Source of the DNA: Anaerolineae bacterium | Lineage (GTDB): Bacteria > Chloroflexota > Anaerolineae > Aggregatilineales > Ch27 | Direction: 5' to 3' | Length of the DNA stretch: 64,000 bases | Assembly: GCA_013178165.1 (NCBI GenBank) | Contig: JABLXG010000003.1 | Location: 39,711-103,710 of the forward strand | Shown: piece by piece, positions 1 to 64,000 of the stretch | How the letters are laid out: every line of letters starts with the position of its first letter | Numbering within the stretch: the first letter of the stretch is position 1 | Position numbers and translations under genes: made by a program | The notes under the pieces: generated by a model | Databases searched by the model: none | Told to the model about the DNA's origin: nothing | The model's input: the letters and a program-made list of their open reading frames with translations, nothing else

Positions 1-40
1 CATCTGGCTTGACGTGGATATTCACGTGAACGATGTGCAT
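1..40 (-). CDS. 5' end of an unidentified CDS running off the left edge (13 codons visible: MHIVHVNIHVKPD)
   Basis: ATG at 40..38 on the minus strand. It is preceded by a GGAGAGGAAA-type SD (complement of 45..57). Too short to assign a family. Confidence 0.3.
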   Translation of the reverse strand, partial: MHIVHVNIHVKPD

Positions 41-252
41 TGGGTTTCCTCTCCTGGTCACTGCCGGCCTGCGGCGCAGGTCGGCGAATCAGGCGCAACC
101 ACCGTAGTCAGAGCGGGCCACAACTTCTCTCAAGCGGCCTCTGCTGCCAGCCCGACCGGCCGCCGGGAAATGCCATTAGCTTCCGGTTAACCGATCCACC
201 GGTATTGTAGGGGAGCAGGCGTCGCTACACAAGGCATGAATACCCGGTACAG

Positions 253-282
253 TTGGGAACGCGGCAATTGATGGCCTATAAT
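253..282 (+). promoter_or_regulatory. candidate sigma70-type promoter upstream of nagA-like gene (TTGGGA-18-TATAAT)
   Basis: Perfect TATAAT at 277..282 and TTGGGA at 253..258. An 8-bp stem-loop (290..297 / 308..315) lies in the putative leader. Eye-predicted only. Confidence 0.3.
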
Positions 283-344
283 CGTGTCCGGATCGGAGGC
301 TAACGATTCCGATCCCGCTCGGCTATTCCCGGAGGAGGAGCACC

Positions 345-1484
345 ATGCTGAGGCTGTACGGGCCATTGCTGGCAGCTAACGGAGTCCTCACCGAAGGTGA
401 AGTGATCCTCGAAGGCGGTCAGATCGCGGCCATTCACCCCGGCCCACCGCAGGCCACACCGGCCCTCACCATCGATGGTATCCTCCTGCCCGGCTTCATC
501 GACCTCCAGATCAACGGCGCCTACGGCCACGATTTCATGGGCGAGCCAGAGTCCGTGATCGAAGTAGCGGCGCGGCTGCCCGCTACCGGCGTGACCGGTT
601 TCCTGCCGACAATCGTCGCCGCCCCGCTGGATCAGTACCCCGCCTGGCTGGAGCGCATCACCGCCGCCAGTCAGAAAGCACGCGGCGCAAAGGTGCTCGG
701 CCTGCACCTGGAAGGCCCTTTCCTGAACGAAGCCCGCAAGGCCACCAACCGCCCGGAATTGTTGCGTCAGCCGAATGTGGACGAACTGCGCCGGATGCTC
801 AACGGTTTTGTCCGCCTGATGACACTGGCCCCGGAATTGCCGGGTGCGCTGGAACTGGTGGCTGAGTTGCGGCGGAACGGTGTCGTGGCCTCTGCCGGAC
901 ACTCCGATGCCACCTACGAGCAGGCGATGGCCGGCTTCGCCGCCGGGATCAACTACGGCACGCACCTCTTCAATGCTATGCGCGGCATCCACCACCGCGA
1001 GCCGGGGTTGGTCGGTGCGCTGCTGGCCAGCCAGGTACCCGTCGGCCTGATCGTGGATGGCATCCACGCCCACCCGGAAATGGTGCGGCTGGCCTACAGG
1101 CTGAAGGGCGTCAACGGGATCACGCTGGTGACGGATACCATCGCCGCCCTGGGCATGGCGCCGGGGACCTACCAGCTCGGCACGCAGCGCGTCACCACGG
1201 ACGGCGTCAGCGCCCGGTTGGCCGACGGCGTCACCCTGGCCGGAGCCGTGTTGAGCATGGATGCGGCCATCCGCAACATGCGGGCGATCACCGGCTGCTC
1301 GCTGGCAGAAGCGGCAGCGATGGCCAGCACAACGCCCGCCCGCGTCCTGGGTTTGCTCCGCAAGGGCCAGATCGCCCCCGGCTTTGACGCCGATCTGACA
1401 GTCATGGATGAACAGGGGCAGATCACGCTGACCATCGTCGGGGGTGAAATCGTGTACCGGCGCGCGGAAGCGACGCCAGAGTGA
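345..1484 (+). CDS. nagA: N-acetylglucosamine-6-phosphate deacetylase family amidohydrolase
   Basis: 379-aa ORF. LLPGFIDLQINGAYGHDF matches the E. coli-type NagA first-strand motif (QxN instead of HxH). Length and overall pattern are those of NagA. GGAGGAGGAG SD lies 4 nt upstream. Confidence 0.85.
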   Translation: MLRLYGPLLAANGVLTEGEVILEGGQIAAIHPGPPQATPALTIDGILLPGFIDLQINGAYGHDFMGEPESVIEVAARLPATGVTGFLPTIVAAPLDQYPAWLERITAASQKARGAKVLGLHLEGPFLNEARKATNRPELLRQPNVDELRRMLNGFVRLMTLAPELPGALELVAELRRNGVVASAGHSDATYEQAMAGFAAGINYGTHLFNAMRGIHHREPGLVGALLASQVPVGLIVDGIHAHPEMVRLAYRLKGVNGITLVTDTIAALGMAPGTYQLGTQRVTTDGVSARLADGVTLAGAVLSMDAAIRNMRAITGCSLAEAAAMASTTPARVLGLLRKGQIAPGFDADLTVMDEQGQITLTIVGGEIVYRRAEATPE

Positions 1485-1500
1485 GGAAAGGTAGAGACCA

Positions 1501-2226
1501 ATGGCACGCCTGATCGATCTTTCAGGGAAGATCACCAGCGGGATGTGGGATTACAACCAGCTTGACCTGGGCGGGGCTGTCCTGCCGCCTGTGGAGATCA
1601 AACCGGTAGCTTCCATTGCCGCGCACGGCTTCGATGCGCACGCCCTGCAGCTTTCCACCCTGACCGGCAGCTACCTGGAGACTTCCGCCCATCTCATCGC
1701 AGGCGGCCCAACCATCGATCAGATCAGCGTGGAAGCTTTCATCCGTCCGGCGCGTATCCTGCGCCTGCCCCCCGCCAAACCCTACACGCTCATCCGCGTA
1801 GACGACCTGCGCCGCTGCGATCCGGGCATCCGGGAGGGCGAGGCGCTGCTGATCGACACCGGCTGGGGGCGGCGCTGGAACCAGCCGGAATACGTGACTC
1901 AGGCGCCGGCCTTTGCCCGCTCCACCCTCGCCTGGTTCTTAGAACAACCTTTCAGTATCCTGGGGTTGGACACACCGGTGATGGAATGCCGGTGGGCTGA
2001 TCGGGTTGACGCGGACATCCAGGATGAGGTGGGCAGCCTGCTCGCTCCCCTTTACAAGCGGGGGATGCTCTTGCTGGCGCCGCTGGTCAACCTGGATCAG
2101 GCCGATACCCTGGAAGGGACGCTGATCGCCTTTCCGCTGAACATTGCCGGAGTCTGTTCGACGCCATGCCGGGCGGTGTTCGTGGAAAGCGTGCGCTGGC
2201 CGCCCGATCCGTCGGGCGCGGCTTGA
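1501..2226 (+). CDS. putative cyclase / kynurenine-formamidase-fold protein with a degenerate metal motif
   Basis: 241-aa ORF 16 nt after nagA. General resemblance to the putative-cyclase family, from memory. The HxGTHxDxPxH region reads LTGSYLETSAH. Coding is confident; the family call is tentative. Confidence 0.55.
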   Translation: MARLIDLSGKITSGMWDYNQLDLGGAVLPPVEIKPVASIAAHGFDAHALQLSTLTGSYLETSAHLIAGGPTIDQISVEAFIRPARILRLPPAKPYTLIRVDDLRRCDPGIREGEALLIDTGWGRRWNQPEYVTQAPAFARSTLAWFLEQPFSILGLDTPVMECRWADRVDADIQDEVGSLLAPLYKRGMLLLAPLVNLDQADTLEGTLIAFPLNIAGVCSTPCRAVFVESVRWPPDPSGAA

Positions 2227-2251
2227 CGCGGATTCGTCAGTCGGGTAAAGT
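2223..2251 (+). promoter_or_regulatory. candidate promoter for iolA (TTGACG-17-TAAAGT)
   Basis: The -35 overlaps the stop codon of the upstream gene. A GGACAAT half-site (2254..2260) lies directly downstream of the -10. Eye-predicted. Confidence 0.3.
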
Positions 2252-2327
2252 GCGGACAATACACCCAACCCGCTCCAACGCCTCTCAATGGTTCACCTTT
2301 TACCCTGCTCACCAGTGAGAAACTGCT

Positions 2328-3806
2328 ATGTCTCAACAACCTGTCCTGCGTAATTACATCAACGGCCAGTGGCACAACTCCGGTTCGTCTACCGTGCTAC
2401 CCGTCACCAACCCGGCCACCGCTCAGACGCTCACTCATGTCCCGCTATCACCGGCTGTCGAAGTTGATGCGGCGGCCCAGGCTGCCCTGAAGGCCTTTCA
2501 GGAGTGGCGGCGTACCCCTGCCCCAGACCGGATTCAGTTCCTTTTCAAGCTCAAATTCTTGCTAGAAGAGCACCTCGACGAGCTGGCCCGCATCGTGACC
2601 AACGAATGCGGCAAGACCTACGCCGAGAGCGTGGGCGAAATCCGGCGTGGCATCGAGAACATCGAGGTTGCCTGTGGCATCCCCAGCCTGATGCAGGGCT
2701 ACAACAACGAGGACATCGCCCGCGGCATCGACGAGCACATGATTCGGCAGCCGCTGGGCGTTGTGGCGGCCATCACCCCCTTCAACTTCCCGGCCATGAT
2801 CCCGCTGTGGTTCCTGCCTTACGCCGTCGCTACCGGCAACTGCTTCATCCTCAAGCCCAGCGAGCGCGTCCCGATGGCCAGCCAGCGCCTGTTTGAACTG
2901 ATCGCTCAGGCGGGCTTCCCGCCGGGCGTGCTGCAGCTGGTCAATGGCAGCAAAGAAACCGTCGACGCCATCCTGGATCACCCGGCAATCCGGGCGATCA
3001 GCTTCGTCGGCTCCACGCCGGTCGCCCGTTACATCTACCGCCGGGCCGCGGAAAATGGTAAGCGTGCCCAGTGCCAGGGTGGGGCCAAGAACCCGGTCGT
3101 GATTATGCCGGATGCCGACATGGTCACCACCACGCGCATCATGGCTGATTCAGCCTTTGGCTGCGCCGGGCAGCGTTGCCTGGCGGCGTCCGTGGCCATC
3201 ACCGTTGGCGGAGCCAGGAACACCTTCACCGAAGCCATCGCCGAAGCTGCTGCCACCCGCGTGGTCGGCTACGGGCTGGATCCGGGTGTGGAGATGGGGC
3301 CGGTCATCACCGCGCAGAGCAAAGAACGCATTGAGGGCCTGATTGCAAAAGGCGCTCAGGAAGGCGCCAGCGTGCTCGTGGATGGGCGGGGTAAGCGAGT
3401 CAACGGCTATGAGGACGGCTATTTCATCTTCCCTACGGTTCTGGATGACGTACCGCCGGATAGCGAGATCGCTCATACCGAGATCTTCGGCCCCGTCCTG
3501 AGCCTGATGCATGTCCAGACGCTGGACGAAGCCATCGAGCTGGTCAACAACCGCCGCTATGGCAATATGGCCTGTATCTTCACCAGCGATGGCGCCAGCG
3601 CCCGCCGGTTCCGTTACGAGGCCAACGCCGGCAATATCGGCATCAACATCGGCGTGGCCGCACCGATGGCCTTCTTCCCCTTCAGCGGCTGGGGGGAAAG
3701 CTTCTTTGGGGACCTGCACGGCCAGGCCTGGCACGGCGTCGAATTCTACACGCAAACTAAGGTCGTGATCGAGCGCTGGCCGCGGGACTGGAGCCGCCGC
3801 TTCTAA
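2328..3806 (+). CDS. iolA: CoA-acylating methylmalonate/malonate-semialdehyde dehydrogenase
   Basis: 492-aa aldehyde dehydrogenase. N-terminal NYINGQW and C-terminal [15 protein letters not shown] are typical of MmsA/IolA. It heads the iolCBDEG block. Confidence 0.9.
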
Positions 3807-3811
3807 TCCAT

Positions 3812-4843
3812 GTGCACATAAGGGAAAACGCCTTGGACAAAGCCTACGATCTCCTGAGCATTGGCCGCAGCGGGATTGACCTGTACTCCAACGACATCGG
3901 CGTGCCGTTCGAGCAGATCACCAGCTTCGCGGCCTATGTCGGTGGCTCCCCCACCAACATCAGTGTGGGGGCCAACCGCCTGGGGTTGAAGACCGCCCTG
4001 CTGACCGGCCTGGGCCAGGACCTGGTCGGCGACTTCATCCTCCATTTCCTGAACAAAGAAGGCATCGATACCCGCTACATCGTGCGTAAGCCCGGTCGGC
4101 GCAGCGCCGCCGTGTTGCTTGGCATCCAGCCGCCGGATCGCTTTCCGCTGGTCTTTTACCGCGACAACTGCGCCGACACCGAGATCACAATCGACGATGT
4201 ACTGGCCGCCCCAATCGGGCAGGCCAGGGTCGTGCAGATCGCCGGGACTAACCTGACCAAGGAACCTGCCCGCAGCGCCACCTTTTTTGCCGCGGAGCTG
4301 GCCCGCGAGCACGGCGCAAAAGTCGTTCTGGACATCGACTTCCGCCCCGACCAGTGGCATGATGTACGCGCCTTCGGCGTGATGATCCGCGCCCTGCTGC
4401 CGCTGGTGGATACTGCCATTGGTACTGAGGATGAGATCAATGCGGCGATGCTGAGCGACCCCACCCAGGTCAGGCCAACCCAGTCGCTTTCGGACACGCG
4501 GGTAGCTGGCGATGTCGAGCATGCCATCGCCACGCTGCTCAGTCGCGGCCCGCAGGCCCTGATCCAGAAGCGCGGGGCGCACGGCGTCCGCCTTCACCTG
4601 GCCAGCGGCGAAGTCATCGATGTGCCGGGCTTCCCGGTCGAGGTCTACAACATTCTGGGGGCCGGCGATGCCTTCGCCGCCGGTTTTCTGTACGGCTATG
4701 TCAAGGGCTGGAGCTGGTACCGCGCCGCCCGGCTGGGCAACGCCTGCGGCGCGATCGTCGTCACCAAGCACGGCTGCGCCAACTTCATGCCCACTATGGC
4801 CGAGGTCGAAGCGTTCGTCCGGCCCTATGGCGGTCTGGAGTGA
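3812..4843 (+). CDS. iolC: 5-dehydro-2-deoxygluconokinase (PfkB family)
   Basis: YDLLSIGRSGIDLYSNDIGVPFEQITSFAAYVGGSPTNISVG is IolC-like. PfkB GAGDAF motif present. The ORF starts at GTG 3812. TTG 3833 has a better SD (AAGGGAA), so the start is uncertain. Confidence 0.88.
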   Translation: MHIRENALDKAYDLLSIGRSGIDLYSNDIGVPFEQITSFAAYVGGSPTNISVGANRLGLKTALLTGLGQDLVGDFILHFLNKEGIDTRYIVRKPGRRSAAVLLGIQPPDRFPLVFYRDNCADTEITIDDVLAAPIGQARVVQIAGTNLTKEPARSATFFAAELAREHGAKVVLDIDFRPDQWHDVRAFGVMIRALLPLVDTAIGTEDEINAAMLSDPTQVRPTQSLSDTRVAGDVEHAIATLLSRGPQALIQKRGAHGVRLHLASGEVIDVPGFPVEVYNILGAGDAFAAGFLYGYVKGWSWYRAARLGNACGAIVVTKHGCANFMPTMAEVEAFVRPYGGLE

Positions 4844-4858
4844 AAAGGACAGCAAATC

Positions 4859-5749
4859 ATGAACTACACAGCTGAAACGCTCCTCATCCGCGCCACAGAC
4901 AACGGCAGCACAGGTATCTTTGCCGAAGTCACGCCGGAACGCGCCGGCTGGCACTACCTGAACATGGCCGCTCGCCGCCTGAATCACGGCGAGCGCTGGG
5001 CCGCCACCACCGGTGAGCACGAATACGCCCATGTCATCCTGGGCGGTGTGTGCCACATCCGCACCAGCCGGGGCGATTTTCTCAAGATTGGCCGCCGCCC
5101 GAACGTCTTCAGCGGCATGCCTTATGCCCTCTACCTGCCCCGCCGCACCGACTTTGAGATCGAGGCACTGACTGACGGCTTCGAGGTGGCCAGCTGCTGG
5201 GTGCCCACCGACCAGGATCATCCCGCCCGGCTGGTCACGCCTGTTGACAGCACGATCGAACTGCGCGGCGGCGGCAATGCCTCCCGCCAGATCAACAGCA
5301 TCATCCCGCCGGGTTTTGACTGTCACCGCATCGTGGCCTGCGAGGTCTACACGCCGGGCGGTAACTGGTCCAGCTATCCGCCGCACAAGCATGACGTCCA
5401 CCGCGAGGATGGGCATGGGAACCTGTTGGAGGCTGACCTGGAGGAAATCTACTTCTACAAGATCGACCGGCCTGAAGGCTACGCCTACCAGCGCGTCTAT
5501 AACGACGATCGCTCCATCGACGCGCTGATGCTGGCCCGGCAGCACGATTGCGTGCTCGTCCCGGAAGGCTACCATCCGGTCGTCAGCGCCCACGGCTATA
5601 CCACGTACTACCTTAACTTCCTGGCCGGGTCGGCCCAGTCGCTGGCCGCCACTGACGATCCGGCCTATGCCTGGATCAAAAGCACCTGGACGGCGATCGA
5701 TCCGCGCCTGCCAGTGGTGGATCACGACATGGAGCCGGTGCAGCTGTAA
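4859..5749 (+). CDS. iolB: 5-deoxy-glucuronate isomerase
   Basis: 296-aa ORF of IolB length, with a cupin-like YPPHKHD motif. It sits between iolC and iolD. Confidence 0.85.
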   Translation: MNYTAETLLIRATDNGSTGIFAEVTPERAGWHYLNMAARRLNHGERWAATTGEHEYAHVILGGVCHIRTSRGDFLKIGRRPNVFSGMPYALYLPRRTDFEIEALTDGFEVASCWVPTDQDHPARLVTPVDSTIELRGGGNASRQINSIIPPGFDCHRIVACEVYTPGGNWSSYPPHKHDVHREDGHGNLLEADLEEIYFYKIDRPEGYAYQRVYNDDRSIDALMLARQHDCVLVPEGYHPVVSAHGYTTYYLNFLAGSAQSLAATDDPAYAWIKSTWTAIDPRLPVVDHDMEPVQL

Positions 5750-5759
5750 GGGGGGGGAG

Positions 5760-7625
5760 ATGACCACCAGACGATTGACCATGGCGCAGGCGCTCATTGC
5801 GTTCCTGCAGAATCAGTTCGTCGAGCGCGACGGGGTGGAAAACCCGTTTTTCGCCGGAGCATGGGGAATCTTCGGCCACGGCAACGTAGCCGGGATTGGC
5901 CAGGCCCTGCAGCAATACGCGGCTACCTTCCGCTACTACCAGACCCGCAACGAACAGGCGATGGTTCACCTGGCCGTGGCCTACGCCAAGATGAAAAACC
6001 GCCTGCAGACCTTCGCCTGCACGTCGTCCATTGGCCCCGGCGCGACCAACATGATCACCGGCGCGGCGACCGCCACCGTCAACCGCATCCCGGTGCTGCT
6101 GCTGCCCGGCGACATCTTCGCCGGGCGTCTGCAGGCTCCCGTGCTCCAGCAGCTCGAATGGGAGCATTCGCAGGACATCTCGGTTAACGACTGCTTCAAG
6201 CCGGTCTCCCGCTACTGGGACCGCCTGACCCGCCCGGAGCAACTCCTGACCGCCCTGCCGGAGGCCATGCGTGTGCTGACCTCCCCGGCGGATACTGGCG
6301 CGGTGACGCTGGCCCTGCCGCAGGATGTGCAGACGATGGCCTATGATTACCCGGAAGTATTCTTCCGGCGGCGGGTCTGGCACATCCCGCGCAATCGTCC
6401 CGACGCCGCTCTGCTGCAGCAGGCCGCTGAATGGATCCGCGCCAGCCGCCAGCCGCTGATCATCGCCGGAGGCGGAGTCCACTACAGTGATGCGACGGCC
6501 ATGCTGCGCCGCTTTGTAGAAGCAACCGGCATCCCCGTCGGGGAAACACAGGCTGGCAAGGGCGCCCTGCCCTACAACCATCCATCCTGCCTGGGCGCGA
6601 TCGGCGCGACTGGCACCCGTGGTGCGAACCTGATCGCCCGCGAGGCTGACCTGATCATCGGCATTGGCACGCGCTACACCGATTTCACCACCGCCTCCAA
6701 GACCCAGTTCCAGAACCCGGACCTGCGCTTTATCAACATCAACGTGGCCGAGTTTGACGCCGGGAAGCACAGCGCCATCCCCCTGGTCGGCGACGCCCGC
6801 GCAACGCTGGAAGAACTGCTCGGTCTGCTGGAAGGCTGGGCGGTCGATCCGGCCTACCGGGGACGCTGCGCCGACTACAATACTGCCTGGGACGCCGAAG
6901 TCGAGCGCATCTACAACCTGGAGCACGGCCCGCTGCTCAGCCAGGGGGAGGTGATCGGTGTGCTCAACAGGCTCACCCGCCCGCAGGACGTGGTGCTTTG
7001 CGCGGCGGGCAGCCTGCCCGGCGACCTGCACAAGCTCTGGCGCACCCGCGACCCCAAAGGCTACCACCTGGAATACGGCTATTCCTGCATGGGCTACGAG
7101 ATTCCGGGCGGGATCGGGGTCAAGATGGCCGCGCCGGAGCGCGATGTCTGGGTGATGGTCGGCGACGGCTCCTACCTGATGATGCCCACTGAAATCGTCA
7201 CTGCCGTGCAGGAAGGCATCGCCGTCAAGATCGTACTGCTGGATAATCACGGCTTCGCCAGCATTGGTGGGCTTTCCAAGAGCGTGGGCAGCGACGGCTT
7301 CGGCACCAAGTACCGTTACCGCACCGCCTCCGGTCATCTGGACGGCGAGGTGCTGCCGATCGATTACGCCGCCAACGCGGAAAGCCTGGGTGCGCGCGTG
7401 TTCCGCGCCAACAGCCGGGACACCCTGGCCGACGCTGTGCGCCAGGCTCAGCAGATCACTGACCGCCCGGTATGCATCGTTGTGGAAACCGACCGCCGCC
7501 AGCGTGTGGGCAGCTACGAATCCTGGTGGGATGTGGCCGTGGCGGAAGTCTCGGAAAATCCCGACGTACAGGCCGCCCGCCACGAATATGAGGTGCGCAA
7601 GCGTCAGCAGCGCCACTACCTGTGA
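5760..7625 (+). CDS. iolD: 3D-(3,5/4)-trihydroxycyclohexane-1,2-dione acylhydrolase (ThDP enzyme)
   Basis: MTTRRLTMAQALIAFLQNQF start and ThDP-family GDGSYLM motif. I chose ATG 5760 (GGGGGGAG SD) over the upstream in-frame ATG 5667, which overlaps iolB. Confidence 0.9.
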   Translation: MTTRRLTMAQALIAFLQNQFVERDGVENPFFAGAWGIFGHGNVAGIGQALQQYAATFRYYQTRNEQAMVHLAVAYAKMKNRLQTFACTSSIGPGATNMITGAATATVNRIPVLLLPGDIFAGRLQAPVLQQLEWEHSQDISVNDCFKPVSRYWDRLTRPEQLLTALPEAMRVLTSPADTGAVTLALPQDVQTMAYDYPEVFFRRRVWHIPRNRPDAALLQQAAEWIRASRQPLIIAGGGVHYSDATAMLRRFVEATGIPVGETQAGKGALPYNHPSCLGAIGATGTRGANLIAREADLIIGIGTRYTDFTTASKTQFQNPDLRFININVAEFDAGKHSAIPLVGDARATLEELLGLLEGWAVDPAYRGRCADYNTAWDAEVERIYNLEHGPLLSQGEVIGVLNRLTRPQDVVLCAAGSLPGDLHKLWRTRDPKGYHLEYGYSCMGYEIPGGIGVKMAAPERDVWVMVGDGSYLMMPTEIVTAVQEGIAVKIVLLDNHGFASIGGLSKSVGSDGFGTKYRYRTASGHLDGEVLPIDYAANAESLGARVFRANSRDTLADAVRQAQQITDRPVCIVVETDRRQRVGSYESWWDVAVAEVSENPDVQAARHEYEVRKRQQRHYL

Positions 7626-7654
7626 TAACCCGCAACAAGGAGAAGAGGAGAGGC

Positions 7655-8566
7655 ATGAGCGAACCAAACATTCGCGTTGCTAACGCGCCCTGTTCCTGGG
7701 GTGTGCTGGAATTTGGCCTGGAAGGCCAGGCGGCAGGCTACGCGCAGGTCCTGGACGAAATTGCCGCCACCGGCTACGTTGGCACCGAACTGGGCGACTG
7801 GGGCTTTATGCCCACTGACCCCGCCGCCCTGCGGGCCGAACTGGACCGGCGCGGCCTGACCCTGATGGCGGCATTTGTGCCTGTGGCGCTCAAGGATCGG
7901 ACTACTCACGCCACTGGCGAAGGGGTAGCCGTGCGCACTGCCCGCCTGCTGCGCGAGGCAGCAGGGGAAGAGTGCTTCATCGTCCTGGCCGACGCCAACG
8001 GGACCGTCCCCGTCCGCACCAAGAACGCCGGGCGGATTTCCCCCATTCACGGCCTGACCGAACCGGAATGGGAGACCTTCGCCGATGGCGTGGAGCGCAT
8101 CGCGGCGGCCGTCCAGCGGGTGACCGGCCTGCGCACCGTCTTCCATCACCACTGCGCCGGCTACATCGAAACCCCTTCCGAGATCGACCGGCTGATGACT
8201 ATGACCGATCCGCAACTGGTCGGGCTGGTGCTGGATACCGGCCACGCCATGTTCGGCGGCGGCGATCCGCTGGCGATGTTGCGCCACTACCGCGACCGCA
8301 TCTGGCACGTGCACTTCAAGGACTTCGACCCGCAGGTGGCCGCGCAGGGACGGGCGGAAGGCTGGGACTACTTCGAGGCCGTGCGGCATGGCATCTTCTG
8401 TGAGCTGGGCAAAGGCGCGGTAGACTTCCCGGCAGTGCTGGCTGATCTGAAGGCGCACGGCTACAGTGGCTGGATCGTCGTTGAGCAGGATGTCCTGCCC
8501 TCGCTGGGATCGCCCCGGGCCAGCGCCCAGCGTAACCGCGATTACCTGCGCAGCATCGGCCTGTAA
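7655..8566 (+). CDS. iolE: inosose (2-keto-myo-inositol) dehydratase, xylose-isomerase-like TIM barrel
   Basis: NIRVANAPCSWGVLEF is the typical IolE N-terminus. ATG 7655 follows AAGGAGAAGAGGAG. Confidence 0.88.
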   Translation: MSEPNIRVANAPCSWGVLEFGLEGQAAGYAQVLDEIAATGYVGTELGDWGFMPTDPAALRAELDRRGLTLMAAFVPVALKDRTTHATGEGVAVRTARLLREAAGEECFIVLADANGTVPVRTKNAGRISPIHGLTEPEWETFADGVERIAAAVQRVTGLRTVFHHHCAGYIETPSEIDRLMTMTDPQLVGLVLDTGHAMFGGGDPLAMLRHYRDRIWHVHFKDFDPQVAAQGRAEGWDYFEAVRHGIFCELGKGAVDFPAVLADLKAHGYSGWIVVEQDVLPSLGSPRASAQRNRDYLRSIGL

Positions 8567-8629
8567 CCCTTTGCGTTTCCGGGCCGTGCAGCGGGGCGCG
8601 GCCCGCCCGATTTCTGGAACGAGGTACGT

Positions 8630-9640
8630 ATGACCATCAATATTGGCGTCATCGGCGCCGGACGCATCGGCAAAGTCCACGCGGAAAACATCGCCTACCG
8701 CATCCCGGAGGCGCGGGTGCTGGCGGTGGCGGATGTTGCCAGCGAGGCGGCCCAGGGACTGGCCGCCCGGCTGAATATCCCTGTCGCTACGACCGACTAC
8801 CGCGAGGTCCTGGCCCGGCCAGAGATCGACGCCGTGCTCGTTTGCTCTTCCACCGATACCCACGCCCGGATCATCATCGATGCTGCCGCCGCCGGCAAAC
8901 ATATCTTCACCGAAAAGCCGATCGACCTCGACCTGGCGGTGGTAGATAGCGCCCTGGCGGCGGTGGAAAAAGCGGGCGTCAAGTTCTTCGTGGGCTTCAA
9001 CCGCCGCTTTGACCCGACCTTCGCCCGCGTGCGGGAGGCCATCGCCAGCGGCGCAATCGGCGACGTGCACCTGCTGCACATCATCAGCCGCGATCCAGCT
9101 CCGCCGCCCATCGCCTACGTCCGCGTCTCCGGCGGTATGTTCGTCGACATGACGATCCACGACTTCGACATGGCCCGCTTCCTGGTGGGCAGCGAGGTTG
9201 AAGAAGTCTACACCCGCGCCGCGGTGCGCGTCGACCCGGCCATCGGTGCGGCAGGCGACGTAGACACCGCGGTGATCGTGCTCACCTTCGCCAATGGCGC
9301 CATCGCCACCATCGACAACAGCCGCCGCGCCGTGTACGGTTACGATCAGCGCGTCGATGTACTGGGCAGCAAGGGCGGGATCACCACCGGCAACCTGTTC
9401 CCCAATCAGGTCACCTTCAGCACTGCGGAAGCCATCTGCCGCGATCTGCCGCTTAACTTCTTCATGGAGCGCTATACAGAAAGCTACGTGCGGGAGATTC
9501 AGGCCTTCATTGACACGGTAGTCAACGACCGCCCGCCGGTCGTCACCGGGCGCGATGGGCGCGTACCGATTGCCATCGCCCGCGCGGCGCGGCTCTCCTA
9601 CGAGGAGAATCGCCCCGTCCGGCTGAGCGAGATCGGCTGA
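8630..9640 (+). CDS. iolG: inositol 2-dehydrogenase (Gfo/Idh/MocA family)
   Basis: INIGVIGAGRIGKVHAENI Rossmann start and EKPI motif. It is the last gene of the iol block. Confidence 0.85.
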   Translation: MTINIGVIGAGRIGKVHAENIAYRIPEARVLAVADVASEAAQGLAARLNIPVATTDYREVLARPEIDAVLVCSSTDTHARIIIDAAAAGKHIFTEKPIDLDLAVVDSALAAVEKAGVKFFVGFNRRFDPTFARVREAIASGAIGDVHLLHIISRDPAPPPIAYVRVSGGMFVDMTIHDFDMARFLVGSEVEEVYTRAAVRVDPAIGAAGDVDTAVIVLTFANGAIATIDNSRRAVYGYDQRVDVLGSKGGITTGNLFPNQVTFSTAEAICRDLPLNFFMERYTESYVREIQAFIDTVVNDRPPVVTGRDGRVPIAIARAARLSYEENRPVRLSEIG

Positions 9641-9673
9641 CCTCCGGCATTTGCCGCCAGGCGATAGCAGAAA

Positions 9674-9710
9674 GACACCGGCAGAGCATGCCAGGCCCTC
9701 TGCCGGTGTC
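9674..9710. terminator. 13-bp perfect stem-loop between convergent iolG and ykgJ-like genes
   Basis: GACACCGGCAGAG (9674..9686) pairs with CTCTGCCGGTGTC (9698..9710) around an 11-nt loop. The T-run (TTTCTG) lies on the minus-strand side. Confidence 0.5.
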
Positions 9711-9735
9711 GATCTTGAAAAAGGGGCGAACTGCT

Positions 9736-10152
9736 TCAGGCGGCAGAAGCCACACCCTGCCAGTCCGGAGTGTGCATTGTCTCCGTTTCAAACAGCGGCG
9801 GCAATCCCCAGGCCGCCCTGGCGCGGGTACAACGCGCCAGATCGGCTTCCTCGTAGTGCAACACCCCGTCAGCCCACTCAACAGCAAACTCACGGCAGGG
9901 CGATGGCCGCTGCTCGTAGATCGCGCAGGTTACCGCCCTGCCGATCTGGCCGGTCAGGGCGGCGCAGCGCGGCTGGCGGCCGCTGGTTCCCTTCATGCAG
10001 CGGCGCAGCGGGCCAAGGTCTTCAGTGAGCGCCAGCGGGACGGTGCCGCCCGGCGCATCGTCAGCCTCCGCCCAGTAGAACGAAACGCGAAAATGGGCAC
10101 AGCATGCCCCACAGGTCAGGCAGGGATTGGTTAGCATCACCTTGTCGGGCAT
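9736..10152 (-). CDS. YkgJ-family cysteine-cluster (CxxCxxCC) protein
   Basis: [15 protein letters not shown] and a later C..C pattern are typical of the UPF0153/YkgJ zinc- or iron-chelating domain. Confidence 0.8.
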
Positions 10153-10311
10153 AGAACAGCAACGGCGGATCCTCCGTCACGAACGCCAGCCGGTAATGGC
10201 TGATGCTTCCGTCACAACTGCAAGATACCTGCCATTATAAGAAGGCTGCCCATCCTGAGAACGTGTAAGCTGCACGAAGCTTCTCAGGCAGCACACCGAT
10301 TTTTCCCCCAC

Positions 10312-11772
10312 CTACTGCACCTGTGCGACCAGCACCGTCACCGAATGGGGCGGGAAGCTCATCTCCAGCGTATCCCCGGCGGCGGCAAGGGTGGTGTGGC
10401 TGACTCCCACCCGGTCGGGCGCCTCAAACGTATTTTCCGCCTTGATGTCCGCGCCGTTGATGGTGTACACGTCAACCGTCCCGGCCAGGCTGCCCGCCAC
10501 CAGCTTGATCGCCGTCTCCGCTGCCGCGTCCCGGCTGCGATTGACCACGAACAGGGCCATCTCGCGCCCGGCCTCGCGGTAGGTGCCGGCGACATCCAGC
10601 ACCCGCACGCCGGTGTGCCCGCCCCCGCTGAAGGTCTCACCCGTCCAGAACACATCCAGCGCCGCGTCGCCGCAGTGCGTGCTGTACAGCTCGAACGGAT
10701 AGAAGATCGTCTGCAGCACCAGGCCCTCTCTGTGCGTGCGGATGGGGGCGATCATGTTGACAATCTGGGCGATGTTGGCCATGCGCACGGTGCGGGCATG
10801 GCGAATGAAGGCATTGAAGTGCATAGCCGCCACCAGCGCATCTTCCAGATTGTAGATTTCCTCAATGCCTTCACTCAGGTCGGTGCGGTAGACCACGTTC
10901 CACTCGCTGACGGCAATAGCGATCTCGCGGTTAATCTGCCGGTCGAGTTTGACACCCCGGATCATGCCCTCGATGCCCGCCAGCCGTTCCTCGATTGTCT
11001 CTGAGACGGTCATGAAGGCGGCGAAGTCATCCGCCCGGTTGTTGAAGTACCAGTGAATGTCCACGTAATCCAGCAGGTCGCTCGCCTGCTCGATCAGCAG
11101 GCGGATGCGCTCCAGGACATCCCCCTCCCAGTGAGAGATGGCGGAGGCCACCAGCTTGATCTGCGGGTCGACCCACTTCATCACCTTGCCGAATTCAGTG
11201 AAGGCGCGGGCATATTCCTGCGGCGTCTTGTAGCCGATCTGCCAGTGACCATCCACCTCGTTGCCAATGCCCCAGTAGTGGACGTTATGCGGCGCGTCGA
11301 AGCCGTTCTCCCGGCGCAGGCGGGTGATGGCTGTATCGGCGGTGCCGTTGCAGTACTCCACCCAGTCCCGCGCTTCGCGCATGTCGCCATCGCCGCAATT
11401 GACCACCAGGAACGGCTCCGTCCCTACCAGACGGCAGAAACGGATGAACTCGTCCGTGCCAAAGTGATTGCTATCGACATTGTGCCAGGCCAGGTCCAGG
11501 CGGGCCGGACGCTTGTCGACCGGGCCGACACCATCCCGCCAGTGGTAGCCGGAAGCGAAGTTGCCGCCGGGATAACGCACCAGCGGCATGCGCAGCCGGC
11601 GCAGGGCAGCGATCACATCCGGGCGCAGGCCCCGCTTGTCGGCCAGCGGCGACTCCGGATCATAGATTCCGCCATAGATGCAACGGGCCATATGCTCCGC
11701 AAACCCGCCGAAAATGTTGCGATCGATGGTGGCCAGCGTATTTTCCAAGTTGACATAGATTCGATTGCGCAT
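10312..11772 (-). CDS. abfA: alpha-L-arabinofuranosidase, GH51
   Basis: NIFGGFAEHMARCIYGGIYDP...VRYPGGNFASGYHWRDGVGP and WGIGNE are hallmark GH51 motifs. 486 aa. Confidence 0.92.
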   Translation of the reverse strand: MRNRIYVNLENTLATIDRNIFGGFAEHMARCIYGGIYDPESPLADKRGLRPDVIAALRRLRMPLVRYPGGNFASGYHWRDGVGPVDKRPARLDLAWHNVDSNHFGTDEFIRFCRLVGTEPFLVVNCGDGDMREARDWVEYCNGTADTAITRLRRENGFDAPHNVHYWGIGNEVDGHWQIGYKTPQEYARAFTEFGKVMKWVDPQIKLVASAISHWEGDVLERIRLLIEQASDLLDYVDIHWYFNNRADDFAAFMTVSETIEERLAGIEGMIRGVKLDRQINREIAIAVSEWNVVYRTDLSEGIEEIYNLEDALVAAMHFNAFIRHARTVRMANIAQIVNMIAPIRTHREGLVLQTIFYPFELYSTHCGDAALDVFWTGETFSGGGHTGVRVLDVAGTYREAGREMALFVVNRSRDAAAETAIKLVAGSLAGTVDVYTINGADIKAENTFEAPDRVGVSHTTLAAAGDTLEMSFPPHSVTVLVAQVQ

Positions 11773-11979
11773 CGTCTTCCCCCTGCAACACGGAAAACCA
11801 GGTCATGGCGCCGGGCAATACGGCGTGACGCCGGGTATGCTACATCGGGAGCTGCAGATCGGCCAGAAAATCATCAGCCGGGCCTGTTCGAACCCTGACC
11901 GGAGGCGCTACAATCGGCGGGTGTGAGGTCACTGCGGCGACCGTCCTCCGGCGGAGGGCGGTCTGGAGGGGAGATTAAG

Positions 11980-13080
11980 ATGACTGTGGAATTCAACGGC
12001 CTGGGCATGAGCCTGGGCAACCTGGCCCGCCTGTCAAACGCCCAGACCCGCTCGATCAGCGCCGAGAATCCCACCGGCGCCAGGGGCGCGGGCGGCATGG
12101 CCACTGAAGGCACCGGCGCGATCGCCGCCCGTGAGCTGGGCCGGGGCTGGAAGATCTCGCCCTGTCTGGACCTGGCCGGGAGTAGCACTATCACCCTGGC
12201 CGAGATCGCCGGGCCGGGCGCCATCCAGCACATCTGGATGACCGTCACACCAACCGCCTGGCGACACCTGATCCTGCGCTGCTACTGGGACGGCGAGCCG
12301 ACGCCGTCGGTAGAAGTGCCGATCGGCGATTTCTTCTGCAACGGTTGGGGCGTGCGCGCGAATGTGAACTCCCTGCCCGTAGCTGTCAATCCAGCTGGTG
12401 GCTTCAACAGCTACTGGGAGATGCCCTTCCGCGCCAGCGCCCGGATCACGGTCGAGAACCTCTCGCCGGACCCGGTGCAGGGCTTCTTCTTCCAGATCGA
12501 TTACACACTGACCGACGTGCCCGCCGACCGGGCGTACTTCCATGCCCAGTTCCGCCGCAACAACCCGCTGCCCTACATGCAGGTGCATACCCTGCTGGAT
12601 GGCGTGCGCGGCCAGGGGCATTACGTTGGCACCTACCTGGCGTGGGGCACGCACAACAATGGCTGGTGGGGTGAAGGCGAGATCAAGTTCTACCTGGACG
12701 GCGACGACGAGTGGCCGACGATCTGCGGCACCGGGACGGAGGACTACTTCGGCGGGGCATGGGGCTTTGAGCAGCCCAAAGGCGAATACGGCATCTACTC
12801 AACACCTTTCCTGGGCTTTCACCAGGTGATCAGGCCCGATGGCTTCATGCAGAGCCAGCAGCGCTTCGGGATGTACCGCTGGCACATCATGGACCCCATC
12901 CGCTTCCAGCAGGACTTGCGCGTGACCATCCAGGCGCTGGGCTGGCGCGCCCCACGCGAGGGCAAAGGGCGCTTCCTGCCCCTCCAGGACGATATCGCCT
13001 CCACCGCCTTCTGGTACCAGACGGAACCGCACACCCCGTTCCCGGCCCTGCCGGATATCAATGGCCTGGAAGTGATCTAG
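11980..13080 (+). CDS. DUF2961 / GH172-family glycoside hydrolase
   Basis: The SISAENPTG...GAIQHIWMT...YWDGE pattern matches DUF2961 from memory. ATG 11980 follows GGAGGGGAG. The upstream in-frame ATG 11923 lacks an SD. Confidence 0.75.
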   Translation: MTVEFNGLGMSLGNLARLSNAQTRSISAENPTGARGAGGMATEGTGAIAARELGRGWKISPCLDLAGSSTITLAEIAGPGAIQHIWMTVTPTAWRHLILRCYWDGEPTPSVEVPIGDFFCNGWGVRANVNSLPVAVNPAGGFNSYWEMPFRASARITVENLSPDPVQGFFFQIDYTLTDVPADRAYFHAQFRRNNPLPYMQVHTLLDGVRGQGHYVGTYLAWGTHNNGWWGEGEIKFYLDGDDEWPTICGTGTEDYFGGAWGFEQPKGEYGIYSTPFLGFHQVIRPDGFMQSQQRFGMYRWHIMDPIRFQQDLRVTIQALGWRAPREGKGRFLPLQDDIASTAFWYQTEPHTPFPALPDINGLEVI

Positions 13081-13202
13081 TAGCGCGCGGATTCACGCAG
13101 ACCTGGCACGGATCGGGGCGACCAGGAAAATAACTGTGCCTGTAATTCCGGCCTCCCCATCCGTGCCAGCTGTGCCCCCTTGCGCTGATCAGGAGAAAAG
13201 CG

Positions 13203-14321
13203 ATGAGCCGCACTATCGGGATTGGCATCCTGGGCCTGCACGAAGGGCGCACCCTGCTCGTCGCCCTTAACCTGCCGGAGCCGCCGCCGGTCGGGGAGAA
13301 CCCTGCCGCCGTCCCCCGCACGCAGTATGCCCGCGCTGTCGCTGGCTGTGACCTGCGCCCGGAAAAGCTGGCGGAAGCCCGGCGGCTGGCCCCCGACCTG
13401 TTCTATACGACCGACTACGCGGCCATGCTGGCCCGCCAGGACGTGGATGTGGTCGCTATTTATACGCCCGACGCGCTACACGGCCAGCACATTATTCAGG
13501 CATTCGAAGCTGGCAAGGACGTGATCTGCACCAAGCCGCTGGTCAACAGCCTGGAAGATGCCCGCCGCGTGCTGGAAGCCAGTCGCCGCACGGGGCGGCG
13601 GCTGATGGTCGGCCAGAGCGTTCGCTTTTTCGAGCCGTTCATCCGCCAGCGCCAGGCCTACGAGCGCGGCGAGATCGGCGCGGTAGAGATGGTGGACGCC
13701 CACTATATCCACCGCATGGACTGGTACTACGCTAAAAGCCCCTGGGCCGTCGCCAGCACCGACTGGATCTTCCTGGGCGTCAGCCATCCCCTCGATCTAG
13801 CCCGCTGGTATCTCGGCCCGATCGTTGAGGTGCATGCTTACGGGACGCGCAGCGCCCTGGCGGCGCGGTACGGCGTGCAATCCTTTGACATCTACACTGT
13901 CAACCTGAAGGCCGCCAGTGGACAGATCGGGCGTGTGCTGGGCCACTACGGGCTGCACGAGCTGCCCTCCGCCCGCAACGCCATCGAGCTGATGCTCTAC
14001 GGCTCCGCCGGGAGTAGCCTGGCTCAGTACCACGACATGCGTTACCTGCACACCGCGCCGGACGGGACGCAGATCATCGAAGACCCGCTTTACCGCAAGC
14101 GGGCCTACTACTTCAACAATGAAGTGCACGGGATGCATTACGGCGAATTTGCCAACTACGCCGATGCCTTCGCCCGCGCCCTGCTGGAAGGCACGCCGCA
14201 CTCGCCCGACCTGATCGAAGGGCTGGAGACCGTCTGCGTCATGGAGGCAGCCCGGCGCTCCGCCAGCAGCGGCAGGCCGGTCGCCGTGGCGCCGTTGCTG
14301 GCGGAGATCGGCCTGGGCTAG
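13203..14321 (+). CDS. Gfo/Idh/MocA-family oxidoreductase
   Basis: IGIGILGLHEGR N-terminus, CTKPL motif, 372 aa, AGGAGAAAA SD. Confidence 0.8.
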   Translation: MSRTIGIGILGLHEGRTLLVALNLPEPPPVGENPAAVPRTQYARAVAGCDLRPEKLAEARRLAPDLFYTTDYAAMLARQDVDVVAIYTPDALHGQHIIQAFEAGKDVICTKPLVNSLEDARRVLEASRRTGRRLMVGQSVRFFEPFIRQRQAYERGEIGAVEMVDAHYIHRMDWYYAKSPWAVASTDWIFLGVSHPLDLARWYLGPIVEVHAYGTRSALAARYGVQSFDIYTVNLKAASGQIGRVLGHYGLHELPSARNAIELMLYGSAGSSLAQYHDMRYLHTAPDGTQIIEDPLYRKRAYYFNNEVHGMHYGEFANYADAFARALLEGTPHSPDLIEGLETVCVMEAARRSASSGRPVAVAPLLAEIGLG

Positions 14322-16648
14322 TCGGGATCAGCGAACTGGCTGTCCCTGTTGCCGCGCCCTGGCAAGAAGAACGCCCACCCCGGTTCCAGAACCGCCTGCC
14401 CGCCGGGGTAGATCACCGGCACCGGCTCATCTTCCGCGATCAGCGTCGTCACCTGGCCGTCGGTCGAAAAGCGCACCCGGCGGCCATGCCACAGGAAGCT
14501 GAAGCTCACCTCTCGCCAGGCGGCGGGCAGCACCGGCCAGCCGGTCAGGTAGACGCCGTCCTCGCGTAGATCGAGGCGGCAGAAACCATGCACGATCGCC
14601 AGCCACGCGCCGCCCATCGCCGCCGTATGGACGCCCAGATTCCAATGCGGCCCCGTCCCCAGCAAGTCCATCATCGCCGTGTGTAGGAAGTAGCGGTAGG
14701 CCCATTCCGTCCGACCCACGTCCGCCGCGACCAGCGCATAGGCCATCGGGCTGAGGCTGGAATCGTGGGCGGTGCGCGGCTCGTAATAGTCCCAGTTGGC
14801 CCGCTTGATCGCCTCCGGGTAGCGGTCACGCCACAGGTACATCAGCAGCACAACATCTGCCTGCTTGATGGCCTGCGTCGCCTGGAAGGGGCCGTGCGGA
14901 CCGCCCGGATGCAGATCGGGGTGAGCCAGCCGGGCGCGAACCTGATCCGGCGGGGCGTCTTCCAGAGCAAAGTAGCCGTCAAACTGCGGGATCACGCCGG
15001 TCTGCGGGTCCGGCTCCGGAACATACAGACGCTCCGCCACCCGTTCCCATAGCGCGATCTCGTCAGCGTCCAGCCCCAACCGGGCGCAGACTGTCGCGTA
15101 AGCCGCCGGGTCGTCGGCGCGGGTCTGCTCCAGCGCCGCCAGGGCGATGCGCAGGCAGTCTTGAGCCAGGGCGTTGGTGTAGGCGTTGTTGTCCACCCGT
15201 TCATGGTACTCGTCCGGCCCCAGCACCGTGCGCAATTCATAGCGCCCAGCCGCTTCATTCCAGATTGCACGGGAAACGAAGAAACGCGCCACCTCGCCGA
15301 TGATCTCCAGCCCATACCCGCGCAGGAATGTCCGGTCACCGGTCGCCCGGACGTACTGCCAGAGGGCATAGACCACATCGGCAGAGATGTGAATCTGCTC
15401 GTCGGCGAAGTAGCTACGCAGCTTCTGGCCGGTGCGCGGGTCAGTGAAGACATACAGAGCGCAGGTCTCGTCGCCGGTCTCCTGGCTCTGCCAGGCGTAG
15501 TACGCCCCCCGGAAGCCCAGGCCCTGCGCCTTGCGCCGTGCGCCGTCCAGCGTGTGGTAGCGGTAGAGCAGGCTGCGGCGGGCGTAGTCCGGCTGGGTGT
15601 AGATGTAAAACGGCAGTACGTAGATATCGCAATCCCAGAAGATCGATCCCCAGTAATCCTGACCCTGCAGGCCCCGCGCCGAAACGCTGACCCGATCCGA
15701 ATGCGGCAGGTTGGCCAGCAGATGGAACAGGCAAAAGCGGATGGCGATCTGCGCCCCTTCATCCCCGGCGATGACCACGTCTGAGGAGGCCCACAGGGCT
15801 TCCCAGGCGGCGCTGTGCATGGCGCGGATGGCCGCGTAGCCTGCCGCCTGGGCTGTTTCCAGTTCCCGGCGGGCCAGATCGACCGGATCGCCCTCAGAAA
15901 AGCGGCTGTCATAGACGGCGACCAGCTTGGTCAGCGCCACCGGTTCGCCCGCCGCCAGGCGAAATGTGCGAACCTGCTCCACCCGCCGGTCGGTCGCCGT
16001 GCGCTCCCGGCGGATGTCACTGCCACCTTCCAGCGCCAGGGTGGTCAGGACGGCCGCCCGGTAACGCTCCTGAATGGTGGTAATGGCGATGCCTTCCGGC
16101 AGCACATCTACCGTTGCGAAATGCGTCCCGGCGAAGCGATTGTTGACATCGGCGTCCACCGCCGAACGCACTGTCACCGTGCAGGGGGCGTCAGCCTGCA
16201 GCTGCCAGCGGATGGCGCCTAGATGCAGCTGGGCCATGCTGACCAGTCGCTCGCTTTCCAGCGTCACGGTTACGCCTTCCGGAGTCCGCCAGCGGGCCTG
16301 CTGCAACAATAGCCCGCTGCGCATGTCCAGCGTGCGGACATAGTCCTCCAGCAGGGGACTGTCTACGCCGAGCAGGTGCCCATCGACTTCCAGCGCCAGC
16401 GGCGTCCAGGCCGGGAGGTTGATCATCTCCCGGTCAAGGATGTCGCCGGTGGGCGAGTCGTACAGGCCATTGATGGTGTGGCCCATCACGCCCGGCAGGG
16501 TTGGCGGCAAACCCTCCGGCGCGCCGCGCACGCCCATGTAGCCGTTGGCCAGGGCGAAGACGGTTGCCTTGCTGACCTCGTCATCGGCGCTGTAGCCGGC
16601 CCGGTCGCGGATCCGCCAGCCATCCTCAAAGTCATACGTGTAAGCCAT
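14318..16648 (-). CDS. GH65 glycoside phosphorylase/hydrolase (kojibiose/maltose/trehalose phosphorylase family)
   Basis: 776 aa. ATVFALANGYMGVRG is the typical GH65 N-domain motif. An (alpha/alpha)6 central region is evident. Confidence 0.88.
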   Translation of the reverse strand: MAYTYDFEDGWRIRDRAGYSADDEVSKATVFALANGYMGVRGAPEGLPPTLPGVMGHTINGLYDSPTGDILDREMINLPAWTPLALEVDGHLLGVDSPLLEDYVRTLDMRSGLLLQQARWRTPEGVTVTLESERLVSMAQLHLGAIRWQLQADAPCTVTVRSAVDADVNNRFAGTHFATVDVLPEGIAITTIQERYRAAVLTTLALEGGSDIRRERTATDRRVEQVRTFRLAAGEPVALTKLVAVYDSRFSEGDPVDLARRELETAQAAGYAAIRAMHSAAWEALWASSDVVIAGDEGAQIAIRFCLFHLLANLPHSDRVSVSARGLQGQDYWGSIFWDCDIYVLPFYIYTQPDYARRSLLYRYHTLDGARRKAQGLGFRGAYYAWQSQETGDETCALYVFTDPRTGQKLRSYFADEQIHISADVVYALWQYVRATGDRTFLRGYGLEIIGEVARFFVSRAIWNEAAGRYELRTVLGPDEYHERVDNNAYTNALAQDCLRIALAALEQTRADDPAAYATVCARLGLDADEIALWERVAERLYVPEPDPQTGVIPQFDGYFALEDAPPDQVRARLAHPDLHPGGPHGPFQATQAIKQADVVLLMYLWRDRYPEAIKRANWDYYEPRTAHDSSLSPMAYALVAADVGRTEWAYRYFLHTAMMDLLGTGPHWNLGVHTAAMGGAWLAIVHGFCRLDLREDGVYLTGWPVLPAAWREVSFSFLWHGRRVRFSTDGQVTTLIAEDEPVPVIYPGGQAVLEPGWAFFLPGRGNRDSQFADPD

Positions 16649-16661
16649 CGCTCAGATTGCC

Positions 16662-17825
16662 TCAGCCATACACGCAGCGCTGCGCTTCATCGACAAAGGC
16701 GTGCAACAGGGCCGGATCGGCATCGAAGAAATGGTCGGAAGGCGAAAGAATGTAGCCACCGCCCACACCCGCCGCCTCAAAGCAACGTCGAACCTCGGCC
16801 CGTGTCTCCTCCGGTGTACAGCCGATAAAGAAATGGAACTGGTCAAAGCCGCCGATCATGCACACGCGGTCGCCGATGCGCCGCTTGGCCTCAGCCAGGT
16901 CAACATCGGCGCCCATGCTGGGCGGAGTGAAGGTCTCCATGGCGTCGGGGTTCATCGCTGCGATCTGTTCCAGGATGGGCATCATCCCACCACAGGTATG
17001 GTAGACGATGCGCTGGCCGACCCGGTGCGCTTCCTCGATCAGCGGCGCGTCATAGGGCGCGACAAACTCATCGAACATACGCGGGGAAATCACCGTCGTG
17101 GAGGCCGCGCCGCCGCCCAGTTCCAGCAGGTCATAGCGCGCCCCGGCCAGCGAGCGGATGAAGATCCGCTTGCGCTCCTGCAGCACCTTGAGCACGGTAT
17201 GGACCCAGGCCGGATCGTCATAGGCGTACAGAATGGCCTCCTGCGTCCCGACCATGCAGGTGAAATCCTGCCAGCAGCCGGGCTGGCCGTACACGTCAAA
17301 ACAGGGGATGTGAGCGCGCACCAGCCCGCGCTCGCCGAATTCGTCGGCGACGCGGTTGACCTCGTCCACATCACAGAGCGGCGCGGGTGCGTATTCGGCG
17401 ATCAGGTCGATGTCGGACTTCTGCTTGATAACGTACTCGGTCAGCCAGGAAGTCTGCTCGTTGCTCTGCAGGGTGCAGGTCAGCTTACCTTTGGGTGTCG
17501 TGATCGTATAGCGCTTGGTCGGGTACTGCTGGCCAGGGATTTCCTCCTCCGAGATGCGCCAGCGGTCAGACTGGACGGAGGCATCCTCCCAGGTCTCACC
17601 GTCGCGCCGGACCAGGTAATCGCCCTTGCCGGTATCCGCCTTGAAGGGCAGCACCCAGGTGATGGCATCGAAGCCGAAATAGTCAAAGAACGCCTGCGTG
17701 GAGATGCCGCCCATGTACTTCTTGAGGAAGTACTCCATCACGTGGTGGGTGGTCACCGGCAGACGATCCGGCACGCCCCTCTGCAGGGCGGTCAGCATCC
17801 GTTGTTTGGGGGTCATAGTGCTCAT
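16662..17825 (-). CDS. uroporphyrinogen-decarboxylase-fold (URO-D / MtaA-like) protein, paralogue 1
   Basis: TPKQRMLTALQRGVPDRLPV N-terminus and the YHTCG region are typical of the URO-D superfamily. Its start overlaps the GH35 stop (ATGA-type coupling, 17822..17825). Confidence 0.75.
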   Translation of the reverse strand: MSTMTPKQRMLTALQRGVPDRLPVTTHHVMEYFLKKYMGGISTQAFFDYFGFDAITWVLPFKADTGKGDYLVRRDGETWEDASVQSDRWRISEEEIPGQQYPTKRYTITTPKGKLTCTLQSNEQTSWLTEYVIKQKSDIDLIAEYAPAPLCDVDEVNRVADEFGERGLVRAHIPCFDVYGQPGCWQDFTCMVGTQEAILYAYDDPAWVHTVLKVLQERKRIFIRSLAGARYDLLELGGGAASTTVISPRMFDEFVAPYDAPLIEEAHRVGQRIVYHTCGGMMPILEQIAAMNPDAMETFTPPSMGADVDLAEAKRRIGDRVCMIGGFDQFHFFIGCTPEETRAEVRRCFEAAGVGGGYILSPSDHFFDADPALLHAFVDEAQRCVYG

Positions 17826-19918
17826 GCGGGAGTCTCCTTCTCCAGTCTGACGACAGTGCCACTGCGGGCAGGTAGATGCACGAACAGCGTTTCCGGGCTT
17901 TGGGGGTCAACCAGGAGCGCCTCACCGCCGAGTAGATCATGGGCGCACCAGGCACCACCGGCGAATGGCGCGGGGTGTAGCCACACCGCCGCATCTCGAT
18001 CTTCATCACTGAGGTTGAGGGCAATCACCACCCGCGTCTCGCCCGCCTGGAACAGGGCGGTGACGACGCCCGGCGTGCGCGCCCGGCTATACAGGGGCAC
18101 GTCCAGCCAGCGGTGCAGAGCCACCAGTAATTCCGGCCCCGGCGCCAGACCCAGGCAGATGATGCTGCCCGCCCCGCGCCGCTGGCGGTAACCGACAATG
18201 TAGGAGGTCCCCACCAGCAGGTTGATATGCAGGGCCAGTTCATCCCCGGCAGGCGGGGCATCCGGGATGCGCTCGGCAACGATCGGCTCGCCGGGCACAT
18301 CCCCGTAGGCGAAGAAAGCCGGGCTGCTGAGCGTCACCGGCTCGCCATCCCCCAGGTGAACGGCCAGTCGCTGCGGGTATCCGGCCCCCAGAATGCGCTC
18401 CGGCAGGCGCAGGCCCAGCCGGTTCAATGGGGAAAGCGTCTCATCCCGTACAGGCAAATCCTGGAAGAACACCAGCGTCCCGCCGCCCTCAACATAGGCC
18501 AGCAGGCGCTCCTGCGCGGCGGCGCTCAGCCAGTCGCCCCCGGCGTAAAGCAGCAGCGAGCGGGTGACCTGGCCGGTCTCCACGTCGCAGCAGTCATAGT
18601 CGATGTCGGCGGCCAGCAGCGCGTCCAGCAGGCGATCGCTTCCATCGATCAGGCGGCCATCCCCGGCCTGACGGCGGGCGGTCTGATGCAGCGGGTCGAC
18701 GGTGACCGCCGTGGCGCACAGCTTCTCCAGCGCAGGCGGGTCGATGGCCCGGAAAAGGGCGACAATGCGCTGGAAGACCTCAAAGAGTTCCGGTCGTGGG
18801 CGGCCCAACTCGTTGATCGGGCTGAGCAGCCAGTTATCCCGGTTGGCCAGCATGTACCAGTTCCAGCCAGCCGCCCCGCCCAGCAATGCGGCGCAGGCCG
18901 CCAGCAGGTAATGACCGGGTGTGATCGACCCGGTATAGTCCAGGCCGCCGTGCCAGATGCCAGCCTCGAATTCCGGGATGTATGGCAGCGCCGAGTAGCT
19001 CCGCGTATAACGCAGAACATGCAGGAACTGGCGCAATTCCTCCGGACGCAGGCGGAAGCCATCCGCCGGGTAGAGGTCCGGCCCGGCAATGTCGGCCAGC
19101 TCTTCCAGCTCCCGCCAGTTCTGGATGCCAAAATTGGTGTAGGTATTGACCAGGATCGGCACGTCAACACCCAGGGTGCGGTAGCCCTCAACGGTCCAAC
19201 GGACGGCCTCAGCGGTGCACCACATGCGGAAACGGCAGAAGTCCAGGTAGCGGTTGAGGTAGCCCCGCCCGGGGATGACCGGCTGCAGAACAGCCCGCGC
19301 CTGCTCAAAACGCTGCAGATCGGCCTCCCAGGCGGTGTTGAGCGCCGCCAGATCGCCGCCATAACGCTCCCGCAGATAGTCCTGGAACAGGCCCGGCGTC
19401 TGCCCCAGCCCAAGCTGGCCCTCGTAGATGTGCGGCCAGGGGTCCGGCTCGTTTTCCGCCTGGAACAGGATGACCGGCCCGCCGCGCGTCGCCAGATAGG
19501 GCAGGATGGCTTCCGTCGCCGCCGCCATGTAATCGCTGGCCGCCGCCCGGTATTCCGGGTGCAACCGGTGGTAGCGGGCGGCGCGGTCGGGCAGGCCGCC
19601 GTTGCGCCATTCGCTGTAGATGTAGGGGCCGGGGCGTAGCAACAACCACAGCCCCTCCGCCGCGACCATCTCCAGGAAGCCGGTCAGGTCGCGTTCTGGC
19701 GCCGTTTCCCCGCGGAAGTCAAAGCGCCCCGGCGCGATCTCGTGATGCTCCCAGCAGACATAGGAGGCCACACCCTCCAGGCCCATCTCCCGCACACGGC
19801 GCAGGACTTCCGGCCAAAGGCGCGGGTTCATCCGCCAGTAATGCACCTCACCGCTGAGCAGGGCATGGGGTTGCTCGCCCACCCATACACGCTTTGCGTT
19901 GATGTGTACCTGTGGCAT
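17822..19918 (-). CDS. GH35 beta-galactosidase
   Basis: LSGEVHYWRMNP...YVCWEHHE...RPGPYIYSEWRNGGLP matches GH35 signature blocks. Confidence 0.85.
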   Translation of the reverse strand: MPQVHINAKRVWVGEQPHALLSGEVHYWRMNPRLWPEVLRRVREMGLEGVASYVCWEHHEIAPGRFDFRGETAPERDLTGFLEMVAAEGLWLLLRPGPYIYSEWRNGGLPDRAARYHRLHPEYRAAASDYMAAATEAILPYLATRGGPVILFQAENEPDPWPHIYEGQLGLGQTPGLFQDYLRERYGGDLAALNTAWEADLQRFEQARAVLQPVIPGRGYLNRYLDFCRFRMWCTAEAVRWTVEGYRTLGVDVPILVNTYTNFGIQNWRELEELADIAGPDLYPADGFRLRPEELRQFLHVLRYTRSYSALPYIPEFEAGIWHGGLDYTGSITPGHYLLAACAALLGGAAGWNWYMLANRDNWLLSPINELGRPRPELFEVFQRIVALFRAIDPPALEKLCATAVTVDPLHQTARRQAGDGRLIDGSDRLLDALLAADIDYDCCDVETGQVTRSLLLYAGGDWLSAAAQERLLAYVEGGGTLVFFQDLPVRDETLSPLNRLGLRLPERILGAGYPQRLAVHLGDGEPVTLSSPAFFAYGDVPGEPIVAERIPDAPPAGDELALHINLLVGTSYIVGYRQRRGAGSIICLGLAPGPELLVALHRWLDVPLYSRARTPGVVTALFQAGETRVVIALNLSDEDRDAAVWLHPAPFAGGAWCAHDLLGGEALLVDPQSPETLFVHLPARSGTVVRLEKETPA

Positions 19919-19929
19919 TGCTCCCCCGA

Positions 19930-22617
19930 TCAGGCGTCGCTGTGTGCCAGGTGCTTTAGCAGAGCGAGCAGCAGCCAGCGCCCGGCCAGATGTGCCCGCA
20001 GGCCGACTGGCTGGTCGCCCAGCCCGCCCTGAAAGCGCAGGGTGGTCGCCGCCAGCCGTCCTGCGCCCAGCCGCATCTCCAGCAGGTAATCCGTCACATC
20101 AAACTGGCGGGCGTCCAGGCGGCGCAGCGGCGTGCGGACTTCTGCCGCGTCGGGCAGGACTTCGGCCAGGCGCGCTGTATCCAGCACCCAATCGGTCGCC
20201 AGACCGTAGAATTGCAGATCCAGCACGCCGTCGTGGGGCATAGCCGCCAGCGCCGGATGATCCCCGATCAGCGCGATCCCCTCGCGCCAGAAGGGGACGG
20301 CCCGCGCTGGCAGGGGACGGTCGCCCTGCTGGATCAGCAGGACGCGCCCACCACCCCGCGCAAAGCTCAGGACGTCGTCCGTCAGGACATCAGTGATCAG
20401 CACGCGCAGACCGGCGTCCGGCGTCTCTACACGCCGGGCAACCTCCAGCAGATCGTCCAGCCCGCCCAGAGCGCCATTCGGATCGAGCACGCCCAGTCCC
20501 GCCGGCCACGCGCTGACAACCGGGAAGATCCACAGTGGCCAGCTATTGCGTATCGCTGGCCGGCCTTCCGGCGTGAATGACGCCTGCAGGCGCAGCGTCG
20601 CAGCGCGCTCGGACGGCGGCGCGGCAAAAACCGCTCGCCCGATGCTACGGGGACGCCCGCCGGTCAGCGGGCCACTCACCGCCGCCTCCCCGCCACTGAT
20701 ATGCCTCCCTGCCGCGTCGACAACCTCCCAGACCAGCCGGCCGCCCGGCAACGGCGGCCCGGCATGGGCGAGGATGATCTCCAGTCCGGCGGACTGCCCG
20801 GCAGGGAAGCTGTACGGCTCGAAAGGCGCAGGGCGGTCGCCGCCATGCGTCCAGCGCCGCGCCCGTCCCCGCCCCAGCAGCAAAACGCTATCCGCATTGA
20901 ACTGGCGGAAGGCTTCCGGGTCATACTTGCTGCGGCCCAGATCATCGAACATCGAGGAGGAGGCCAACGGCGTGTCACGGATGCTGGTGACCACGTAGCC
21001 GCCCATGCCCGCTCGCGCCCGCACCTTCTCCAGGATCGTCTTGCGCACGACAAACGACTGCCGCCGCGACAGGCGCATCAGCGCCGCGTCGTCCAGCTCC
21101 AGATCAAGTCGTTTCATGCGTTCTTGCTGGGCCGGGTAGCCAACAAATGTCTTGGGATGTAGGGGATTCCATTCGGTGAACCACCAGGGCAATTCCCCGC
21201 CGAACGCCTGCGCGATCTCGCCCAGGTCGCGGTAGTCGTCGGCGTCGCAGAATTCGCCAAAGATCCAGGGGCGCGGGGGCCGCCAATCCCGGCTGAAGTG
21301 ATCAACCAGCGGCTCAAAGTAGTGCAGGTCGCAGTAGAAGTGATAGTCGTTGAAATCGGCAAAGTCAAAGGCCAGCCCACCGTAAGCCTCGCCGGAGCCG
21401 CTGTTGTCGCAGACGAGCACGCCCCCGGTGGCACCGCGCACAATCCCATCCAGCCGCCCCAGCAGTTCGGCGTCAACGCTATGCCCCAGTTCGCAACCCA
21501 GGCTGTACAGGATCACCGATGGATGGTGGTGCACTGCGTCGAGAATCTCAGCGTATTCGCGGGGGGCCTGCTCCCGTAGGCGGGGCGTCACTTCCGGCAG
21601 CCACATCGGCAGTTCCAGCCACAGGAACATGCCCAGTTCGTCCGCCAGGTCAAAATACAGGCGCGATGGGACGAACAGGCATAGCTTGATCAGGTTGTAG
21701 CCCAGGGCGCGGACGCGGGCGAACTCAGCGCGGATGGCCGCCTCTTCCGGAGCGGGGCACAGCACTTCCGGGTACCAGCCCCAGTTGAGCACCCCGCGCA
21801 GGCAGATCGGCTGCCCGTTGAAGAGCAGCTGCTCGCCCTGTCGTGTCAAGGCCCGGAAGCCAACGCGCCGTTCGGCAGCAGCGAGAGTCATCCCCTGCCC
21901 ATCCTCCAGCCGGAGGGCCACCGTGTAGCGCGCCGGATTTGCCGGTTCCCAGCGCACCGGATCCGGCACAACCACGCTGGCGCTCAGCCGCCCTTCCACC
22001 GGCGAACCAGACCACACCGCGACTACCCGCCCGTCAGGATGGGTGACCTGGACGCTGGCCCGCAGACCGGCCTCTATGTCCGCGCCTGTGACGGCGCCTG
22101 TGACCCGGATGCGCCCGCTCTCCACCTCGGCCAGCACCCGCAGGTCGCTCAGCGCCGGGCCGGGGAAAGCCACCAGCCGCGCCGATCCCCACACCCCACC
22201 GAACATCATGACGACATCCGGCAGGAAGCCGGCCAGCGATTCCCGCAGTGGAAAGCGCTCACCCTGCTTGTAGACGATCAGCCGGATCGTGTTGGCCGCG
22301 CCGAAGCGCAGCGCAGCGGTCACGTCAAGGGCAAACGGCGCCCACGAGCCGCTATGCCTCCCGACCGGGGTGCCGTTGATCGTCACCTCGATATCGTAAC
22401 TGACCGCCTCAAACTGAAGCTGCACCTGCCGCCCGGCCCACGCTGCTGGAACGACGATCTCCCGCTCGTAAATTGCCGGGCCATCAACCCGCCGGGGGTA
22501 GCCCTGCGCCTCCCAGCAGCCGGGTACCCGGATCGTGCCCTGTTGCCCGGCCAGGCTAAAGTGCCACTCGCCATCCAGCGGCAAGGTCTCGGCCAGCGTA
22601 TTATGCCACACGCTCAT
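19930..22617 (-). CDS. GH2-family glycosidase (beta-galactosidase/beta-mannosidase-like)
   Basis: 895 aa. A sugar-binding-domain pattern (FEAVSYDIEVTINGTPVGRHSGSWAPFALDVT) is followed by a TIM-barrel region. Confidence 0.75.
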   Translation of the reverse strand: MSVWHNTLAETLPLDGEWHFSLAGQQGTIRVPGCWEAQGYPRRVDGPAIYEREIVVPAAWAGRQVQLQFEAVSYDIEVTINGTPVGRHSGSWAPFALDVTAALRFGAANTIRLIVYKQGERFPLRESLAGFLPDVVMMFGGVWGSARLVAFPGPALSDLRVLAEVESGRIRVTGAVTGADIEAGLRASVQVTHPDGRVVAVWSGSPVEGRLSASVVVPDPVRWEPANPARYTVALRLEDGQGMTLAAAERRVGFRALTRQGEQLLFNGQPICLRGVLNWGWYPEVLCPAPEEAAIRAEFARVRALGYNLIKLCLFVPSRLYFDLADELGMFLWLELPMWLPEVTPRLREQAPREYAEILDAVHHHPSVILYSLGCELGHSVDAELLGRLDGIVRGATGGVLVCDNSGSGEAYGGLAFDFADFNDYHFYCDLHYFEPLVDHFSRDWRPPRPWIFGEFCDADDYRDLGEIAQAFGGELPWWFTEWNPLHPKTFVGYPAQQERMKRLDLELDDAALMRLSRRQSFVVRKTILEKVRARAGMGGYVVTSIRDTPLASSSMFDDLGRSKYDPEAFRQFNADSVLLLGRGRARRWTHGGDRPAPFEPYSFPAGQSAGLEIILAHAGPPLPGGRLVWEVVDAAGRHISGGEAAVSGPLTGGRPRSIGRAVFAAPPSERAATLRLQASFTPEGRPAIRNSWPLWIFPVVSAWPAGLGVLDPNGALGGLDDLLEVARRVETPDAGLRVLITDVLTDDVLSFARGGGRVLLIQQGDRPLPARAVPFWREGIALIGDHPALAAMPHDGVLDLQFYGLATDWVLDTARLAEVLPDAAEVRTPLRRLDARQFDVTDYLLEMRLGAGRLAATTLRFQGGLGDQPVGLRAHLAGRWLLLALLKHLAHSDA

Positions 22618-22665
22618 CGCGCCACATCTCCCTCATGCAGTCTCCGGCGTACTCGGGGCGCCGGG

Positions 22666-24261
22666 CTAGCTTCCCGCCGCGGCCTGGGCGATCACCGCTT
22701 CGATTTCCGGCTGCGCCGCTTCCAGCGTGCCGTCGACAAACGTCAGCGTCGGGATGTACGTCTCCGTCTGCGGCAGGCGGACGTACGGGCTGCAACCGGC
22801 TTCATGCACGCCGGTGCTGTTACGCGACGGATCGCCGTCGCAGATGTGGCCGATCAGCCGGGCGTAGCGCCCGACCCACTCCGGCACCTGCCGCCAGGTA
22901 GCCGTCTGCTGGAACACCGGCAGGATGGCCAGCAGACCGTCATACCAGTCTTCCCCGGCCACCAGCAGTTCCGGATGCCCGGCCCGCAGCCGGGCGATGA
23001 GCTGGCGCAGTCCCTCGCGCATATTAAAGTCCGGGTCGTTGACCCAGACCTCAGTGCAATCCAGAAAGACACCGTCAAAGCCAAAACGCTCAACCAGCGT
23101 CCGTATCTGGCGCGTCAATTCGGTCTGCCAGGCGGGCGCGCCAGGATGCAGCCAGGCCTGCCAGCCGGTGTCGTGTGTGCGTTTGAGGTCCCAGTCCGGC
23201 TGGTTGCCCCAGAAGGTGTTACGGGTGGCCGACTTCATGTAGGAAGATGGGCCGAAGGTATGGAAGTTCGGCGCCCAGGCATTGGCGCAGTTGACGCCGA
23301 ACATGGGCATGACATGCACGCCCAGCGCCCGCGCCCCTTCACACAGCCGGGCAAAACCATCCCCACCGCCCAGCAGCGGCTCCGGGCGGTAATCGCCATA
23401 CTGCCAGTAGTAGCGGCCCTCCCAGCCCGGCAGGTAAGCCAGCACATGGCGGCCATCGATCCGTTCGGCCACAAAGCGGATGATGTTCAGGGCCTGGGCG
23501 TAGGTGTTGAAGATGTAGCCTGACCAGTGCATCTGGTGAATCGTCAGGCACAGGCGGATGTCCCGCGCCCAGCGGGGAACATCCCCGCGCTTTTCCCAGG
23601 GTGCCAGCCCCAGTTCGGCTTCGTCAAAGGCCAGCTGCTCCTGCCGGAAGGCGGACACATCGACGTCCCGATCCAGCACCCACAGCGGCACATCGATCTG
23701 GGTGTCGAACCAGCGGGCATCTTCTTCATGCAGGCATTCGACGGTGTACGTGCCCGCCAGTGGCCCAAAGGTTTCGCGGCATACAGCGAACCGCTTGGCG
23801 CGGGCATGGGGATCTTCGTTGCGCGCGCCGATGATCGTCCCATCCGGCAGCAGGCCGAAGAACAGGGGCAGCCGCAACGGGTTGGGATAGGCGTCGATCA
23901 GCCCACCCTCAGGCAGATCGCGGGGGTGATCCAGCATATCCAGCGGGCGCAGAACAGGCAGGTTGCGGATCAGCACTTTGACCGCCCGGATCTTGTGCAG
24001 GGCGGTAGCCCGGATATTCAGCAAAAGCCGATCACCCTCCCCTCGCCTGGCGACCAGTTCCAGCGACCCCGGCGCGTGCTGCTGCTGCCCGGCCCAGCTC
24101 AGCCGGGAGCAAACCAGCCGCCAGCCGTCGTCGGTCGCCTCAAGGGTGGTGTGGGCCGGGTCCAGACCGTAGAGGTTTTCCAGGGTGATCACCTGAAAGG
24201 AAAGCTGCCAGCCTCCCAGTTCAAAAACTGGATCGCGAAGGTCAAAACTGTAGAGATGCAT
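22666..24261 (-). CDS. uncharacterised protein; possible novel TIM-barrel glycosidase
   Basis: 531-aa ORF with coherent amino-acid usage, located inside a glycosidase operon. The C-terminal half has barrel-like strand motifs (FDGVFLDCTEVW, LVAGEDWYDG). No family recognised by eye. Confidence 0.6.
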   Translation of the reverse strand: MHLYSFDLRDPVFELGGWQLSFQVITLENLYGLDPAHTTLEATDDGWRLVCSRLSWAGQQQHAPGSLELVARRGEGDRLLLNIRATALHKIRAVKVLIRNLPVLRPLDMLDHPRDLPEGGLIDAYPNPLRLPLFFGLLPDGTIIGARNEDPHARAKRFAVCRETFGPLAGTYTVECLHEEDARWFDTQIDVPLWVLDRDVDVSAFRQEQLAFDEAELGLAPWEKRGDVPRWARDIRLCLTIHQMHWSGYIFNTYAQALNIIRFVAERIDGRHVLAYLPGWEGRYYWQYGDYRPEPLLGGGDGFARLCEGARALGVHVMPMFGVNCANAWAPNFHTFGPSSYMKSATRNTFWGNQPDWDLKRTHDTGWQAWLHPGAPAWQTELTRQIRTLVERFGFDGVFLDCTEVWVNDPDFNMREGLRQLIARLRAGHPELLVAGEDWYDGLLAILPVFQQTATWRQVPEWVGRYARLIGHICDGDPSRNSTGVHEAGCSPYVRLPQTETYIPTLTFVDGTLEAAQPEIEAVIAQAAAGS

Positions 24262-24353
24262 GGTTTACGCGCCTTTAGGGGGCCGACCTGGCCAGCCCGG
24301 TCGGCAGGGCCGGGTAGCGCCTGGTGGTCAACCCGGCATGAATAGACAAACCC

Positions 24354-24366
24354 GGACAATTTGTCC
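24354..24366. promoter_or_regulatory. perfect 6-1-6 palindrome GGACAA-T-TTGTCC (candidate operator)
   Basis: Read directly. It lies about +11..+23 relative to the predicted minus-strand transcription start. Confidence 0.45.
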
Positions 24367-24383
24367 AGCCTCCTGGCCAATCC

Positions 24384-24411
24384 ACTATAACGCGAAGCAA
24401 GCGCCGGTCAA
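24384..24411 (-). promoter_or_regulatory. candidate internal promoter (TTGACC-16-TATAGT) for the 531-aa/GH2/GH35/URO-D/GH65 genes
   Basis: On the minus strand the -35 is the complement of 24406..24411 and the -10 is the complement of 24384..24389. Confidence 0.4.
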
Positions 24412-24492
24412 GACAGCGCTCCCCTTGATTACTGCCTGCAACGGATGGACAATCAGGCCGATCCAGACAACTTAGACTGCCCGGTATCCATT

Positions 24493-25179
24493 TTAGCCGC
24501 GGTAATACTTCTCGTAGTCGTTGACCAGCAGGTACAGCGGTGGCTCGTCTTCTTCAATCGCCGGGAAGCGACCGATCGGCTCGTAGAAGCGATTGTCAGT
24601 GGCGTCATCGTTGACGGAAGACACCTCGCCCACCAGCACGCGGTTACCTTCCGCCCAGAACTGGTGGTAGCAATACGGCTCCAGCGTGATACTCTCGCCC
24701 GGCTCAAGGGCCACCGTGCCGCCCGCTTTGACGGTGCGCGGTACAGCGTCGATCATCACTGTCACATCGTCGTCTCTCAGCGCCCCCTCAGGCGTGCTGT
24801 TATAGAGCTGGATCAGCAGTCTGCCGCCGCCGCGGTTGATGATGTCCTCCGTCTTGAGCCAGTGGAAGTGCAGCGGCGTGATTTGCTGCTCGCCGACAAT
24901 CAGCAACTTCTCCGCATACACCTTGCCCTTACCAGTCTTGAGATTCTCCGGGGAGCCGTTGCGGATAGTGAACAGGAACAACCCCTTGTGGGTGTAGTCG
25001 CCCAATCCAAAGTCAGTGATGTCCCAGCCCAACCGCCGGGCCACAATCTCGCGGGCTTCAGGCCCTTTGCGCCGCCAGTCATCTGGCGACCAGTAGGCGA
25101 ACGGCGGTAGATAAAAGCCATGCGCCTTGATGAAGGCGTCGGCTTCACGTATGATGGTGTTGATTTCAGACCGCTTCAT
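24493..25179 (-). CDS. D-lyxose / D-mannose ketol-isomerase (cupin)
   Basis: MKRSEINTII...LPPFAYWSP...YAEKLLIV...TPLHFHW.KTEDIINRGGG...VGEVSSVNDD..DN.F closely resembles characterised D-lyxose isomerases (E. coli O157 Z5688 type), from memory. ATG 25179 follows GGAGGAGAAG. Confidence 0.9.
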   Translation of the reverse strand: MKRSEINTIIREADAFIKAHGFYLPPFAYWSPDDWRRKGPEAREIVARRLGWDITDFGLGDYTHKGLFLFTIRNGSPENLKTGKGKVYAEKLLIVGEQQITPLHFHWLKTEDIINRGGGRLLIQLYNSTPEGALRDDDVTVMIDAVPRTVKAGGTVALEPGESITLEPYCYHQFWAEGNRVLVGEVSSVNDDATDNRFYEPIGRFPAIEEDEPPLYLLVNDYEKYYRG

Positions 25180-25240
25180 GCGTGCTTCTCCTCCTGTTGA
25201 GCGCGGGTACCGCCCGCTGCACCGATGATTGGAAAGCCTG

Positions 25241-26380
25241 ATGGCAGACAGCACAAACACTTTCTGGAAAGCGGACTGGGACCGCATCCGCGAGCATTAT
25301 ATGGCCTGGTGGCGGCGCGAGGGCCTGGTGCTGCATGTTCTGGCCCCCCGCGATTCCAGCCCGGAGCGCGATACGCGCAATCCCCAGGCCCCATTTTACT
25401 ACCTGATGGGCGGCCTGGACCCCACCGCCATCTACCCTGATGATGCCGCCCTGCGCGACGCCTGGCTCAACGCCGAACGCCGGGCGCGCCTGGCCGAGCG
25501 TTACCTGCGTGGCATCTACTTCGGCGGGGATGCCTTCCCCTTCTTCGATACCAACATCGGCCCGGGCAACCTGGCAACCTTCCTCGGCGCGGAGCCATCC
25601 TTCGCCCCGGACACCGTCTGGTACGCGCCGTGCATCACCGATCCTGACCGCCATCCCCCCCTGCGCTTCGACCCGCAGAACCCCTGGTTCCTGCGCCAGA
25701 AAGCTGTAGCGGAGGCCGGGGTCGCTATCAGCGCCGGGCGATTTCTGGTCAGCATGCCCGACCTGATCGAGAATCTGGACACCCTGGCCTCCCTGCGGGA
25801 GACGCAGCGCCTGATGCTGGATCTGGTCGAGCGCCCGGCGTTTGTCAAAGAGCGGCTGGCGGAGATCAACCAGGCCTACTTCCAGGCGTTCCAGGCGCTG
25901 TATGAGATCGTCCAGACGCCCTGGGGCGGCAACGTGTTCTCCGCCTTCAGCATCTGGGGGCCAGGACGCACGGCCAAAGTGCAATGTGACGCCTGTGTCA
26001 TGATCTCCCCGGAGATGTTCGCCGAGTTCGTCGTCCCCTACCTGGTCGAGCAATGCGCCTGGCTGGACTACAGCATGTACCATCTGGACGGCACGCAGGC
26101 TTTCCGCCACCTGGATGCGCTGCTGAGCATCGAGGCGCTGGACGCCATCGAATGGACGCCCCAGGTCAGCGCGCCGCAGGGCGGCTCCCCGGAATGGTAC
26201 GGCCTGTACCGGCGCATCCTGGACGCCGGCAAGAGCATCCAGGCGATCAACGTCCAGCCGGATGAAGTCCTGCCCCTGCTGGACGCCATTGGCACGCGCG
26301 GCGTCTTTCTGATGGTCAACGCCGCCAGCGAGGCCGAGGCCCGCGCCCTGGTTGAAGCGGTGGAGGCCCGCCGATCCTGA
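25241..26380 (+). CDS. URO-D-fold protein, paralogue 2 (divergent)
   Basis: PDLIENLDTLASLRETQRLMLDLVERPAFVKERL and QCDACVMISPEMFAEFVVPYL...YHLDG follow the URO-D family block order. ATG 25241 (GGAAAG SD) is preferred over TTG 25229. Confidence 0.6.
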   Translation: MADSTNTFWKADWDRIREHYMAWWRREGLVLHVLAPRDSSPERDTRNPQAPFYYLMGGLDPTAIYPDDAALRDAWLNAERRARLAERYLRGIYFGGDAFPFFDTNIGPGNLATFLGAEPSFAPDTVWYAPCITDPDRHPPLRFDPQNPWFLRQKAVAEAGVAISAGRFLVSMPDLIENLDTLASLRETQRLMLDLVERPAFVKERLAEINQAYFQAFQALYEIVQTPWGGNVFSAFSIWGPGRTAKVQCDACVMISPEMFAEFVVPYLVEQCAWLDYSMYHLDGTQAFRHLDALLSIEALDAIEWTPQVSAPQGGSPEWYGLYRRILDAGKSIQAINVQPDEVLPLLDAIGTRGVFLMVNAASEAEARALVEAVEARRS

Positions 26381-26403
26381 CGGAACCGGCGGGCAATCAC
26401 GAT

Positions 26404-27618
26404 CTAATACTCGCCCGTGGCCATTCGCTTCTGCATCTTGACCGGCGTGTTCTCTAGCAACCATGCTTCAGTGCGCGCTTTGATCGCCTCCGGCGTCTCG
26501 TTGTAGCCATAAGTTTGCAGCAGGACGGGCGTCCACTTTTGCCCCCAGCGGATGTGGAAATTCTCATCGCTCCAGTCGTAGCTGACGGCAGCGGCGGAGA
26601 CTTCGTCGGCGATCTTCTCCCAGTGTTCGCGGTTGGCCACCTTCTCCGGCATGCCATTCGGCTCGATCACAGTGGTCAGCAGCGCATACTGGTCGACCGC
26701 CGGCAGGGTCATCATGACGTTGTAAATCTGGACAACCTGCGGCACCTCCGAAACCTGCAGGCCAAGCTGCTGAACACGTAGCTGACCGAGCTGGCTGTGG
26801 CGCACCTCATCCCACTGGTGACGGGCCACGTTGTAGTGGAATTCCCAGGGCATTTCCGGCGTCATCCACAGCACGGAAGCCAGTGTCTCGGCGGCAGTCA
26901 TCTCATTAAGGTAGTGCTTGAAGCGCCACAGGCGGTGCGCTTCCGGCTCGGCCTGGCGGTCCGGCTCGATATCCGTATCGGGGTCGAAGATCGGCCAGCC
27001 GGGCATGCGCTGACATTCCTTCCAGGGCAGCAGCAGGGCATGCCCTGCCGGGCGAGCAGGCGGCTGCTGGCGCGGTTCCGCGCCGGTCACGCCGCCGTCA
27101 GCGGCCAGCAAACCGGCGATATACGCCTGCCACGCTTCCCAGCCGGGGTAACGCGCCGCGACTTCCGGGAAGAATGCCTCCGCCCAGGCGACCTGCTTCT
27201 CCGTCGTCTCGATCAACTTCTCGCGGATAATCTTGACCGTCGGATTGTCGAACGCTTCCCAGGTCAGGCCGGTATGGGCGCGGTAGGCGGCCAGCAATGC
27301 CTTCTTGATCACCAGGTAGGCGGTGGCGATCAGGTCGGCGGTATGCGCGGCGCAGTCCAGTTCGCGGGCCAGGGTATGCAACCCATCGCTGATGCCGCGC
27401 TCGAAGTTGTGGGCGCGTAACTCGCGCAGGCGAGCGTGCAATGCTTCGGCAGCGTCGGCGCTCTCCCAGATGTGCAGGCCGATCTGGTTCTTGGCTTCCC
27501 ATTCCGGCACGCCGGCCAGCCAGCCGGCCAGTGTCCGCGTCAGGCTGCGTTCCAGAAAGGCATAACGCTTCAACACCAGGACATTCTGCTCAATGGTCAG
27601 GCGGGATTGGGTCTCCAT
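26404..27618 (-). CDS. ferritin-like di-iron-carboxylate candidate, unknown function
   Basis: 404 aa from ATG 27618 (GGAGG SD). Two ExxH motifs (WDEVRH, SDENFH) and upstream Glu (NEMTAAE) lie in a helical C-terminal half. The N-terminal half is also helical. Confidence 0.6.
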   Translation of the reverse strand: METQSRLTIEQNVLVLKRYAFLERSLTRTLAGWLAGVPEWEAKNQIGLHIWESADAAEALHARLRELRAHNFERGISDGLHTLARELDCAAHTADLIATAYLVIKKALLAAYRAHTGLTWEAFDNPTVKIIREKLIETTEKQVAWAEAFFPEVAARYPGWEAWQAYIAGLLAADGGVTGAEPRQQPPARPAGHALLLPWKECQRMPGWPIFDPDTDIEPDRQAEPEAHRLWRFKHYLNEMTAAETLASVLWMTPEMPWEFHYNVARHQWDEVRHSQLGQLRVQQLGLQVSEVPQVVQIYNVMMTLPAVDQYALLTTVIEPNGMPEKVANREHWEKIADEVSAAAVSYDWSDENFHIRWGQKWTPVLLQTYGYNETPEAIKARTEAWLLENTPVKMQKRMATGEY

Positions 27619-27655
27619 GAACAATTTCCTCCAATAACCTTCAATCTTCACCATG

Positions 27656-27665
27656 TGTATAGACA
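27656..27665. promoter_or_regulatory. operator candidate TGTATAGACA
   Basis: One mismatch from the palindrome TGTCTAGACA. It overlaps the -35 of the predicted plus-strand promoter and lies in the leader of the minus-strand gene. Confidence 0.5.
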
Positions 27666-27688
27666 AACTAGCGGGATGTGATTATACT
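27660..27688 (+). promoter_or_regulatory. candidate promoter TAGACA-17-TATACT for the URO-D3/GH38/ABC operon
   Basis: Both hexamers match consensus 5/6, with a 17-nt spacer. Eye-predicted. Confidence 0.4.
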
Positions 27689-27689
27689 G

Positions 27690-27718
27690 ATTGTAGCTTA
27701 TGCGGCTTGCCGGATCAA
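27690..27718 (-). promoter_or_regulatory. candidate promoter TTGATC-17-TACAAT for the ferritin-like gene
   Basis: On the minus strand the -35 is the complement of 27713..27718 and the -10 is the complement of 27690..27695. A perfect TATAAT also exists as the complement of 27681..27686. Confidence 0.35.
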
Positions 27719-27805
27719 TCACGCCTTTCACCCGCTCTTCCGGCCTCCATAACGGCCTGGGAATCCGCGTTAACGCGCCAGGCGCGCCGCCCCCCATCGC
27801 CGCCA

Positions 27806-27815
27806 TGTCTAGACA
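27806..27815. promoter_or_regulatory. operator candidate, perfect palindrome TGTCTAGACA
   Basis: Read directly. It ends 43 nt upstream of the URO-D3 start codon, inside the predicted leader. Confidence 0.5.
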
Positions 27816-27857
27816 ATCCGGCAGCCGCCTGTTGACCGCACCACCCTGGAGTGACTG

Positions 27858-29012
27858 ATGGCCGAAGTGATTGAGATTGGCGTGTCGGTGGAAGAGCTGG
27901 CTGCCCGCAAAGAGCGGGTCACCAAAACCAAGCGTTTTGAGGAGCCGGATCGTGTGCCGGTCATCCCAGCCATCGCCCACCGCTTCATGATTCCCAAAGT
28001 GGGCGTCCGCTTCCGTGACTATTACCGCGACCCCGAAACCATGCTGCGCACCCAGATTCTGGGCCAGAAGTGGTTGATGGAAAATGTGCGCACCGACGCC
28101 TACAGCATCACCGGGGCGTGGGTCGGTGCCTGGACGGATTTCCAGAACACCTTCGAGGCCGGTAGCCTGGGCTGCGAGATCATCTTCCCCGACGACGACA
28201 TCCCCTGGGTCGGGCCGGGCTGGGTCAAGACGGAAGAAGACCTGGCCCGCCTGGAAGCGATGGACTTCATTCACAGCGGCATCAACGCCCGCCAGATCGC
28301 CTACCGCCGGGCGATGATGGCCGTCGCCGAGCGTTACCCCGTCCGCTTCCTCGGCGGGGAGGTGTTCTACCCCGGCGCCAACCCTGCCCTGACCCACACA
28401 TCTGATGGGCCGTTTGGCATAGCCGGCGATCTGATGGGCCAGACCGAGTTGTTCACCGCCTGTTATGAGCGCCCTGATTTTGTACGCGAACTGCTGCGCA
28501 TCATCACCGACAAATTGATCGAATACCTGGACTTCTGCTGGGAAGAAGAACAGCTCCCGACCCGCGACTTTGCCTGGACGGATGACCTGGCGGTTAACCT
28601 CTCCGCGGAGATGTACCGCGACCTGGTCCTGCCGGAGGAAAAGCGGCTGCGCTTCCACTTTGACGGCTGGCTTTCCCTGCACATGTGTGGCAAGACCGAC
28701 CACCTGCTGGAGATCTTCCGCGACGATCTGGCGATCCATGAGTTGCAGGGCTTCGGCTACCAGGTCAACCTGGATCGCATTGCCGAAGTGATGGGCGGGC
28801 GTGTCGTCCTGATCGGCAACATCGACCCGATGCTGATCCACAGCGGCACGCCGGAACAGGTTCGGAAAGCAACCCGTATCGCCATTGAGAAGCTGGCCCC
28901 CTACCGGGGCTATATCGTCCAGGATGGCAACAACATCCCGCCCGGTTCGCCGCTGGAAAACATCAACGCCATGACCGAAGCCGCCGAACTTTACGGGCGC
29001 TATCACGATTAA
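27858..29012 (+). CDS. URO-D-fold protein, paralogue 3
   Basis: EELAARKERVTKTKRFEEPDRVPVIP N-terminus and the LHMCG...IGNIDP pattern are typical of the URO-D superfamily. GGAG SD. Confidence 0.75.
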   Translation: MAEVIEIGVSVEELAARKERVTKTKRFEEPDRVPVIPAIAHRFMIPKVGVRFRDYYRDPETMLRTQILGQKWLMENVRTDAYSITGAWVGAWTDFQNTFEAGSLGCEIIFPDDDIPWVGPGWVKTEEDLARLEAMDFIHSGINARQIAYRRAMMAVAERYPVRFLGGEVFYPGANPALTHTSDGPFGIAGDLMGQTELFTACYERPDFVRELLRIITDKLIEYLDFCWEEEQLPTRDFAWTDDLAVNLSAEMYRDLVLPEEKRLRFHFDGWLSLHMCGKTDHLLEIFRDDLAIHELQGFGYQVNLDRIAEVMGGRVVLIGNIDPMLIHSGTPEQVRKATRIAIEKLAPYRGYIVQDGNNIPPGSPLENINAMTEAAELYGRYHD

Positions 29013-29062
29013 GGCTTATTGCGCGTTTACCGGCCGGAGAGCCGCCGCCCCCAGGAGCAAGC

Positions 29063-31846
29063 ATGCCCATGAGCAGCACGCGTCGCACGGCAACCATTGT
29101 GCCTCACACGCACTGGGATCGCGCCTGGTACGTCACCTTCCAGGAATTCCGCGCCCGCCTTGTCCGCCTGATCGACCGGCTGATTGACCTGCTGGAGCAG
29201 AACCCGGACTACCGCTTCTTTATGCTGGATGGCCAGACTTCCATCCTGGAAGACTACCTGGAAGTGCGCCCGCAGCGCGCCGATATCCTGCAGCGCCTGG
29301 CGCGGGAGGGACGGATCAGTGTGGGGCCGTGGTACGTGCTCCCGGACGAATACCTGGTCAGTCCGGAGGCACTCATCCGCAACCTGATGATCGGTCACCG
29401 TATGGGCGCGACTTATGGCGGGGTGATGAAGGTCGGTTATGTCCCGGATGGTTTCGGGCACATCGCCCAGCTGCCCCAGGTCTTCCGCGGCTTTGGCATC
29501 GATTCGGCGATCTTCTGGCGTGGCGTCGGCGCGGAAGCCGACCACATCGGCGCCGAATTTGAGTGGGTTGCCCGGGATGGCTCCCGTGTGCTGGGCATCT
29601 GGATGCCCTGGGGCTACCACAACCTGTCCAATGTCGGTTATCCCATCCGCTGGGGCGATACCTCGCAGATGGCCTTCGACTGGGAGATGGCTCTCCAGCA
29701 GGTCGGGCAGGCGCTGGAGAAGCTGGAAGGGCTGTGCCACACCCCCGCCCGCCTGCTGATGAACGGCATCGATCACGCCGAAGCCGAGCCGCGCATCCCG
29801 GAACTGGTCGCCCGCGCCCGCGCCGCCTTCCCAGATGTTGACTTCCGCATGGGCACGCTGAGCGACTATCTGCGCGATGTTCGCGATTCCGGCGTCCCGC
29901 TGCCCGAATTCAGCGGCGAATTCCGCTGGGGGCGCTACGCCGAAATCCTGCAGGGCGTCTATTCCACCCGCATCACCCTCAAGCAACGCAACCACCGCGT
30001 GGAAACGCTGCTGGAGCGTTACGCCGAGCCGCTCACCGCCTTCGCCCGCCTGGCTGGGGCCAACCCACCCGCTGGCACTCAGGATCTACTGTGGACGGCC
30101 TGGCGCTGGCTGCTCAAGAATCACCCCCACGATGACATCTACGGCAGCGGGATCGACCAGGTACACGACGAAATGCTCTACCGCTTTGACCAGGCCGAGC
30201 AGATCGGGAATATCCTGGTGCGGGACAGTCTGCGCCTGCTGGCCCGCCACGCCGATTTCTCTGCCCAGACGGGCACGCCGGTGCTGGTCTACAATCCGCT
30301 CAACTGGACACGGACGGAAGTCGCCGAGGGAACGATCGACTTCGACTTTGACGACCCGACAGCGGAGCGCTTCACCCTGTACGATGCTCAGGGCCAGCCG
30401 ATCCCCTGCCAGGTCCTCAGCCGCGAGGATGCCGTCTGGCTGGAAACGCTCAAGCCCAACCGCAAGCGGCGGGTGCATGTCGCCTTCCGGGTGGAAGCGC
30501 CGCCCTGCGGCTATACCACCGTCTACGCCCGTCCCGGCGGCCAGACGACTCCCCTGCCCGGCACCCTCTGGCGCGTCGATCCTGATGGCGCGGAGAATGC
30601 TTACCTGGCTTTCCGCATCGCTGCCGATGGCAGCCTGACCATCCGCGACCGGGCTACCGGGATGGTTTACGCCGGTCTGCACCGCTTCTATGATGTGGAC
30701 GATGCCGGGGATGAGTACAGCTATTGCCCGTGCCCCAACAGCGAGGTCTACAGCTCCGCCGGGCAACCCGCCCGGATCGAGCTGGTGCTGGACAGCCCTC
30801 TGCTGGCCCGCTTCCGCGTCACCCAGACGCTGCGCCTCCCCGCCGCGCTGAGCGCCGATCGGCAACGCCGCTCGGAGACGCTGGTTGACCTGCCGATTGT
30901 CTCCCTGTTGACCTTCTACCGCGACCAGCCAGGCCTGTACATTGAGACGCGCGTCACCAACACCGCCCGCGACCACAAACTGACGGTCACCTTCCCCACA
31001 CCGCTGCGCCCAGAACACGCTTATGTCGATGCCGCCTTCCAGGTCAGCGCCCGCGAGATCGCCCTACCGCCTTCCGAAGGCTGGCTGGAAGACCCCACCC
31101 CGCTTATGCATCAGCGGGCTTTCACCGACCTGAGCGACAGCGGGCGCGGGCTGGCTGTGCTCAACCGCGGCTTGCCTTCGGTGGAAGTCGAGCGTACCGC
31201 CGAAGGGACGCAGATCGCGCTGACCCTGCTGCGGGCTGTTGGCTGGCTTTCCCGCGACGATCTCAGCACCCGGCGCGTCGCTGCCGGGCCGCTACTGCCA
31301 ACGCCCGGCGCACAGTGCCCCGGCAACCATATCTTTGAGTACGCCATCCTACCCCACAGCGGCGACTGGACGGCTGTAGCCCGTCTTGCCGCCGCTTACA
31401 CAGCTCCCCTGCACATCGCCCGCGCCGACACGCATGAGGGCATGGAACTCAAGGAGATGCCCTTCATTGGCGTGGACCTGGACTGGTATAACCAGGTGGT
31501 CAAGCCGATCCCCTGGCCGCGCGACGGCCAGAACCCGGATACGCTCAGTTTCCTGGCCCTGGAACCCGCGCCGCTGATTGTGAGCGCGATCCGGGCCAGC
31601 GCCGACGGCGAGGGGCTGGTCGTGCGCTTCTACCACCCCGGCGACTCCCCGCTAACCGCCCGGCTGATCAGCCAGCGCCCGCTGGCAACCGTTTACCGCC
31701 TGAACCTCAACGAGGAGCGCCAGGCCAAAGTCATTCCGGCGGAGGGGCCGGATGCCTGGCAGCTAACCGATAACAGCCATACTGTGCTGATCCCGGTGGT
31801 GGGCGGCCAGATCGTCACGTGCGAACTGCGCCCTGCCCGGGGTTAG
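29063..31846 (+). CDS. GH38 alpha-mannosidase (mannosylglycerate-hydrolase-like)
   Basis: IVPHTHWDRAWY, FMLDGQT and VGPWYVLPDE are GH38 N-domain signatures. 927 aa. Confidence 0.9.
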   Translation: MPMSSTRRTATIVPHTHWDRAWYVTFQEFRARLVRLIDRLIDLLEQNPDYRFFMLDGQTSILEDYLEVRPQRADILQRLAREGRISVGPWYVLPDEYLVSPEALIRNLMIGHRMGATYGGVMKVGYVPDGFGHIAQLPQVFRGFGIDSAIFWRGVGAEADHIGAEFEWVARDGSRVLGIWMPWGYHNLSNVGYPIRWGDTSQMAFDWEMALQQVGQALEKLEGLCHTPARLLMNGIDHAEAEPRIPELVARARAAFPDVDFRMGTLSDYLRDVRDSGVPLPEFSGEFRWGRYAEILQGVYSTRITLKQRNHRVETLLERYAEPLTAFARLAGANPPAGTQDLLWTAWRWLLKNHPHDDIYGSGIDQVHDEMLYRFDQAEQIGNILVRDSLRLLARHADFSAQTGTPVLVYNPLNWTRTEVAEGTIDFDFDDPTAERFTLYDAQGQPIPCQVLSREDAVWLETLKPNRKRRVHVAFRVEAPPCGYTTVYARPGGQTTPLPGTLWRVDPDGAENAYLAFRIAADGSLTIRDRATGMVYAGLHRFYDVDDAGDEYSYCPCPNSEVYSSAGQPARIELVLDSPLLARFRVTQTLRLPAALSADRQRRSETLVDLPIVSLLTFYRDQPGLYIETRVTNTARDHKLTVTFPTPLRPEHAYVDAAFQVSAREIALPPSEGWLEDPTPLMHQRAFTDLSDSGRGLAVLNRGLPSVEVERTAEGTQIALTLLRAVGWLSRDDLSTRRVAAGPLLPTPGAQCPGNHIFEYAILPHSGDWTAVARLAAAYTAPLHIARADTHEGMELKEMPFIGVDLDWYNQVVKPIPWPRDGQNPDTLSFLALEPAPLIVSAIRASADGEGLVVRFYHPGDSPLTARLISQRPLATVYRLNLNEERQAKVIPAEGPDAWQLTDNSHTVLIPVVGGQIVTCELRPARG

Positions 31847-31871
31847 CCTGTGAGTAAGGAGGTGCACGCCT

Positions 31872-31881
31872 GTCAATTGAC
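31872..31881. promoter_or_regulatory. perfect 10-bp palindrome GTCAATTGAC upstream of the binding-protein gene
   Basis: Read directly. It ends 56 nt upstream of ATG 31937, within the GH38-SBP intergenic gap. Confidence 0.3.
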
Positions 31882-31936
31882 CTGAGCTTCGCCCGGAATG
31901 AACGCTTTTTGCCCGTATAAAAGGAGGAGCTTCAAG

Positions 31937-33199
31937 ATGTCTGTCAAAGTTTCTCGTCGTGAATTTCTTAAGACCAGCGGTCTGGCCGCTGCCGCCGTCG
32001 CCACCTCCAAGTTCCCCATGCCGGGGATCATCCATCGTCGCCAGATGAACACCGTCGTGCTGAAGATTCAGTCCTTTGCCCATGACGCGATCAAGGCCGT
32101 GCTGCCCGACTTTGAGGCGGCCACCGGCCTGACCGTGCAGCTGGAGCCAGGGCTTTCCTCCGGCCCGGAGCACATGCAGGAAGTCAGCACCGCCTACGCC
32201 GCCGGCGATAGCCCCTGGGACGTCGTCAGCGACCCGGATGAGGGCACCGTTGCCTTCGCCCGCGCGGGCTGGTTGATGCCGCTCGATGACATCATCCCGC
32301 AGGAAACTCTGGACGACTTCCCCCAGGGCATGCGGGACGCCTTCCCCATCTGGCATGGCTTTGAAGGTGCGCTGTACCGCGTGCCACACGAGTTTGCCGT
32401 GGGGTATTTCTTCTATCGCAAGGACCTGCTCGGCGAGCCGCCCAAGACCTGGGAAGAAGTGGCCGAGATCGGTATGCAGGTCACCGATGCCGCCAATGGC
32501 GTCTGGGCCACCACCGACGCGATCATCCGCGGCGGCCTGACCTGGGTCTATGTGGCCTACCTGGCCAGCCAGACGGGCGGGAACGTCTTTGAGATGGATG
32601 CTGGCACGGCGCACGCGGCGCACTTCCTGTATGACATGCTCAATGTCTACAAGATCATGCCGCCCGACGCGCTCAACATGAACTACGACCAGCAGAACCA
32701 GCTCTACATGAGCGACAAGGTCATGTTCATGCGCCAGTGGCCGTTCTTCCAGAGCGTGGCCGAGGGCAACACCGAATGGTTCAGCCCGGACAAGGTCGCC
32801 ATCGCCCTGCCGCCCGCTGGCCCCGCCGGGACGGGCAGCTGGTGGGGTGGCTGGGGCTTCAGCGTCCCGGCCCTGGCCCCTAACCCCGATGGCGCCAAGG
32901 AGCTGATCAAGTACATCACCTCCAATGAGGTCGCCCCCAAGCTGGCCCAGGGCCAGAGCTGGTTCATCATGCCGCGTACTTCCATCCTCAACGCGATGGC
33001 CGGCACCGGCAATCCGATCGTGGACGCCATGGGCCTCTACGCCGAGAACAATGTGATCAAGCCACGGCCGTTCCACCCACGCGCTGCTGAGGCGCAGTAC
33101 GCCGTTGACGACGCGATGCTGCAGTACCTGACCAAGCAGGCCACCCTGCAGGAAGCGCTCGCCTTCGGCAAGCAGCTGCTGGCCGACCTGAGCGCCTAG
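31937..33199 (+). CDS. CUT1-family sugar ABC transporter substrate-binding protein with Tat-type signal
   Basis: MSVKVSRREFLKTSGLAAAAVA twin-arginine signal. Family-1 solute-binding pattern. AAGGAGGAG SD before ATG 31937. Confidence 0.88.
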   Translation: MSVKVSRREFLKTSGLAAAAVATSKFPMPGIIHRRQMNTVVLKIQSFAHDAIKAVLPDFEAATGLTVQLEPGLSSGPEHMQEVSTAYAAGDSPWDVVSDPDEGTVAFARAGWLMPLDDIIPQETLDDFPQGMRDAFPIWHGFEGALYRVPHEFAVGYFFYRKDLLGEPPKTWEEVAEIGMQVTDAANGVWATTDAIIRGGLTWVYVAYLASQTGGNVFEMDAGTAHAAHFLYDMLNVYKIMPPDALNMNYDQQNQLYMSDKVMFMRQWPFFQSVAEGNTEWFSPDKVAIALPPAGPAGTGSWWGGWGFSVPALAPNPDGAKELIKYITSNEVAPKLAQGQSWFIMPRTSILNAMAGTGNPIVDAMGLYAENNVIKPRPFHPRAAEAQYAVDDAMLQYLTKQATLQEALAFGKQLLADLSA

Positions 33200-33226
33200 G
33201 GTAGGTTCCATCGTCTGTTGACCGTT

Positions 33227-33259
33227 CCCCCCTCCCGGTTCAGTCCGCCGGGAGGGGGG
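33227..33259 (+). terminator. intercistronic 12-bp GC stem-loop after the SBP gene (attenuator or mRNA stabiliser)
   Basis: CCCCCCTCCCGG (33227..33238) pairs with CCGGGAGGGGGG (33248..33259) around a 9-nt loop. No T-run follows. Confidence 0.5.
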
Positions 33260-33298
33260 AGGCTTGCACTATCTTGTCCAGGCTGGAAGGAGGTTGGC

Positions 33299-34225
33299 GT
33301 GGTCGCCAACGCAGAAAACTCGCGGGCTGTTACGCGCGTCAAGACATCGCGGCTGAGCCTTAACCAGCGGCGCTACGTGGCAGCCGCACTGTTGCTGGCG
33401 CCGGTGATCCTCCTGCGCCTGTTTACCACCCTCTACCCGTTCGTCCAGACCATCTTCCTGAGCTTTGAGAAGTACAATCCGGCCTTTCCACCGCGCCAGT
33501 ATGTCGGACTGGGCAACTTCGAGAAGATCGCTTCGGATATCGTGGTGCGGAGCAGCGTCGAATTCACGCTGATCTTTGTCTTTGGCTCAACCCTGTTCCA
33601 GCTGATCTTCGGGATCATGGTTGCCTCGCTGCTCAACAGCCGCTTCCGGCTGCGCAATCTGGCCCGCACGATCAACCTGATCCCCTGGGCCATCCCGATG
33701 GTGGTGGCGGCAGTGGGCTGGCGCTGGCTGTTCGACGGCACTTACGGCTGGATCACCGACCTGCTGCACCGGCTGGGAATCGACTACAGCTGGCTGATCG
33801 ATCCGGTTGGCGCGCGCATCGCCATCCTGATTGTCAGCGTATGGAAGAGCACACCCTTCGTGGCCATCTCCATCCTGGCCGGGCTACAGGGCGTGTCGGA
33901 GGAACTCTATGAGGCCGCCCGTGTGGACGGGGCCAACGCCTGGCAATCGTTCTGGAGCATCACTCTGCCCCTGATCATGCCGCTGACGGTCACCATCGGC
34001 ATGTTCATGCTGGTCTGGCAGCTGGCCGTTTTTGACCTGCCCTACGCCATGACCTCCGGCGGGCCGGGCTTTGCCACCAGCGTGCTGGCCTACCAGATCC
34101 AGCAGCAGGTCGCCACACTGAATTACGGCTATGCTTCAGCACTCAGCGTGGTCATGTTCCTCATCGTAGGACTTATCGGCATCATCGGCGTGGTCGCGTT
34201 CCGGCGCGTCCAGGTCGCGCTGTAA
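33299..34225 (+). CDS. sugar ABC transporter permease (MalF/UgpA-like)
   Basis: Multiple TM helices and an EAA loop ([22 protein letters not shown]). I chose GTG 33299 after GGAAGGAGG. The upstream part of the ORF (33218..) contains the hairpin. Confidence 0.85.
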   Translation: MVANAENSRAVTRVKTSRLSLNQRRYVAAALLLAPVILLRLFTTLYPFVQTIFLSFEKYNPAFPPRQYVGLGNFEKIASDIVVRSSVEFTLIFVFGSTLFQLIFGIMVASLLNSRFRLRNLARTINLIPWAIPMVVAAVGWRWLFDGTYGWITDLLHRLGIDYSWLIDPVGARIAILIVSVWKSTPFVAISILAGLQGVSEELYEAARVDGANAWQSFWSITLPLIMPLTVTIGMFMLVWQLAVFDLPYAMTSGGPGFATSVLAYQIQQQVATLNYGYASALSVVMFLIVGLIGIIGVVAFRRVQVAL

Positions 34226-34237
34226 AGGGGAAATAGC

Positions 34238-35086
34238 ATGGTTGGCCAGTTTTTGCGGCGTCACGGCGGGCGCATTGTCACCTACATCGGCTTCCTGATC
34301 TTCGCCTTCATCATGCTGTTCCCGTTCTACTTCATCGTGGTATCGTCCTTCACGCCACGCTACGAGATTTTCCAGACACCGCCGCGCTACTTCCCACAGA
34401 ACCTGACGCTGGAAAATTACCCGAACATGATCGCGACGATCCCATTCTGGCAGTACTACGCCAACTCCCTGATCTTTGCGATAGGCAGCTCGCTGCTCTC
34501 CACGGTGGTCAGCGCGATGGCGGGGTATGGATTGGCCCGGCTAAAGTTCCCCGGCAGTAATCTGGTCTTCCTGGGGCTGGTGCTGTCCATTGCCCTGCCA
34601 CAGGTCGCCCTGCTGGTACCCATCCGCGAAATGTACAACGTGCTGGGGCTGAACAATACCCATCTGGGGTTGATCATCCTGATGTCCAGCCTGGTCACGC
34701 CGTTCACGGTGTGGATCATGGTCTCCTTCGTCAACCAGATTCCGGTCGAGATCGAGGAAGCGGCCCTGATCGACGGGGCAACGCTGTGGCAGACGATCAT
34801 CCGCATTGTCCTGCCGACCATGCGCCCGGCACTGGCCACGATGCTGATCATCAATTTCATCAATGCCTGGAACGAGCTACTCTACCCGATGATCTTCGCC
34901 ACGCGCAACGACACCAAGACGCTCAGCGTTGGCCTGATCTCGCTGGGGCGCGAGGCCATCGGCACCTCCCGCCCCTGGGACCGGATGAGCGCGATGAGCG
35001 TGTTGATGATCATCCCGGTGGTGATCCTGATCATCTTCGGGCAGCGGGCCATCGTCTCCGGCCTGACGCGCGGCGCAGTCAAATAG
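34238..35086 (+). CDS. sugar ABC transporter permease (MalG/UgpE-like)
   Basis: EAA loop IEEAALIDGATLWQTIIRIVLP. 282 aa with 6 predicted TM segments. Confidence 0.88.
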   Translation: MVGQFLRRHGGRIVTYIGFLIFAFIMLFPFYFIVVSSFTPRYEIFQTPPRYFPQNLTLENYPNMIATIPFWQYYANSLIFAIGSSLLSTVVSAMAGYGLARLKFPGSNLVFLGLVLSIALPQVALLVPIREMYNVLGLNNTHLGLIILMSSLVTPFTVWIMVSFVNQIPVEIEEAALIDGATLWQTIIRIVLPTMRPALATMLIINFINAWNELLYPMIFATRNDTKTLSVGLISLGREAIGTSRPWDRMSAMSVLMIIPVVILIIFGQRAIVSGLTRGAVK

Positions 35087-35107
35087 CGCCTCTGCCCCCG
35101 ATCAGCG

Positions 35108-35142
35108 AGCGACCGGCCATAGATGGGATGTGGCCGGTCGCT
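35108..35142. terminator. 12-bp stem-loop between convergent permease and GH31 genes
   Basis: AGCGACCGGCCA (35108..35119) pairs with TGGCCGGTCGCT (35131..35142). T-poor flanks. Confidence 0.4.
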
Positions 35143-35183
35143 GCGTTCTGGCGGGAATCAGGTCAGGGCGCGGAGACCCATCA

Positions 35184-37592
35184 TCACAGGCGGTTCTGCA
35201 GCAGGCACAAGGTCACGCCGTCCGCGCCACGCGCCCAGCACGGTGCAGCACCCGGCGCGGCTGCCACACTCTCAGCCCGTGCCAGCGCCTGCCCGTTGAC
35301 CATTACCGTCTCAACCTGCGGCGCGCCAGCCAGCGGCAGGACGCGCAGCAGGACAGCGGCCTTGGGCGAGTCGAGAGTCACAAGCAGCCTGCTGCCGTCG
35401 AAGGTCGCTTCCAGGTGGGTGACCCCGTCCGTATCGCGCAGGTCAAAGGCGGCCGATTCGAACAGGTATGCATCAAAGGTGACCACCGGGAACGGCTCAT
35501 CACTCAGGGAGAGCGTTGGCTCCACGGTAGGGATCAGGGCGTTAGCCCGCACATACAGCGGCAGGGTTTCCAGCGGGGCTTCCACTGTACGCACCGTTGG
35601 CCCGGCAATCACCTCATGCATCCAGAAGTCCACCCAGCGCCCGGCGGGGAAGTACACAGGGCGCCGCCCCTCGCGGTTGTAGATCGGGGCAACCATCAGT
35701 TCGGCGCCAAAGCAATACTGCAGGTCAAGCGCATAGGTCAGCGGATCATCCAGGAATTCCAGCACCAGCGGACGCAACAGCGGCAGGCTGGTTTCCGCGG
35801 CCAGGGCCGCATAGCTGTAAATATAGGGCAGCAGGCGGTAGCGCAGGGCAACATAGCGGCGGAAGATCGCCTCAACCTGTTCGCCGTAGTCCCAGGGCAG
35901 GCGCGTGGTCATCCCGTGAGCGCGGGCCAGCGGGGAGAACAGCCCGAATTGCGCCCAGCGGATATACAGATCGGGCGTCGGCTGCTTGTGAAAGCCGCCG
36001 ATATCGTGGCTCCAGAAGGCATGCCCGCACAGGCCCAGGCTCAACCCACCACGCAGGGTAGAAGCCAGCGCCGGGTAGGTGCAATCCGGATCGCCACCCC
36101 ATTGGGCCGCGTGGCGCTGGCCACCGGCATACGTGCTGCGTCCCCAGACCAGCCCGACATGGCCGGTCTCTTCCGCTGTGACTTCAGCCACGGCGTCGTT
36201 ATAGAGCAGCGGGTAGAGGTTGTGCAGCGTCTCGCCGCTCATGCCATTGTAGGCCACCACATCAGCGGGGACGCCCTCGCCAAAATCGGTCTTGAAGACA
36301 TCCACACCCATCCGCAGGTGAGGGCGAAGTAGTTCTTTGAACCAGGTCACCGCCTCCGGGTTGGTCATGTCGATGATTCCCACCGGCGGATGACCGCCGC
36401 TCCACAGGTCGCCCACCCAGGCGCGGCCATCACGCGTCTTCAGCAGGTAGCCTTTAGCTTCAGCCTCGGCAAAACGCTCACTCTGAATACCTAAATAGGG
36501 ATTCATCCACAGACAAACCCGATAACCTTCCTGGCGCAACTGACGCAGCAATCCCTCCGGGTCGGGGAACATGGCCGTGTCCCAGACCATATCCGACCAG
36601 CAGCCAAAGCGCTGCCAGTAGCAATCCAGGTGCAGCACATCGCAGGGCACTTCCCGCGCCCGCAATTCGCGGGCGCGGCGCAACACGTCATCGGCGCTAT
36701 CCGCTTTGAAGCCCGACGACATCCACAGGCCAAAGGCCCACTTAGGCGGCAGAATCGGCAGGCTGACCAGCCCGGCGTAACGGGTGATGATCGTCTTGAG
36801 GTCGGAACCGGCGATGACGTAGTAATCCAGCGCTGAATCCGGCACGATCACGGAAAACACCGAATGGCTGCTGGCAGCCATGTCAAAGCGAATGGGCGTG
36901 ACGCTATCGACAAACAGGCCGTAACGCCGGGTGCTGAGGAAGAATGGCACGTTCTTGTAAGCCCGCTCGCTGTGGACACCGAAGGCGTCGTAATTCCACA
37001 TGGCCAGGCGCTGGCCGCGCTTGTCGAATTCGGTGAACTTCTCCCCAAAACCGTAAAAGTGCTCGTCTGGTTCGGCGGTGAACGTATCATGGAAGGCGAC
37101 GCGCCGCCCCTCCACCATGCTGAAACCAAAAGGCAGGCCGGTCAGGCGGTCGGTCACATCACGGTCGTTGTATTCCTGGGAAAGCAGCGCCCGGCCATCG
37201 GCGTTGTAAAACGCGATGTGGAAGGGATCGAGCGCGATTTCTACGCGCAGATCCTGCCCTGTCAGCGTCACATGGCCGGGCCGCCGGGTTACCGTCACCA
37301 GCGGCGGCGGCGTGGCAGGAAGGCGGGCCAGCGTCACCCGCTCCGGCGCGGAATCAGCCCCTTCCAGCAGGACACGGGCCACGCCCGGCGCAACGATAGT
37401 CACCGCGATACGGACGGTATCGCCGGTCTGTGCCCGACCGCTCAGAACAACGCCCGCCGCCTCCTCCGCACTGAACGCAGCGCGGACAACATAGGCCGGT
37501 TCCTGTGGATCATCCGGGCGGCGGATCGGCAGGGGCGGTAATTCCGCCGGGAATCTGACATACGGTACCAGCGGGTTGTCGAAAACCATCAT
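35184..37592 (-). CDS. GH31 alpha-xylosidase/alpha-glucosidase (YicI-like)
   Basis: HLDCYWQRFGCWSDMVWD...FPDPEG...WMNPYLG...GVDVFKTDFGE aligns block-for-block with E. coli YicI, from memory. Confidence 0.9.
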   Translation of the reverse strand: MMVFDNPLVPYVRFPAELPPLPIRRPDDPQEPAYVVRAAFSAEEAAGVVLSGRAQTGDTVRIAVTIVAPGVARVLLEGADSAPERVTLARLPATPPPLVTVTRRPGHVTLTGQDLRVEIALDPFHIAFYNADGRALLSQEYNDRDVTDRLTGLPFGFSMVEGRRVAFHDTFTAEPDEHFYGFGEKFTEFDKRGQRLAMWNYDAFGVHSERAYKNVPFFLSTRRYGLFVDSVTPIRFDMAASSHSVFSVIVPDSALDYYVIAGSDLKTIITRYAGLVSLPILPPKWAFGLWMSSGFKADSADDVLRRARELRAREVPCDVLHLDCYWQRFGCWSDMVWDTAMFPDPEGLLRQLRQEGYRVCLWMNPYLGIQSERFAEAEAKGYLLKTRDGRAWVGDLWSGGHPPVGIIDMTNPEAVTWFKELLRPHLRMGVDVFKTDFGEGVPADVVAYNGMSGETLHNLYPLLYNDAVAEVTAEETGHVGLVWGRSTYAGGQRHAAQWGGDPDCTYPALASTLRGGLSLGLCGHAFWSHDIGGFHKQPTPDLYIRWAQFGLFSPLARAHGMTTRLPWDYGEQVEAIFRRYVALRYRLLPYIYSYAALAAETSLPLLRPLVLEFLDDPLTYALDLQYCFGAELMVAPIYNREGRRPVYFPAGRWVDFWMHEVIAGPTVRTVEAPLETLPLYVRANALIPTVEPTLSLSDEPFPVVTFDAYLFESAAFDLRDTDGVTHLEATFDGSRLLVTLDSPKAAVLLRVLPLAGAPQVETVMVNGQALARAESVAAAPGAAPCWARGADGVTLCLLQNRL

Positions 37593-37619
37593 CCCTCCTC
37601 AGCAGAGAACAAACGCCAG

Positions 37620-38720
37620 TTAGCGGCGAAGATGGACACCACACGAGCGCCGGACGATCAGGCGCGTGGGCAGAATGATCTGCTGCGGCCCGATGGCCTC
37701 GCCCTGAATGCGGTTTATCAGAATCTCAACCGCCGTCCGGCCAATATCGATCGCTGGCTGGGCGACCGTGGTCAGGGGCACTTCCAGGTGAGAGGTAAAA
37801 TCCAGGTTGTCGAAACCGACCACAGCCAGGTCTTCCGGGATGCGCATACCGACACGCCGGGCAGCCTCGTAGACTGCCAGCGCGGTCTGATCGTTAGCGG
37901 CCAGCACCGCCGAGATGCGCGGCTCCTGTTCCAGAAAGCGGCATAGCGGCTCGCGATCGATGGCCGGGTAGCTTTCCACTTCCAGCACCAGCGCCGGATC
38001 AAGGGGGATGCCCGCCTCGGTCAGCGCCCGCTGATAGCCAGCCAGGCGATGCTCGATGCTGATCGACGGGTCCCGCCAGGCGATGAACCCGATTCGGCGA
38101 TGGCCAAGATACAACAGATGTTGCGCTGCTCGCAACATCCCACCGAAATGATCAGACATGACATAGTCGGTGACCACCCCGCGCAGGTAACGATCGATCA
38201 ACACCACGGGGTAGCTGGAACGCACCAGGCTGGCGATCGGCTCCACATGCAGCGAATCTACCGGGTAGATGACCACCCCGGCCAGGTTATGAGCCACCAG
38301 GTCGTTCAACACCTGGGCCTGGCGGTCCGGGTCGTTTTCCACATGCTTGAAGGTCACCGATAACCCGCGCCGGGAAGCCGCTTCCTCCACGCCTAGCAAG
38401 ATCGTCGACACAAACGAATCACGCACATAAGGCACGACAAAACCGATCTGGCGGGTGGAATCGACCTGGGTTCGGGGCTGCTTGCCATCCCAGAGCACAA
38501 AGGTACCCCGCCCGCGCTCGCGCCGGATGTATCCGTCCGCTTCCAGATCAGCCAGCGCCTGACGGATGGTTCCCCGCGCAACGCCGAATTCTTTACATAA
38601 TTCCGGCTCCGGCGGCAGGCTATCCCCCGCCTTCAGCTCGCCACTCAGGATGCGCTGCGTGAGCAGGGCGGCGATCTGCAGGTAGAGCGGCTCGCGTGCG
38701 TCACGCTTCAGTTGGGTCAT
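37620..38720 (-). CDS. AraR-type transcriptional regulator (GntR wHTH plus LacI/PBP1 sugar-binding domain)
   Basis: N-terminus PLYLQIAALLTQRILSGELKAGDSLPPEPELCKEFGVARGTIRQALADLEADGYIRRERGRGTFV is a GntR domain. It is followed by a roughly 280-aa periplasmic-binding-protein-like domain. Confidence 0.88.
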   Translation of the reverse strand: MTQLKRDAREPLYLQIAALLTQRILSGELKAGDSLPPEPELCKEFGVARGTIRQALADLEADGYIRRERGRGTFVLWDGKQPRTQVDSTRQIGFVVPYVRDSFVSTILLGVEEAASRRGLSVTFKHVENDPDRQAQVLNDLVAHNLAGVVIYPVDSLHVEPIASLVRSSYPVVLIDRYLRGVVTDYVMSDHFGGMLRAAQHLLYLGHRRIGFIAWRDPSISIEHRLAGYQRALTEAGIPLDPALVLEVESYPAIDREPLCRFLEQEPRISAVLAANDQTALAVYEAARRVGMRIPEDLAVVGFDNLDFTSHLEVPLTTVAQPAIDIGRTAVEILINRIQGEAIGPQQIILPTRLIVRRSCGVHLRR

Positions 38721-38769
38721 ATGCGGCTCGTCCTGTAACCGTCAAAGATGTTCGAGGGCAACCTCGACA

Positions 38770-38779
38770 TGTCTATACA
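38770..38779. promoter_or_regulatory. operator candidate TGTCTATACA at the regulator's predicted transcription start
   Basis: One mismatch from TGTCTAGACA. The extended ATACAAAT matches 7/8 of the B. subtilis AraR-box half-site GTACAAAT (from memory). Confidence 0.5.
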
Positions 38780-38785
38780 AATTCC

Positions 38786-38814
38786 ATTTTCCGCCGGTTT
38801 GCAGCCCCTGTCAA
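38786..38814 (-). promoter_or_regulatory. candidate promoter of the AraR-type regulator (TTGACA-17-GAAAAT)
   Basis: Perfect -35 (complement of 38809..38814), 17-nt spacer, -10 (complement of 38786..38791). Confidence 0.45.
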
Positions 38815-38834
38815 ATAGACGTCCGCAGGTCTAC
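38815..38834. promoter_or_regulatory. everted repeat ATAGAC-N8-GTCTAC over the kdgK -35 region
   Basis: Read directly. 5/6 complementary half-sites of the same TAGAC/GTCTA word used in the 10-mer operators. Confidence 0.35.
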
Positions 38835-38850
38835 ACGGTGCCTTCCGGGG

Positions 38851-38856
38851 TATAAT
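38851..38856 (+). promoter_or_regulatory. perfect -10 hexamer TATAAT upstream of kdgK (weak -35)
   Basis: TATAAT begins 67 nt upstream of ATG 38918. The -35 position reads GGTCTA. Confidence 0.35.
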
Positions 38857-38870
38857 CAACGCTGCGCGTC

Positions 38871-38905
38871 CCACCAGTGGCGCGCTAGGCGATTATCACT
38901 GGTGG
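38871..38905 (+). promoter_or_regulatory. 5'-UTR stem-loop whose 3' arm abuts or overlaps the kdgK Shine-Dalgarno
   Basis: CCACCAGTG (38871..38879) pairs with CACTGGTGG (38897..38905). The SD GGAGGGGAG follows immediately. Confidence 0.35.
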
Positions 38906-38917
38906 AGGGGAGAGAAA

Positions 38918-39949
38918 ATGAAGAAGATCGTTTGTTTTGGGGAGATCATGCTCCGGCTCTCGCCGCCGGGCTTCCAGCGTTTCGTACAGGCTTCCAGCTT
39001 TGACGTGACCTTCGGCGGGGGCGAAGCCAACGTCGCCGCCTCGCTCAGTGGCTTTGGCCTGCCCACGGAATTCGTCACCCGCCTGCCCGCCCACGAGATC
39101 GGCGACGCCTGCCGGGACTTCCTGCGCCGATACGGCATCGGCACAACCCATATCGTGCGCGGCGGCGACCGGCTGGGCATCTATTTCCTGGAGATGGGCG
39201 CTGCGCAGCGTGGCAGCAAGGTCATCTACGACCGCGCCGGATCGTCCTTTGCGACCATCGAGCCGGGCATGATCGATTGGCATGCTGCCTTCGCCGATGC
39301 AGACTGGTTCCACTGGACGGGCATCACCCCGGCGGTCTCCCGCGGGGCAGCGGAGGCGCTGAGCGAAGCCATCAGCGCGGCCCGCGCCAGAGGACTCACC
39401 ATCTCCTGCGACCTCAACTACCGCAAGAAGCTGTGGAAGTGGGGACGAACGGCCAGCGAAGTCATGCCGGAGCTGGTCAGCCAGTGCGACATCGCGATCG
39501 GCAACGAAGAAGATGCAGACAAGGTCTTCGGGATCAAAGCGCCCGATGCCGATGTCACGGCGGGCCGGGTAGAAGCGGCCTCTTACGTCAGCGTATGCGA
39601 GCAGCTCAAGGCTCGCTTCCCCAACCTGCAGACTATCGCCATCACCCTGCGCGGCTCAATCTCGGCCAGCCATAACCGCTGGAGCGCGCTCCTGTGGCAT
39701 GACGGTCAGGTTTACACCACGCCCGGCTATGAGATCACCCCGATCGTCGACCGCGTCGGCGGCGGCGATAGTTTCATGGGCGGTCTGATCTACGGCCTCA
39801 AGACCTACGAGAGCAAGCAGAAAGCGCTGGACTTCGCCGTGGCCGCTTCCTGCCTCAAGCACACCATCTTCGGCGACTTCAACCTGGTTAGCGTAGCCGA
39901 AGTTGAGACGCTGATGAAGGGTGACGCCTCCGGGCGGGTCAGCCGCTGA
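38918..39949 (+). CDS. kdgK: 2-dehydro-3-deoxygluconokinase (PfkB family)
   Basis: [21 protein letters not shown]...FGGGEANVA is the typical KdgK N-terminus. GGGDSF motif near the C-terminus. Confidence 0.88.
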
Positions 39950-39984
39950 GGCGGCGCGCCGCCCCAGAACCGAGGAGAAAAAGC

Positions 39985-41001
39985 ATGAAAGCCGTGGTCT
40001 TCACCGGCCCGGAGCAGATCAACATCACACGCGTGCCCGATCCCACCCCTGCGCCGGATGAGGTCGTGATCCGTGTCGCCCAGGCAGGCATCTGCGGCAC
40101 AGACGTGCACATCTACCGCAACGAATACCTGTCCGACTTCCCGCTGATCCCCGGCCACGAGTTCGGGGGAACGGTGGTCGCCATGGGGCAGGAAGCTGGC
40201 AGCGACCTGGCGGTCGGGGATCGCGTGGCGGCTGACCCCAACCTGTACTGCATGCACTGCGACTTTTGCCGCAACGAGCAGGCCAACCACTGCCGCAACT
40301 GGCAGGGCGTAGGAGTCACCCGGGATGGAGCCTTCGCTGAATACGTGGCCGTCCCGGCGCGGGCCTGCTACCGCCTGCCGGAGTCCATCAACGACACGGC
40401 GGCGGCTTTTGTGGAGCCGCTGGCCTGTGTGGTGCATGCCCTCAAGCGCCTGCCGGTCAGCCCGGCTGATCGGGTGCTGATCATTGGCGCGGGGCCGATG
40501 GGGTTGCTGCTGGTGCAGGCGCTGCGCCATGGCGGAGCCTCCGACATCACCGTACTGGAAAAGCAGCCCGCCCGGCTGCAACTGGCCGCTGAGATGGGCG
40601 CGGACGCCCTGATCCCCGCTGGCGAGGATCAGACGGAGATGCTGCGGGCGCGGGCACCTTATGGGTACGACGTCGTGATCGACGCCACTGGTGTGCCGGC
40701 GGTCATCGAAAGCGCCTTCGCCTACCTCAGGCCGCGCGGGCGCTTCCTGCAGTTCGGCGTCACCCCCCGGAACGCCCGGATCCAGATCAGCCCCTACGAT
40801 CTGTTCCACAACGACTGGACGATCATCGGCTCGTTCGCCCTGTGCTATACCTTCCTGCCGGCCATCGACTGGCTGGCAAACGGCGTCATCCGGGTTGAGC
40901 GGCTGGTCAGCGATATCGCGCCACTGGAGGACTTCGCTGACGTGTTCCACCGCTTTGCGGCAGGCGAAACACTTAAGGTACACATCCGCCCGGCAGGCTG
41001 A
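39985..41001 (+). CDS. zinc-dependent MDR alcohol/polyol dehydrogenase
   Basis: [16 protein letters not shown], the structural-zinc Cys cluster [15 protein letters not shown] and GAGPMG are present. Confidence 0.88.
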
Positions 41002-41066
41002 GCCAGTCCGGCCAGATCGGTATTCGCCCGGTTGGTCCGCCCTGGCCCGGCAAGAGCCAGGAATCA

Positions 41067-41096
41067 AGGAGCCTGCCCGTGTGGGAGCAGGCTCCT
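41067..41096. terminator. 10-bp stem-loop between convergent ADH and isomerase genes
   Basis: AGGAGCCTGC (41067..41076) pairs with GCAGGCTCCT (41087..41096). Confidence 0.4.
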
Positions 41097-41129
41097 GATC
41101 CGTTGCGCCGGTGTTCTGAAGGGGATGTG

Positions 41130-42782
41130 CTACAGGTTGACCGTCCCGCACAGGTGCACCTGCACGCCCATCGCGTCAAACATGGCCGCCTTGGCCGCCA
41201 GCGCCCGGTCGGCATCGGCGGCTGAGGGCGCGTAAGCGACCTGGATGTGATTGGCCTTGTGTCGGGCCATCAGCTGGTCGCGGCTCACCCCGTGCAGCAC
41301 GGCGTGCATGATCGGCCATTGCGGCGTGGTGGCCTGCCAGCGACGTTCTGTTTCTTCACGCGGCAACCTGACGGCCGTCCCGCGCCCCAGGTCGGCGTGC
41401 AACGCGCCGCCCATCACATATACCCGGCTCCAGACGATCTCGCCGGGCTTGCTGACGCCCTTGATCGTGCCGCCGCCCAGGCGGAAGTACATCGGCGGCT
41501 GGCGCTCGCTGCTGGCCCCGGCGTAGCCGCCCTCCAGATGTGAAGGCGGTACCGCGCCGGAGATCATGAAGACCCACACGAAGTCATCCACGCCGTCGCC
41601 GCGGTAGTGCTCGCCCCAGCGCACGTCATGCAGGGTAGTCGCCGGGTCAAAGCCCATTGCCGTCCATACGCGGTTGGTGACCAGCGCATCGACCGCTGCG
41701 CCTTCATCCACCTCGTTGAAGTGCGGCAGGGGCCGACCCGCGTACAGTTCCTTGCCGGTACGGGGATCGTAGACCGGCGGACGCTCGACGTTATTGAGCA
41801 GCCCTTCAGCCAGATCGGAAGCCGGGGCCATGTCCTTGAGACCCTGCTGGTACTGGATGCCGATCGCGTCGCAGCCGAAGTCATGGGCGATCCGCATCGC
41901 CGCGATGTACATCTTGCACTGTTCCAGAATCTGGCCGTCGGTGAGATCGGTTTCCTCGTTTGGCCCGGTCACGAAGGTCATCCCCCGCGCGTCCAGCCAG
42001 TCACGGACGGCCTGCGCCTCCGCGTCGGAAACCTGTCGCATGGCGGCCACCAGCGCCGACTGGCTCAGGCGCTCCTTGTACAGACCAGCCGGGTTGAGCA
42101 GTTCATCGTCGATGATAGCGTTGTACATGCCCATGCAGCCTTCGTCAAAGATGCCCAGGATGGCCTTATCATGGGCGATCTGACGGGCCAGAGCGCGGCC
42201 CAGCGCCGCCTCCGCCGCCGGCAGCCGGGCGGGATCAAGATCGCGGACATGGCTGAGATCGTGATCGATCTTGCCTTCACGCAACCACTGGCGGATGCCC
42301 CGGAGGAAATACTCATCCGTGAAGTCAACGCTCCAGATCGTGCTGTAGTTGACGCCCATCTTGGTCAGCGAGCCGTTCAGGTTCAGCAACCCGACCAGCC
42401 CCGGCCACTGACCGCTCCAGTTGGCTACCGTGAGGATTGGCCCCCGGTGGCTGCGCAGCCCGGCCAGCACATGGTGGCTGTACTGCCACACCGATTCGGC
42501 CACGATCAGGCGTGCGTCCGGGTGAATGTGCTTGAAGACATCCATGCCCATCCGCTGGCTGGAGATAAAGCCATGCTTCTCAACCGGATCGTAGGGGTGG
42601 CCGCGGCGCACGGTATAGCCTTCCCGCGCAAACGCGGCGATCACCCGCCGTTCCATGTCTTCCTGGGCCGGCCAGCACATCTGGTTGGCCGAGAGGCGCA
42701 GATCGCCGCTGGCAACCAGGATGATCTCTTTTTCGCCGACAGGCGCCGGAGTCTCTAGCTGTGGCAAGGCATAGGCCATCAT
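41130..42782 (-). CDS. L-fucose-isomerase-family aldose-ketose isomerase
   Basis: 550 aa. N-terminal ILVASGDLRLSANQ...HGFISSQRMG...TVANWSGQWPGLVGLLNLNGSL follows the FucI-family domain order, from memory. Substrate unknown. Confidence 0.7.
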   Translation of the reverse strand: MMAYALPQLETPAPVGEKEIILVASGDLRLSANQMCWPAQEDMERRVIAAFAREGYTVRRGHPYDPVEKHGFISSQRMGMDVFKHIHPDARLIVAESVWQYSHHVLAGLRSHRGPILTVANWSGQWPGLVGLLNLNGSLTKMGVNYSTIWSVDFTDEYFLRGIRQWLREGKIDHDLSHVRDLDPARLPAAEAALGRALARQIAHDKAILGIFDEGCMGMYNAIIDDELLNPAGLYKERLSQSALVAAMRQVSDAEAQAVRDWLDARGMTFVTGPNEETDLTDGQILEQCKMYIAAMRIAHDFGCDAIGIQYQQGLKDMAPASDLAEGLLNNVERPPVYDPRTGKELYAGRPLPHFNEVDEGAAVDALVTNRVWTAMGFDPATTLHDVRWGEHYRGDGVDDFVWVFMISGAVPPSHLEGGYAGASSERQPPMYFRLGGGTIKGVSKPGEIVWSRVYVMGGALHADLGRGTAVRLPREETERRWQATTPQWPIMHAVLHGVSRDQLMARHKANHIQVAYAPSAADADRALAAKAAMFDAMGVQVHLCGTVNL

Positions 42783-42855
42783 TTCTCCTCCTTATCACTT
42801 CCCGCGGCAGCAGTCCCGCGCCGGGATAGCCAGCGCCACCGATCTGCGGGCCAGT

Positions 42856-43524
42856 CTACCGCCGGACCCGCCCTTCGAACGGGATACGATCCCACCTGCG
42901 CTCAAAGTCCTCGATCCAGGCGTCGGTCAGATCACTCTTGAACATCTGTTGCAGGACATCGTAGAACACCACAATGGCGTGTGCCCCGGCCAGCAGGCAG
43001 GCTTCCGCCTGGGCCGGATTGCGGACGCTGGCGGCGACGATCTGTGTGGGGATGTCATGAAGGGTGTAGAGTGTGGCGATGTCCTCGATCAGGCCAGCCG
43101 CATCCTGGCCGGCGCTCTCGATGCGGCCATAGTACGGGGCCACATACGCCGCCCCCGCCGCCGCCGCCAGAAAGGCCTGATTCAGGCTGCTCACCGCTGT
43201 GACCAGCGGCCTGACGCCCTCCTGCGCCAAGCGGTTAGCCGCCGCGATGCCATCGGGCGTGGCCACCAGCTTGGGCAGGATGCGGGGCGAGATGCGACGC
43301 AGCACATCCATCTCGCGCAGGTAGGCGTCCACATCCGGGCCATGCAATTGCACGAAAACGGGCACGCTGACCCGCCGGCAGGTCTCCGCCACCACATCTT
43401 CCAGCGTCCGCCCGCCCGCCGTCCAGTCCGCGATAATGATCGGATTGGTGGCCACCGCCGCGGCGACGCCGCTTTCCACCGCGGCCACCACTTCGTCAAT
43501 CGTGCCGGAAATCCACAGTTCCAA
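42856..43524 (-). CDS. transaldolase-superfamily protein, short FSA/TalC subfamily with FSA-type residues
   Basis: Aligns with E. coli FsaA from memory: (M)ELWISG.., ATNPI, VFVQLHG (Gln), ILPKLVATPDG (Schiff-base Lys), APYYGRI (Tyr). I chose TTG 43524, which is 9 nt after GGAGG. The ORF extends to ATG 43656 without an SD. Confidence 0.75.
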   Translation of the reverse strand: MELWISGTIDEVVAAVESGVAAAVATNPIIIADWTAGGRTLEDVVAETCRRVSVPVFVQLHGPDVDAYLREMDVLRRISPRILPKLVATPDGIAAANRLAQEGVRPLVTAVSSLNQAFLAAAAGAAYVAPYYGRIESAGQDAAGLIEDIATLYTLHDIPTQIVAASVRNPAQAEACLLAGAHAIVVFYDVLQQMFKSDLTDAWIEDFERRWDRIPFEGRVRR

Positions 43525-43667
43525 AGTGCTCAACCTCCTGCCGTCACCACAATATTGCTGGGCGCGGCCCTCATCAGCCCGCAAACCGGACCGGATTCGA
43601 TTTACAATGGGAGCAGGTTCCATGAGACCGGGGGGCATCCCGCCGGCCCTGCGCAAAGGAGCGCCCG

Positions 43668-44087
43668 ATGCTCACTTCCCGCCTGATCCACCCGGAGATT
43701 CTTGCTGCGCTGGCCGCTTCTGGTCATGGCGGCAAAATCCTGATCGCCGATGGCAACTACCCCTTCAGCACGCGAGCCAACGCCGCTGCCCGTCGAGTAT
43801 ACCTCAACCTGTGTCCCGGCAAACTGAGCGTGACTGATGTGCTGGAAGTGCTGGTGGGAGCGATCCCGATCGAGGCGGCAGATGTGATGGTCACCGATAG
43901 CGGCCAGGAGCCGGAGATCTATGCCGACTTCCGCCGCCTGTTGCCCGGTCTGGCGCTGACAGCCAACCAGCGGGCCGACTTCTACCGCAAGGCTCACGAC
44001 CCTGATGTGTGCCTGGTCATCGCCACCGGCGAACAGCGGCTCTTTGCCAACATCCTGCTGACCATCGGCGTCGTCCCGCCCGGCTGA
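43668..44087 (+). CDS. RbsD/FucU-family sugar mutarotase
   Basis: LIHPEILAALAASGHGGKILIADGNYP...LFANILLTIGVV is typical of FucU/RbsD. 139 aa. Confidence 0.85.
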   Translation: MLTSRLIHPEILAALAASGHGGKILIADGNYPFSTRANAAARRVYLNLCPGKLSVTDVLEVLVGAIPIEAADVMVTDSGQEPEIYADFRRLLPGLALTANQRADFYRKAHDPDVCLVIATGEQRLFANILLTIGVVPPG

Positions 44088-44134
44088 GCGATCACCGGCC
44101 AGGCCGGAATACCCAGCCTGCGGACAACACCGAT

Positions 44135-44524
44135 TCAGGCCGCCGCTTCCCAGGCTGCCCGCAACCAGCCGCGGACCTCTTCATCAATCCCGGCGAGATC
44201 GTACAGCTCCAGGTGATGGGTGAAACGCCCGGGCGCAGGCTCTACGATCTCTTTCCAGCGCGGCGAAGAGTCTCGCCACGGCAGGGCGATGGTCAGCACC
44301 ACCGGCGCGGTGCGGCCCTTCAGGTAGCGGTCGGGCATCCAGACCCAGGCAAAAGCACGCCGTCGGCGGAAAGCGATCTCGCTCCTGGTGACGCGGATGC
44401 TCGTCCCACCGAGGGCCTCCACCTCCGCCCGGATGGCCAGAAAAAGCTTTTCCGGCAGGGGCTTGCCGGAAAAGAACACTTCGGGTGTCAGGAGTTGCTC
44501 CAAGCGCCTTCTCCCTGGCCGCAT
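44135..44524 (-). CDS. DUF5655-like small protein
   Basis: 129-aa ORF. The pattern (F.AIRAEVEALGG....VTRSEIAFRRRRAFAWVW) recalls DUF5655. Family call from memory only. Confidence 0.55.
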   Translation of the reverse strand: MRPGRRRLEQLLTPEVFFSGKPLPEKLFLAIRAEVEALGGTSIRVTRSEIAFRRRRAFAWVWMPDRYLKGRTAPVVLTIALPWRDSSPRWKEIVEPAPGRFTHHLELYDLAGIDEEVRGWLRAAWEAAA

Positions 44525-44577
44525 TCAGGCATCCGGGGGCCTGCCCCCATCCCGGAACAGGCCCTCGCCAGAACGCT

Positions 44578-45255
44578 TTACTTCCTGGCCCGGATAGCCC
44601 GGATCAGTTCCAGAGCCGCGCGGGTGGCTTCCGTGATTTTCTGGTAATCGCCAGCGGCGATCCAGTCGCTACGCACCAGCTGGCTGCCCATCCCCACGCA
44701 GGCGACACCCGCCTCAAACCAGCCGCGCAGGTTGGCTTCGTCCGGGCTGACACCGCCAGTCGGCATGATCCGCGTCCAGGGGCGCGGCGCGCGCACCGCC
44801 TTGACGAACTCCGGCCCGCCGGCGGTATTGCCGGGGAACAGCTTGACGATCTCCACGCCCCACTCTTCGGCCTGGGCCACTTCGGTGAGCGAGCTGCAGC
44901 CGGGGAAGTAAGCCACTTTGCGCCGGTTGCACAGCCGGGCTACTTCTTCGTTGAAGACCGGGCCGACGACGAAGTTGGCCCCGTGCGCCAGGTACAGCGC
45001 CGCTGTCGGCGCGTCTTCCACCGACCCCACCCCGATGATCATCTCCGGGTGAGCTTTGGCGCAGTGCTTGATCAGGGCACTGAAGACCTCGATGGCGAAG
45101 TCGCCGCGGTTGGTGAATTCCAGCATCCGGCAACCCCCAGCAGCCAGCGCCGCCACCACCTGCTTGGCAACCTCGATATCCCCGTGATAGAAGAGGGGAA
45201 CCATGCCATCGGCCAGGGCCGTGTTGTACACCGTCAACCGATCAAAACGTGCCAC
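44578..45255 (-). CDS. eda: 2-dehydro-3-deoxyphosphogluconate / 4-hydroxy-2-oxoglutarate aldolase
   Basis: 225 aa. The MLEFTNRG...VGSV...FVVGP...PGC.S..E...A...G..IVKLFP pattern is that of KDPG aldolases. Confidence 0.85.
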   Translation of the reverse strand: MARFDRLTVYNTALADGMVPLFYHGDIEVAKQVVAALAAGGCRMLEFTNRGDFAIEVFSALIKHCAKAHPEMIIGVGSVEDAPTAALYLAHGANFVVGPVFNEEVARLCNRRKVAYFPGCSSLTEVAQAEEWGVEIVKLFPGNTAGGPEFVKAVRAPRPWTRIMPTGGVSPDEANLRGWFEAGVACVGMGSQLVRSDWIAAGDYQKITEATRAALELIRAIRARK

Positions 45256-45269
45256 AGGATGTGTCCTTT

Positions 45270-46805
45270 CTAATCCAGGTGAGCTTCAGCGATCCGGTCA
45301 TAAACCGGCACCAGCGCCTGGTACGCCGCCTCAAAGATCGGGTAGATTTCCTCGTACACTGCCTGCGCCGCCGGATCCGGCGTGAACACCTCGACCACCC
45401 GGTTCATCGTCTCGATCATACTGAAGTCCGGGTACAGGCCAACGCCGACGCCCCCGGCCAGCGCCGCGCCCATTGATGTGGCCTCCTCCAGGATCGCCAG
45501 CCGATGCACCGGGATACCGTAGATATCGGCCATCATCTGGTTCCAGAAGCGCCCACGCGCTCCGCCCCCGATCACGCGCATCGCCTCGATCGACGTGCCC
45601 TGCGCCCGGAAGGCGTCCAGGATCACCCGCAGGTTCATGGTCACACCTTCCAGCACAGCACGGATCATATCAGCGCGGGTATGGCGGACGGTCAGGCCGA
45701 TGAACGCGCCGCGGGCGCGAGGATTCCAGCGCGGGCTGCGCTCGCCCAGCAGGTACGGCAGGTAGAGCAGGCCGTTGGCGCCCGGTGGCGACTTTTGGGC
45801 CTGCAGGTTCATCAGTTCGTACGGGCTGACTCCCAGCGCGGCGGCGGCTTCCACCTCCGGCTGGCACAGCCGGTCGCGCGTCCACTGGTAAGAGGCACCG
45901 GCGGCCTGCATTGTACCGGTCGGCATGACCATCCCCGGCACCACATGACCGAACGTGAAGGTCTTGTAGTCGGGATCGTAGATCGGCTTCGGCGTGGTCA
46001 GGGCGATCCAGGAGGATGAGCCGACGTAGTTATAGGCCGAACCATCGCGGATCACGCCTGCCCCTGCCGCCGCGCAGGCCCCATCCCCACCACCGATCAC
46101 AACCGGTGTCCCGGCGGGTACACCCACCTCCTCCGCCACAGCGGGCAGCACTTCGCCCACCACTTCGATCGAGCGGCGGATGGTCGGGAGTTGCTCCTCG
46201 CTCAGCCCCACCGCATCCAGGATACGCGCCGACCAGGCATCCCGCTCCAGATCGTACAGGTTCATGCTGGAGGCATCAGAGGGGTCGGTCACGAAAGCGC
46301 CGGTCAGGCGGGCCACCATGGAGTCTTTGGCGTGGACGAACTTGTAGGTAGCCCGGTAAATATCCGGCTGGTTGTCGCGCAGCCACAGGATTTTGGTCAG
46401 TGAATAAGAACTGCTCAGGCGGTGCCCGGTGATGCGGTAGACCTCCTCAAACGGGACACGCTCCCCCACCCAGGCCGCCTGTTCCACCGAGCGGACATCC
46501 GCCCAGATGATCGCGCTACGCAGGGGACGTGCCCGGCGGTCCAGCGGTACACAGCCCATCATCTGCCCGCTGAAGGTGATACAGGCGATCTCGTCTCCGC
46601 GCACGCCGGTCTGGCTCAGCAACGCCCGTGTGGATGCGCATACCGCCTGCCACCAGTCCTCCGGGTTCTGCTCAGCCCAGCCGGTCTGGGCGTATTCAGT
46701 GGCGTAAGCGTAAAATGCACTGCCCACCAGCCTGCCCTCACGGTCGTAGAGCGTTGCCTTGTTGCCGGTGGTGCCCAGGTCATGCGCCAGCACGTAGAGC
46801 TTCAT
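45270..46805 (-). CDS. FGGY-family carbohydrate kinase (xylulokinase-like)
   Basis: MKLYVLAHDLGTTGNKATLYD and the GGGDGACAAAGAG motif. ATG 46805 follows GGGGGAG. The longer ORF (to 46940) overlaps the upstream gene. Confidence 0.88.
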   Translation of the reverse strand: MKLYVLAHDLGTTGNKATLYDREGRLVGSAFYAYATEYAQTGWAEQNPEDWWQAVCASTRALLSQTGVRGDEIACITFSGQMMGCVPLDRRARPLRSAIIWADVRSVEQAAWVGERVPFEEVYRITGHRLSSSYSLTKILWLRDNQPDIYRATYKFVHAKDSMVARLTGAFVTDPSDASSMNLYDLERDAWSARILDAVGLSEEQLPTIRRSIEVVGEVLPAVAEEVGVPAGTPVVIGGGDGACAAAGAGVIRDGSAYNYVGSSSWIALTTPKPIYDPDYKTFTFGHVVPGMVMPTGTMQAAGASYQWTRDRLCQPEVEAAAALGVSPYELMNLQAQKSPPGANGLLYLPYLLGERSPRWNPRARGAFIGLTVRHTRADMIRAVLEGVTMNLRVILDAFRAQGTSIEAMRVIGGGARGRFWNQMMADIYGIPVHRLAILEEATSMGAALAGGVGVGLYPDFSMIETMNRVVEVFTPDPAAQAVYEEIYPIFEAAYQALVPVYDRIAEAHLD

Positions 46806-46825
46806 AGGTTCTCCCCCGCTGGCGG

Positions 46826-47830
46826 CTAGCTGCGCCGGCGCGTGTAACGGGCAATGAAATTGTAGGGCGAAGGCAACGGAATGGCGCTGGCCTCGTCCAG
46901 ACGGGCCACTTCCTCCGGCGTCAGCTTCCAGCCGACGCACCCCAGATTCTGCTCCAGCTGATCGAGGGTGCGCGCGCCGAAGATGGGCGCGGTCACACCG
47001 GGTTTGTGTAGCACCCAGTTGAGCGCAACCTGGGCGGGAGTCTTGCCCCGTTCCTGGGCGATCTCGCGCAGCACGTCGATCGTGCGCCAGGTCAGCTCGT
47101 TCTCGCGCTGCTCAGGCAGGTCATCCCAGCGGTCGCCCCGACCCACCCGGCTATCCGGCGGCGGGGGCGCGTTACGGTGATACTTGCCGGTCAGCCAGCC
47201 GCCCGCCAGCGGCGACCAGGCAATCACACCGATGCCCTCCTCCTGGCACATCGGCAGCAGTTCCCACTCTGTGCTGCGCACCAGCAGGCTGTACTCCGGC
47301 TGGATGCAGTCAAAGCGCGCCCAGCCACGCTGCTGGCTGAGCATGATCGCCTTCATCAGCTGGCCAGGGGTGTAATTGGAGGCCCCGATATAGCGCACCT
47401 TGCCCGCCCGCACCAGATCGTTGAGCGCCTGCAGGGTTTCATCCAGGGGGGTCGAGGAGTCAAAGCAGTGAGTCTGGTAGAGGTCGATATAATCCGTGTT
47501 CAGCCGGCGCAGGCTGATGTCAACCTGTTCGAAGATATGCTTGCGGGAGAGGCCGGTATCGTTCGGTCCTTTACCGGTCGGGAAGAACACCTTGGTGGCA
47601 ATCACCAGTTGCGAACGGTTTCCCCGCCGTTTGAGCCAGCTGCCGAGGATAGTCTCCGACTGGCCCTCATTATAGATGTTGGAGGTGTCAAAGAAGTTAC
47701 CGCCAGCCTCCACAAAACGATCCGCCATGGCATGGGAAGCAGCCTCATCTGCACCCCAGCCAAAGGTCTGTGTGCCCATGCACAGCTCGGAGACCTTCAG
47801 GCCGGTGCGTCCCATGAACCGATACTCCAT
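46826..47830 (-). CDS. aldo/keto reductase
   Basis: MEYRFMGRTGLKVSELCMGTQTFG...FFDTSNIY...IGASNY are classic AKR blocks. ATG 47830 follows GGAGG. Confidence 0.9.
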   Translation of the reverse strand: MEYRFMGRTGLKVSELCMGTQTFGWGADEAASHAMADRFVEAGGNFFDTSNIYNEGQSETILGSWLKRRGNRSQLVIATKVFFPTGKGPNDTGLSRKHIFEQVDISLRRLNTDYIDLYQTHCFDSSTPLDETLQALNDLVRAGKVRYIGASNYTPGQLMKAIMLSQQRGWARFDCIQPEYSLLVRSTEWELLPMCQEEGIGVIAWSPLAGGWLTGKYHRNAPPPPDSRVGRGDRWDDLPEQRENELTWRTIDVLREIAQERGKTPAQVALNWVLHKPGVTAPIFGARTLDQLEQNLGCVGWKLTPEEVARLDEASAIPLPSPYNFIARYTRRRS

Positions 47831-48050
47831 TGGCATCCTCCTGCTGGATTCTGTCCGATCAAAGGGCGCAAGCACTGATCAGGCCGGAGCGAAAGCAGCA
47901 CAGCCGTCTATCTGGCGCCGCCGGGGGGCTGTACGCCCGGAACGCCATGTGGAGGCGCCTGCCTAAGCATGAGGCAGCTCCGCCGCCAGTACCATCACAG
48001 GCCCCCGGCAGGCAGATGATTCTGACCCCATGCCTGGATCGGAAACGCCT

Positions 48051-48073
48051 CCTGTCACGGCTGGTTTGACAGG
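48051..48073. promoter_or_regulatory. inverted repeat CCTGTCA-N9-TGACAGG overlapping the -35 of the HutC-type regulator promoter
   Basis: Read directly: 48051..48057 and 48067..48073. Confidence 0.35.
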
Positions 48074-48094
48074 GGCTTGCTTCTACAGTATAAT
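48066..48094 (+). promoter_or_regulatory. perfect consensus sigma70 promoter TTGACA-17-TATAAT
   Basis: TTGACA 48066..48071, exactly 17 nt of spacer, TATAAT 48089..48094. The -10 ends 39 nt upstream of the TTG start at 48133. Confidence 0.7.
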
Positions 48095-48104
48095 CAGGAA
48101 AGCC

Positions 48105-48114
48105 TGTAATTACA
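48105..48114. promoter_or_regulatory. palindrome TGTAATTACA (GntR-type GT-N-AC operator) just downstream of the -10
   Basis: Perfect 10-bp palindrome 11 nt after TATAAT. The position is typical for autorepression. Confidence 0.45.
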
Positions 48115-48132
48115 AGATAACAGGATGACAGA

Positions 48133-48960
48133 TTGAGCGGCACAATCGACCGCAGCAGTCATATCCCCTATTACGTTCAGGTCATGGATGCCATCCGGGA
48201 GCGCATCCGGCAGGGGGACTGGCAGCCCGGCCATCAGCTTCCCGGCGAGCCTGACCTTTGCCGCGTTTTCAACGTCAGCCGGACGGTGATCCGTCAGGCG
48301 TTGCAGGCGCTGATGTACGAAGGGCTGATCATTCGTCACAAGGGCAAAGGCACCTTCGTCGCCGAGCCGAAGATTAGCGGCGGCCTGGTGCAACGGTTGA
48401 CCGGTTTCTATGAGGATATGCTCAGCCACGGCTACCGGCCGGTTTCCAGGGTGCTCAAGCAACAGACTATCCCCGCCAGCCCCCGGATCGCAGAGTATCT
48501 GGCGATTCCGGTCGGGACCGACGTGATCGAAATCGAGCGGCTGCGCCTGGTCAACGAGGAACCGATTGTGCTGGTCTGGACGTACGTGCCTTATACCCTG
48601 TGTCCTGGCCTGCTTCAGGCCGACCTGACCCACCAGTCACTATACGGCTTTCTGGAGCAACAGTGCCAGCTGGTGATCGCGCGCGGGCGGCGCATCATTG
48701 AGGCCGTCCCGGCCAATGAGTATGAATCCGAACTGCTGCAGGTCCCCAGGGCAGCCCCGCTGATCCTGCTGGACAGCGTCAGTTACCTGGAGGATGGCAC
48801 ACCAGTCGAGTACTATCACGCACTGCACCGCGGCAACCGCACACGCTTTGAGGTTGAGCTGGTGCGCGTGCGTGAGCATGGCGAGGAACGGGTGGTCCTG
48901 GGCGGGCACCCGCCTAACCTGCCCATCCCCAGCCGGATTGTCTTTCCACCGGAATCATAA
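48133..48960 (+). CDS. GntR-family regulator, HutC subfamily (wHTH plus UTRA domain)
   Basis: IPYYVQVMDAIRERIRQGDWQPGHQLPGEPDLCRVFNVSRTVIRQALQALMYEGLIIRHKGKGTFV, followed by a UTRA-like effector domain. TTG start. Confidence 0.88.
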   Translation: MSGTIDRSSHIPYYVQVMDAIRERIRQGDWQPGHQLPGEPDLCRVFNVSRTVIRQALQALMYEGLIIRHKGKGTFVAEPKISGGLVQRLTGFYEDMLSHGYRPVSRVLKQQTIPASPRIAEYLAIPVGTDVIEIERLRLVNEEPIVLVWTYVPYTLCPGLLQADLTHQSLYGFLEQQCQLVIARGRRIIEAVPANEYESELLQVPRAAPLILLDSVSYLEDGTPVEYYHALHRGNRTRFEVELVRVREHGEERVVLGGHPPNLPIPSRIVFPPES

Positions 48961-49083
48961 AATCGTGCCGTGCTGGCCCACCAGTTGTGGCCAGCCGAAA
49001 AGAAAGGAGGTAACCAGGCCAACTGAAATGCTCTGTCACGGAAAATGACCCGTTATCCTGCTTTAACCGTTGGAGGAGAAGGT

Positions 49084-50553
49084 ATGAAAAAGCTTCTGGT
49101 CTTGATGCTGATTGTGACCCTGGCGGTTGGCTTTGCGCCCGCCGCGGCCCAGGGCGGCCAGTTCGCCGGCCAGACGGTCGTGGTCGTCACCCAGACCGGC
49201 CGTTCCATCGGCGGCCCGGTTGAGGACTATGCTCCGGAATGGGAAGCAGCCACCGGCGGCAATGTCGAGCTGCAGCAGTTCGCGTTCGGCGAGCTGTACG
49301 AGAAGATGATTGCTTCCTTCGAAACCGGGGCGATCGACTATGACGTGCTGATCTTCCCGGCGGACTGGGCTGGCGACTTCATGGCCCCCGGCTACCTGGA
49401 ACCAATCCCCCAGGAGATCCTCGACAAGCTGGAGCCAGAGGACATCATCCCGCTCTACGCCGACCGCATCACCGCCTGGGGTGAGACCCGCTACGCCCTG
49501 CCATATGACGGCGACGCCCACATGCTGTATTACCGCAAAGACTTGATCTTCAACGAAGAGTACTCGGCAGAATTTGAGGCCCAGTACGGCTATCCGCTGA
49601 AGGAGCCGGCGAGCTGGGATGAGTACTATGACATGGCCGAGTTCTTCAACGGCAAGGAAGTGGAGACCGCGGGCACAGTTGCGCCCATCTATGGCTTGGC
49701 CGAAGCCATGCGCCGCGACGCCCAGAGCTACTGGGTCTTCCTCTCCCATGCCGCCGGCTATGGCAAGATCCCCGGTAATCCGTGCTTCTTCTTCAGCTGT
49801 GACGACATGACCCCGCAGGTCAACAACCCCGGCTGGGTCCGCGCTCTGGAAGAGTACGTGGCCAGCCGCTCCTACGGCCCGCCGGAGATGATCAACTGGG
49901 ACGTGGCGGATACCCGCGTACAGTTCCCGGCTGGCGTCTCTGTCTTCAACATCGACTGGGGTGATGTTGGCCCGATCTCGATCAACCCGAATGCGTCGGT
50001 GATCGGCGGCGTGACCGGCTTCGCCCCGCTGCCCGGCGGCGTCCAGTACTGGGACTACGTCAAGGGCGAATGGGTGAATGAGTACAACCAGGCGCCGTTC
50101 ATCGCCTTCGGTGGCTGGATCATCGGCGTCGCCGCTGGCAGTGACGTCAAAGAAGCGGCCCTGGACTTCGCCGCCTTCATGGCCCGTCCGGAGTTGGTCC
50201 GTGTCCTGGCCGTGACGCCCGACACCGGCATCAACCCCTCGCGCTACAGCCAGCTGGAAAACATCGACCTGTGGGTCAACGCTGGCTTTGACGAGGAAAG
50301 CGCCGCTGACTACGTCGACGCTATCCTGAACACGATCAACCATCCGAATGCGGTGCTGGACCTGCGCATCCGTGGTTCTGCGGAATACCTGCAGACACTG
50401 GATGTGGAGATCGCCCGCGCCGTGGAAGGTGAAATCTCCGCTCAGGAGGCGCTGGACAACGTCGCTGCGCACTGGAACGAGATCACCGACCGCTATGGCC
50501 GTGACAGCCAGCTGGCTCAGTACCGTGCTTCTGTCGGCTGGACCGGCGAGTAA
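49084..50553 (+). CDS. CUT1-family sugar ABC transporter substrate-binding protein
   Basis: MKKLLVLMLIVTLAVGFAPAAAQG signal peptide. 489 aa. GGAGGAGAAGG SD before ATG 49084. Confidence 0.88.
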   Translation: MKKLLVLMLIVTLAVGFAPAAAQGGQFAGQTVVVVTQTGRSIGGPVEDYAPEWEAATGGNVELQQFAFGELYEKMIASFETGAIDYDVLIFPADWAGDFMAPGYLEPIPQEILDKLEPEDIIPLYADRITAWGETRYALPYDGDAHMLYYRKDLIFNEEYSAEFEAQYGYPLKEPASWDEYYDMAEFFNGKEVETAGTVAPIYGLAEAMRRDAQSYWVFLSHAAGYGKIPGNPCFFFSCDDMTPQVNNPGWVRALEEYVASRSYGPPEMINWDVADTRVQFPAGVSVFNIDWGDVGPISINPNASVIGGVTGFAPLPGGVQYWDYVKGEWVNEYNQAPFIAFGGWIIGVAAGSDVKEAALDFAAFMARPELVRVLAVTPDTGINPSRYSQLENIDLWVNAGFDEESAADYVDAILNTINHPNAVLDLRIRGSAEYLQTLDVEIARAVEGEISAQEALDNVAAHWNEITDRYGRDSQLAQYRASVGWTGE

Positions 50554-50573
50554 GCCTTTCCGTTAGTTCTGGC

Positions 50574-50618
50574 AAGGCGCTATACTGTCTATACCATCAG
50601 GCGGTATAGCGCCTTTTT
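50574..50618 (+). terminator. intrinsic terminator/attenuator after the SBP gene
   Basis: AAGGCGCTATAC (50574..50585) pairs with GTATAGCGCCTT (50604..50615), followed by a TTTTT run to 50618. Confidence 0.7.
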
Positions 50619-50678
50619 ATTACCCTGCCGTGCCAGGTTTCTTTGTTGATTGACGACTATTCTTTCAAGGAGGGCGCG

Positions 50679-51683
50679 TTGGAAGCGACTACTGCCCGTC
50701 CAGCTCATGTCGAGCAAAGTGAGGGGAGCACGCGGGAAGACCGCATCATGCGGCGCGTGTTCCTTTCGCCGGCCATCATTGTGCTGCTCTTGCTATCGAT
50801 CTTCCCTATGCTCTGGTCACTGGGGATCAGCTTCACCAACATCCAGCGCGGCGCAACCGCCAGCCAGCCGGCGGCGGAAGTCGCCGCCACAGACAGCGGG
50901 ATTGCACTCCCCGGCCTGGGCTTTGAAGTGACCCTGCGCAATTTCGCCCGTATGCCCCAGGACCAACGCCTGATCACCGCCGCCGCCAATACCCTGTTCT
51001 ACGTCTTTGCGGGCGTCATCATCCAGTACGTGCTGGGGTTTGGCCTGGCCCTGGTCCTTAACCAGGAATTCTTTGCCCGCAATGTGGTGCGCGTGATCTT
51101 CCTGATGCCCATGATGATGACGCCGGTGGCCGCCGCCTACAGCGGGCGGATGCTCTTCGACTCGACGCTGTCGCCGCTGGCCCAGCTGTTCCGCACCATC
51201 TCCACCATCCTGGGGCTGGAAAAACCGCTTGTTGTGCCCTGGCTCACCAGCGGCACAGTGGCCCCCTGGACGATCGTACTGATCGATAGCTGGCAGTGGA
51301 CTCCGTTCGTGACCCTGATTCTGCTCTCCGGCCTGCAGGCCATCCCGGATGAGATCTACGAAGCGGCGCGGGTTGACGGGGCCAACGCCCTGCAGATTCT
51401 GCGCAAGATCACCTTCCCTCTGCTCCTGCCACTCTCCGCCACGGTGATCCTCATCCGCGGGCTGGAAATCTTCAAGATCATCGATGTGGTTGTGGTCGCC
51501 ACCGGCGGCGGGCCAGGCTCGGCCACCGAATCGCTGACCATGTACATCTTCAAGACCGCCCTGACCTTTGGCAACTTCAGCTATGCTGCGGCGATCTCCT
51601 TCGTGTTGCTGGTACTGGTCATCATCTTTGCGACTGTGTTCCTGGTCATTGTCCGCCGCCTGTCGCCGCAGGCTGGCAGCTAG
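50679..51683 (+). CDS. sugar ABC transporter permease (MalF-like)
   Basis: EAA loop [23 protein letters not shown] chose TTG 50679, which is 5 nt after AAGGAGG. ATG 50748 is an alternative start. Confidence 0.85.
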
Positions 51684-51698
51684 AAGAGGGAGGCAGCC

Positions 51699-52559
51699 AT
51701 GACACGCAGAAAATGGTGGCAGTCAGCCCTGCTCTATGCGGTGGTGATCTTCTGGTGTTTCATCACCCTCTTCCCCTTCTACTGGCTCTTCACCACTTCG
51801 CTGAAGCAGCCGCTGCATATCAGCCGGGGACCCAAGTACTTCCCCTTCGTCGACTACCAGCCGACCCTTGAGCACTGGCAATACCTGTTCCGCGAACAGG
51901 GCGAAACCACCATCCGACACTTCCGGAACAGCTTTATTGCCGCCTCCGGCAGCACCGTGCTGGCTGTCCTGATCGGCTCGATGGCGGGCTACGGCCTGTC
52001 GCGCTTCCGGTATAGCTGGCGTATCCCACGCTGGAAGAACAACGACATCGCCTTCTGGATCATCTCCCAGCGCTTCTTACCACCGGCGCTATTCGTCGTG
52101 CCTTTCCTGATGCTTTACAGCGCGCTCGGCCTGGTGGATACCCACATCGGCCTGATCATCGTGTACACGATGTTCAACATCCCCTTCGCCGTGTGGATCA
52201 TGCGGGACTTCTTCAACACCCTGCCGACCGACCTGGAGGAAAGCGCCCTGGTCGATGGCGCCACACGCTGGCAGGCCTTTGTGCGCATCGTACTCCCCCT
52301 GAGCGCACCCGGCCTGGTTTCGGTGGCGATTTTCTCCTTCGTGTTTTCCTGGAACGAATTCCTCTACGCCCTGATGCTGACCAACTTCCAGGCGATCACC
52401 ATGCCCGTCCTCATTGCTGCCCAGAACAACACCCGTGGCATCCAGTGGTGGTTCATTTCCGCCCTGACCCTGACAGCGGTGGCGCCGGTCGTGCTGGTTG
52501 GCTTACTGCTGGAACGGTTCATCACACGCGGGCTGGTGGCCGGGGCGATCAAAGGCTAG
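51699..52559 (+). CDS. sugar ABC transporter permease (MalG-like)
   Basis: EAA loop [22 protein letters not shown]. 286 aa. GAGGGAGG SD. Confidence 0.88.
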
Positions 52560-52618
52560 GCGATACTAACACGCGGGGCCGTCCGCCCTCGCTGGCGATA
52601 AGGAGCAGACAACAAACC

Positions 52619-53200
52619 ATGTCTCAGGCGCTGATGGAACCCTTCAGCTCCCAACTTAACCTGGAGACGGGCCTTATTGCCCAGGCCCAGATCATCCGCC
52701 GCACCCTGAGCAATATGCGCACCATGTTCGCCGATCGCGCGACGGTGGAGCACATCCTGGCGGAGGAAGGCGACCGTCTGATCTACGAGGTGTATGCCGT
52801 CCCGCTGCCGGAAGAGGAGGGCCAGATTCTGCACAGCACCACGATCATCTATCCCGGTCAGATCGGCGATGAGTTCCATATGACCAAGGGTCACTTTCAT
52901 GAGAAACGCGCCCGCGCCGAAATCTATGTCGGCCTGGCCGGGGAAGGCTATCTGGTGCTCCAGACTGAGGAGGGCGAGGTGCGCGGCGTGCCCATGCAGC
53001 GCGGGACGATCGCTTACGTACCGCCGCTGTGGGCGCACCGTACAGTCAACACGGGCGCGACGCCTTTCGCCTTTCTGGCTGCCTGGCCCGGCGATTCCGG
53101 TCATGACTACGGCACCATCGAGCAAACCGGCTTCGCCCGCCTGCTGGTCAACCGCAACGGGCAGCCGACTTTTGTGGACAATCCGCACTGGCGGCGCTGA
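52619..53200 (+). CDS. cupin-type glucose-6-phosphate isomerase (archaeal cPGI family)
   Basis: GDEFHMTKGHFHEKRARAEIYVGL...YVPPLWAHRTVNTG...GHDYGTIE...VDNPHW closely matches the Pyrococcus furiosus PGI signature, from memory. ATG 52619 follows AAGGAGCAG. The longer ORF from 52193 overlaps the permease. Confidence 0.88.
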   Translation: MSQALMEPFSSQLNLETGLIAQAQIIRRTLSNMRTMFADRATVEHILAEEGDRLIYEVYAVPLPEEEGQILHSTTIIYPGQIGDEFHMTKGHFHEKRARAEIYVGLAGEGYLVLQTEEGEVRGVPMQRGTIAYVPPLWAHRTVNTGATPFAFLAAWPGDSGHDYGTIEQTGFARLLVNRNGQPTFVDNPHWRR

Positions 53201-53245
53201 AAAGCCAGTGCTTATCCCGCCCGGAGAGGAGAACCACCCGGCACT

Positions 53246-54223
53246 GTGAACGGCAAAATCCTGATCACCGCGCGCTCCTTCCGCAAGACCCCTGGCCGCC
53301 ATCTGGATATCCTGCGCGAGGCCGGATACGAACTGGTGGAAAGCCCGCACGACCGCCCGCTGACCGCCGCCGAGATCGCCCCGCTGCTGGCGGATGTTGA
53401 TGCGGCGATCCTCGGCCTGGACGAGGTCACCGCCGAGTCGGTCGCCGGTGCGAGCCGCTTGCGCGTCATCTCCCGCTATGGGGTCGGGGTGGATAGCATC
53501 GACATCGCCGCCATGACTGCCCGCGGCATTGTGGTGACGGTCACCCCCGGAGCCAATAGCGTGGCCGTGGCCGAACTGACGATGGGCCTGATCCTGGCCC
53601 TTGCCCGCCATATCCCCTACGCCGATCGGGAGGTCCGCCAGGGAAAATGGGGCCGCAAGACCGGCGTGGAATTGAGCGGGGCGACACTGGGCCTGATCGG
53701 TCTGGGGCGTATCGGGCGCGATGTCGCCCGGCGGGCCTATGCCTTCGGGATGGCGATCTGCTACTACGATCCCTTCCCCCCGCCGCTGGAGGCCATGGCT
53801 GGCTTCACGGCCCGCGCCTGTAGCCTGGACGATCTGCTGGCCGGGAGCGACTTCGTCAGCCTGCACCTGCCGCTTTCAGAAGAAACACGCAACCTGATCG
53901 ACGCGGCAGCGCTGGCCCGCATGAAGCCGTCCGCATACCTGATCAACACGGCGCGCGGCGGGCTGGTCGATGAGCAGGCCCTCTACGAGGCGCTGGCCAG
54001 CGGACGGCTGGCCGGAGCTGCCTTTGATGCCTTTGCCCAGGAGCCGCCCGGCGATAGCCCCCTGCTGAAGCTGGACAACTTCATCGCCTCCCCTCATGCA
54101 GGGTCGGCTACTGCTCAGACGACCCTGCGCATGGGGCTGATGGCTTCAGAAAACGCGCTGGCCGTGCTGCGGGGCGAACGCCCGGACGGCGTGGTTAACC
54201 CGGCTGTCTTCAGCCGCGACTGA
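53246..54223 (+). CDS. D-isomer-specific 2-hydroxyacid dehydrogenase (SerA-like)
   Basis: GLIGLGRIGRDVARRA NAD motif and NTARGGLVDE...AAFDAF blocks. GTG start. Confidence 0.85.
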   Translation: MNGKILITARSFRKTPGRHLDILREAGYELVESPHDRPLTAAEIAPLLADVDAAILGLDEVTAESVAGASRLRVISRYGVGVDSIDIAAMTARGIVVTVTPGANSVAVAELTMGLILALARHIPYADREVRQGKWGRKTGVELSGATLGLIGLGRIGRDVARRAYAFGMAICYYDPFPPPLEAMAGFTARACSLDDLLAGSDFVSLHLPLSEETRNLIDAAALARMKPSAYLINTARGGLVDEQALYEALASGRLAGAAFDAFAQEPPGDSPLLKLDNFIASPHAGSATAQTTLRMGLMASENALAVLRGERPDGVVNPAVFSRD

Positions 54224-54407
54224 ACCACCCTGGACGGTTGTGGTGGACACGCCGGGTGCAAGAGCGCTGCTGGAACGGGAGAGCTTGCGGGGCGTCAAAC
54301 GGATATTGGCTTTTCGCGGCGGATTGGCTGCAAGAGAGCCGACCACTGCTGCTTTGTTGTTGCTACTATCGCTTACACCTGTCGGGAGAGAAGCCTAGTT
54401 GTACAAT

Positions 54408-54965
54408 TTAGACCCTTAGCCAGCCCCGGAATCCCCTAGCACTATAGAAAGAGGGTGCACTGTTGTGATACACGAAAACATGGCCATAGCGGCGATCAGC
54501 AAAGAGAGCACCGCCGAGTTTTCTAATATCAGCGGGCGTTTTCAGCCAGCTTGACGTTTTCGTATCAAAATTTCCAAGGTTCTGCAACGCTCGATATTGT
54601 TCTTCCGTTAACAGCTCAATGCCCATGGCGGTTGCCATATCAATAGCGTTGCCTTCTGGCTTCACCCCCTGCTTTTCTCTGGCCTCCTGTCCTTCACGGT
54701 CGTAACAGATACTTCTGCGGCCTTTAGGACTTTCCGCTGAACAATCGTAAAAAATGTATTCGCCCGTCTTTTCATCATAACCAACTACATCCGGTTCACC
54801 GCCAGTTCTTTCCATTTCACTGAGTGACCGTAGCTTTTCAAGATTAGCTTCCAGCTTTGCCTGTACTTTAGCCCATTCAAGACCTTTATGGCGGTTCATG
54901 TTTTTCTCAAAACGGGCTTTCAATACCCTGAGTAGTTCTTGACGCTGTTCTGCTGACAACTCCAT
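54408..54965 (-). CDS. DUF4256 protein
   Basis: RFEKNMNRHKGLEWAKVQAKLEAN...ERTGGEPDVVGYD.KTGEYIFYDCSAESPKGRRS.CYD...GNFDTKTSSW is the highly conserved DUF4256 sequence, from memory. The gene is markedly AT-richer than its neighbours. Confidence 0.85.
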   Translation of the reverse strand: MELSAEQRQELLRVLKARFEKNMNRHKGLEWAKVQAKLEANLEKLRSLSEMERTGGEPDVVGYDEKTGEYIFYDCSAESPKGRRSICYDREGQEAREKQGVKPEGNAIDMATAMGIELLTEEQYRALQNLGNFDTKTSSWLKTPADIRKLGGALFADRRYGHVFVYHNSAPSFYSARGFRGWLRV

Positions 54966-54978
54966 GTAGGATACCCCT

Positions 54979-54998
54979 TTATGCGCCTATGCGCATAA
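54979..54998. promoter_or_regulatory. 8-4-8 inverted repeat TTATGCGC-CTAT-GCGCATAA immediately upstream of the DUF4256 SD
   Basis: Read directly. It lies 14 to 33 nt upstream of ATG 54965 (minus strand). Confidence 0.4.
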
Positions 54999-55158
54999 GT
55001 GAAAATGACATCTATGTTCCAGGCAGTGTACAAGAAGGTACTTCAGCAGTCAAGTCGCCCCGACCCAGAAACGTACACAGCGCCGGGTAAATCTGCTAAG
55101 ATGAAAGCAGGAGTGACTCCACAAGGCCGCATCCGGCTAACCGAAATGGAGGCCGGTT

Positions 55159-55833
55159 ATGGTTTATGTTGTCCACCTGCTTAGCCCGCTTGTGCGGCGC
55201 GCCATCCTGTTCATCGACGCCGTGCTGCGCCACTGCCTGGGCATCACCGAGTTCAGCCAGGCGCCCGATTGCATCCTCCGGCTGGCCCGGCGAGTCAGCC
55301 ACCGCACCCACCGGCTATCCGATAGCGTCGTCGTCCATGCTGGCGATCCCGTCCTGGAGATCCACCTCTGGAACGAGCACATCCCTCGCATGGACGATGC
55401 CGGGCCTGATCTTCGCTGGGCGCGGGCTGTCTACCGCCGCATCCGCTTTTCGCTGGAGGAGCTGGCCCGCTACGTGCAGACCGATCGCGCCCCTGCCGGG
55501 CTGACAGCCGTGGTTGGGCAGGCGTCGATCCTGCTGTCGCTGGAACGCCAGTCCATGACCGACCTGCTGGAAGCACTGGGTTTTGATGTCATCGTGCTGC
55601 CCCGGCCAACCGGCCCCGGCGGGCGGCTCAAGCGGTTTCTTGACCACGCCTACAACCGGGCCGTGATCTGGGCGTTTCAGCCGCCCAGCGCCCGTGACAA
55701 GAGCGTGCTGGGCGCCACACGGATCGAGTTTTGGATGTCCCGCCAGACTCTGCTGGCGCGTTACGGCTCACCTTTAACCGCGCCTGAAGTACCCTTTGCC
55801 AGTGAAACGACAATTACGGTCGGAACGCCATGA
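55159..55833 (+). CDS. conserved hypothetical protein (possibly YkoP-like domain)
   Basis: 224-aa ORF with a GGAGG SD. Its stop overlaps the glycosyltransferase start (ATGA, 55830..55833). The GDPVLEIHLWNEHIP motif recalls the YkoP-like domain seen with polysaccharide deacetylases. This is an unverified memory. Confidence 0.6.
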   Translation: MVYVVHLLSPLVRRAILFIDAVLRHCLGITEFSQAPDCILRLARRVSHRTHRLSDSVVVHAGDPVLEIHLWNEHIPRMDDAGPDLRWARAVYRRIRFSLEELARYVQTDRAPAGLTAVVGQASILLSLERQSMTDLLEALGFDVIVLPRPTGPGGRLKRFLDHAYNRAVIWAFQPPSARDKSVLGATRIEFWMSRQTLLARYGSPLTAPEVPFASETTITVGTP

Positions 55834-57020
55834 TCGATCTCACCGCTACTTCCGTGTTGGATCTCCTCTCCCTGATCATCGTGATCTCGTTCACGTATCA
55901 TCTGGTGTTGCTGTACGAGGTCGCCGTCTTCACCCGCCAGGAAGATGATCCAGCAACGCCCTACGAGCCGCCAGTGACCCTGCTCAAGCCGCTGACAGAG
56001 TGGACGGAACAGGTGCGGCTCAACCTGCTGTCCTTCTGCCAGCAGCATTACCCCGACTATGAGATGATCATCGGTCTCCCCCACCGCGAAACCCTGGACA
56101 CCGCTCAGGCGGCGCTGGCGGCGGGGCCATGTAACTCCAGGGCGCGCTGGGAGGTCTGCCATCCTGAACTGACCGCCAACCCCAAGATCAGCGAACTGCT
56201 GGCTCTCTACCCCGGCGCCAGGCATGACATCCTGATCCTGAGCGACGCCGACATTCGCGTCGGACCGGATTACATCTCCCAGGTTGTCGCCCCCCTGCGC
56301 GATCCGCAGATCGGCGCGGTAACCTGCCTTTACACCACGCCGGAAGCCTCAACGCTGGCCGGGACGGTGGAAGCGCTGATCATCAATGTAGACTTCATCC
56401 CATCGGTGCTGGTGGCCCACCACCTGTTTGGTTCGCGATTCGCGCTCGGTGCGACCATCGCGCTCCGCCGCGCCACGCTGGAAGCCGTCGGCGGTCTGGA
56501 GGCGCTGGCGGACTACCTGGCCGACGATTACCAGCTTGGCCTGCGGGTATGCCGGGCCGGCTACCGGATCGCCATCTCTCGCCACATCGTGCAGAATCAC
56601 CTGCCCCGGATGAGCCTGAGCGACCTGTATCGGCACCAGCTGCGCTGGGCACGGACGATCCGGGTGAACCAGCCGGTTGGCTGGCTATTCAGCTGCATCA
56701 GTTTCCTGACCGGCTGGGCGGCGCTCTGGCTGGCGACCAGCGATTTTTCGGCGGTTGGCTGGCGGCTGCTGGCCATGACGGTCGTCTTCCGTCTGCTGGA
56801 AGGGGCTTACCTCAACGACAACCTGAACGGGCTGCGGGGATACTGGCGGATAGCCTGGCTGATGCCAATCAAGGATGCCTTCTATATGCTGGTATGGTTC
56901 CTCAGCTTCACCGGCAACCGCGTTCATTGGGCCGGGCGGGAATACGTGGTCAGCCGCGACGGATACATGACCCGTGCAGGGGTATCCGAGAGCGAGGGGA
57001 TGCTTCACCGATCGCCGTAG
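55830..57020 (+). CDS. membrane glycosyltransferase, GT21/GT2 (ceramide-glucosyltransferase / HpnI-like)
   Basis: N-terminal TM helix, then LLKPL, SDADI, LADDYQLG and QLRWARTIR ((Q/R)xxRW) motifs, and C-terminal TM helices. Confidence 0.8.
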   Translation: MIDLTATSVLDLLSLIIVISFTYHLVLLYEVAVFTRQEDDPATPYEPPVTLLKPLTEWTEQVRLNLLSFCQQHYPDYEMIIGLPHRETLDTAQAALAAGPCNSRARWEVCHPELTANPKISELLALYPGARHDILILSDADIRVGPDYISQVVAPLRDPQIGAVTCLYTTPEASTLAGTVEALIINVDFIPSVLVAHHLFGSRFALGATIALRRATLEAVGGLEALADYLADDYQLGLRVCRAGYRIAISRHIVQNHLPRMSLSDLYRHQLRWARTIRVNQPVGWLFSCISFLTGWAALWLATSDFSAVGWRLLAMTVVFRLLEGAYLNDNLNGLRGYWRIAWLMPIKDAFYMLVWFLSFTGNRVHWAGREYVVSRDGYMTRAGVSESEGMLHRSP

Positions 57021-57823
57021 GTGGTGAGTACAATCCGCCGCTCCGCGATCACCTGCCGGACGCGCGTGCTGCATAGCGCGGCCAGTTCACGGCGACCCTG
57101 CATAGTATCCAGGCGCGGATGCAGGTAAAGCTCAAAGCAACCTTCCGGCAGGCGCTGCAACAACCGGATAAGGTAGGTCTCATCAATTGTCCCGGTGCGC
57201 AACAGGCCAAACACCCCGTCAACGCCGGGCGAGACAACCCGCCTGCGACGGCGGTAGGCCGCAGCCAGCAGGCCAAACACCAGCGCATAGCCGATCTGCT
57301 GCCGGGCATAGCGGCGATCCGCCGCCAGCGCCAGCCGCCATGACTCCGCCGGGAAGCGAATGTGCGGTCTGCCCAGTCGGTCGGCTGCCTCTACCAGCAG
57401 GTCAAACACCAGCGGATGGACATGAAAATGACGGTGGCTGTTCAGATGATCCGGCGGTAGCCCTGTCTCCTGAAAGCGTGTCACCTGCGCCTCGACCTCC
57501 CGCCGCAGTTCGCGCCGCGCCGCCGCGCTGAACATCCAGCGCACCCCCGCCGCCAGCGGATTCTCCGGGAAGCACCCCTGCGTATCCACCAGATGCGGCA
57601 CCTCCTCCGGCGGCAGGCATGACCGCCCGCTGAGCAGCACCAAGTGCAGCCCAACCCGCAGGCCGGGCAATTCCCGCGCCAGGGCGACCGCTTCATCAAC
57701 CGCTTCGCCGGTGACCATCAGGCTGGCGCTGGTCAGGATGCCCGTCCGAAATGCCTCAGCAATGGCAGCGTTGACGGCTGGCGCAGCGCCAAAATCGTCC
57801 CCGTTGACAATCAAACGCGGCAT
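57005..57823 (-). CDS. YdjC/ChbG/HpnK-family carbohydrate deacetylase
   Basis: MPRLIVNGDDFGAAPAVNAAIAEAFRTGILTSASLMV...GLHLVL is the canonical YdjC N-terminus. Confidence 0.85.
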   Translation of the reverse strand: MPRLIVNGDDFGAAPAVNAAIAEAFRTGILTSASLMVTGEAVDEAVALARELPGLRVGLHLVLLSGRSCLPPEEVPHLVDTQGCFPENPLAAGVRWMFSAAARRELRREVEAQVTRFQETGLPPDHLNSHRHFHVHPLVFDLLVEAADRLGRPHIRFPAESWRLALAADRRYARQQIGYALVFGLLAAAYRRRRRVVSPGVDGVFGLLRTGTIDETYLIRLLQRLPEGCFELYLHPRLDTMQGRRELAALCSTRVRQVIAERRIVLTTYGDR

Positions 57824-58002
57824 GATTCCTTCTCTTTATGACCAGCGCCAGGAAGCGCCCCCCGATCCCGCTACTACGCTGAGCAGGCGTGGTCAGCGCT
57901 GCTAACCTAACTGTACCACGCCGTACACCACTTCCTCCAGCGGCGCAAAGCATGCTATCCTTGACGCGATCCCTGCGCCACCAGTCACCGGAAAGAAGTG
58001 CC

Positions 58003-58986
58003 ATGACCCGACCGCGTGTCTTCATCACCCGTGTCATCCCTGAGGAAGGGCTGGCCCTGCTGCGCGACGCCTGCATGATCGATCTGTGGGAGGACGAACT
58101 GCCGCCGCCCTATGACATCCTCCAGCGCCGGACGGCTGAGGCTGACGGTCTGCTCTGCCTGCTCTCCGACCGGATCGACGCTGCCCTGCTGGAGGCCGCC
58201 CCGCGCCTGCGCGTGATCAGCCAGATGGCCGTCGGCTACGACAATATTGACATCGCCGCCTGCACCGCCCACGGCCTGCCGGTCGGCCATACGCCCGGCG
58301 TCCTGACGGAAACCACCGCCGACTTCGCTTTTGCCCTGCTCATGGCTGCGGCGCGGCGCATCCCGGAAGCGGAGCGCTATGCCCGCGCCGGGCGCTGGAA
58401 AACCTGGGGGCCGACCCTGCTGCTGGGCCGCGACATCCATGGGGCGACGCTGGGCATCATCGGCATGGGGCGGATCGGCCAGGCCGTTGCCCGTCGGGCG
58501 CGCGGCTTCGCGATGCGCCTCCTCTACACCGACCGGGCCGAAGTTCCAGAAGCCGCCGCCCTGGGCGCAGAATACCGCCCGCTGGACGCCCTGCTGGCCG
58601 AAAGCGACTTCGTCAGTCTGCACGTCCCGCTCACGCCGGAGACGTTCCACCTGATCGACGCACGGGCGCTGAGCCTGATGCAGCCAACCGCCATCCTGAT
58701 CAACACCGCCCGCGGGCCGGTTGTCGACCACATGGCGCTCTATCATGCGCTGACCGGCGGCCAGATCGCCGCTGCCGCTCTGGACGTGACCGATCCAGAG
58801 CCGCTGCCGCCCGATTCTCCACTGCTGAGGCTGGATAACTGCCTGGTCGTACCGCACATCGCCAGCGCCAGTGTGGCTACGCGGGGGCGAATGGCGGTCA
58901 TGGCCGCCGAAAATCTGCTGGCCGGACTGCGCGGGGAACGCCTGCCCCACCCCGTCAACCCGGAAGTCTTCGACCGGCGGGGCTGA
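58003..58986 (+). CDS. glyoxylate/hydroxypyruvate reductase-type D-2-hydroxyacid dehydrogenase
   Basis: [39 protein letters not shown] and PHIASAS blocks (GhrB/GyaR-like). ATG 58003 is preferred over the upstream GTG/ATG without an SD. Confidence 0.85.
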
Positions 58987-59021
58987 TCCAGCGCTACGGT
59001 TATTCAGGAGGAGAAGCCAAA

Positions 59022-60248
59022 ATGAGCAAGCTGGCCCTACTGGGAGGAACTCCCGTCCGCGCCACGCCGTTCACCGTCTGGCCGCAATACGACGAGCGCG
59101 AGCGCCAGGCCCTGCTGGAAGTGCTGGAGAGCCGCGTGTGGTGGCGCACGCCCGGCACACACGCCCTGCGCTTTGAGCAGGAATTCGCCGCCTATCACCA
59201 GGCCCGGCACGGTATCGCCGTCACCAACGGCACCGCCGCGCTGGAAGTCGCTATGGCCGCCCTGGGGATCGGCCCCGGCGACGAGGTTATCGTCCCAGAC
59301 TATACGTTTGTGGCCACTGCCAGCGCTGTGCTGTTCGCCGGGGCGCGCCCGGTCTTTGTGGATGTCGACCCGCGCACCTACTGCCTTGACCCCGGCCTGG
59401 CAGAAGCAGCCATCACCGAACGCACCAGAGCGATCATCGCCGTGCACCTGGGCGGGCATCCCGCCGACCTGGATCGTCTGACCGCCCTCGCCCGCCGCCA
59501 CAACCTGCACCTGGTTGAGGATAGCTCCCATGCCCACGGCTCCGAGTGGCGCGGGCGCAAGATCGGGGCGATCGGCGACATCGGGACGTTCAGCTTCCAG
59601 CAGAGCAAACTGATGACCGCCGGCGAAGGCGGGATCGTTATCACCAACGACGACGCCATCGAGCGCCAGGCCCGCGCTGCCCACGACTGCGGGCGGATGC
59701 CCGGCGAGTGGTTCTACGCGCACTTCGTCTACGGCTCCAATTACCGCCTGAGCGAGTGGCAGGCGGCGATCCTCAGCCAGCAACTGGCTCGCCTGGATGA
59801 ACAGGCCGCTGTACGGTCGCGGGCCGCCGCTTACCTGAACGAGCACCTGGCCCGGATCGAAGGGATCACCCCCCAGGCGCTTGACCCGCGCTGCACCCGC
59901 AACGGGCACTATGCCTACATCTTCCACTACGATCGCGCCGCCTTCGCCAACGCGCCAACGGAACGGTTCATCCAGGCCCTCAACGCGGAAGGCATCCCGA
60001 CCCAGGCCAGCTACCCGCCCCTGCATCAACTGGCTCTTTTCCAGAGCGGTGAGTACCTCAAGCGTCTGCCGCCCGATCAGCGGGACGTTGAGCCGCCCTT
60101 CCTGCACCAGAGCTTCCCCAACACGGCCCGCGCCGCCTGGGAAACGGTCTGGCTGCCCCATTACACCCTGCTGGGCGGCGAGGAAGACGCGGCCAGCATC
60201 GTGGAGGCCGTGCGCAAAATTCAGCACCTGGCCCGCGATCTGCTGTAG
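59022..60248 (+). CDS. DegT/DnrJ/EryC1/StrS-family PLP-dependent sugar aminotransferase
   Basis: ALLGG.P...FE.EFA.Y...HGIAV.NGTAALE.A...GIGPGDEVIVP.YTF.AT and FSFQQSKLMTAGEGG (PLP Lys). GGAGGAG SD. Confidence 0.88.
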   Translation: MSKLALLGGTPVRATPFTVWPQYDERERQALLEVLESRVWWRTPGTHALRFEQEFAAYHQARHGIAVTNGTAALEVAMAALGIGPGDEVIVPDYTFVATASAVLFAGARPVFVDVDPRTYCLDPGLAEAAITERTRAIIAVHLGGHPADLDRLTALARRHNLHLVEDSSHAHGSEWRGRKIGAIGDIGTFSFQQSKLMTAGEGGIVITNDDAIERQARAAHDCGRMPGEWFYAHFVYGSNYRLSEWQAAILSQQLARLDEQAAVRSRAAAYLNEHLARIEGITPQALDPRCTRNGHYAYIFHYDRAAFANAPTERFIQALNAEGIPTQASYPPLHQLALFQSGEYLKRLPPDQRDVEPPFLHQSFPNTARAAWETVWLPHYTLLGGEEDAASIVEAVRKIQHLARDLL

Positions 60249-60268
60249 GGTACCGGGCACGGGAATCA

Positions 60269-60298
60269 AAGAGGCCGGGGCGATCCCGGCCTCTTTTC
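60269..60298. terminator. bidirectional intrinsic terminator between the DegT-like and DppC-like genes
   Basis: AAAGAGGCCGGG (60269..60280) pairs with CCCGGCCTCTTT (60286..60297) around a 5-nt loop. A/T runs lie on both sides. Confidence 0.75.
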
Positions 60299-60318
60299 GT
60301 GCGCGTGAATGGCTTGTC

Positions 60319-61158
60319 CTACCCCCGCGCCTTGCGCACGCGCGGATCGGCCAGGTCGCGCAGGCCATCCCCCACGAAGTTGAAAGCCATCACCACGGTG
60401 AAGATCGCCAGGCCGGGGAACGTGCTCAGCCACCACTGGTCGAAGTTGCTGACGCCGTCGGCCACCATGCGCCCCCACTCCGGCGTGGAAGGGTCCGCAC
60501 CCAGGCCCAGAAAGCTCAGCCCGGCGAAGAGCAGGATGGCGTTGCCGATGTCCAGCGTGGCCATGACGATGGCCGGGGCCAGGCAGTTCGGCAGGATCGT
60601 CCGGAAGAGGATGTGACGGTCGGAGGCTCCCAGGGCGCGGGCCGCCTCCACATAGTCGTTGGATTTGACACTGACCACCAGACTGCGCACGATACGGGCG
60701 TAGTTGGGCCACCAGACCAGCACCATGGCGATCACGGCGTTGATCACGCTCGGCCCCAACGCGGCGGCGATGGCCATGGCCAGGATGATCGTCGGGAAGG
60801 CCATGAAGATCTCTGTCCCGCGCATCAGCAACTCATCCCACATGCCCCCCGCATACCCGGCCACCGCGCCGACCAACGTCCCGATCACCGTCGAGATGAT
60901 GATGACCAGCAGCCCCGCCGGCAGGGAAATCCGCCCGCCATACAGCACGCGGGTCAACACATCGCGGCCCAGCTGGTCGGTGCCCATCAGGTTCTCCTGG
61001 CTGGGGGGGTGCAGGCGGTTGACCATGTTCTGCTCCAGCGGCCCGTAAGGAGCAATCAGGTGCGCCACCAGTGAGATCGTGAACCAGATCAGACAGATCA
61101 CCACCCCCACTGCCATCAATGGGTTGCGGGCGATCTGAATGCGCAGCGTACGCATCAT
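60319..61158 (-). CDS. Opp/Dpp-family ABC transporter permease (DppC-like)
   Basis: 279 aa, 6 TM segments, and the typical SL.AG......ST.IG...G..AGY block of OppC/DppC. Confidence 0.88.
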   Translation of the reverse strand: MMRTLRIQIARNPLMAVGVVICLIWFTISLVAHLIAPYGPLEQNMVNRLHPPSQENLMGTDQLGRDVLTRVLYGGRISLPAGLLVIIISTVIGTLVGAVAGYAGGMWDELLMRGTEIFMAFPTIILAMAIAAALGPSVINAVIAMVLVWWPNYARIVRSLVVSVKSNDYVEAARALGASDRHILFRTILPNCLAPAIVMATLDIGNAILLFAGLSFLGLGADPSTPEWGRMVADGVSNFDQWWLSTFPGLAIFTVVMAFNFVGDGLRDLADPRVRKARG

Positions 61159-61170
61159 GCCAGGCCGCTC

Positions 61171-62187
61171 CTATAAGCGAATCCGGGGATCGAGGATGTA
61201 ATAAAGCATGTCCACAATCAGGTTGGTGAGCACAAAGACCAGCGCGATCAGCATACTCACCCCCATGATCGAGGGGAAGTCCAGGCTGCGGGCCGAATCA
61301 TAGGCGAAGCGCCCGATGCCGCCCCAGGAGAAGATCGTCTCCGTCAGCACCGCGCCGGTCAACAGGTTGCCATACGATAGCCCGATCACAGTCACCACAG
61401 GCAGCAGGGCGTTGCGCAGGCCATGCCGCAGGATCACCGTCCGCTCCCGCAGACCCTTGCTGCGTGCCGTTGTAATGTAATCCATTGACAGTACATCCAG
61501 CATGGCCGAGCGGGTGATGCGCGTGATCAACCCGGCGGAATAGGCCCCCAGCACTACCGCCGGCAGGATCAGGTGCGCCAGGGCGTTACCCAGTGTGCGC
61601 CACTGCCCGGCCACCAGCGCGTCGATCGTATACAGGCCGGTCACTGCTGGCGGCGGCGGGATCACGGCGTCCAGCCGCCCTGGCCCCGGCAGAATACGCA
61701 ACCGCAGGTAGAGCAGCAACAGCGCCACCAACGCCAGCCAGAACACCGGCGCACTGACCCCGATCAGGGAGATGATCCGGGCGATAAAGTCGATCGGGCG
61801 GTTGCGCCACACCGCCGAGATCACGCCCAGCGGGACGCCAACCAGCAGGGCCACGATAATCCCCGCCGTCGCCAGTTCCACCGTCGCGGGCATGTAGCGC
61901 AACAGTTCGTCGGCCACCGGCCGCCGCGTACGGATGGATGTCCCCATATCACCACTGAGCAGGTTGCGCAGGTACGTGAAGTACTGGACAAAAAACGGCT
62001 CGTCCAGCCCCCACTTGGCCCGGAAGGCGGCCACGATCTCCGGGTCAGCGGCAGCGCGCTCGCCCAGGTTGGCGGCCATCGGATCGCTGGGAACCAGATT
62101 GGCGATGATGAAGGAAACCAGCGAGATGCCGATCACCAGCGGCACGGCCAGCAGCAAACGTCGCAGAAAATAGGCGGATAACGACAT
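61171..62187 (-). CDS. Opp/Dpp-family ABC transporter permease (DppB-like)
   Basis: The MSLSAYFLRRLLLAVPLVIGISLVSFII start is canonical for DppB/OppB. ATG 62187 is preferred over the 54-codon upstream extension. Confidence 0.88.
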   Translation of the reverse strand: MSLSAYFLRRLLLAVPLVIGISLVSFIIANLVPSDPMAANLGERAAADPEIVAAFRAKWGLDEPFFVQYFTYLRNLLSGDMGTSIRTRRPVADELLRYMPATVELATAGIIVALLVGVPLGVISAVWRNRPIDFIARIISLIGVSAPVFWLALVALLLLYLRLRILPGPGRLDAVIPPPPAVTGLYTIDALVAGQWRTLGNALAHLILPAVVLGAYSAGLITRITRSAMLDVLSMDYITTARSKGLRERTVILRHGLRNALLPVVTVIGLSYGNLLTGAVLTETIFSWGGIGRFAYDSARSLDFPSIMGVSMLIALVFVLTNLIVDMLYYILDPRIRL

Positions 62188-62297
62188 AGGCGTTCTACCA
62201 ATGTGAGCAGGCAGCCAGGAGCCAGAGCAAACAAAGCACGAGGAAGAAGGCCAGCCCCTGACCAACTCAGGTGTACACAGCGCCAGGGCGCTATATA

Positions 62298-62338
62298 AAG
62301 ACGGGGGAGCCGCGCCGGGGCACGGCCCCCACCGTCTT
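62298..62338 (-). terminator. imperfect stem-loop plus TTTATATA after the SBP gene (attenuator candidate)
   Basis: AAGACGG (62298..62304) pairs with CCGTCTT (62332..62338), with additional inner GGG/CCC and GCC/GGC pairs. On the minus strand it is followed by TTTATATAG. Confidence 0.4.
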
Positions 62339-62359
62339 ACATCTGCCAACGCAGCAGGG

Positions 62360-63934
62360 CTAAAAGCTCAGCAGAGACAGGTCCACGCGCCACTGACCGT
62401 TATAATTGAAGCCCTTGAGCGTAGCATTATAGGCAAAGTGCACGCCCGGCTGGAACAGCGGCGCGAACGGCCCGGACTGCTGTTCGTAGAGCTGGATTTC
62501 CCGGAACAGCTGGTTGCGGACTTCCGGGTCAGTCTCCACCTTAACCTTGTCGCGCAGTTCCAGGATGGTCGCGTCGGCGTTCTCGTCCGTCCAGTTGGCG
62601 CGCTTGCCCACCACACCGCCCGGCAGGAACTCCACATAGTCCAGCGTGTCGTAGTAGTCCGGGTTCCACAGCCACAGGCCAAAACCGTGCCGTCCACCGC
62701 GGTAGGCCTCCAGCGAGACCTGCAGCTCTTCCGGCACCAGGTTCACCGTGATGCCCACCTCGGCCAGGTCCGCCTGGACCTTCTGGGCGACCAGGGAGAA
62801 CTGGGTGCCGATGTAGGTGAAGTCCGGGTAGCGCAGGTCAACCGTGAAGCCATCGGGGTAACCGGCCTCGGTCAGCAGGCTGCGGGCCATCTCCAGATCG
62901 CGTGGCAGCGCCTCCGAAGCGTCCAGCGCCCCGGCGAAGCCCAACGGGACCATCGCCGCCGGCGTGTTGGTACCCGCACCGCCCAGCAGCTTCAGGCCTT
63001 CGTAATCCAGGGCATAGCGCACAGCAAGCTGTACCTTCGGATCGCTCATCGGGCCGCCGATCTCTGGATCCTGGTTCATCAGCAGGAAGATCAGCGTGTC
63101 GCTCTGGGTGGAATACACGGAGATGTTGGGGTTGCCCTCCAGCGAGGGGAGCTGGTCAGCGGTGATGTCCATGGCAATGTGGATGTCGCCAGCTTCCAGG
63201 GCCAGCTTCTGGGTAGCAGCCTCCGGCATGTTGCGGATGATGATCCGGTCAAAGTATGGTGCCTCGCCCCAGTAATTGGGATTGCGAACCAGCACGGTTT
63301 GCACGGTCGGCTCGTAGAAGTCGACCATGTACGGGCCGGTCCCGGCGGAGTTATCGTTGAACCACAGTTCGGCGGTATCAGCCTCAGAGGCGTTCTCAGC
63401 GTCCGTCCCACCCTGAGCGCGAACCACGTCGGCATTGACCACCGAGAAGGCGTCAAAAACCAGCTTGGCCAGGATGGCGGGGTCCGGCGCAGCAAGGGTC
63501 AGGACGACCGTGCGCTCATCCGGAGCTTCGACGCTGACAATGCCGTCCGCCAGGAAGGCCGGGTTATCCTTGAGGTTCTTCATGCGGTTGAAGCTGAAGA
63601 CCACATCCTCGGCAGTCAGCGGGTCGCCATTGGAGAAGACCACGTCACCCCGCAGGGTGAAAGTATAAACCAGACCATCGTCGCTGATCGTCCAGCTTTC
63701 GGCCAGGTTGGGCAGGATTTCGCTCACCGAATCAGTCGGGAATGTAACCAGCGTGTCGTAGACAATCTTGTGGATCAGGGAGCCGCCCGGCTCGTAGGCG
63801 CGGTGCACGTCCAGGCCGTTGTAGTCCTCAGAGAGGCCAACGACCAGTACCTTTTCCTCCTGGGCTGCTGCGCCGCCAAAGGCCAGCAGGCTCAGGAGCG
63901 ACACCACTACAAGAAGTCCATAAAGGCGTCGCAT
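62360..63934 (-). CDS. family-5 (Opp/Dpp-type) ABC substrate-binding protein
   Basis: Signal peptide MRRLYGLLVVVSLLSLLAFGGAAAQ. 524 aa with family-5 SBP blocks. AAGGAG SD. Confidence 0.88.
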   Translation of the reverse strand: MRRLYGLLVVVSLLSLLAFGGAAAQEEKVLVVGLSEDYNGLDVHRAYEPGGSLIHKIVYDTLVTFPTDSVSEILPNLAESWTISDDGLVYTFTLRGDVVFSNGDPLTAEDVVFSFNRMKNLKDNPAFLADGIVSVEAPDERTVVLTLAAPDPAILAKLVFDAFSVVNADVVRAQGGTDAENASEADTAELWFNDNSAGTGPYMVDFYEPTVQTVLVRNPNYWGEAPYFDRIIIRNMPEAATQKLALEAGDIHIAMDITADQLPSLEGNPNISVYSTQSDTLIFLLMNQDPEIGGPMSDPKVQLAVRYALDYEGLKLLGGAGTNTPAAMVPLGFAGALDASEALPRDLEMARSLLTEAGYPDGFTVDLRYPDFTYIGTQFSLVAQKVQADLAEVGITVNLVPEELQVSLEAYRGGRHGFGLWLWNPDYYDTLDYVEFLPGGVVGKRANWTDENADATILELRDKVKVETDPEVRNQLFREIQLYEQQSGPFAPLFQPGVHFAYNATLKGFNYNGQWRVDLSLLSF

Positions 63935-64000
63935 GGGTCACTACTCCTTACTTTGTGGGTGCATGAACAACTATTGAGTGGCACTACTGGCAGAATTATA

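Follow-up and report, generated by a model that had tools for sequence, protein, structure and literature searches.

URO-D-fold paralogues and a two-bundle ferritin-like protein as candidate sugar-tailoring enzymes in glycosidase loci of Aggregatilineales

In a genome of the Aggregatilineales (class Anaerolineae, Chloroflexota), a single sugar repressor seems to govern not only an alpha-mannosidase and a sugar importer but also an oxygenase-like protein with a predicted two-iron site and relatives of vitamin-B12-dependent methyltransferases. Within the 64-kb stretch of DNA analysed here (the window), three very divergent URO-D-fold genes, UROD1 (16662-17825, minus strand), UROD2 (25241-26380, plus) and UROD3 (27858-29012, plus), accompany glycosidases, a sugar importer and a gene for a 404-residue ferritin-like protein, DUF455a (26404-27618, minus), which lies between UROD2 and UROD3. 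An accessory role in sugar tailoring or sugar unmasking is the reading with most support, since the URO-D proteins are not HemE, the neighbourhood and an operator are conserved, and helical bundles with invariant ligand residues are predicted for the ferritin-like protein. This role had been proposed in an initial annotation made from the sequence alone, whose open reading frames are all present at their coordinates. The checks it had named, for hemE orthology, a conserved neighbourhood and a helical bundle, all favour its reading. Its interpretation is nevertheless only partly supported: among its examples of a reaction, demethylation and oxidative removal of a substituent are favoured over decarboxylation by the partner genes found in related loci, namely DUF455b with a ferredoxin, and a corrinoid protein that has MtaB or RACo next to it. 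The three genes checked for selection (UROD2, UROD3 and DUF455a) evolve under purifying selection, with dN/dS of 0.03-0.19 overall and 0.03-0.11 for DUF455a.

None of the three paralogues is a uroporphyrinogen decarboxylase. The HemE model TIGR01464 assigns them 19-33 bits (33 for UROD3) against a cut-off of 303, and the HemE substrate residues are not retained: Asn or Asp takes the position of His339, and His that of Tyr164 in UROD3. Judged by sequence and predicted fold they belong to the MtaA/MtvA/MtvB-type branch of corrinoid-dependent methyltransferases, with all MtaA models scoring them far below their cut-offs. Pfam URO-D matches UROD1 (1.2e-24) and, over its full length, the MtaA/CmuA-like UROD3 (5.5e-35), and the best NCBIfam matches of both are MtaA-type, below cut-off for UROD3. 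Among solved structures, UROD3 matches UROD (5e-8), CdmB (2e-6) and MtaA (1e-5) by sequence, and the alignment of UROD1 to MtaA (4ay7) places YHTCG on LHICG. The zinc ligands of MtaA are partly kept. His-x-Cys is present in UROD1 (H276-x-C278, along with E297 and D364-H365) and UROD3 (H275-x-C277) and invariant across both orthologue sets, whereas the distal Cys is replaced by Asp in UROD1 and by an Asn/Asp-rich QDGNN in UROD3. UROD2 belongs to an unannotated family of 1611 matches, none with a Pfam domain, and its sequence finds no match in Pfam, NCBIfam or the PDB. That its fold was nonetheless called correctly from the raw sequence follows from its AlphaFold model (pLDDT 93.7), which Foldseek matches to UROD 3cyv (E 2.4e-8, TM 0.61-0.65) and to MtaA 4ay7/4ay8 (E 2e-7). 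Where MtaA has His-x-Cys, UROD2 has H281-x-D283, as placed through the secondary structure of the model rather than by residue alignment.

Two of the paralogues are embedded in glycosidase operons, as had been claimed for all three. UROD3 heads an operon that continues with a GH38 alpha-mannosidase of the cytosolic bacterial type (29063-31846, plus) and a sugar ABC importer (31898-35086, plus), the latter comprising a solute-binding protein with a TAT signal (31898-33199; Pfam SBP_bac_1) and two permeases (33218-34225 and 34238-35086; BPD_transp_1); the successive gaps measure 50, 51, 18 and 12 bp. The GH38 protein contains the N, middle and C domains of Pfam and matches 3lvt/5kbp (4.7e-108) and SpGH38 2wyh (4.9e-102). 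UROD1 belongs to a Pfam-annotated operon on the minus strand (14318-24261) of GHL10-like (22666-24261), GH2 (19930-22617), GH35/GlmA-like (17822-19918), UROD1 and GH65 (14318-16648) genes. Its translational coupling to the GH35 gene is borne out by a 4-bp overlap of start and stop, and GH65 follows 13 bp downstream. UROD2, by contrast with the claim, is a solitary gene, convergent with DUF455a and divergent from a D-lyxose/D-mannose isomerase (24493-25179, minus; Pfam Lyx_isomer 1.2e-103, NCBIfam 268.8 bits vs a cut-off of 350). Its placement here is lineage-specific, and the family usually occurs outside glycosidase operons; members in L109 and L136 reside in clusters of corrinoid protein, URO-D, S-methyl_trans, DUF1638 and RACo genes.

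DUF455a, starting with METQSRL, matches Pfam DUF455 marginally (35.0 bits vs a cut-off of 34.3), and its orthologues, with identities of 69-97%, form over 120 clusters. Its structure model (pLDDT 89) consists of two helical bundles with weak ferritin/TenA/PaaC-like fold matches, and in Foldseek no solved structure fits it well (best E 0.14). The two ExxH motifs with upstream Glu recognised in the initial annotation (WDEVRH and SDENFH) belong to what is conserved. Among 50 relatives at 22-36% identity the sole invariant columns are R63, E239, D270, E271, R273, H274, E319, D351, E352 and H355, forming the pattern E/DExRH/E/DExxH. We propose E239, E271-x-x-H274, E319 and E352-x-x-H355 as ligands of a putative di-iron carboxylate site; in the model they are located on four long helices, with a spacing of 32 residues for E239/E271 and 33 for E319/E352.

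How far does this arrangement extend beyond the window? We compared 59 related DUF455a loci, all from the order Aggregatilineales, across which DUF455a adjoins GH38 and the genes of a sugar ABC importer and often comes fourth, behind those of the permeases. GH38 itself is present in 40 of the 59, UROD3 orthologues (65-89% identity) in 30, and UROD1 orthologues in 20, the last often paired with UROD3 (UROD3-UROD1) or enclosed in operons of the order GH38-UROD1-SBP (L030, L031, L034, L035). The gene order varies: DUF455a follows the permeases co-directionally, diverges from GH38, or lies between UROD3 and GH38. The second permease gene stands directly upstream in the same direction at 30 of 57 loci, a divergent GH38 is seen at 9 of the 57, and four loci (L058-L061) show a co-directional series of solute-binding protein, two permeases, UROD3 and DUF455a, to which L060 and L061 add GH38. 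Further recurrent members are the GHL10-like and GH2 genes, a GFO/IDH/MocA oxidoreductase (13203-14321, plus), whose orthologues at 65-72% identity adjoin the UROD3-UROD1 pair in 8 loci, and a GH31 glycosidase (35184-37592, minus) with relatives in 19 of the 59 at 37-43% identity (92% in L008).

The loci also share an operator. In equivalent intergenic regions of related loci the palindrome TGTnTAnACA occurs 63 times, against 5.4 +/- 2.2 in shuffled sequences, and every one of these sites falls within a promoter region of the regulon genes. In the window, the divergent region between DUF455a and UROD3 (27619-27857) has back-to-back sigma-70-like promoters and two such palindromes, TGTATAGACA (27656-27665) and TGTCTAGACA (27806-27815). 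A third, TGTCTATACA (38770-38779), is located between a PfkB kinase gene and the gene of a regulator (37620-38720, minus), in the regulator's own promoter region. An operator-like site with one mismatch, TGAATAGACA (24339-24348), precedes the operon of UROD1, and exact palindromes are found in the equivalent regulator/GHL10-like intergenic regions of five loci (L010, L011, L016, L018, L047). The regulator combines a GntR-type helix-turn-helix with a LacI-type sugar-binding domain (Pfam GntR and Peripla_BP_1/3/4), has orthologues in 35 of the 59 loci and is presumably the repressor.

Related loci additionally encode partners that hint at the chemistry. In 24 of 50 assessable loci DUF455a is followed by a full-length paralogue, DUF455b, with the whole shared architecture (hhalign E 1.5e-33) and a complete E/DExxH/E/DExxH ligand set of its own, and by a ferredoxin with the plant-type [2Fe-2S] cysteine pattern C-x4-C-x2-C...C, similar to the ferredoxin modules found in MmoC, GbcB, BenC and PaaE as well as to YfaE. 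A corrinoid protein (PF02607 and PF02310) follows the regulator in nine of the 59 loci; two loci scanned have an MtaB homologue (Pfam 1e-156) downstream of it, and a third has the reductive activator RACo beside it. Seven loci contain a fourth URO-D gene with the UROD3-UROD1 pair, five of them also with the corrinoid protein. As the nine loci have a single gene order, they may represent one sub-clade in which this adjacency was inherited rather than functional.

Taken together, the locus may be the core of a conserved alpha-mannoside (glycan) utilisation regulon, whose accessory enzymes we tentatively interpret as a di-iron oxygenase driven by ferredoxin and as methyltransferases of the corrinoid type, all of which would probably serve to remove methyl substituents. 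The repressor most likely binds TGTnTAnACA and probably controls the divergon of DUF455a and UROD3-GH38-ABC, its own gene and, probably too, the operon of UROD1. DUF455a would be a cytoplasmic, ferredoxin-reduced and O2-activating enzyme acting on an imported sugar, co-transcribed in related genomes with the genes of DUF455b and ferredoxin. The URO-D proteins would work with a corrinoid protein encoded outside the window. The most economical shared job would be the removal of a methyl (or similar small O-linked) group that blocks mannoside catabolism, either oxidatively by DUF455 with release of formaldehyde or, when O2 is absent, by methyl-corrinoid transfer through the URO-D proteins. If true, this would constitute a way of ridding imported sugars of such groups. 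Several observations run counter to demethylation. Throughout its 64 kb the window encodes neither DUF455b, the ferredoxin, a corrinoid protein, MtaB nor RACo, so these partners would have to be encoded in another part of the genome or be unnecessary; a heme-biosynthesis gene is likewise missing from it, as had been noted. The loci hold no genes for handling formaldehyde or tetrahydrofolate, and MtaB speaks for free methanol, not for the methyl ether of a sugar. In the literature we found no activity, metal content or substrate for any member of these families.

In another reading, which we consider unlikely, DUF455a, alone or together with DUF455b and the ferredoxin, catalyses some other sugar reaction as a di-iron oxygenase or oxidase, and the URO-D proteins serve a separate role. 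Ring C-H hydroxylation or desaturation, oxidative ring cleavage on the model of myo-inositol oxygenase, or release of sulfate or of a glyceryl or lactyl ether would be examples. Distant two-bundle relatives (29-37% identity, on unrelated contigs) are consistent with this, being found in sugar loci where methyl ethers are not obvious: with a sulfatase, RhaM, an MFS transporter and a GntR/LacI regulator; with a heparinase II/III-like lyase, a solute-binding protein and an HpcH aldolase; or with a nucleoside ABC transporter and adenosine deaminase. In about 13 loci a xylose-isomerase-like TIM protein comes after the ferredoxin, and with the GFO oxidoreductase recurring nearby it forms a combination typical of keto-sugar chemistry. 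Such a reaction leaves the URO-D proteins, and the corrinoid genes of nine genomes, unexplained in the same regulon; moreover, no family member is characterised.

It is improbable that the URO-D paralogues are cofactor-independent TIM-barrel sugar enzymes, for instance decarboxylating uronic or keto acids or acting as isomerases or lyases, with the corrinoid genes as chance neighbours. The HemE fold is capable of cofactor-free decarboxylation, and the absence of a corrinoid protein from the window, its rarity among the loci (9 of 59), the lost distal Cys and the His-x-Asp of UROD2 would fit. However, no uronate pathway genes are linked, the HemE substrate residues are gone, the best profile matches are all of the MtaA/CmuA type, UROD1 and UROD3 keep an invariant His-x-Cys, and members of the UROD2 family belong to clusters that are unmistakably of the corrinoid protein/RACo/S-methyltransferase kind.

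The accessory enzymes could instead act on a non-sugar aglycone freed by the glycosidases, such as that of methoxylated aromatic glycosides, with the URO-D proteins as classical aryl O-demethylase methyltransferases and DUF455 as an aromatic hydroxylase, an activity that ferritin-like di-iron oxygenases often have. Every bacterial UroD-superfamily MTI enzyme that has been characterised works on an aryl methyl ether, a methanol-type donor or a halomethane (PMC13222342). We deem this reading distinctly improbable: the genes conserved alongside encode a cytosolic GH38, a CUT1-type sugar importer, mannose isomerase, GH31, GH2 and GH172, the LacI-type sensor domain is one for sugar, and neither the window nor the recurrent neighbours of the loci include aromatic ring-cleavage or phenolic catabolism genes.

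A non-catalytic DUF455a, serving iron storage, redox stress or regulation and kept in place by synteny inherited within the one order that supplied all 59 loci, is very improbable even with bacterioferritin, YciF and Dps-like bundles among its best fold matches, given that its linkage persists through varied gene orders and a common operator, that its roughly 400 residues in two bundles are unlike 24-mer ferritins, that its dedicated ferredoxin partner resembles oxygenase-reductase modules, and that its distant relatives again reside in sugar operons.

The initial annotation had called three URO-D-fold genes and a 404-residue ferritin-like gene from the sequence, and all four open reading frames proved real at their positions. 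Two of the paralogues belong to the URO-D family (PF01208) by Pfam score: UROD1 (16662-17825, minus strand; E 1.2e-24, 87.5 bits) and UROD3 (27858-29012, plus strand; E 5.5e-35, 121.4 bits), both against a cut-off of 23.9 bits. The third, UROD2 (25241-26380, plus strand; its start backed by 379-residue orthologues), matched nothing in Pfam, NCBIfam or PDB profile searches, and its fold emerged solely from structure prediction. The AlphaFold model of UROD2 (pLDDT 93.7) is predicted to adopt the URO-D fold, with UROD and MtaA structures as the sole strong Foldseek matches (E 2e-8 to 4e-7, TM 0.58-0.65 overall; E 2.4e-8, TM 0.61-0.65 for UROD 3cyv; E 2e-7 to 4e-7 for MtaA 4ay7/4ay8). All three paralogues are extremely divergent. 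UROD1 and UROD3 share 26% identity across 126 residues, and the pairwise similarity of UROD2 and UROD3 is marginal, with an hhalign E of 1.3e-5 at the family level. UROD3 is strongly conserved among its own kind (at least 77% identity across 120 clusters), the window copy being 100% identical to HPY64_02350 (P0241) of an Anaerolineae MAG.

Are these proteins simply HemE? Orthology to hemE was rejected: TIGR01464, with a cut-off of 302.95 bits, gives 18.9 bits for UROD1, 33.3 for UROD3 and no match for UROD2, which bears out the initial view that these are no ordinary heme-biosynthesis enzymes. The likeness to HemE/UROD consists of the common fold, the URO-D Pfam match of UROD1 and UROD3, and the UROD structures at the top of the Foldseek matches of UROD2. 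The differences are an identity of only 10-16%, the replacement of His339 by Asn or Asp and of Tyr164 by His, and a context devoid of heme genes. The HMMER alignment of UROD3 to human UROD pairs His with Tyr164 and Asn with His339, and in UROD1 the residue corresponding to the catalytic His339 is Asp; the N-terminal region around Arg37/41 and Asp86 did not align reliably. The 64-kb window yielded no gene of heme or tetrapyrrole biosynthesis, the neighbours being glycosidases and sugar transporters; the recurrent neighbours in related loci are likewise sugar genes.

The operon context is as first described for two of the paralogues. UROD1 overlaps a GH35 gene by 4 bp and is followed by GH65, and UROD3 heads an operon with the GH38 α-mannosidase (29063-31846, plus strand) and the solute-binding protein (SBP) and two permeases of a sugar ABC importer (31898-35086). 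UROD2 does not lie in a glycosidase operon as had been supposed; it is solitary, convergent with the gene of the 404-residue protein and divergent from a D-lyxose/mannose isomerase gene (Pfam 1.2e-103).

The UroD superfamily also comprises corrinoid methyltransferases, among them MtaA and MtbA (methylcobamide:CoM), MtvA, MtqA and OdmD (bacterial MTII), and MtvB, OdmB, VdmB and CdmB (MTI). Characterised bacterial demethylase systems employ two of these methyltransferases and a corrinoid protein (PMC13222342). MtvABC is an example. The paralogues share the TIM-barrel URO-D fold with this group, and, as in MTI/MTII systems, several distinct URO-D genes occur in one locus. MtaA/CmuA-type models are their best profile matches, yet all lie far below cut-off: 56.7-82.2 bits for TIGR01463, NF040654 and NF004889 against cut-offs of 235-400, and 52-82 bits against curated cut-offs of 235-600 for the UroD-superfamily methyltransferases altogether. 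Zinc in MtaA and MetE is presumably held by a His-x-Cys ... Cys pattern. UROD1 (H276, C278) and UROD3 (H275, C277) keep an invariant His-x-Cys at the zinc position of MtaA, and both have a conserved Glu some 20 residues on; unlike MtaA, they have the distal Cys ligand substituted, the position being D364 in UROD1 and falling in QDGNN in UROD3. UROD2 reads H281-x-D283 at the His-x-Cys position. Zinc is not universal in the UroD superfamily (PMC13222342).

A tblastn search found no corrinoid protein, MT1 or reductive activator in the 64-kb window. In nine related loci, a 211-residue corrinoid protein (PF02607 and PF02310) is encoded directly after a GntR/LacI-type regulator, for example the cognate-type protein at 12547-13182 (plus strand) of locus L049. 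The reading frame 3′ of the corrinoid gene, scanned in three of the nine, encodes an MtaB homologue in L023 (3-1214, minus strand) and L044 (588-1982, minus strand) and a RACo activator in L026 (1-1740, minus strand), all in sugar-utilisation loci of Aggregatilineales. The MtaB homologues score Pfam 1e-145 to 1e-156 and NCBIfam 398 bits, and our literature searches returned no report of MtaB/corrinoid/RACo systems in Anaerolineae sugar loci. UROD3-UROD1 pairs in related loci are tightly spaced, and in seven loci a fourth URO-D gene adjoins such a pair; five of these also contain the corrinoid protein. The UROD2 family comprises 1611 matches, none annotated. One member lies in a cluster of corrinoid protein, URO-D, UROD2, S-methyl_trans, DUF1638 and RACo genes (L136), another in a cluster of corrinoid protein, UROD2 and URO-D (L109). 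A general association of the UROD2 family with glycosidase operons was rejected, as most of about 50 metagenomic loci have unrelated or housekeeping neighbours.

The 404-residue protein, here DUF455a (26404-27618, minus strand), carries the motifs WDEVRH and SDENFH that had suggested a ferritin-like di-iron protein. Its model (pLDDT 89) comprises two helical bundles. In the second, four long helices (225-252, 258-284, 307-335 and 339-369) are predicted to bear E239, E271/H274, E319 and E352/H355, so that the E/ExxH/E/ExxH residues of the proposed four-helix-bundle di-metal site are placed as anticipated, and the ligands are 32-33 residues apart, as ferritin-like di-iron proteins typically have them. 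A HMMER search of the whole library collected 758 clusters (50% identity) at E ≤ 1e-3 and 308 at E ≤ 1e-10, the clusters listed being mostly of 400-470 residues. An alignment with 50 family members of 22-36% identity leaves just ten columns without variation, namely R63, E239, D270, E271, R273, H274, E319, D351, E352 and H355, and the putative metal site therefore defines the family. The dN/dS of DUF455a, 0.03-0.11, points to strong purifying selection.

Solved relatives were sought by sequence, which gave only noise (E ≥ 0.09), and by fold with Foldseek against the PDB, which gave nothing below E 0.1 (best 0.14); partial matches include bacterioferritin, ferritin, YciF, TenA, PaaC-like and T4MO bundles. 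The Pfam family DUF455 (PF04305), of the ferritin-like clan, is matched marginally and by residues 255-387 only (35.0 bits against 34.3), while all orthologues carry a precomputed PF04305 label. The C-terminal bundle thus fits the 247-position model, but the proteins discussed here have two bundles and about 400-470 residues. Literature searches on DUF455 found no function for the family and returned only unrelated papers, owing to prefix matches such as DUF4553. A faint echo between residues 24-78 and 240-295 of DUF455a ('PEWEAKN..GLHIWES' and 'MPWEFHYN..RHQWDE') is what one would expect had the bundle been duplicated long ago and one copy since lost its ligands. The hhalign comparison of the N-terminal with the C-terminal bundle was, however, non-significant (E 0.24).

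Four related loci (L001, L002, L003 and L006) have two further genes 3′ of the DUF455a orthologue and on its strand, the first for a full-length paralogue, DUF455b, and the second for a ferredoxin. DUF455b has 470 residues, the same architecture (hhalign E 1.5e-33), an invariant E/DExxH/E/DExxH set of its own and a DUF455 score of 43.2 bits. The ferredoxin is a plant-type [2Fe-2S] protein of 90 residues (C36, C41, C44, C78), similar to YfaE as well as to the ferredoxin modules of MmoC, GbcB, BenC and PaaE. Both genes lie directly 3′ of DUF455a in 24 of 50 assessable loci and elsewhere in the locus in three of the 50. Neither is encoded in the 64-kb window, although selection on DUF455a there is strong. 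As an observation apart, a xylose-isomerase-like TIM protein of 263 residues, absent from the window, is encoded directly 3′ of the ferredoxin in L053 (3726-4517, plus strand) and in 14 other loci.

A scan of GTDB species genomes yielded 64 loci, nearly all from Aggregatilineales/Anaerolineae, onto which the window proteins were mapped; locus counts rest on the 59 with near-full-length DUF455a. The closest to the window are from Chloroflexota/Aggregatilineales MAGs. Conservation of the neighbourhood, on which the initial annotation had staked its interpretation, is borne out: DUF455a recurs across the 59 loci with the GH38/ABC importer genes and with orthologues of UROD1 and UROD3. GH38 is present in 40, the GntR/LacI-type regulator in 35, UROD3 in 30 and UROD1 in 20. 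The second ABC permease lies directly 5′ of DUF455a and co-directional in 30 of 57 loci, GH38 is divergent from it in nine and UROD3 adjoins it in eight of the 57. Some loci (L058-L061) have the order SBP-permease-permease-UROD3-DUF455a, with GH38 added in L060 and L061, and others (L030, L031, L034, L035) have GH38-UROD1-SBP. This variation in gene order argues against plain inherited synteny. Further recurrent members are GH31, GH2, GH172, a GHL10-like protein and a GFO oxidoreductase. A 442-residue right-handed β-helix protein (PF13229/PF05048) without a counterpart in the window also recurs, in L037 (7332-8660, minus strand) and 14 other loci. Some orthologues of 70-82% identity (L017, L053, L071; P0310, P0312) come from MAGs binned as Pleurocapsa, Kiloniellales, Pirellulales and Calditrichia; mis-binning of Anaerolineae contigs is the most likely cause, and not transfer.

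Four distant two-bundle relatives of DUF455a, at 29-37% identity, also lie in sugar-type loci (L152/L153, 8001-9257; L154, 3761-4996; L155, 4090-5298). One adjoins a sulfatase, and another belongs to a row of genes that also encodes a GntR/LacI regulator, RhaM, a sulfatase and an MFS transporter. A third is placed between an SBP and heparinase II/III-like protein on one side and an HpcH aldolase on the other, and the fourth adjoins a GntR/LacI regulator, a Bmp nucleoside ABC system and an adenosine deaminase. The two-bundle DUF455 family may serve glycan or nucleoside catabolism as an accessory enzyme more generally.

The genes are also connected by a common operator. DUF455a and UROD3 diverge from a 239-bp region in which a palindrome occurs twice, as TGTATAGACA and as TGTCTAGACA, together with back-to-back promoter-like sites. 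A third copy, at 38770, lies in the promoter region of the regulator itself (37620-38720, minus strand), and a copy with one mismatch, at 24339, lies 5′ of the GHL10-like/GH2/GH35/UROD1/GH65 operon; none was found upstream of UROD2. In 1.02 Mb of related loci the palindrome occurs 63 times, compared with 5.4 ± 2.2 in shuffled sequence. All sites fall in promoter regions: GH38/SBP, GH38/DUF455a, UROD3/DUF455a, regulator/GHL10-like, regulator/GH65 and 5′ of UROD3.

Our verdict is that two known kinds of enzyme occur in the window in a variant form that is built into operons and belongs to a defined regulon. The sugar-tailoring activity first proposed has come through the tests named for it (hemE orthology, neighbourhood, helical bundle) and stands as a putative function. 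A possible sequence of events begins with an imported mannoside that would bear a small blocking substituent, most simply O-methyl. DUF455a, with DUF455b and ferredoxin where present, might hydroxylate this substituent in an O2-dependent reaction, and the URO-D proteins might pass methyl groups on via a corrinoid protein, if available. GH38, the mannose isomerase and a PfkB kinase would then finish catabolism of the unmasked mannoside. Candidate substrates would be 3-O-methylmannose glycans of actinomycetes or cyanobacteria, and methyl mannosides. In its full form the proposal reads that one Aggregatilineales mannoside regulon contains two carbohydrate O-demethylation systems, a DUF455a/DUF455b/Fer2 di-iron oxygenase and a URO-D corrinoid set, which unmask methylated mannosides (e.g. 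3-O-methylmannose glycans) for GH38 under oxic and anoxic conditions; we offer it tentatively, and consider it rather unlikely to hold in every part.

The demethylating role of the DUF455 system is suggested by analogy. In marine polysaccharide utilisation loci, a cytochrome P450 with ferredoxin and ferredoxin reductase demethylates 6-O-methyl-D-galactose and so lifts the methyl ether block on glycoside hydrolases (PMC6292453). Like that system, the DUF455 proteins would be a ferredoxin-dependent oxygenase inside a glycan utilisation locus, but the marine enzyme is a heme-thiolate P450 and not a ferritin-like di-iron protein, and it comes from another phylum and acts on another glycan. DUF455a shares the E/(D/E)ExxH/E/(D/E)ExxH bundle core with di-iron oxygenases (acyl-ACP desaturases, aldehyde-deformylating oxygenase, MiaE, PaaA/PaaC, BMMs) and, in related loci, a dedicated [2Fe-2S] ferredoxin with the ferredoxin-reduced ones. 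DUF455a and DUF455b are moreover paired homologous subunits like PaaA/PaaC or BMM α/β, though both retain the full ligand set. DUF455a differs in that neither its sequence nor its structure matches any of these enzymes significantly, in its extra N-terminal helical bundle with the invariant Arg63, and in a sugar-operon setting without a linked reductase gene. Under a rival reading, DUF455a could be a di-iron enzyme for a different sugar oxidation.

The window, unlike the loci of UroD-superfamily methyltransferases, has no corrinoid protein gene; in related genomes corrinoid protein, MtaB and RACo are present in the same locus, as in known systems. The paralogues further differ from those methyltransferases in lying within operons for glycosidases and sugar importers and sharing their regulation, a setting that, to our knowledge, is undescribed for them. 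For the URO-D paralogues, cofactor-free chemistry is the alternative. Since MtaB is present in related loci, the C1 species that is in fact processed under the demethylation proposal may be methanol, and a route of oxidation and β-elimination in which methanol is released would suit the GFO and TIM-barrel neighbours. Alternatively, the accessory enzymes might act on the aglycone and not on the sugar. The weakest alternative is a non-catalytic ferritin-like DUF455a.

Methyl ethers and other small substituents shield many natural glycans from glycoside hydrolases. The only carbohydrate demethylase in our literature searches was the P450 system of marine Bacteroidetes (PMC6292453), and searches on URO-D with glycoside hydrolases, corrinoid demethylation of methylated sugars, Anaerolineae MtaB and 3-O-methylmannose catabolism returned no such system. 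An uncharacterised ferritin-like family is linked with glycan import and hydrolysis by its gene order, by the common operator and by its reappearance in distant sugar loci, and uncharacterised UroD-superfamily proteins are linked with them likewise. If the proposed roles are true, the broad two-bundle DUF455 family would gain its first known function, and corrinoid methyltransferases would be extended to carbohydrates, as the first such system on sugar methyl ethers. They would also help explain the use of decorated glycans by Anaerolineae, for which MAG names show activated sludge, sediments and mats to be common habitats. Even with a wrong guess of the substrate, the regulon is a concrete set of operator, regulator, importer and enzymes, which makes the proposal directly testable.

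The window as a whole (about 64% G+C) is dense in carbohydrate genes. A complete inositol-catabolism-type set at 2319-9640 (plus strand) encodes aldehyde dehydrogenase/IolA, PfkB/IolC, IolB, IolD and IolE-like and IolG-like proteins. A link between this iol operon, at 2-10 kb, and the DUF455a module, for instance through methyl-inositols, was rejected, as iol genes are not conserved neighbours of the module. A second sugar cluster (41130-52559) contains fucose-isomerase-like, transaldolase/FSA, KDPG aldolase, FGGY kinase and aldo-keto reductase genes, a GntR/UTRA regulator and another CUT1-type ABC importer; within it, at 50586, the sequence GGTATAGACA resembles the operator but for one mismatch. 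The G+C content drops from about 0.64 to 0.577 at 54001-56000, at the genes for a YkoP-domain protein and a family 21 glycosyltransferase (55141-57020), and this segment may be laterally acquired cell-envelope DNA. Three antisense reading frames, opposite UROD2 (25166-26464, minus strand, 432 residues), UROD3 (27648-29006, minus strand, 452 residues) and the isomerase gene (24445-25110, plus strand, 221 residues), were judged high-GC artefacts because of their wrong codon-position GC and nonsense-like translations rich in Ala, Gly and Arg. Such frames are a possible trap for gene callers.

Follow-up and report, generated by a model that had tools for sequence, protein, structure and literature searches.

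A predicted operator of a GntR/LacI-hybrid regulator at an alpha-mannosidase/transporter locus of the Aggregatilineales

One of the questions that this locus raises regards which protein reads a short palindrome, TGTMTAKACA, that recurs between its genes, and what is controlled by such binding. In this paper we looked at the window, i.e. the whole stretch of 64,000 nucleotides (64 kb) that was analyzed, which comes from the Aggregatilineales (Chloroflexota, Anaerolineae), where there is almost no regulatory knowledge so far. The reading that we prefer, with a probability of about 0.85, is that the boxes would be the operator of the adjacent 366-aa GntR/LacI-hybrid regulator. The features on which the argument is built are as follows (positions are those of the window).

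19930..24261, minus strand: 531-aa GHL10/DUF6259-like protein (22666-24261) and GH2 glycosidase (19930-22617), by Pfam; candidate regulon via O4
24336..24351, minus strand: O4, candidate degenerate operator (GTTTGTCTATTCATGC; one core mismatch), in the leader of the 531-aa GHL10/DUF6259-like gene
24384..24411, minus strand: predicted promoter of the 531-aa gene/GH2 operon (TTGACC-16-TATAGT), by consensus scan
26404..27618, minus strand: DUF455-like (ferritin-like) protein, 404 aa (Pfam PF04305, 35.2 bits)
27653..27668, no strand: O1, predicted operator (ATGTGTATAGACAAAC; core TGTATAGACA, 27656-27665), in the DUF455-like/URO-D-like divergon
27660..27688, plus strand: predicted sigma-70-type promoter of the URO-D-like/GH38/ABC operon (TAGACA-17-TATACT; consensus scan 10/12)
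27690..27718, minus strand: predicted promoter of the DUF455-like gene (TTGATC-17-TACAAT; consensus scan 9/12)
27803..27818, no strand: O2, predicted operator (CCATGTCTAGACAATC; perfect palindrome TGTCTAGACA, 27806-27815), 48 bp 5' of the URO-D-like ATG
27858..29012, plus strand: URO-D-fold protein, 384 aa, first gene of the rightward operon (Pfam PF01208, 5.5e-35)
29063..31846, plus strand: GH38 alpha-mannosidase, 927 aa (Pfam)
31898..35086, plus strand: ABC sugar importer, with solute-binding protein (31898-33199) and permeases (33218-34225, 34238-35086) (Pfam SBP_bac_1, BPD_transp_1)
35184..37592, minus strand: GH31 glycosidase, alpha-xylosidase-like (Pfam, NCBIfam), 27 nt downstream of the regulator gene
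37620..38720, minus strand: regulator, 366 aa, GntR wHTH plus LacI/PBP1-type sugar-binding domain (Pfam, NCBIfam and PDB matches)
38767..38782, no strand: O3 (ACATGTCTATACAAAT; core 38770-38779), putative autoregulatory site of the regulator gene
38786..38814, minus strand: predicted promoter of the regulator gene (TTGACA-17-GAAAAT), by consensus scan

Direct reading together with a pattern search finds the boxes TGTATAGACA, TGTCTAGACA and TGTCTATACA (38770-38779) at 27656, 27806 and 38770, where a first-pass annotation had placed them. All three lie in divergent regulatory regions, as it had claimed, and border on the regulator gene and a divergon. In the window, TGTMTAKACA has three matches against 0.01 expected and none of 100 dinucleotide-preserving shuffles reaches three, whilst TGTCTAGACA with at most one mismatch has three matches against 0.64 expected, a count that is reached in 4 of 100 shuffles. 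The ~0.1 matches per 4.4 kb that had been estimated before are of the right order. In the whole genome (4,185,105 bp) the exact pattern occurs three times, at O1, O2 and O3. A control with the reversed pattern also gives three occurrences, and simple arithmetic on mononucleotide composition gives ~4. Because the genome count equals that of the control, the total was dropped as evidence and the case rests on placement and conservation and not on number. The three boxes fall within one 11.1-kb stretch, for which the chance with three random points in 4.19 Mb is ~2e-5, and all of them lie between genes, in a genome of which a crude ORF call assigns ~91% to coding sequence (this call mislabels O1 as coding, since the longest ORF start is taken). 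It had been held that a similar motif density inside coding sequence would speak against an operator; such a density was not found and the genome is without further exact copies.

The position of the boxes relative to the genes and promoters is the first part of this evidence; the promoters given here are consensus matches only. The centre of O1 is 42 bp 5' of the DUF455-like ATG and that of O3 is 54 bp 5' of the regulator ATG. The -35 of the predicted URO-D-like/GH38/ABC promoter falls inside O1, which in turn lies at ~+18 to +27 of the predicted DUF455-like promoter on the minus strand, so that the earlier description of the 27656 site, as overlapping the -35 TAGACA and lying in the DUF455-like leader, agrees with the consensus scan. 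O3 begins 6 nt after the -10 of the predicted regulator promoter, at ~+1 to +10 of TTGACA-17-GAAAAT, and the same scan thereby bears out the proposal that the 38770 site sits at the predicted transcription start of the regulator. For O2, no sigma-70-like promoter was seen directly 5' of the box by consensus scan in the genome under study (G000) or in its relative G001, and its assignment to the operon leader would follow from the predicted promoter at O1. O4 was the fifth-best match of a first PWM and scores below 10 with a second, and for this latter reason it is only a candidate. Counted from the predicted promoter TTGACC-16-TATAGT it covers ~+26 to +41, and the box CGGTGTATAGACAAAC of G003 has its right half in common with it. 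An everted repeat near the kdgK-like gene, ATAGAC-N8-GTCTAC, is probably not functional, as G000 and G001 differ in sequence there. When 24000-39200 was scanned with Rfam (E <= 1), the only matches were two to snoRNA models, both below threshold and both inside genes.

The second part is conservation. Of 14 related genomes, 13 have a box 5' of the orthologous regulator gene. Among 25 named orthologous loci from other Aggregatilineales/Anaerolineae genomes (57-95% identity), 22 have it shortly before the regulator gene, the loci without it being L065, L066 and L069; these related genomes are non-independent samples. In most of the orthologous loci the box centre is 50-64 bp 5' of the regulator start codon, and more than 15 of them have the layout TTGACA-17-(G/T)A(C/T)AAT, then 3-6 nt, then the box. 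Among distant homologues (48-53% full-length identity) the recognition helix is kept and the box is upstream in only 1 of 15. Boxes also precede URO-D-like, DUF455-like, GH38, ABC and 531-aa genes in genomes of three families: 32-68 bp 5' of the DUF455-like gene in G001, G004 and G040, 42-48 bp 5' of the URO-D-like start in G001, G005, G009 and G023, and as perfect boxes upstream of orthologues of the 531-aa gene in G003, G005, G009, G023 and G040. Comparing G000 with G001, the operators and promoter hexamers are identical at 112 of 112 positions, against 468 of 569 in the rest of the three intergenic regions. O1 is identical although its flanks vary, O2 is identical although the 60 bp upstream are variable, O4 is identical, and the hexamers of the URO-D-like operon, DUF455-like and 531-aa/GH2 promoters are unchanged. 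The URO-D-like orthologue itself occurs in each of the 14 relatives that have the regulator, in G031 with a frameshift, and a search of the 26 other genomes did not find it; in 12 of the 14 it is on the contig of the regulator, the exceptions being the fragmented assemblies G004 and G005. Two identical boxes that lie 155 bp apart before rpoB in G017 were set aside as an assembly artefact, a 55-nt duplication that flanks an N run.

TGTMTAKACA forms the central part of a palindrome of roughly 16 bp, whose consensus is AWTGTMTAKACAWT; the 58 non-redundant sites from other genomes give AAAWTGTMTAKACAWTTT. The three boxes and, by construction, 58 of the 58 training sites fit GTMTAKAC or GTNTANAC. 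When the PWM was trained only on other genomes, O3 ranked first, O1 second and O2 fifth genome-wide. Other PWM matches in G000 are without sugar context and were rejected: C7:78311 and C47:7759 are inside coding sequence, C49:82911 is in a low-GC3 stretch beside a transposase-like gene, and C1:281150 and C1:281236 are upstream of a protein read as fasciclin-like.

The third part is the architecture of the regulator. The N-terminus matches GntR (PF00392, residues 12-75, 1.5e-22, 79.4 bits with a cut-off of 27), and residues 90-360 match Peripla_BP_3 (PF13377, 131 bits, 5e-38) and Peripla_BP_1 (PF00532, 106 bits, 4e-30), so that the fusion of a GntR DNA-binding domain to a LacI-like sugar-binding domain, as first annotated, is confirmed by Pfam. 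UTRA is absent among the seven Pfam families listed for the regulator (E <= 0.001), and at the same threshold the N-terminus matches GntR and other winged-helix models instead of a LacI-type HTH family; NCBIfam models of LacI type begin to align only at residue 85. In the PDB the DNA-binding domain matches those of NagR, PdhR and AraR, with NagR/YvoA as the best match (51.5 bits, 9e-13), the AraR domain (4egy) at 9e-9 and DasR below AraR. The sensor domain matches LacI, RbsR, CcpA and PurR, with a LacI-type protein at 1e-41 against 1.4e-28 for the AraR CTD (3tb6).

The AraR subfamily of GntR regulators is defined by architecture (PMC4494728), and the predicted protein, with its GntR wHTH, its GalR/LacI-like C-terminus and a palindromic operator of the GntR form GT-Nx-AC between A/T-rich flanks, is by sequence a member of it. 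In B. subtilis, AraR is a repressor whose palindromic boxes have the form TGT-N4-ACA, in pairs at catabolic promoters and singly at araR (PMC1950556); its ara box is ATTTGTACGTACAAAT, and the boxes are ORA1/2, ORE1/2, ORX1/2, ORR3 and ORB1 (PMC1950556). The likeness lies in the chimeric build of a GntR winged helix and a GalR/LacI-type sensor, in a palindrome of roughly 16 bp framed as TGT-N4-ACA between A/T-rich flanks, and in the repressor geometry, where a catabolic promoter region has a pair of boxes and the regulator promoter only one (here relative to predicted promoters). In contrast, the operator centre here is M-TA-K (CTAG, ATAG, CTAT, ATAT) where that of AraR is ACGT, the putative regulon has GH38, URO-D-like, DUF455-like, ABC, 531-aa and GH2 genes and no arabinose genes, and other proteins score better than the AraR domains in the structural database. 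Having neither the arabinose-box operator nor control of arabinose genes, the regulator, as read from its sequence and gene context, is not AraR proper. Of the likeness to the ara box that had been suggested earlier, the TGT-N4-ACA frame and the A/T-rich flanks stand, whereas the central bases follow the HutC subfamily, with its operator consensus NyGTMTAKACNy (PMC4494728); as far as sequence goes, GTMTAKAC in the core equals the consensus of HutC-type GntR proteins and differs from the ara box of B. subtilis (TGTACGTACA). To the HutC subfamily belong the repressors NagR/YvoA of B. subtilis and DasR of Streptomyces, with their dre operators, and the DNA-binding domain is closest to NagR/YvoA. 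Unlike these proteins, which have a UTRA sensor (chorismate-lyase fold), the regulator has a LacI/PBP1-type sensor. The dre sites have G/C flanking the core (GGT...ACC), unlike the T/A flanks found here (TGT...ACA). With LacI-family sugar repressors (RbsR, CcpA, PurR, LacI) the regulator shares the nearest sensor domain and, presumably, local control of a sugar locus and autoregulation; it differs from them in that it is without a LacI-type HTH and that its DNA-binding domain and operator are GntR-type.

Could the boxes be explained otherwise? The equal count of the reversed control, together with 57 one-mismatch TGTMTAKACA variants in the genome (12 of them intergenic by the crude gene call), would fit A/T-rich palindromes that arose by chance in intergenic DNA, yet such an origin is contradicted by the clustering, the placement and the conservation in more than 20 genomes and has practically no probability left. 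A different GntR protein as binder, be it the HutC-type regulator encoded at 48133-48957 or one of 8 further GntR-domain proteins, is improbable too. The genome has 10 GntR-domain proteins and the GTMTAKAC core equals the published HutC-subfamily consensus (PMC4494728), but orthologues of the HutC-type neighbour (58% identity or more) were not found in the box-cluster genomes G003, G004, G005, G006, G009 and G019 and occur in G002 and G010, which are without the box cluster. On this phyletic pattern the neighbour was rejected, and the box is always on the promoter of the hybrid regulator while the surrounding gene order differs. Slightly less probable again is that the hybrid regulator acts at its boxes as an activator or a dual regulator. 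O3 lies ~75-85 bp upstream of the likely start of the kdgK-like gene (TATAAT, 38851-38856), a position that is compatible with activation; this gene, however, adjoins the regulator only in genus g1, in many genomes the box coincides with the -35 of a predicted promoter or lies at ~+1, and the characterised relatives AraR, NagR and the LacI-type sensors are repressors (PMC1950556, PMC8579813).

A variant with the same binder deserves more weight, and we regard it as a real possibility short of being favoured: instead of being a leader roadblock or a looping partner of O1, O2 may mark where a further promoter, so far unrecognised, begins next to the URO-D-like gene. Each box would then serve only the gene nearest to it, O1 the DUF455-like gene and O2 the URO-D-like operon. 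The distance from box to ATG is kept for each gene (42-48 bp for URO-D-like, 32-68 bp for DUF455-like), a clear TTGAC(G/C)-17-CA(T/C)AAT promoter precedes the URO-D-proximal box in G003, G004, G005 and G009, and the spacing of paired boxes shows no helical phasing. Yet in G000 and G001 the DNA upstream of O2 is GC-rich and without a -10 or -35 match, and the TAGACA-17-TATACT promoter at O1, with its score of 10/12, is kept in G001.

In the preferred reading, where the boxes would be the operator of the hybrid regulator, a repressor docking there very probably shuts off its own gene and the adjacent alpha-mannosidase/transporter cluster, judging from sequence and gene order. Without the sugar effector the dimer would bind the palindrome and block transcription. 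Through O3, at ~+1 of its own promoter, the regulator would repress its own gene and probably also the GH31 gene downstream. O1 overlaps the -35 of the predicted promoter that reads rightward and would lie ~20 nt into the leftward DUF455-like transcript, so that this one site may act on both; O2 would be a second block before the URO-D-like gene, and the degenerate O4 may weakly control the 531-aa/GH2 operon. In regulons of this kind, a binding site that falls on a promoter element or within a 5' UTR points to a repressor (PMC8579813). In-phase looping of the AraR kind is not supported, since the spacing of paired boxes is not conserved (24, 32, 93, 98, 140, 144, 150, 151, 168, 184, 205, 221 and 231 bp) and has no common phase; for G000 itself it may still apply.

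Another question is which sugar is involved. The genes under putative control point to uptake and breakdown of alpha-mannosides, a regulon that would be of mannoside type and not of arabinose type, and our guess is that the likeliest inducer is mannose or a mannoside-derived sugar. GH38 reaches 487 bits with the NCBIfam mannosylglycerate-hydrolase model, which is under the model cut-off, and the closest structures are the GH38 enzymes of E. faecalis and S. pyogenes; the ABC importer genes are co-localised with boxes in relatives. The URO-D-like protein has only a distant relationship to true HemE and MtaA, and no PDB relative of the DUF455-like protein was found by sequence. Orthologues of the latter have 401-423 aa, most of them 401-412, and therefore the ATG at 27618 (404 aa) is favoured over the longer 420-aa ORF start. 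By codon-position GC this gene is a single-gene unit left of the divergon, the next gene being at 25241-26380 on the plus strand; the same analysis ruled out a 432-aa minus-strand ORF at 25166-26464. The lyxose isomerase start is at 25180. The GH31 gene is probably co-transcribed with the regulator gene, given the 27-nt gap, and is near the regulator also in G023, G029 and G040.

A search for literature on URO-D, DUF455 and glycoside hydrolase together gave nothing relevant. It is a speculative and rather unlikely suggestion that the co-inherited core (URO-D-fold, DUF455/ferritin-like, GH38 and ABC importer) encodes an undescribed catabolic route for a modified, e.g. O-substituted, alpha-mannoside, in which the two non-glycosidases would do unusual chemistry and the regulator would sense the substrate or product. 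The box can serve as a marker that ties the URO-D-fold and DUF455-like proteins, both of unknown function, to an alpha-mannosidase/transporter module, and the search for their role is narrowed by this. As a mechanism the switch is ordinary, although well supported, in the little-studied Anaerolineae. For the uncultured Aggregatilineales it offers a testable regulatory code that consists of an operator consensus, a promoter layout and candidate specificity residues.

Such residues come from comparing the regulator with its relatives. The AraR-type build serves non-arabinose sugar loci in the Aggregatilineales, with several paralogues per genome, which share the TGT-N4-ACA frame and are told apart by its four central bases. 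The recognition helix ARGT.R..L and the wing GRGT are invariant in an alignment of 15 sequences, and as read from the aligned sequences the recognition residues co-vary with the operator centre. Orthologues with an ARGT.RQAL helix and a GRGT wing go with the centre M-TA-K, paralogues whose helix is ISR.T...AW and whose wing is KGT have TGTCCGGACA or TGTWCGGACA, and one locus with the helix ISRSTVRQAY and the wing GKGT has TGTACGTACA.

Three 10-mers matching TGTMTAKACA lie at the positions given by the first-pass annotation, as confirmed by direct reading and a pattern search: TGTATAGACA at 27656-27665 (O1), TGTCTAGACA at 27806-27815 (O2) and TGTCTATACA at 38770-38779 (O3), compared with 0.01 matches in dinucleotide-preserving shuffles of the window. 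The whole genome assembly (G000; 4,185,105 bp in 52 contigs, 62.8% G+C, with the window at C23:39711-103710) contains exactly these three. As a number this total is unremarkable, since a reversed, non-complemented control pattern likewise occurs three times in the genome and about four boxes are expected from mononucleotide composition by our own arithmetic; the remarkable part is the placement. The boxes span 11.1 kb, flank one regulator gene and one divergon, and are all intergenic in a genome that is ~91% coding. The equal box density in coding sequence that the first-pass annotation had named as evidence against its reading is not found. The surrounding genes were mapped from Pfam, NCBIfam and codon-position G+C.

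Genes and boxes of the region (genes assigned by Pfam/NCBIfam unless stated)
19930-22617, minus strand: GH2
22666-24261, minus strand: 531-aa GHL10/DUF6259-like protein
24493-25180, minus strand: D-lyxose/mannose isomerase
25241-26380, plus strand: protein without a Pfam match (E <= 0.01), coding-type codon-position G+C
26404-27618, minus strand: DUF455-like protein
27656 and 27806: boxes O1 and O2, between the DUF455-like and URO-D-fold genes
27858-29012, plus strand: URO-D-fold protein
29063-31846, plus strand: GH38 alpha-mannosidase
31898-35086, plus strand: ABC binding protein and two permeases
35184-37592, minus strand: GH31
37620-38720, minus strand: regulator
38770: box O3, between the regulator and PfkB genes
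38918-39949, plus strand: PfkB sugar kinase, KDG-kinase-like
39985-41001, plus strand: Zn-dependent dehydrogenase

The nearest solved structures to the GH38 enzyme are the E. faecalis and S. pyogenes alpha-mannosidases. The URO-D-fold protein shows remote kinship only to HemE and MtaA, and a sequence search for a solved relative of the DUF455-like protein found none. The gene at 25241-26380 diverges from the lyxose-isomerase gene (start 25180) over only 60 bp (25181-25240) and is convergent with the DUF455-like gene, the two being 23 bp apart; the counterparts of its protein in two related genomes (G003 and G040) show 25-26% alignment identity to the URO-D-like protein.

The regulator combines a GntR winged helix (residues 12-75) with a LacI/PBP1-type sensor (residues 90-360; Pfam). 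Its orthologue is found in 14 of 40 related genomes (57-95% identity), 13 of which have a TGTMTAKACA box just upstream of it. Among 40 named loci of the species-representative collection, 22 of the 25 with at least 57% identity carry a TGTNTANACA box at most 450 bp upstream; 14 of these named loci are the same genomes as the 14 relatives. In most loci the box centre lies 50-64 bp ahead of the regulator start codon. When the loci are aligned on the box, more than 15 are alike, with TTGACA, 17 nt, a -10 of (G/T)A(C/T)AAT, 3-6 nt and the box, so that the operator is centred on the start region, at about +1. Its form in the window is TTGACA (38814), 17 nt, GAAAAT (38786), then O3.

An extra forward RGACAW half-site, often ATAGACAA, was seen 20-22 bp downstream of the operator's right half (32 bp in two loci) in 9 of the 22 regulator leaders (L054, L055, L057, L061, L067, L070 and L086, also L059 and L071; shuffle expectation, 0.8). 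The -10 hexamer of many of these promoters, GACAAT, also resembles a half-site. The extra half-site, absent from G000, could be either an additional contact point or what is left of a duplicated box. Fifteen distant homologues (L072-L077, L079-L085, L088 and L089; 48-53% full-length identity) keep the recognition helix ARGT.RQAL and the wing GRGT, and only one of the 15 has a box upstream of its own gene within the 2.5-kb flanks searched; either these homologues are not autoregulated or their operators lie outside those flanks.

Genomes from three families have boxes before the same target genes. Boxes separate the DUF455-like gene from the URO-D-like/GH38/ABC operon in the congener G001 and in G003, G004, G005 and G009, and in G006 from an operon whose first gene is GH38. 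Further boxes lie between the GH38 and ABC genes (G023, G029, G035 and G040), ahead of the URO-D-like gene (G023), the DUF455-like gene (G040) and the 531-aa gene (G003, G005, G009, G023 and G040), and in the divergon that pairs an 825-aa MGH1-like glycosidase with a second ABC system (G005 and G009). A position weight matrix trained on 58 non-redundant sites, none from G000, has the consensus AAAWTGTMTAKACAWTTT and ranks the window sites first, second and fifth in the whole G000 genome. G000 and G001 agree at 112 of 112 positions of the operators (with three flanking bases per side) and predicted promoter hexamers, and at 468 of 569 in the remainder of the three intergenic regions. The URO-D-like gene has an orthologue in all 14 regulator-holding relatives (frameshifted in G031), as well as being present in G000, and was not found in the other 26 relatives searched; it shares a contig with the regulator in 12 of the 14, the exceptions (G004 and G005) being fragmented assemblies.

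Paralogous GntR/LacI hybrids (33-41% identity; one in G000 at C49:187592-188695) have an upstream palindrome in the same frame that differs in sequence, TGTCCGGACA or TGTWCGGACA, and one locus carries TGTACGTACA, the classical ara-box core. The DNA-reading residues co-vary with the operator centre: orthologues of the regulator have the recognition helix (V/I)ARGTxRQAL, the wing GRGT and the centre M-TA-K, whereas paralogues have ISRxTxxxAW, xKGT and CCGG or WCGG, an argument for every hybrid regulator recognising a box of its own. A classical HutC-type regulator is encoded nearby (48133-48957), and the box core GTMTAKAC is the published HutC-subfamily consensus (PMC4494728). However, orthologues of that gene (at least 58% identity) were not found in six box-cluster genomes and are present in two genomes without the cluster, a phyletic mismatch that makes it an unlikely binder. 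In four loci of three genomes, the start codon of the paralogue with 37% identity (L027-L030 and G000 C49:187592-188695) is preceded at 18-42 bp by a palindrome of its own that is conserved, ACTTGTCCGGACAAGA; this is a second operator class within the TGT-N4-ACA frame.

The first-pass annotation tied the box to an AraR-type regulator, and this interpretation is supported, with refinements. B. subtilis AraR is also a chimera, with eight palindromic boxes of consensus ATTTGTACGTACAAAT; catabolic promoters have two boxes, used cooperatively, and araR has one (PMC1950556). Common to both systems are the chimeric build, the TGT-N4-ACA frame with its A/T-rich flanks, a two-plus-one distribution of boxes and a repressor geometry. 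They differ in that the operator centre in G000 follows the HutC-type consensus and the regulon has no arabinose genes; the AraR-type regulons published for Firmicutes and Thermotogae are arabinose regulons (PMC8579813, PMC3750489). Sequence affinities differ too: the best match of the DNA-binding domain is NagR/YvoA (51.5 bits), AraR ranking sixth (38.8 bits), and LacI, RbsR and CcpA match the sensor better than the AraR sensor does. The regulator is therefore a member of the architecture-defined AraR subfamily (PMC4494728) but not an orthologue of AraR.

A mechanism can be proposed from box and promoter positions. O3 begins 6 nt after the -10 of the regulator's predicted promoter and would mediate autorepression; GH31, 27 nt away, is probably co-transcribed with the regulator gene. 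O1 includes the -35 of a predicted TAGACA-17-TATACT promoter facing the URO-D-like operon and lies ~18-27 nt downstream of the predicted start of TTGATC-17-TACAAT, which faces the DUF455-like gene, so one dimer on O1 could shut both. O2 precedes the URO-D-like ATG by 48 bp, at a distance of 150 bp from O1, and no sigma-70-like promoter was found before it in G000 or G001; in G003, G004, G005 and G009 the URO-D-proximal box follows a TTGAC(G/C)-17-CA(T/C)AAT promoter by 4-5 nt. O2 may act as a roadblock in a ~160-nt leader, form a loop with O1, or control a promoter that escaped recognition. The O2-to-ATG distance is conserved (42-48 bp in five genomes) and the spacing of paired boxes is not (24-231 bp), which favours the reading that each box serves its nearest gene. 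A degenerate candidate box, O4 (GTTTGTCTATTCATGC, 24336-24351, minus strand, one core mismatch), lies ~26-41 nt downstream of the predicted start of TTGACC-16-TATAGT before the 531-aa gene; it is unchanged in G001 and has perfect counterparts ahead of the orthologous gene in other genera. Adjoining it at 24352-24368 is a near-perfect palindrome, CCGGACAATTTGTCCAG (GGACAA-T-TTGTCC), also unchanged in G001, which a terminator scan marks as a hairpin preceding GTTTGTCTAT; a second regulator could bind here, or the leader RNA of the 531-aa gene could fold into a hairpin.

The regulon contains the GH38 alpha-mannosidase, the ABC oligosaccharide importer, GH2 and the 531-aa glycosidase-like protein; that of the relatives adds the MGH1-like glycosidase, and the D-lyxose/mannose isomerase is in the same gene row. 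Together these genes point to alpha-mannoside use, and our guess is that the effector is mannose or a mannoside-derived sugar. Of the regulon members, the URO-D-fold and DUF455-like proteins have the tightest link to the boxes and the regulator. The data support a further case of a known switch type, of modest value, mainly as a regulatory handle on these two function-unassigned proteins in an uncultured lineage.

Outside the window, G000 has at C21:6848-7295 an orthologue (73% and 82% identity) of the perfect-box divergon of G005 and G009, flanked by the genes for the 825-aa MGH1-like glycosidase and the second ABC sugar importer. It holds decayed box versions only, AATTGTATAGATCAAT, with one extra right-arm base, directly after a TTGACC-17-TATAGT promoter and GATTGTACAAACATC 53 bp beyond; control may have been lost or weakened in this genus. 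In G017 (L032:7405-7614, on C10) a box, TATTGTCTAGACAAAC, is found upstream of rpoB, ~25 nt beyond a TTGACA-17-TATAAT promoter. There is no sugar context, and the box may be a chance or unrelated site; its appearance as a pair was rejected as an assembly artefact, 55 nt being duplicated on both sides of an N run. A C/G-flanked box (CTGTCTAGACAG) adjoins the start of a 1305-aa gene at L048:6289 (G040:C60) and L050:6634 (G029:C9), and may belong to another GntR-type regulator or mark a further regulon member.

Follow-up and report, generated by a model that had tools for sequence, protein, structure and literature searches.

A predicted FSA-type aldolase without the conserved N-terminal aspartate in a putative sugar-catabolic gene set of Chloroflexota

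Within a 64,000-nucleotide stretch of DNA from an Anaerolineae bacterium (contig JABLXG010000003.1; the whole stretch is hereafter the window), we identified a 222-amino-acid protein that, by all discriminator residues in its sequence, is an FSA-type aldolase and not a transaldolase: a predicted active Schiff-base (class I) enzyme from a Chloroflexota clade whose aligned members lack the N-terminal aspartate (Asp6). The case is a variant of a known enzyme kind. The overall explanation that we advance, with roughly even confidence, is that this aldolase would carry out one step of a kinase-dependent catabolism of sugar under the control of a HutC-type regulator.

The aldolase gene (42856..43524, minus strand) starts with TTG, nine nucleotides past an AGGAGG, and the homologues of its product likewise start MELWI. 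The protein matches Pfam TAL_FSA (PF00923) at 98.5 bits against a cut-off of 27, with residues 7–201 covered, and stays under the equivalog cut-off of the NCBIfam model fsa_talC_mipB (TIGR00875; 167 bits against 245.95). A first-pass annotation had described a short transaldolase-superfamily gene upstream of a FucI-like gene, with the Schiff-base lysine kept and with Gln and Tyr in place of the catalytic Glu and the Phe of transaldolases. Both genes are present and lie on the minus strand, and alignment with the RefSeq record sequences of Escherichia coli FsaA and TalB bears out the residues: Gln59 (VFVQLHG) stands opposite FsaA Q59 and TalB E96, Lys85 (ILPKLVAT) opposite FsaA K85 and TalB K132, and Tyr131 (APYYGRI) opposite FsaA Y131 and TalB F178, so that the discriminators come out as Gln and Tyr, not Glu and Phe. 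Thr109 and Ala129 are also present; Lys85, on beta-strand 4, is invariant across all alignment rows; and the anion site reads Arg134, Ser166 and Arg168 (FsaA R134/S166/K168, TalB R181/S226/R228). The aspartate of the N-terminal LDT motif (FsaA D6, TalB D17) is absent, as that annotation had noted, but by alignment it is deleted, leaving a one-residue gap (ELWI-SGT), and not substituted as had been supposed. The roles of K85, Y131, Q59 and T109 in FSA, and of its phosphate site R134/S166/K168, have been described, as has Asp6 as a determinant of donor recognition and a known hot spot for altering donor scope (PMC13259622).

Like E. coli FsaA, the window protein is a short TAL/FSA TIM barrel (222 against 220 amino acids) with Schiff-base Lys85; the two share Gln59, Thr109 and Tyr131 (catalytic water and proton shuttle), Ala129, Leu107 and Ala165 of the donor pocket, and Arg134 and Ser166 of the phosphate site. 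They differ in that they are only 34% identical, and the window protein lacks Asp6, has Arg at position 168 as in TalB, carries a Trp34-Thr35 loop and belongs to a separate, long-stemmed clade; its gene shares a dedicated operon with those of a kinase, a regulator and a transporter, whereas fsaA is a stand-alone gene. Its best PDB sequence matches are short TalC-type transaldolases, those of T. maritima (1VPX, 121 bits) and Thermus thermophilus (1WX0, 116 bits), with which it shares size, fold family and phosphate site; these enzymes retain the Asp, however, and at the positions of Gln59, Ala129 and Tyr131 they have Glu, Ser and Phe. Substitutions of this kind reportedly switch transferase to aldolase activity, as in the TalB F178Y and TacTal E60Q/F132Y conversions.

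Q59, K85, T109, A129, Y131 and the Asp6 gap are common to all 13 clade members aligned; the residue beside the gap is Ser, Glu or Ala, and where every member has Ala129 the TAL-type enzymes have Ser. In the anion triad, R134 and S166 are invariant and R168 occurs in 12 of the 13 members, a strictness of conservation that favours a phosphorylated substrate over a free 6-deoxy-ketose. The clade is monophyletic in our tree (support 100/99), on a long stem branch (0.87); its inserted loop, with invariant Trp34-Thr35, is clade-specific, and it is confined to Chloroflexota, where it is rare and patchily distributed.

The gene 73 nt downstream (41130..42782, minus strand) encodes a 550-amino-acid protein that the first-pass annotation had labelled FucI-family, a label that holds for the predicted fold and not for the sequence. 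Pfam Fucose_iso domains score under their cut-offs (27.2 against 29.3 and 22.5 against 28), and the protein has no PDB sequence match and no NCBIfam match. A Foldseek search with its AlphaFold2 model (pLDDT 80.8, pTM 0.87), however, returned FucI, D-arabinose isomerase or AraA structures as all of its top 41 matches (E-values 1e-17 to 1e-12, ~15% identity); as modelled, the protein shows the three-domain FucI/AraA fold and is predicted to be a divergent aldose-ketose isomerase. At the level of sequence it has invariant acidic and histidine residues, among them E357, D359, D399 and H512; the Mn2+ ligands of E. coli FucI are E337, D361 and H528. The gene is single-copy in the source genome, and the family to which it belongs is large and highly conserved, with more than 8000 relatives. 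Past its 3' end, a GC-rich hairpin read from the sequence (41067..41096; AGGAGCCTGC-N10-GCAGGCTCCT) likely marks where the aldolase-isomerase transcript ends; lacking a T-run, it was not called by the terminator scan.

On the far side of this hairpin, and convergent with the isomerase gene, lies a Zn-dependent (MDR) polyol-type dehydrogenase by Pfam and NCBIfam (39985..41001, plus strand), an arrangement found also in locus L033 (61% identity). Beyond it are a PfkB kinase of the KDG-kinase type (38918..39949, plus strand; kinase half of NF041633, 516.8 bits), which in L120 lies inside the kinase operon described below (79% identity), and a GH31 alpha-xylosidase-type hydrolase (35184..37592, minus strand; NF007940, 606.2 bits against a cut-off of 606; YihQ model, 261), which is a neighbour only and stands outside the conserved gene set.

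Upstream and divergent from the aldolase-isomerase pair is an RbsD/FucU-family mutarotase or pyranase (43668..44087, plus strand; Pfam RbsD_FucU, 104.9 bits), a gene again found beside the FucI-like gene in four other loci. Next comes an operon on the minus strand whose first gene encodes an aldo-keto reductase (AKR; 46826..47875; Pfam Aldo_ket_red, 291 bits), nearest to the Tas and L-GAP reductase-type NCBIfam models, both below cut-off. It is followed by a 511-amino-acid XylB-like FGGY kinase (45270..46805, likely starting at the ATG at 46805; TIGR01312 XylB, 397.5 bits against 380) and a KDPG/KHG (Eda-type) aldolase (44578..45255; NF005499, 334.6 bits against 275), which lies directly upstream of the FSA-like gene in 7 loci. 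A 129-residue DUF5655 reading frame (44135..44524, minus strand; 46.7 bits) is an insertion between Eda and RbsD/FucU in the window's lineage; a terminator-like hairpin lies at 44474-44447. The FGGY kinase has E. coli xylulokinase (2itm) as its nearest PDB entry and is nearest to xylulokinase, LsrK and gluconokinase, all of which phosphorylate a distal primary hydroxyl. The RbsD/FucU, AKR, Zn-ADH and FGGY kinase genes that the first-pass annotation had named as neighbours were all recovered with Pfam.

Divergent from the AKR-FGGY operon, a GntR/HutC-type regulator with a GntR HTH and a UTRA domain (Pfam; 48133..48960, plus strand) is followed on the same strand by a CUT1 ABC importer comprising a 502-amino-acid binding protein and two permeases (Pfam; 49045..52559), a cupin-type phosphoglucose isomerase family protein (52619..53200; PF06560, 103 bits; the sole PF06560 copy in the genome and syntenic in four further loci) and a D-2-hydroxyacid dehydrogenase resembling glyoxylate/hydroxypyruvate reductase by Pfam and NCBIfam (53246..54223; also syntenic in four further loci). 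Between the regulator gene and the AKR-FGGY operon lies an operator-like palindrome, CCTGTAATTACAAG (48103..48116), whose core TGTAATTACA is perfectly kept at the same position in six other loci; in the form yTGTAATTACAr it is kept between regulator and kinase operon in 7 loci. In other loci, too, the regulator orthologue and the FGGY-aldolase operon are divergently oriented, and the conserved putative operator suggests that the HutC-type regulator controls a sugar-catabolic gene set.

Comparison across loci shows the XylB-like FGGY kinase to be the constant operon partner of the aldolase and the isomerase to be a looser one. Of 26 distinct loci, 17 have a kinase orthologue (69–81% identity) in the aldolase operon, often 30–60 nt from the aldolase gene, and for the non-adjacent cases it is found elsewhere in the genome in four of five genomes; at least 10 aldolase loci have the ABC importer in synteny, at 60–79% identity. 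The pairing of aldolase and isomerase proposed by the first-pass annotation survives as linkage but not as a tight gene pair: the two are directly adjacent only in the window's own lineage (the window and two related loci), yet a single operon contains both in two distant loci, L124 (in the order FGGY-Eda-FSA-HADH-AKR-VOC-FucI-like) and L021, and in three others they lie no more than 10 kb apart. In 10 of 10 other genomes that carry the aldolase, the FucI-like isomerase is found as well, compared with 11 of 150 genomes sampled evenly across the class; as the carriers of the aldolase are related to one another, this full co-occurrence overstates independence. These observations support a functional link between the two enzymes. 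The isomerase itself mostly occurs without an FSA-type aldolase, so that its core route does not need one; in L007 it accompanies a class II aldolase and a 479-amino-acid FGGY kinase, and in L109 an AraB-like kinase. A 287-amino-acid xylose-isomerase-fold (AP_endonuc_2) protein adjoins the aldolase or isomerase gene in 4 loci and is absent from the window's locus; a glyoxalase-fold protein is encoded beside the aldolase gene, or a few kilobases from it, in 11 loci. Since such accessory genes differ among loci (PTE lactonase, shikimate-dehydrogenase-like reductase, TauE, AP_endonuc_2, VOC), the aldolase may not be tied to a single route.

The gene set comprises the importer, RbsD/FucU, the FucI/AraA-fold isomerase, the FGGY kinase, Eda, the cupin phosphoglucose isomerase and several oxidoreductases, and from it we infer the following order of steps. 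An imported aldose would be converted to a ketose by the FucI-like isomerase; in some genomes that ketose might be adjusted by the xylose-isomerase-fold (TIM-barrel) protein, a candidate 3-epimerase, or by redox enzymes; the FGGY kinase would phosphorylate its distal primary hydroxyl; and the aldolase would cleave the phosphosugar to a phospho-aldehyde, such as glyceraldehyde-3-P, and a non-phosphorylated C2 or C3 carbonyl unit carried on Lys85 (dihydroxyacetone, hydroxyacetone or glycolaldehyde). The small carbonyl product may be disposed of by the AKR, the 2-hydroxyacid dehydrogenase and the Zn-ADH, and elsewhere by the glyoxalase-fold protein. What the aldolase splits is probably the phosphorylated sugar made by the kinase, not a free deoxy-sugar. 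Alternatively, as first proposed, the kinase could work downstream of cleavage with dihydroxyacetone as its substrate, since no Dak-type dihydroxyacetone kinase was found in the genome; its constancy as an XylB-like operon partner nevertheless fits action before the aldolase better. If its product were ribulose-5-P or xylulose-5-P, that compound would enter the pentose phosphate pathway directly and leave the aldolase no obvious role. Two kinds of candidate substrate would fit both families in stereochemistry: D-arabinose-5-P, which would yield glycolaldehyde and GAP, and fructose-6-P-type 3S,4R ketose phosphates.

This scheme shares with the FucI-FucK-FucA route for L-fucose and D-arabinose a FucI-fold isomerase, an FGGY kinase, a FucU-type mutarotase and an aldolase step. 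It differs in an isomerase only ~15% identical to FucI, in a kinase that is XylB-like (distal hydroxyl) and not FucK-like, and in a class I FSA-type aldolase in place of the class II, DHAP-forming FucA. The earlier remark that the window lacks a FucA-type aldolase extends further: the window's contig carries no class II aldolase gene and no FucA was found in the genome, where neither of the two PF00596 genes reaches a FucA cut-off, one being an AraD-type epimerase inside an araBDA-like cluster (343.7 bits against 251) and the other 3-oxo-tetronate-4-P-decarboxylase-like (OxoTetrPhDc-like).

Among the alternatives, the one that survives best, unlikely as we judge it, is that the enzyme is a general fructose-6-P aldolase for dihydroxyacetone salvage (dihydroxyacetone + GAP <-> fructose-6-P), acting not on the product of the FucI-like isomerase and recruited beside Eda and the kinase since both deliver GAP. 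Such a role has reportedly been proposed for E. coli FSA, which that organism is reported to use in one of its routes of dihydroxyacetone assimilation. This reading would suit catalytic and phosphate residues as in FsaA, the GAP-releasing Eda directly upstream in its 7 loci, the genome's lack of a Dak-type kinase, and the presence within the regulon of a cupin phosphoglucose isomerase, which suggests a fructose-6-P intermediate. The clade, however, is rare and patchy and co-occurs strictly with isomerase and kinase, which speaks for a dedicated peripheral pathway; a deleted Asp6 and a long stem suggest altered specificity; and with five PFK-family matches and two other TAL-family genes the genome shows no gap in central metabolism for such an enzyme to fill.

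We consider improbable the route first put forward for this locus, in which a (deoxy)aldose such as L-fucose would be isomerised and the free ketose cleaved to dihydroxyacetone and a neutral aldehyde (lactaldehyde), with the FGGY kinase acting on dihydroxyacetone and the AKR or ADH on the aldehyde. The triad R134/S166/R168, invariant or nearly so in the clade, is unexpected for a neutral acceptor and speaks against direct cleavage of an unphosphorylated 6-deoxy-ketose, and the kinase is XylB-like, not glycerol-kinase-like (397 against 211 bits). FucI-type products, moreover, are 3R,4R, the wrong configuration at C3 for TAL/FSA enzymes, which make and cleave 3S,4R, so that L-fuculose would first have to be epimerised to become a natural FSA substrate. 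A workable version would need prior 3-epimerisation of L-fuculose to 6-deoxy-L-sorbose; a possible 3-epimerase, the AP_endonuc_2 protein, is encoded in those 4 loci but not at the window's. This route would nonetheless account for the absence of both FucA and Dak, for FucU beside the aldolase-isomerase pair, for LutBC lactate-utilisation genes near the FucI-like gene in L105 and for an outgroup locus, L005 (43% identical), that reads GH29 fucosidase-PfkB-FSA-FucU; the AKR and glyoxalase-fold neighbours would suit the handling of a C3 carbonyl, and the loss of Asp6 would allow unusual substrates.

A sulfoquinovose route was also tried, and we regard it as very unlikely. Here a FucI-family isomerase would yield sulfofructose, the FSA-type enzyme would release dihydroxyacetone and sulfolactaldehyde with its Arg/Ser/Arg site holding the sulfonate, and the sulfonate product would be reduced and exported. 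In the sulfo-TAL pathway as known, members of just these two families, SqvD (FucI-family; SftI) and SqvA (TAL-family; SftT), act jointly on an anionic 6-substituted sugar, and Chloroflexi are reported to have variant clusters (PMC9594981); sulfofructose is 3S,4R-configured, the aldolase retains an anion site, and L032 has a TauE/SafE exporter gene between the kinase and aldolase genes, although in that locus only. Yet the window enzyme is aldolase-type, not transferase-type, and neither protein is orthologous to its counterpart: the isomerase has no match to the SftI model NF048012 (E <= 1e-3), which another isomerase in the genome does match, and the aldolase is nearer to ordinary transaldolases (121 bits) than to the B. 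megaterium SF transaldolase (85 bits). Compared at the sulfonate-binding residues of YihQ (R301/W304/Y508), the GH31 protein is YicI-like, with a W-x-D-x-x-W segment and a YicI-like deletion in place of the Tyr508 insertion of sulfoquinovosidases. The genome has no YihS, YihR or YihO/P homologues, the nearest YihU-like gene sits on another contig, and the annotated genes of the window's locus include no sulfoquinovosidase, DUF4867 protein, SuyAB, sulfolactaldehyde dehydrogenase or reductase, or sulfonate exporter; two kinases would also be left without a role.

FSA-type aldolases are heavily used in biocatalysis, but to our knowledge their natural role has been unsettled ever since they were discovered, E. 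coli fsaA being a solitary and poorly expressed gene. Here such an enzyme is encoded alongside a kinase, an importer and an isomerase in an operon that is conserved and regulated, a natural context in which that role becomes testable, and the locus supplies defined proteins for such tests together with a candidate inducer. Asp6 being a hot spot for donor scope, a scaffold that naturally lacks it could have an unusual substrate range, and a second family, the FucI-fold isomerases, is brought to notice. Tentatively, and with less confidence than in the gene set as a whole, we suggest that the clade may supply the first defined physiological function for an FSA-type aldolase, as the cleavage step of an undescribed kinase-dependent sugar pathway of Chloroflexota. 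If so, a class I aldolase releasing a non-phosphorylated donor would replace the usual class II, DHAP-forming enzyme, and the loss of Asp6 would retune donor choice or stereochemistry; the reaction might be the cleavage of arabinose-5-P to glycolaldehyde and GAP, downstream of D-arabinose or a Kdo-type substrate, or that of a 1-deoxy- or tagatose-configured ketose phosphate.

Aligned with authentic E. coli FsaA and TalB from the K-12 record, and with its own relatives, the 222-aa TAL/FSA-family protein encoded at 42856-43524 on the minus strand carries every discriminator residue that the first-pass annotation had named, each correctly placed. Gln59 occupies the position of FsaA Gln59 and TalB Glu96, Tyr131 that of FsaA Tyr131 and TalB Phe178, and the Schiff-base lysine is kept as Lys85; the alignment also places in the window protein Ala129, as in FSA (TAL-type enzymes have Ser), together with Thr109 and the phosphate-site residues Arg134, Ser166 and Arg168. 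The FSA-type observation is no chance resemblance, and the enzyme type was read correctly. The Asp of the LDT motif, described earlier as apparently replaced, is indeed absent, but through a one-residue deletion and not a substitution; since members of the clade variously have Ser, Glu or Ala next to the gap, there is no consistent acidic replacement. The protein passes the Pfam TAL_FSA model, fails the NCBIfam FSA equivalog (167 versus 246 bits) and, in a PDB sequence search, is equally remote from both subtypes (T. maritima transaldolase, 121 bits; FsaA, 96).

For this Asp6-less clade, a search across 5.8 billion proteins gave about 43 clusters at 54% identity or more and one more at 43%, and every one with a name comes from Chloroflexota. 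Pattern scans recovered 18 clade loci from 185,579 species genomes and 12 from 241 million metagenome records, while 150 evenly sampled genomes from this class held no clade member, only canonical short transaldolases at ~35% identity. In an unrooted maximum-likelihood tree the clade is monophyletic (support 100/99) on a long stem (0.87); it clusters with E. coli FsaA and the Glu/Phe-type short transaldolases (96/89), apart from a large FSA-type group in cyanobacteria and Thermaceae that combines Gln, Ala and Tyr with the Asp. Thirty-five positions are invariant within the clade, among them W4, I5, W34, T35, Q59, P84, K85, T109, Y131, R134 and S166, the pattern shown by an active enzyme that selection maintains.

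In the E. coli enzyme, covalent catalysis is the task of K85 and proton shuttling that of Y131, a catalytic water is held by Q59, T109 and Y131, D6 and N28 touch the donor-derived part of the substrate and set donor scope, and phosphate is recruited by R134, S166 and K168; the K168R change, which is the TalB state, tightens phosphate binding (PMC13259622). The clade differs from this scheme only in lacking D6 and in having Arg at position 168, and because it keeps all the other listed residues it is best read as a class I aldolase that has retained binding of an acceptor half which is anionic and most likely phosphorylated; its preference as to donor or stereochemistry may have changed. The obvious source of that phosphate would be the XylB-like FGGY kinase of the same operon. 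Its closest characterized relatives are xylulokinase, LsrK and gluconokinase, all of which phosphorylate the distal primary hydroxyl. That the aldolase is instead a generic fructose-6-phosphate aldolase or a dihydroxyacetone-salvage enzyme we regard as doubtful.

The window (GC ~64%; closest public records, Chloroflexota/Anaerolineae MAGs) is part of contig C23, in a genome of 4.19 Mb and 98.6% completeness. The aldolase gene, which starts at a TTG preceded by AGGAGG and encodes the MELWI N-terminus common to its homologues, is followed after a 73-nt gap by a co-directional gene for a 550-aa FucI-like isomerase (41130-42782, minus). Beyond the isomerase gene lie genes for a Zn-ADH (39985-41001, plus), a PfkB KDG-kinase-like protein (38918-39949, plus), an AraR-type regulator (37620-38720, minus) and a GH31 enzyme (35184-37592, minus), which scores 606.2 bits, right at the alpha-xylosidase equivalog cut-off of 606, and has in common with YicI a four-residue deletion at the sulfoquinovosidase Tyr508 position. 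On the other side, RbsD/FucU (43668-44087, plus) and a 129-aa DUF5655 ORF (44135-44524, minus), within whose region a terminator-like hairpin lies at 44474-44447, part the aldolase in the window's lineage from an operon of an Eda-type KDPG aldolase (44578-45255), the FGGY kinase (45270-46805) and an AKR (46826-47875), all on the minus strand; in most other loci the aldolase and kinase-Eda genes are contiguous. The longest kinase ORF (45270-46940) runs 115 nt into the AKR gene, and translation most likely begins at the ATG at 46805, after GGGGGAG and 20 nt past the AKR stop, which gives a 511-aa protein matching homologue length. Further plus-strand genes encode a HutC-type GntR regulator (48133-48960), an ABC importer with a 502-aa binding protein (49045-52559), a cupin PGI-family protein (52619-53200) and a D-2-hydroxyacid dehydrogenase (53246-54223).

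We compared this arrangement with 26 distinct clade loci, using tblastn with the window proteins and Pfam tables of public gene calls. An orthologue of the FGGY kinase (69-81% identity) sits in the aldolase operon in 17 of the 26, often 30-60 nt away, and elsewhere in the genome in four of five remaining genomes tested. At least ten loci have the HutC-type regulator and ABC importer divergent from the kinase operon, and in seven Eda immediately precedes the aldolase gene. A 138-aa glyoxalase-fold protein adjoins the aldolase gene or lies a few kb off in 11 loci, a ~310-aa shikimate-dehydrogenase-like protein with a weak PDB match to 5-ketofructose reductase is encoded between kinase and aldolase in six, and a 287-aa xylose-isomerase-fold (AP_endonuc_2) protein occurs in four. 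Single loci show further variation: in L032 a TauE/SafE exporter gene (L032:9088-9891), found in this locus only, separates the kinase and aldolase genes, with a 2671-aa ORF on the opposite strand just downstream (L032:12367-20382), and in L002/L006 (GCA_054665355.1, BAAHIT010000003.1) an OMP-decarboxylase-family gene, hexulose-6-phosphate synthase- or keto-gulonate-6-phosphate decarboxylase-like, and a SIS-domain gene stand between the ABC importer and cupin PGI.

The isomerase, which had been taken as the aldolase's partner, adjoins it directly in a single lineage, the one to which the window belongs (window, L017 and L118), and its standing as the primary partner is probably wrong. A functional link between the two nevertheless holds up. 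In L124/L125, where the aldolase is 59% identical, both belong to one FGGY-Eda-FSA-HADH-AKR-VOC-FucI-like operon; the FucI-like gene ends a same-strand run in L021, lies within 10 kb of the aldolase gene in L030, L033 and L034, and 11 kb away in L002/L006. An orthologue 78-82% identical is found elsewhere in the genome in all ten further aldolase-bearing genomes tested, against a background of 11 in the 150 genomes of the class sample; as the aldolase genomes are mutually related, this co-occurrence is supportive and not statistical proof.

The label "FucI-family" proved right for the fold and weak by sequence: the Pfam match is sub-threshold, and neither NCBIfam nor the PDB sequence search gave any match, which made a fold prediction necessary. 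An AlphaFold2 model (pLDDT 80.8, pTM 0.87) matches only structures of FucI, D-arabinose isomerase and L-arabinose isomerase (E ~1e-17, 10-15% identity), so that on the predicted structure the FucI/AraA-type assignment holds, though it fixes no substrate. The family is large (more than 8000 relatives), unusually conserved at ~80% identity, and mostly found without the aldolase; its genes occur with a class II aldolase and a 479-aa FGGY kinase (L007), with an AraB-like ribulokinase and FucU (L109), with the same XylB-like kinase, cupin PGI and ABC importer (L008), near LutBC and FucU (L105), and beside a DUF2961/GH172 gene (L107). GH172 members include exo-alpha-D-arabinofuranosidases (PMC10115798, PMC10509167), and this context together with the kinase types suggests that D-arabinose, yielding D-ribulose, would be at least as good a substrate candidate as L-fucose.

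FucI-type isomerases give 3R,4R ketoses and TAL/FSA enzymes act on 3S,4R ones, a mismatch that makes direct hand-over of L-fuculose from isomerase to aldolase unlikely. Connecting the two would require a 3-epimerase, a role for which four loci offer candidates in their AP_endonuc_2 proteins; a redox detour, with the window's AKR and Zn-ADH as candidates; or an aldose-phosphate substrate such as D-arabinose-5-phosphate, which FSA forms from glycolaldehyde and GAP. Disposal of the small carbonyl product would fall to the AKR, the 2-hydroxyacid dehydrogenase, the Zn-ADH and the glyoxalase-fold protein. The first-pass annotation had proposed cleavage of a free 6-deoxy-ketose, with the FGGY kinase acting on the dihydroxyacetone released. 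This route fits a genome without FucA and Dak, and the fucosidase-PfkB-FSA-FucU order in the 43%-identical outgroup locus, L005, is in its favour; yet it is at odds with the conservation of the anion site, with the stereochemistry and with the type of kinase. An unphosphorylated substrate is probably wrong, and the route as a whole improbable.

FucA had been reported missing from the window, and its absence extends genome-wide: the two class II aldolase-family genes encode a 3-oxo-tetronate-4-phosphate-decarboxylase-like protein and an AraD-type epimerase, the latter belonging to the araB-araD-isomerase(508 aa)-ABC-xylB cluster of contig C3. This araBDA-like cluster (L014:2780-13384) comprises a LacI regulator, a ribulokinase (788 bits), the epimerase (344 bits), a FucI/AraA-family isomerase, a ribose-type ABC importer and a second XylB (462 bits); the isomerase, whose sole NCBIfam match is the sulfoquinovose-isomerase model (74 bits versus a cut-off of 700), is probably a non-canonical L-arabinose isomerase. 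Dak1 was not found in the genome. Nor were UxaC and UxuA, which removes a classical route from uronates into KdgK and Eda, and five PFK-family matches rule out FSA as a bypass of missing PFK. Two further TAL-family genes are present; the other short protein (contig C31, L016:4488-5162, minus) keeps Asp, Lys and Phe, but has Trp aligned at Arg134 and Ala at Ser166 on a long branch (1.51), and its phosphate site looks altered. No XylA of long or short type was found in the genome, despite its XylB-type kinases and GH31 alpha-xylosidase; this absence is uninformative about the FucI-like enzyme as a xylose-isomerase substitute, since the long type (TIGR02630) is missing from all 151 genomes (this one and the 150 of its class) and no anticorrelation can be drawn.

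A sulfoquinovose route deserved serious consideration, both because exactly these two families, an isomerase of the FucI family and an enzyme of the TAL family, work together in the known sulfo-TAL pathway (PMC9594981) and because of the TauE gene in L032, but it is poorly supported and very unlikely: the isomerase does not match the SftI model, the aldolase is no nearer sulfofructose transaldolase than ordinary transaldolases, the GH31 is YicI-like and lacks the Tyr508 segment of sulfoquinovosidases, homologues of YihS, YihR and YihO/P are absent from the genome, and TauE is confined to one locus.

Conservation extends to a putative control element. The palindrome yTGTAATTACAr (TGTAATTACA; 48103-48116), which follows closely on the -10 of the HutC-type regulator's promoter in the stretch separating that gene from the kinase operon, is perfectly kept at the same position in the distant Anaerolineae loci L017, L021, L024, L030, L032 and L034. 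It is a candidate operator of one regulon under the HutC-type regulator. In L033 the variants TGTAATTATA and TGTAACTACA stand 5' of the Zn-ADH gene and the aldolase/SBP divergon. Upstream of the window's aldolase-isomerase pair there is no non-coding match at up to two mismatches, and a promoter scan of 40900-44700 returned nothing.

None of the papers listed in a literature search on FSA in Chloroflexota contained the FSA term, and the searchable literature yielded no description of the aldolase variant or the conserved gene cluster. The aldolase, probably of class I and with a phosphorylated acceptor half, is an uncharacterized variant within a known kind of enzyme, set in a gene cluster that is conserved and so far undescribed.
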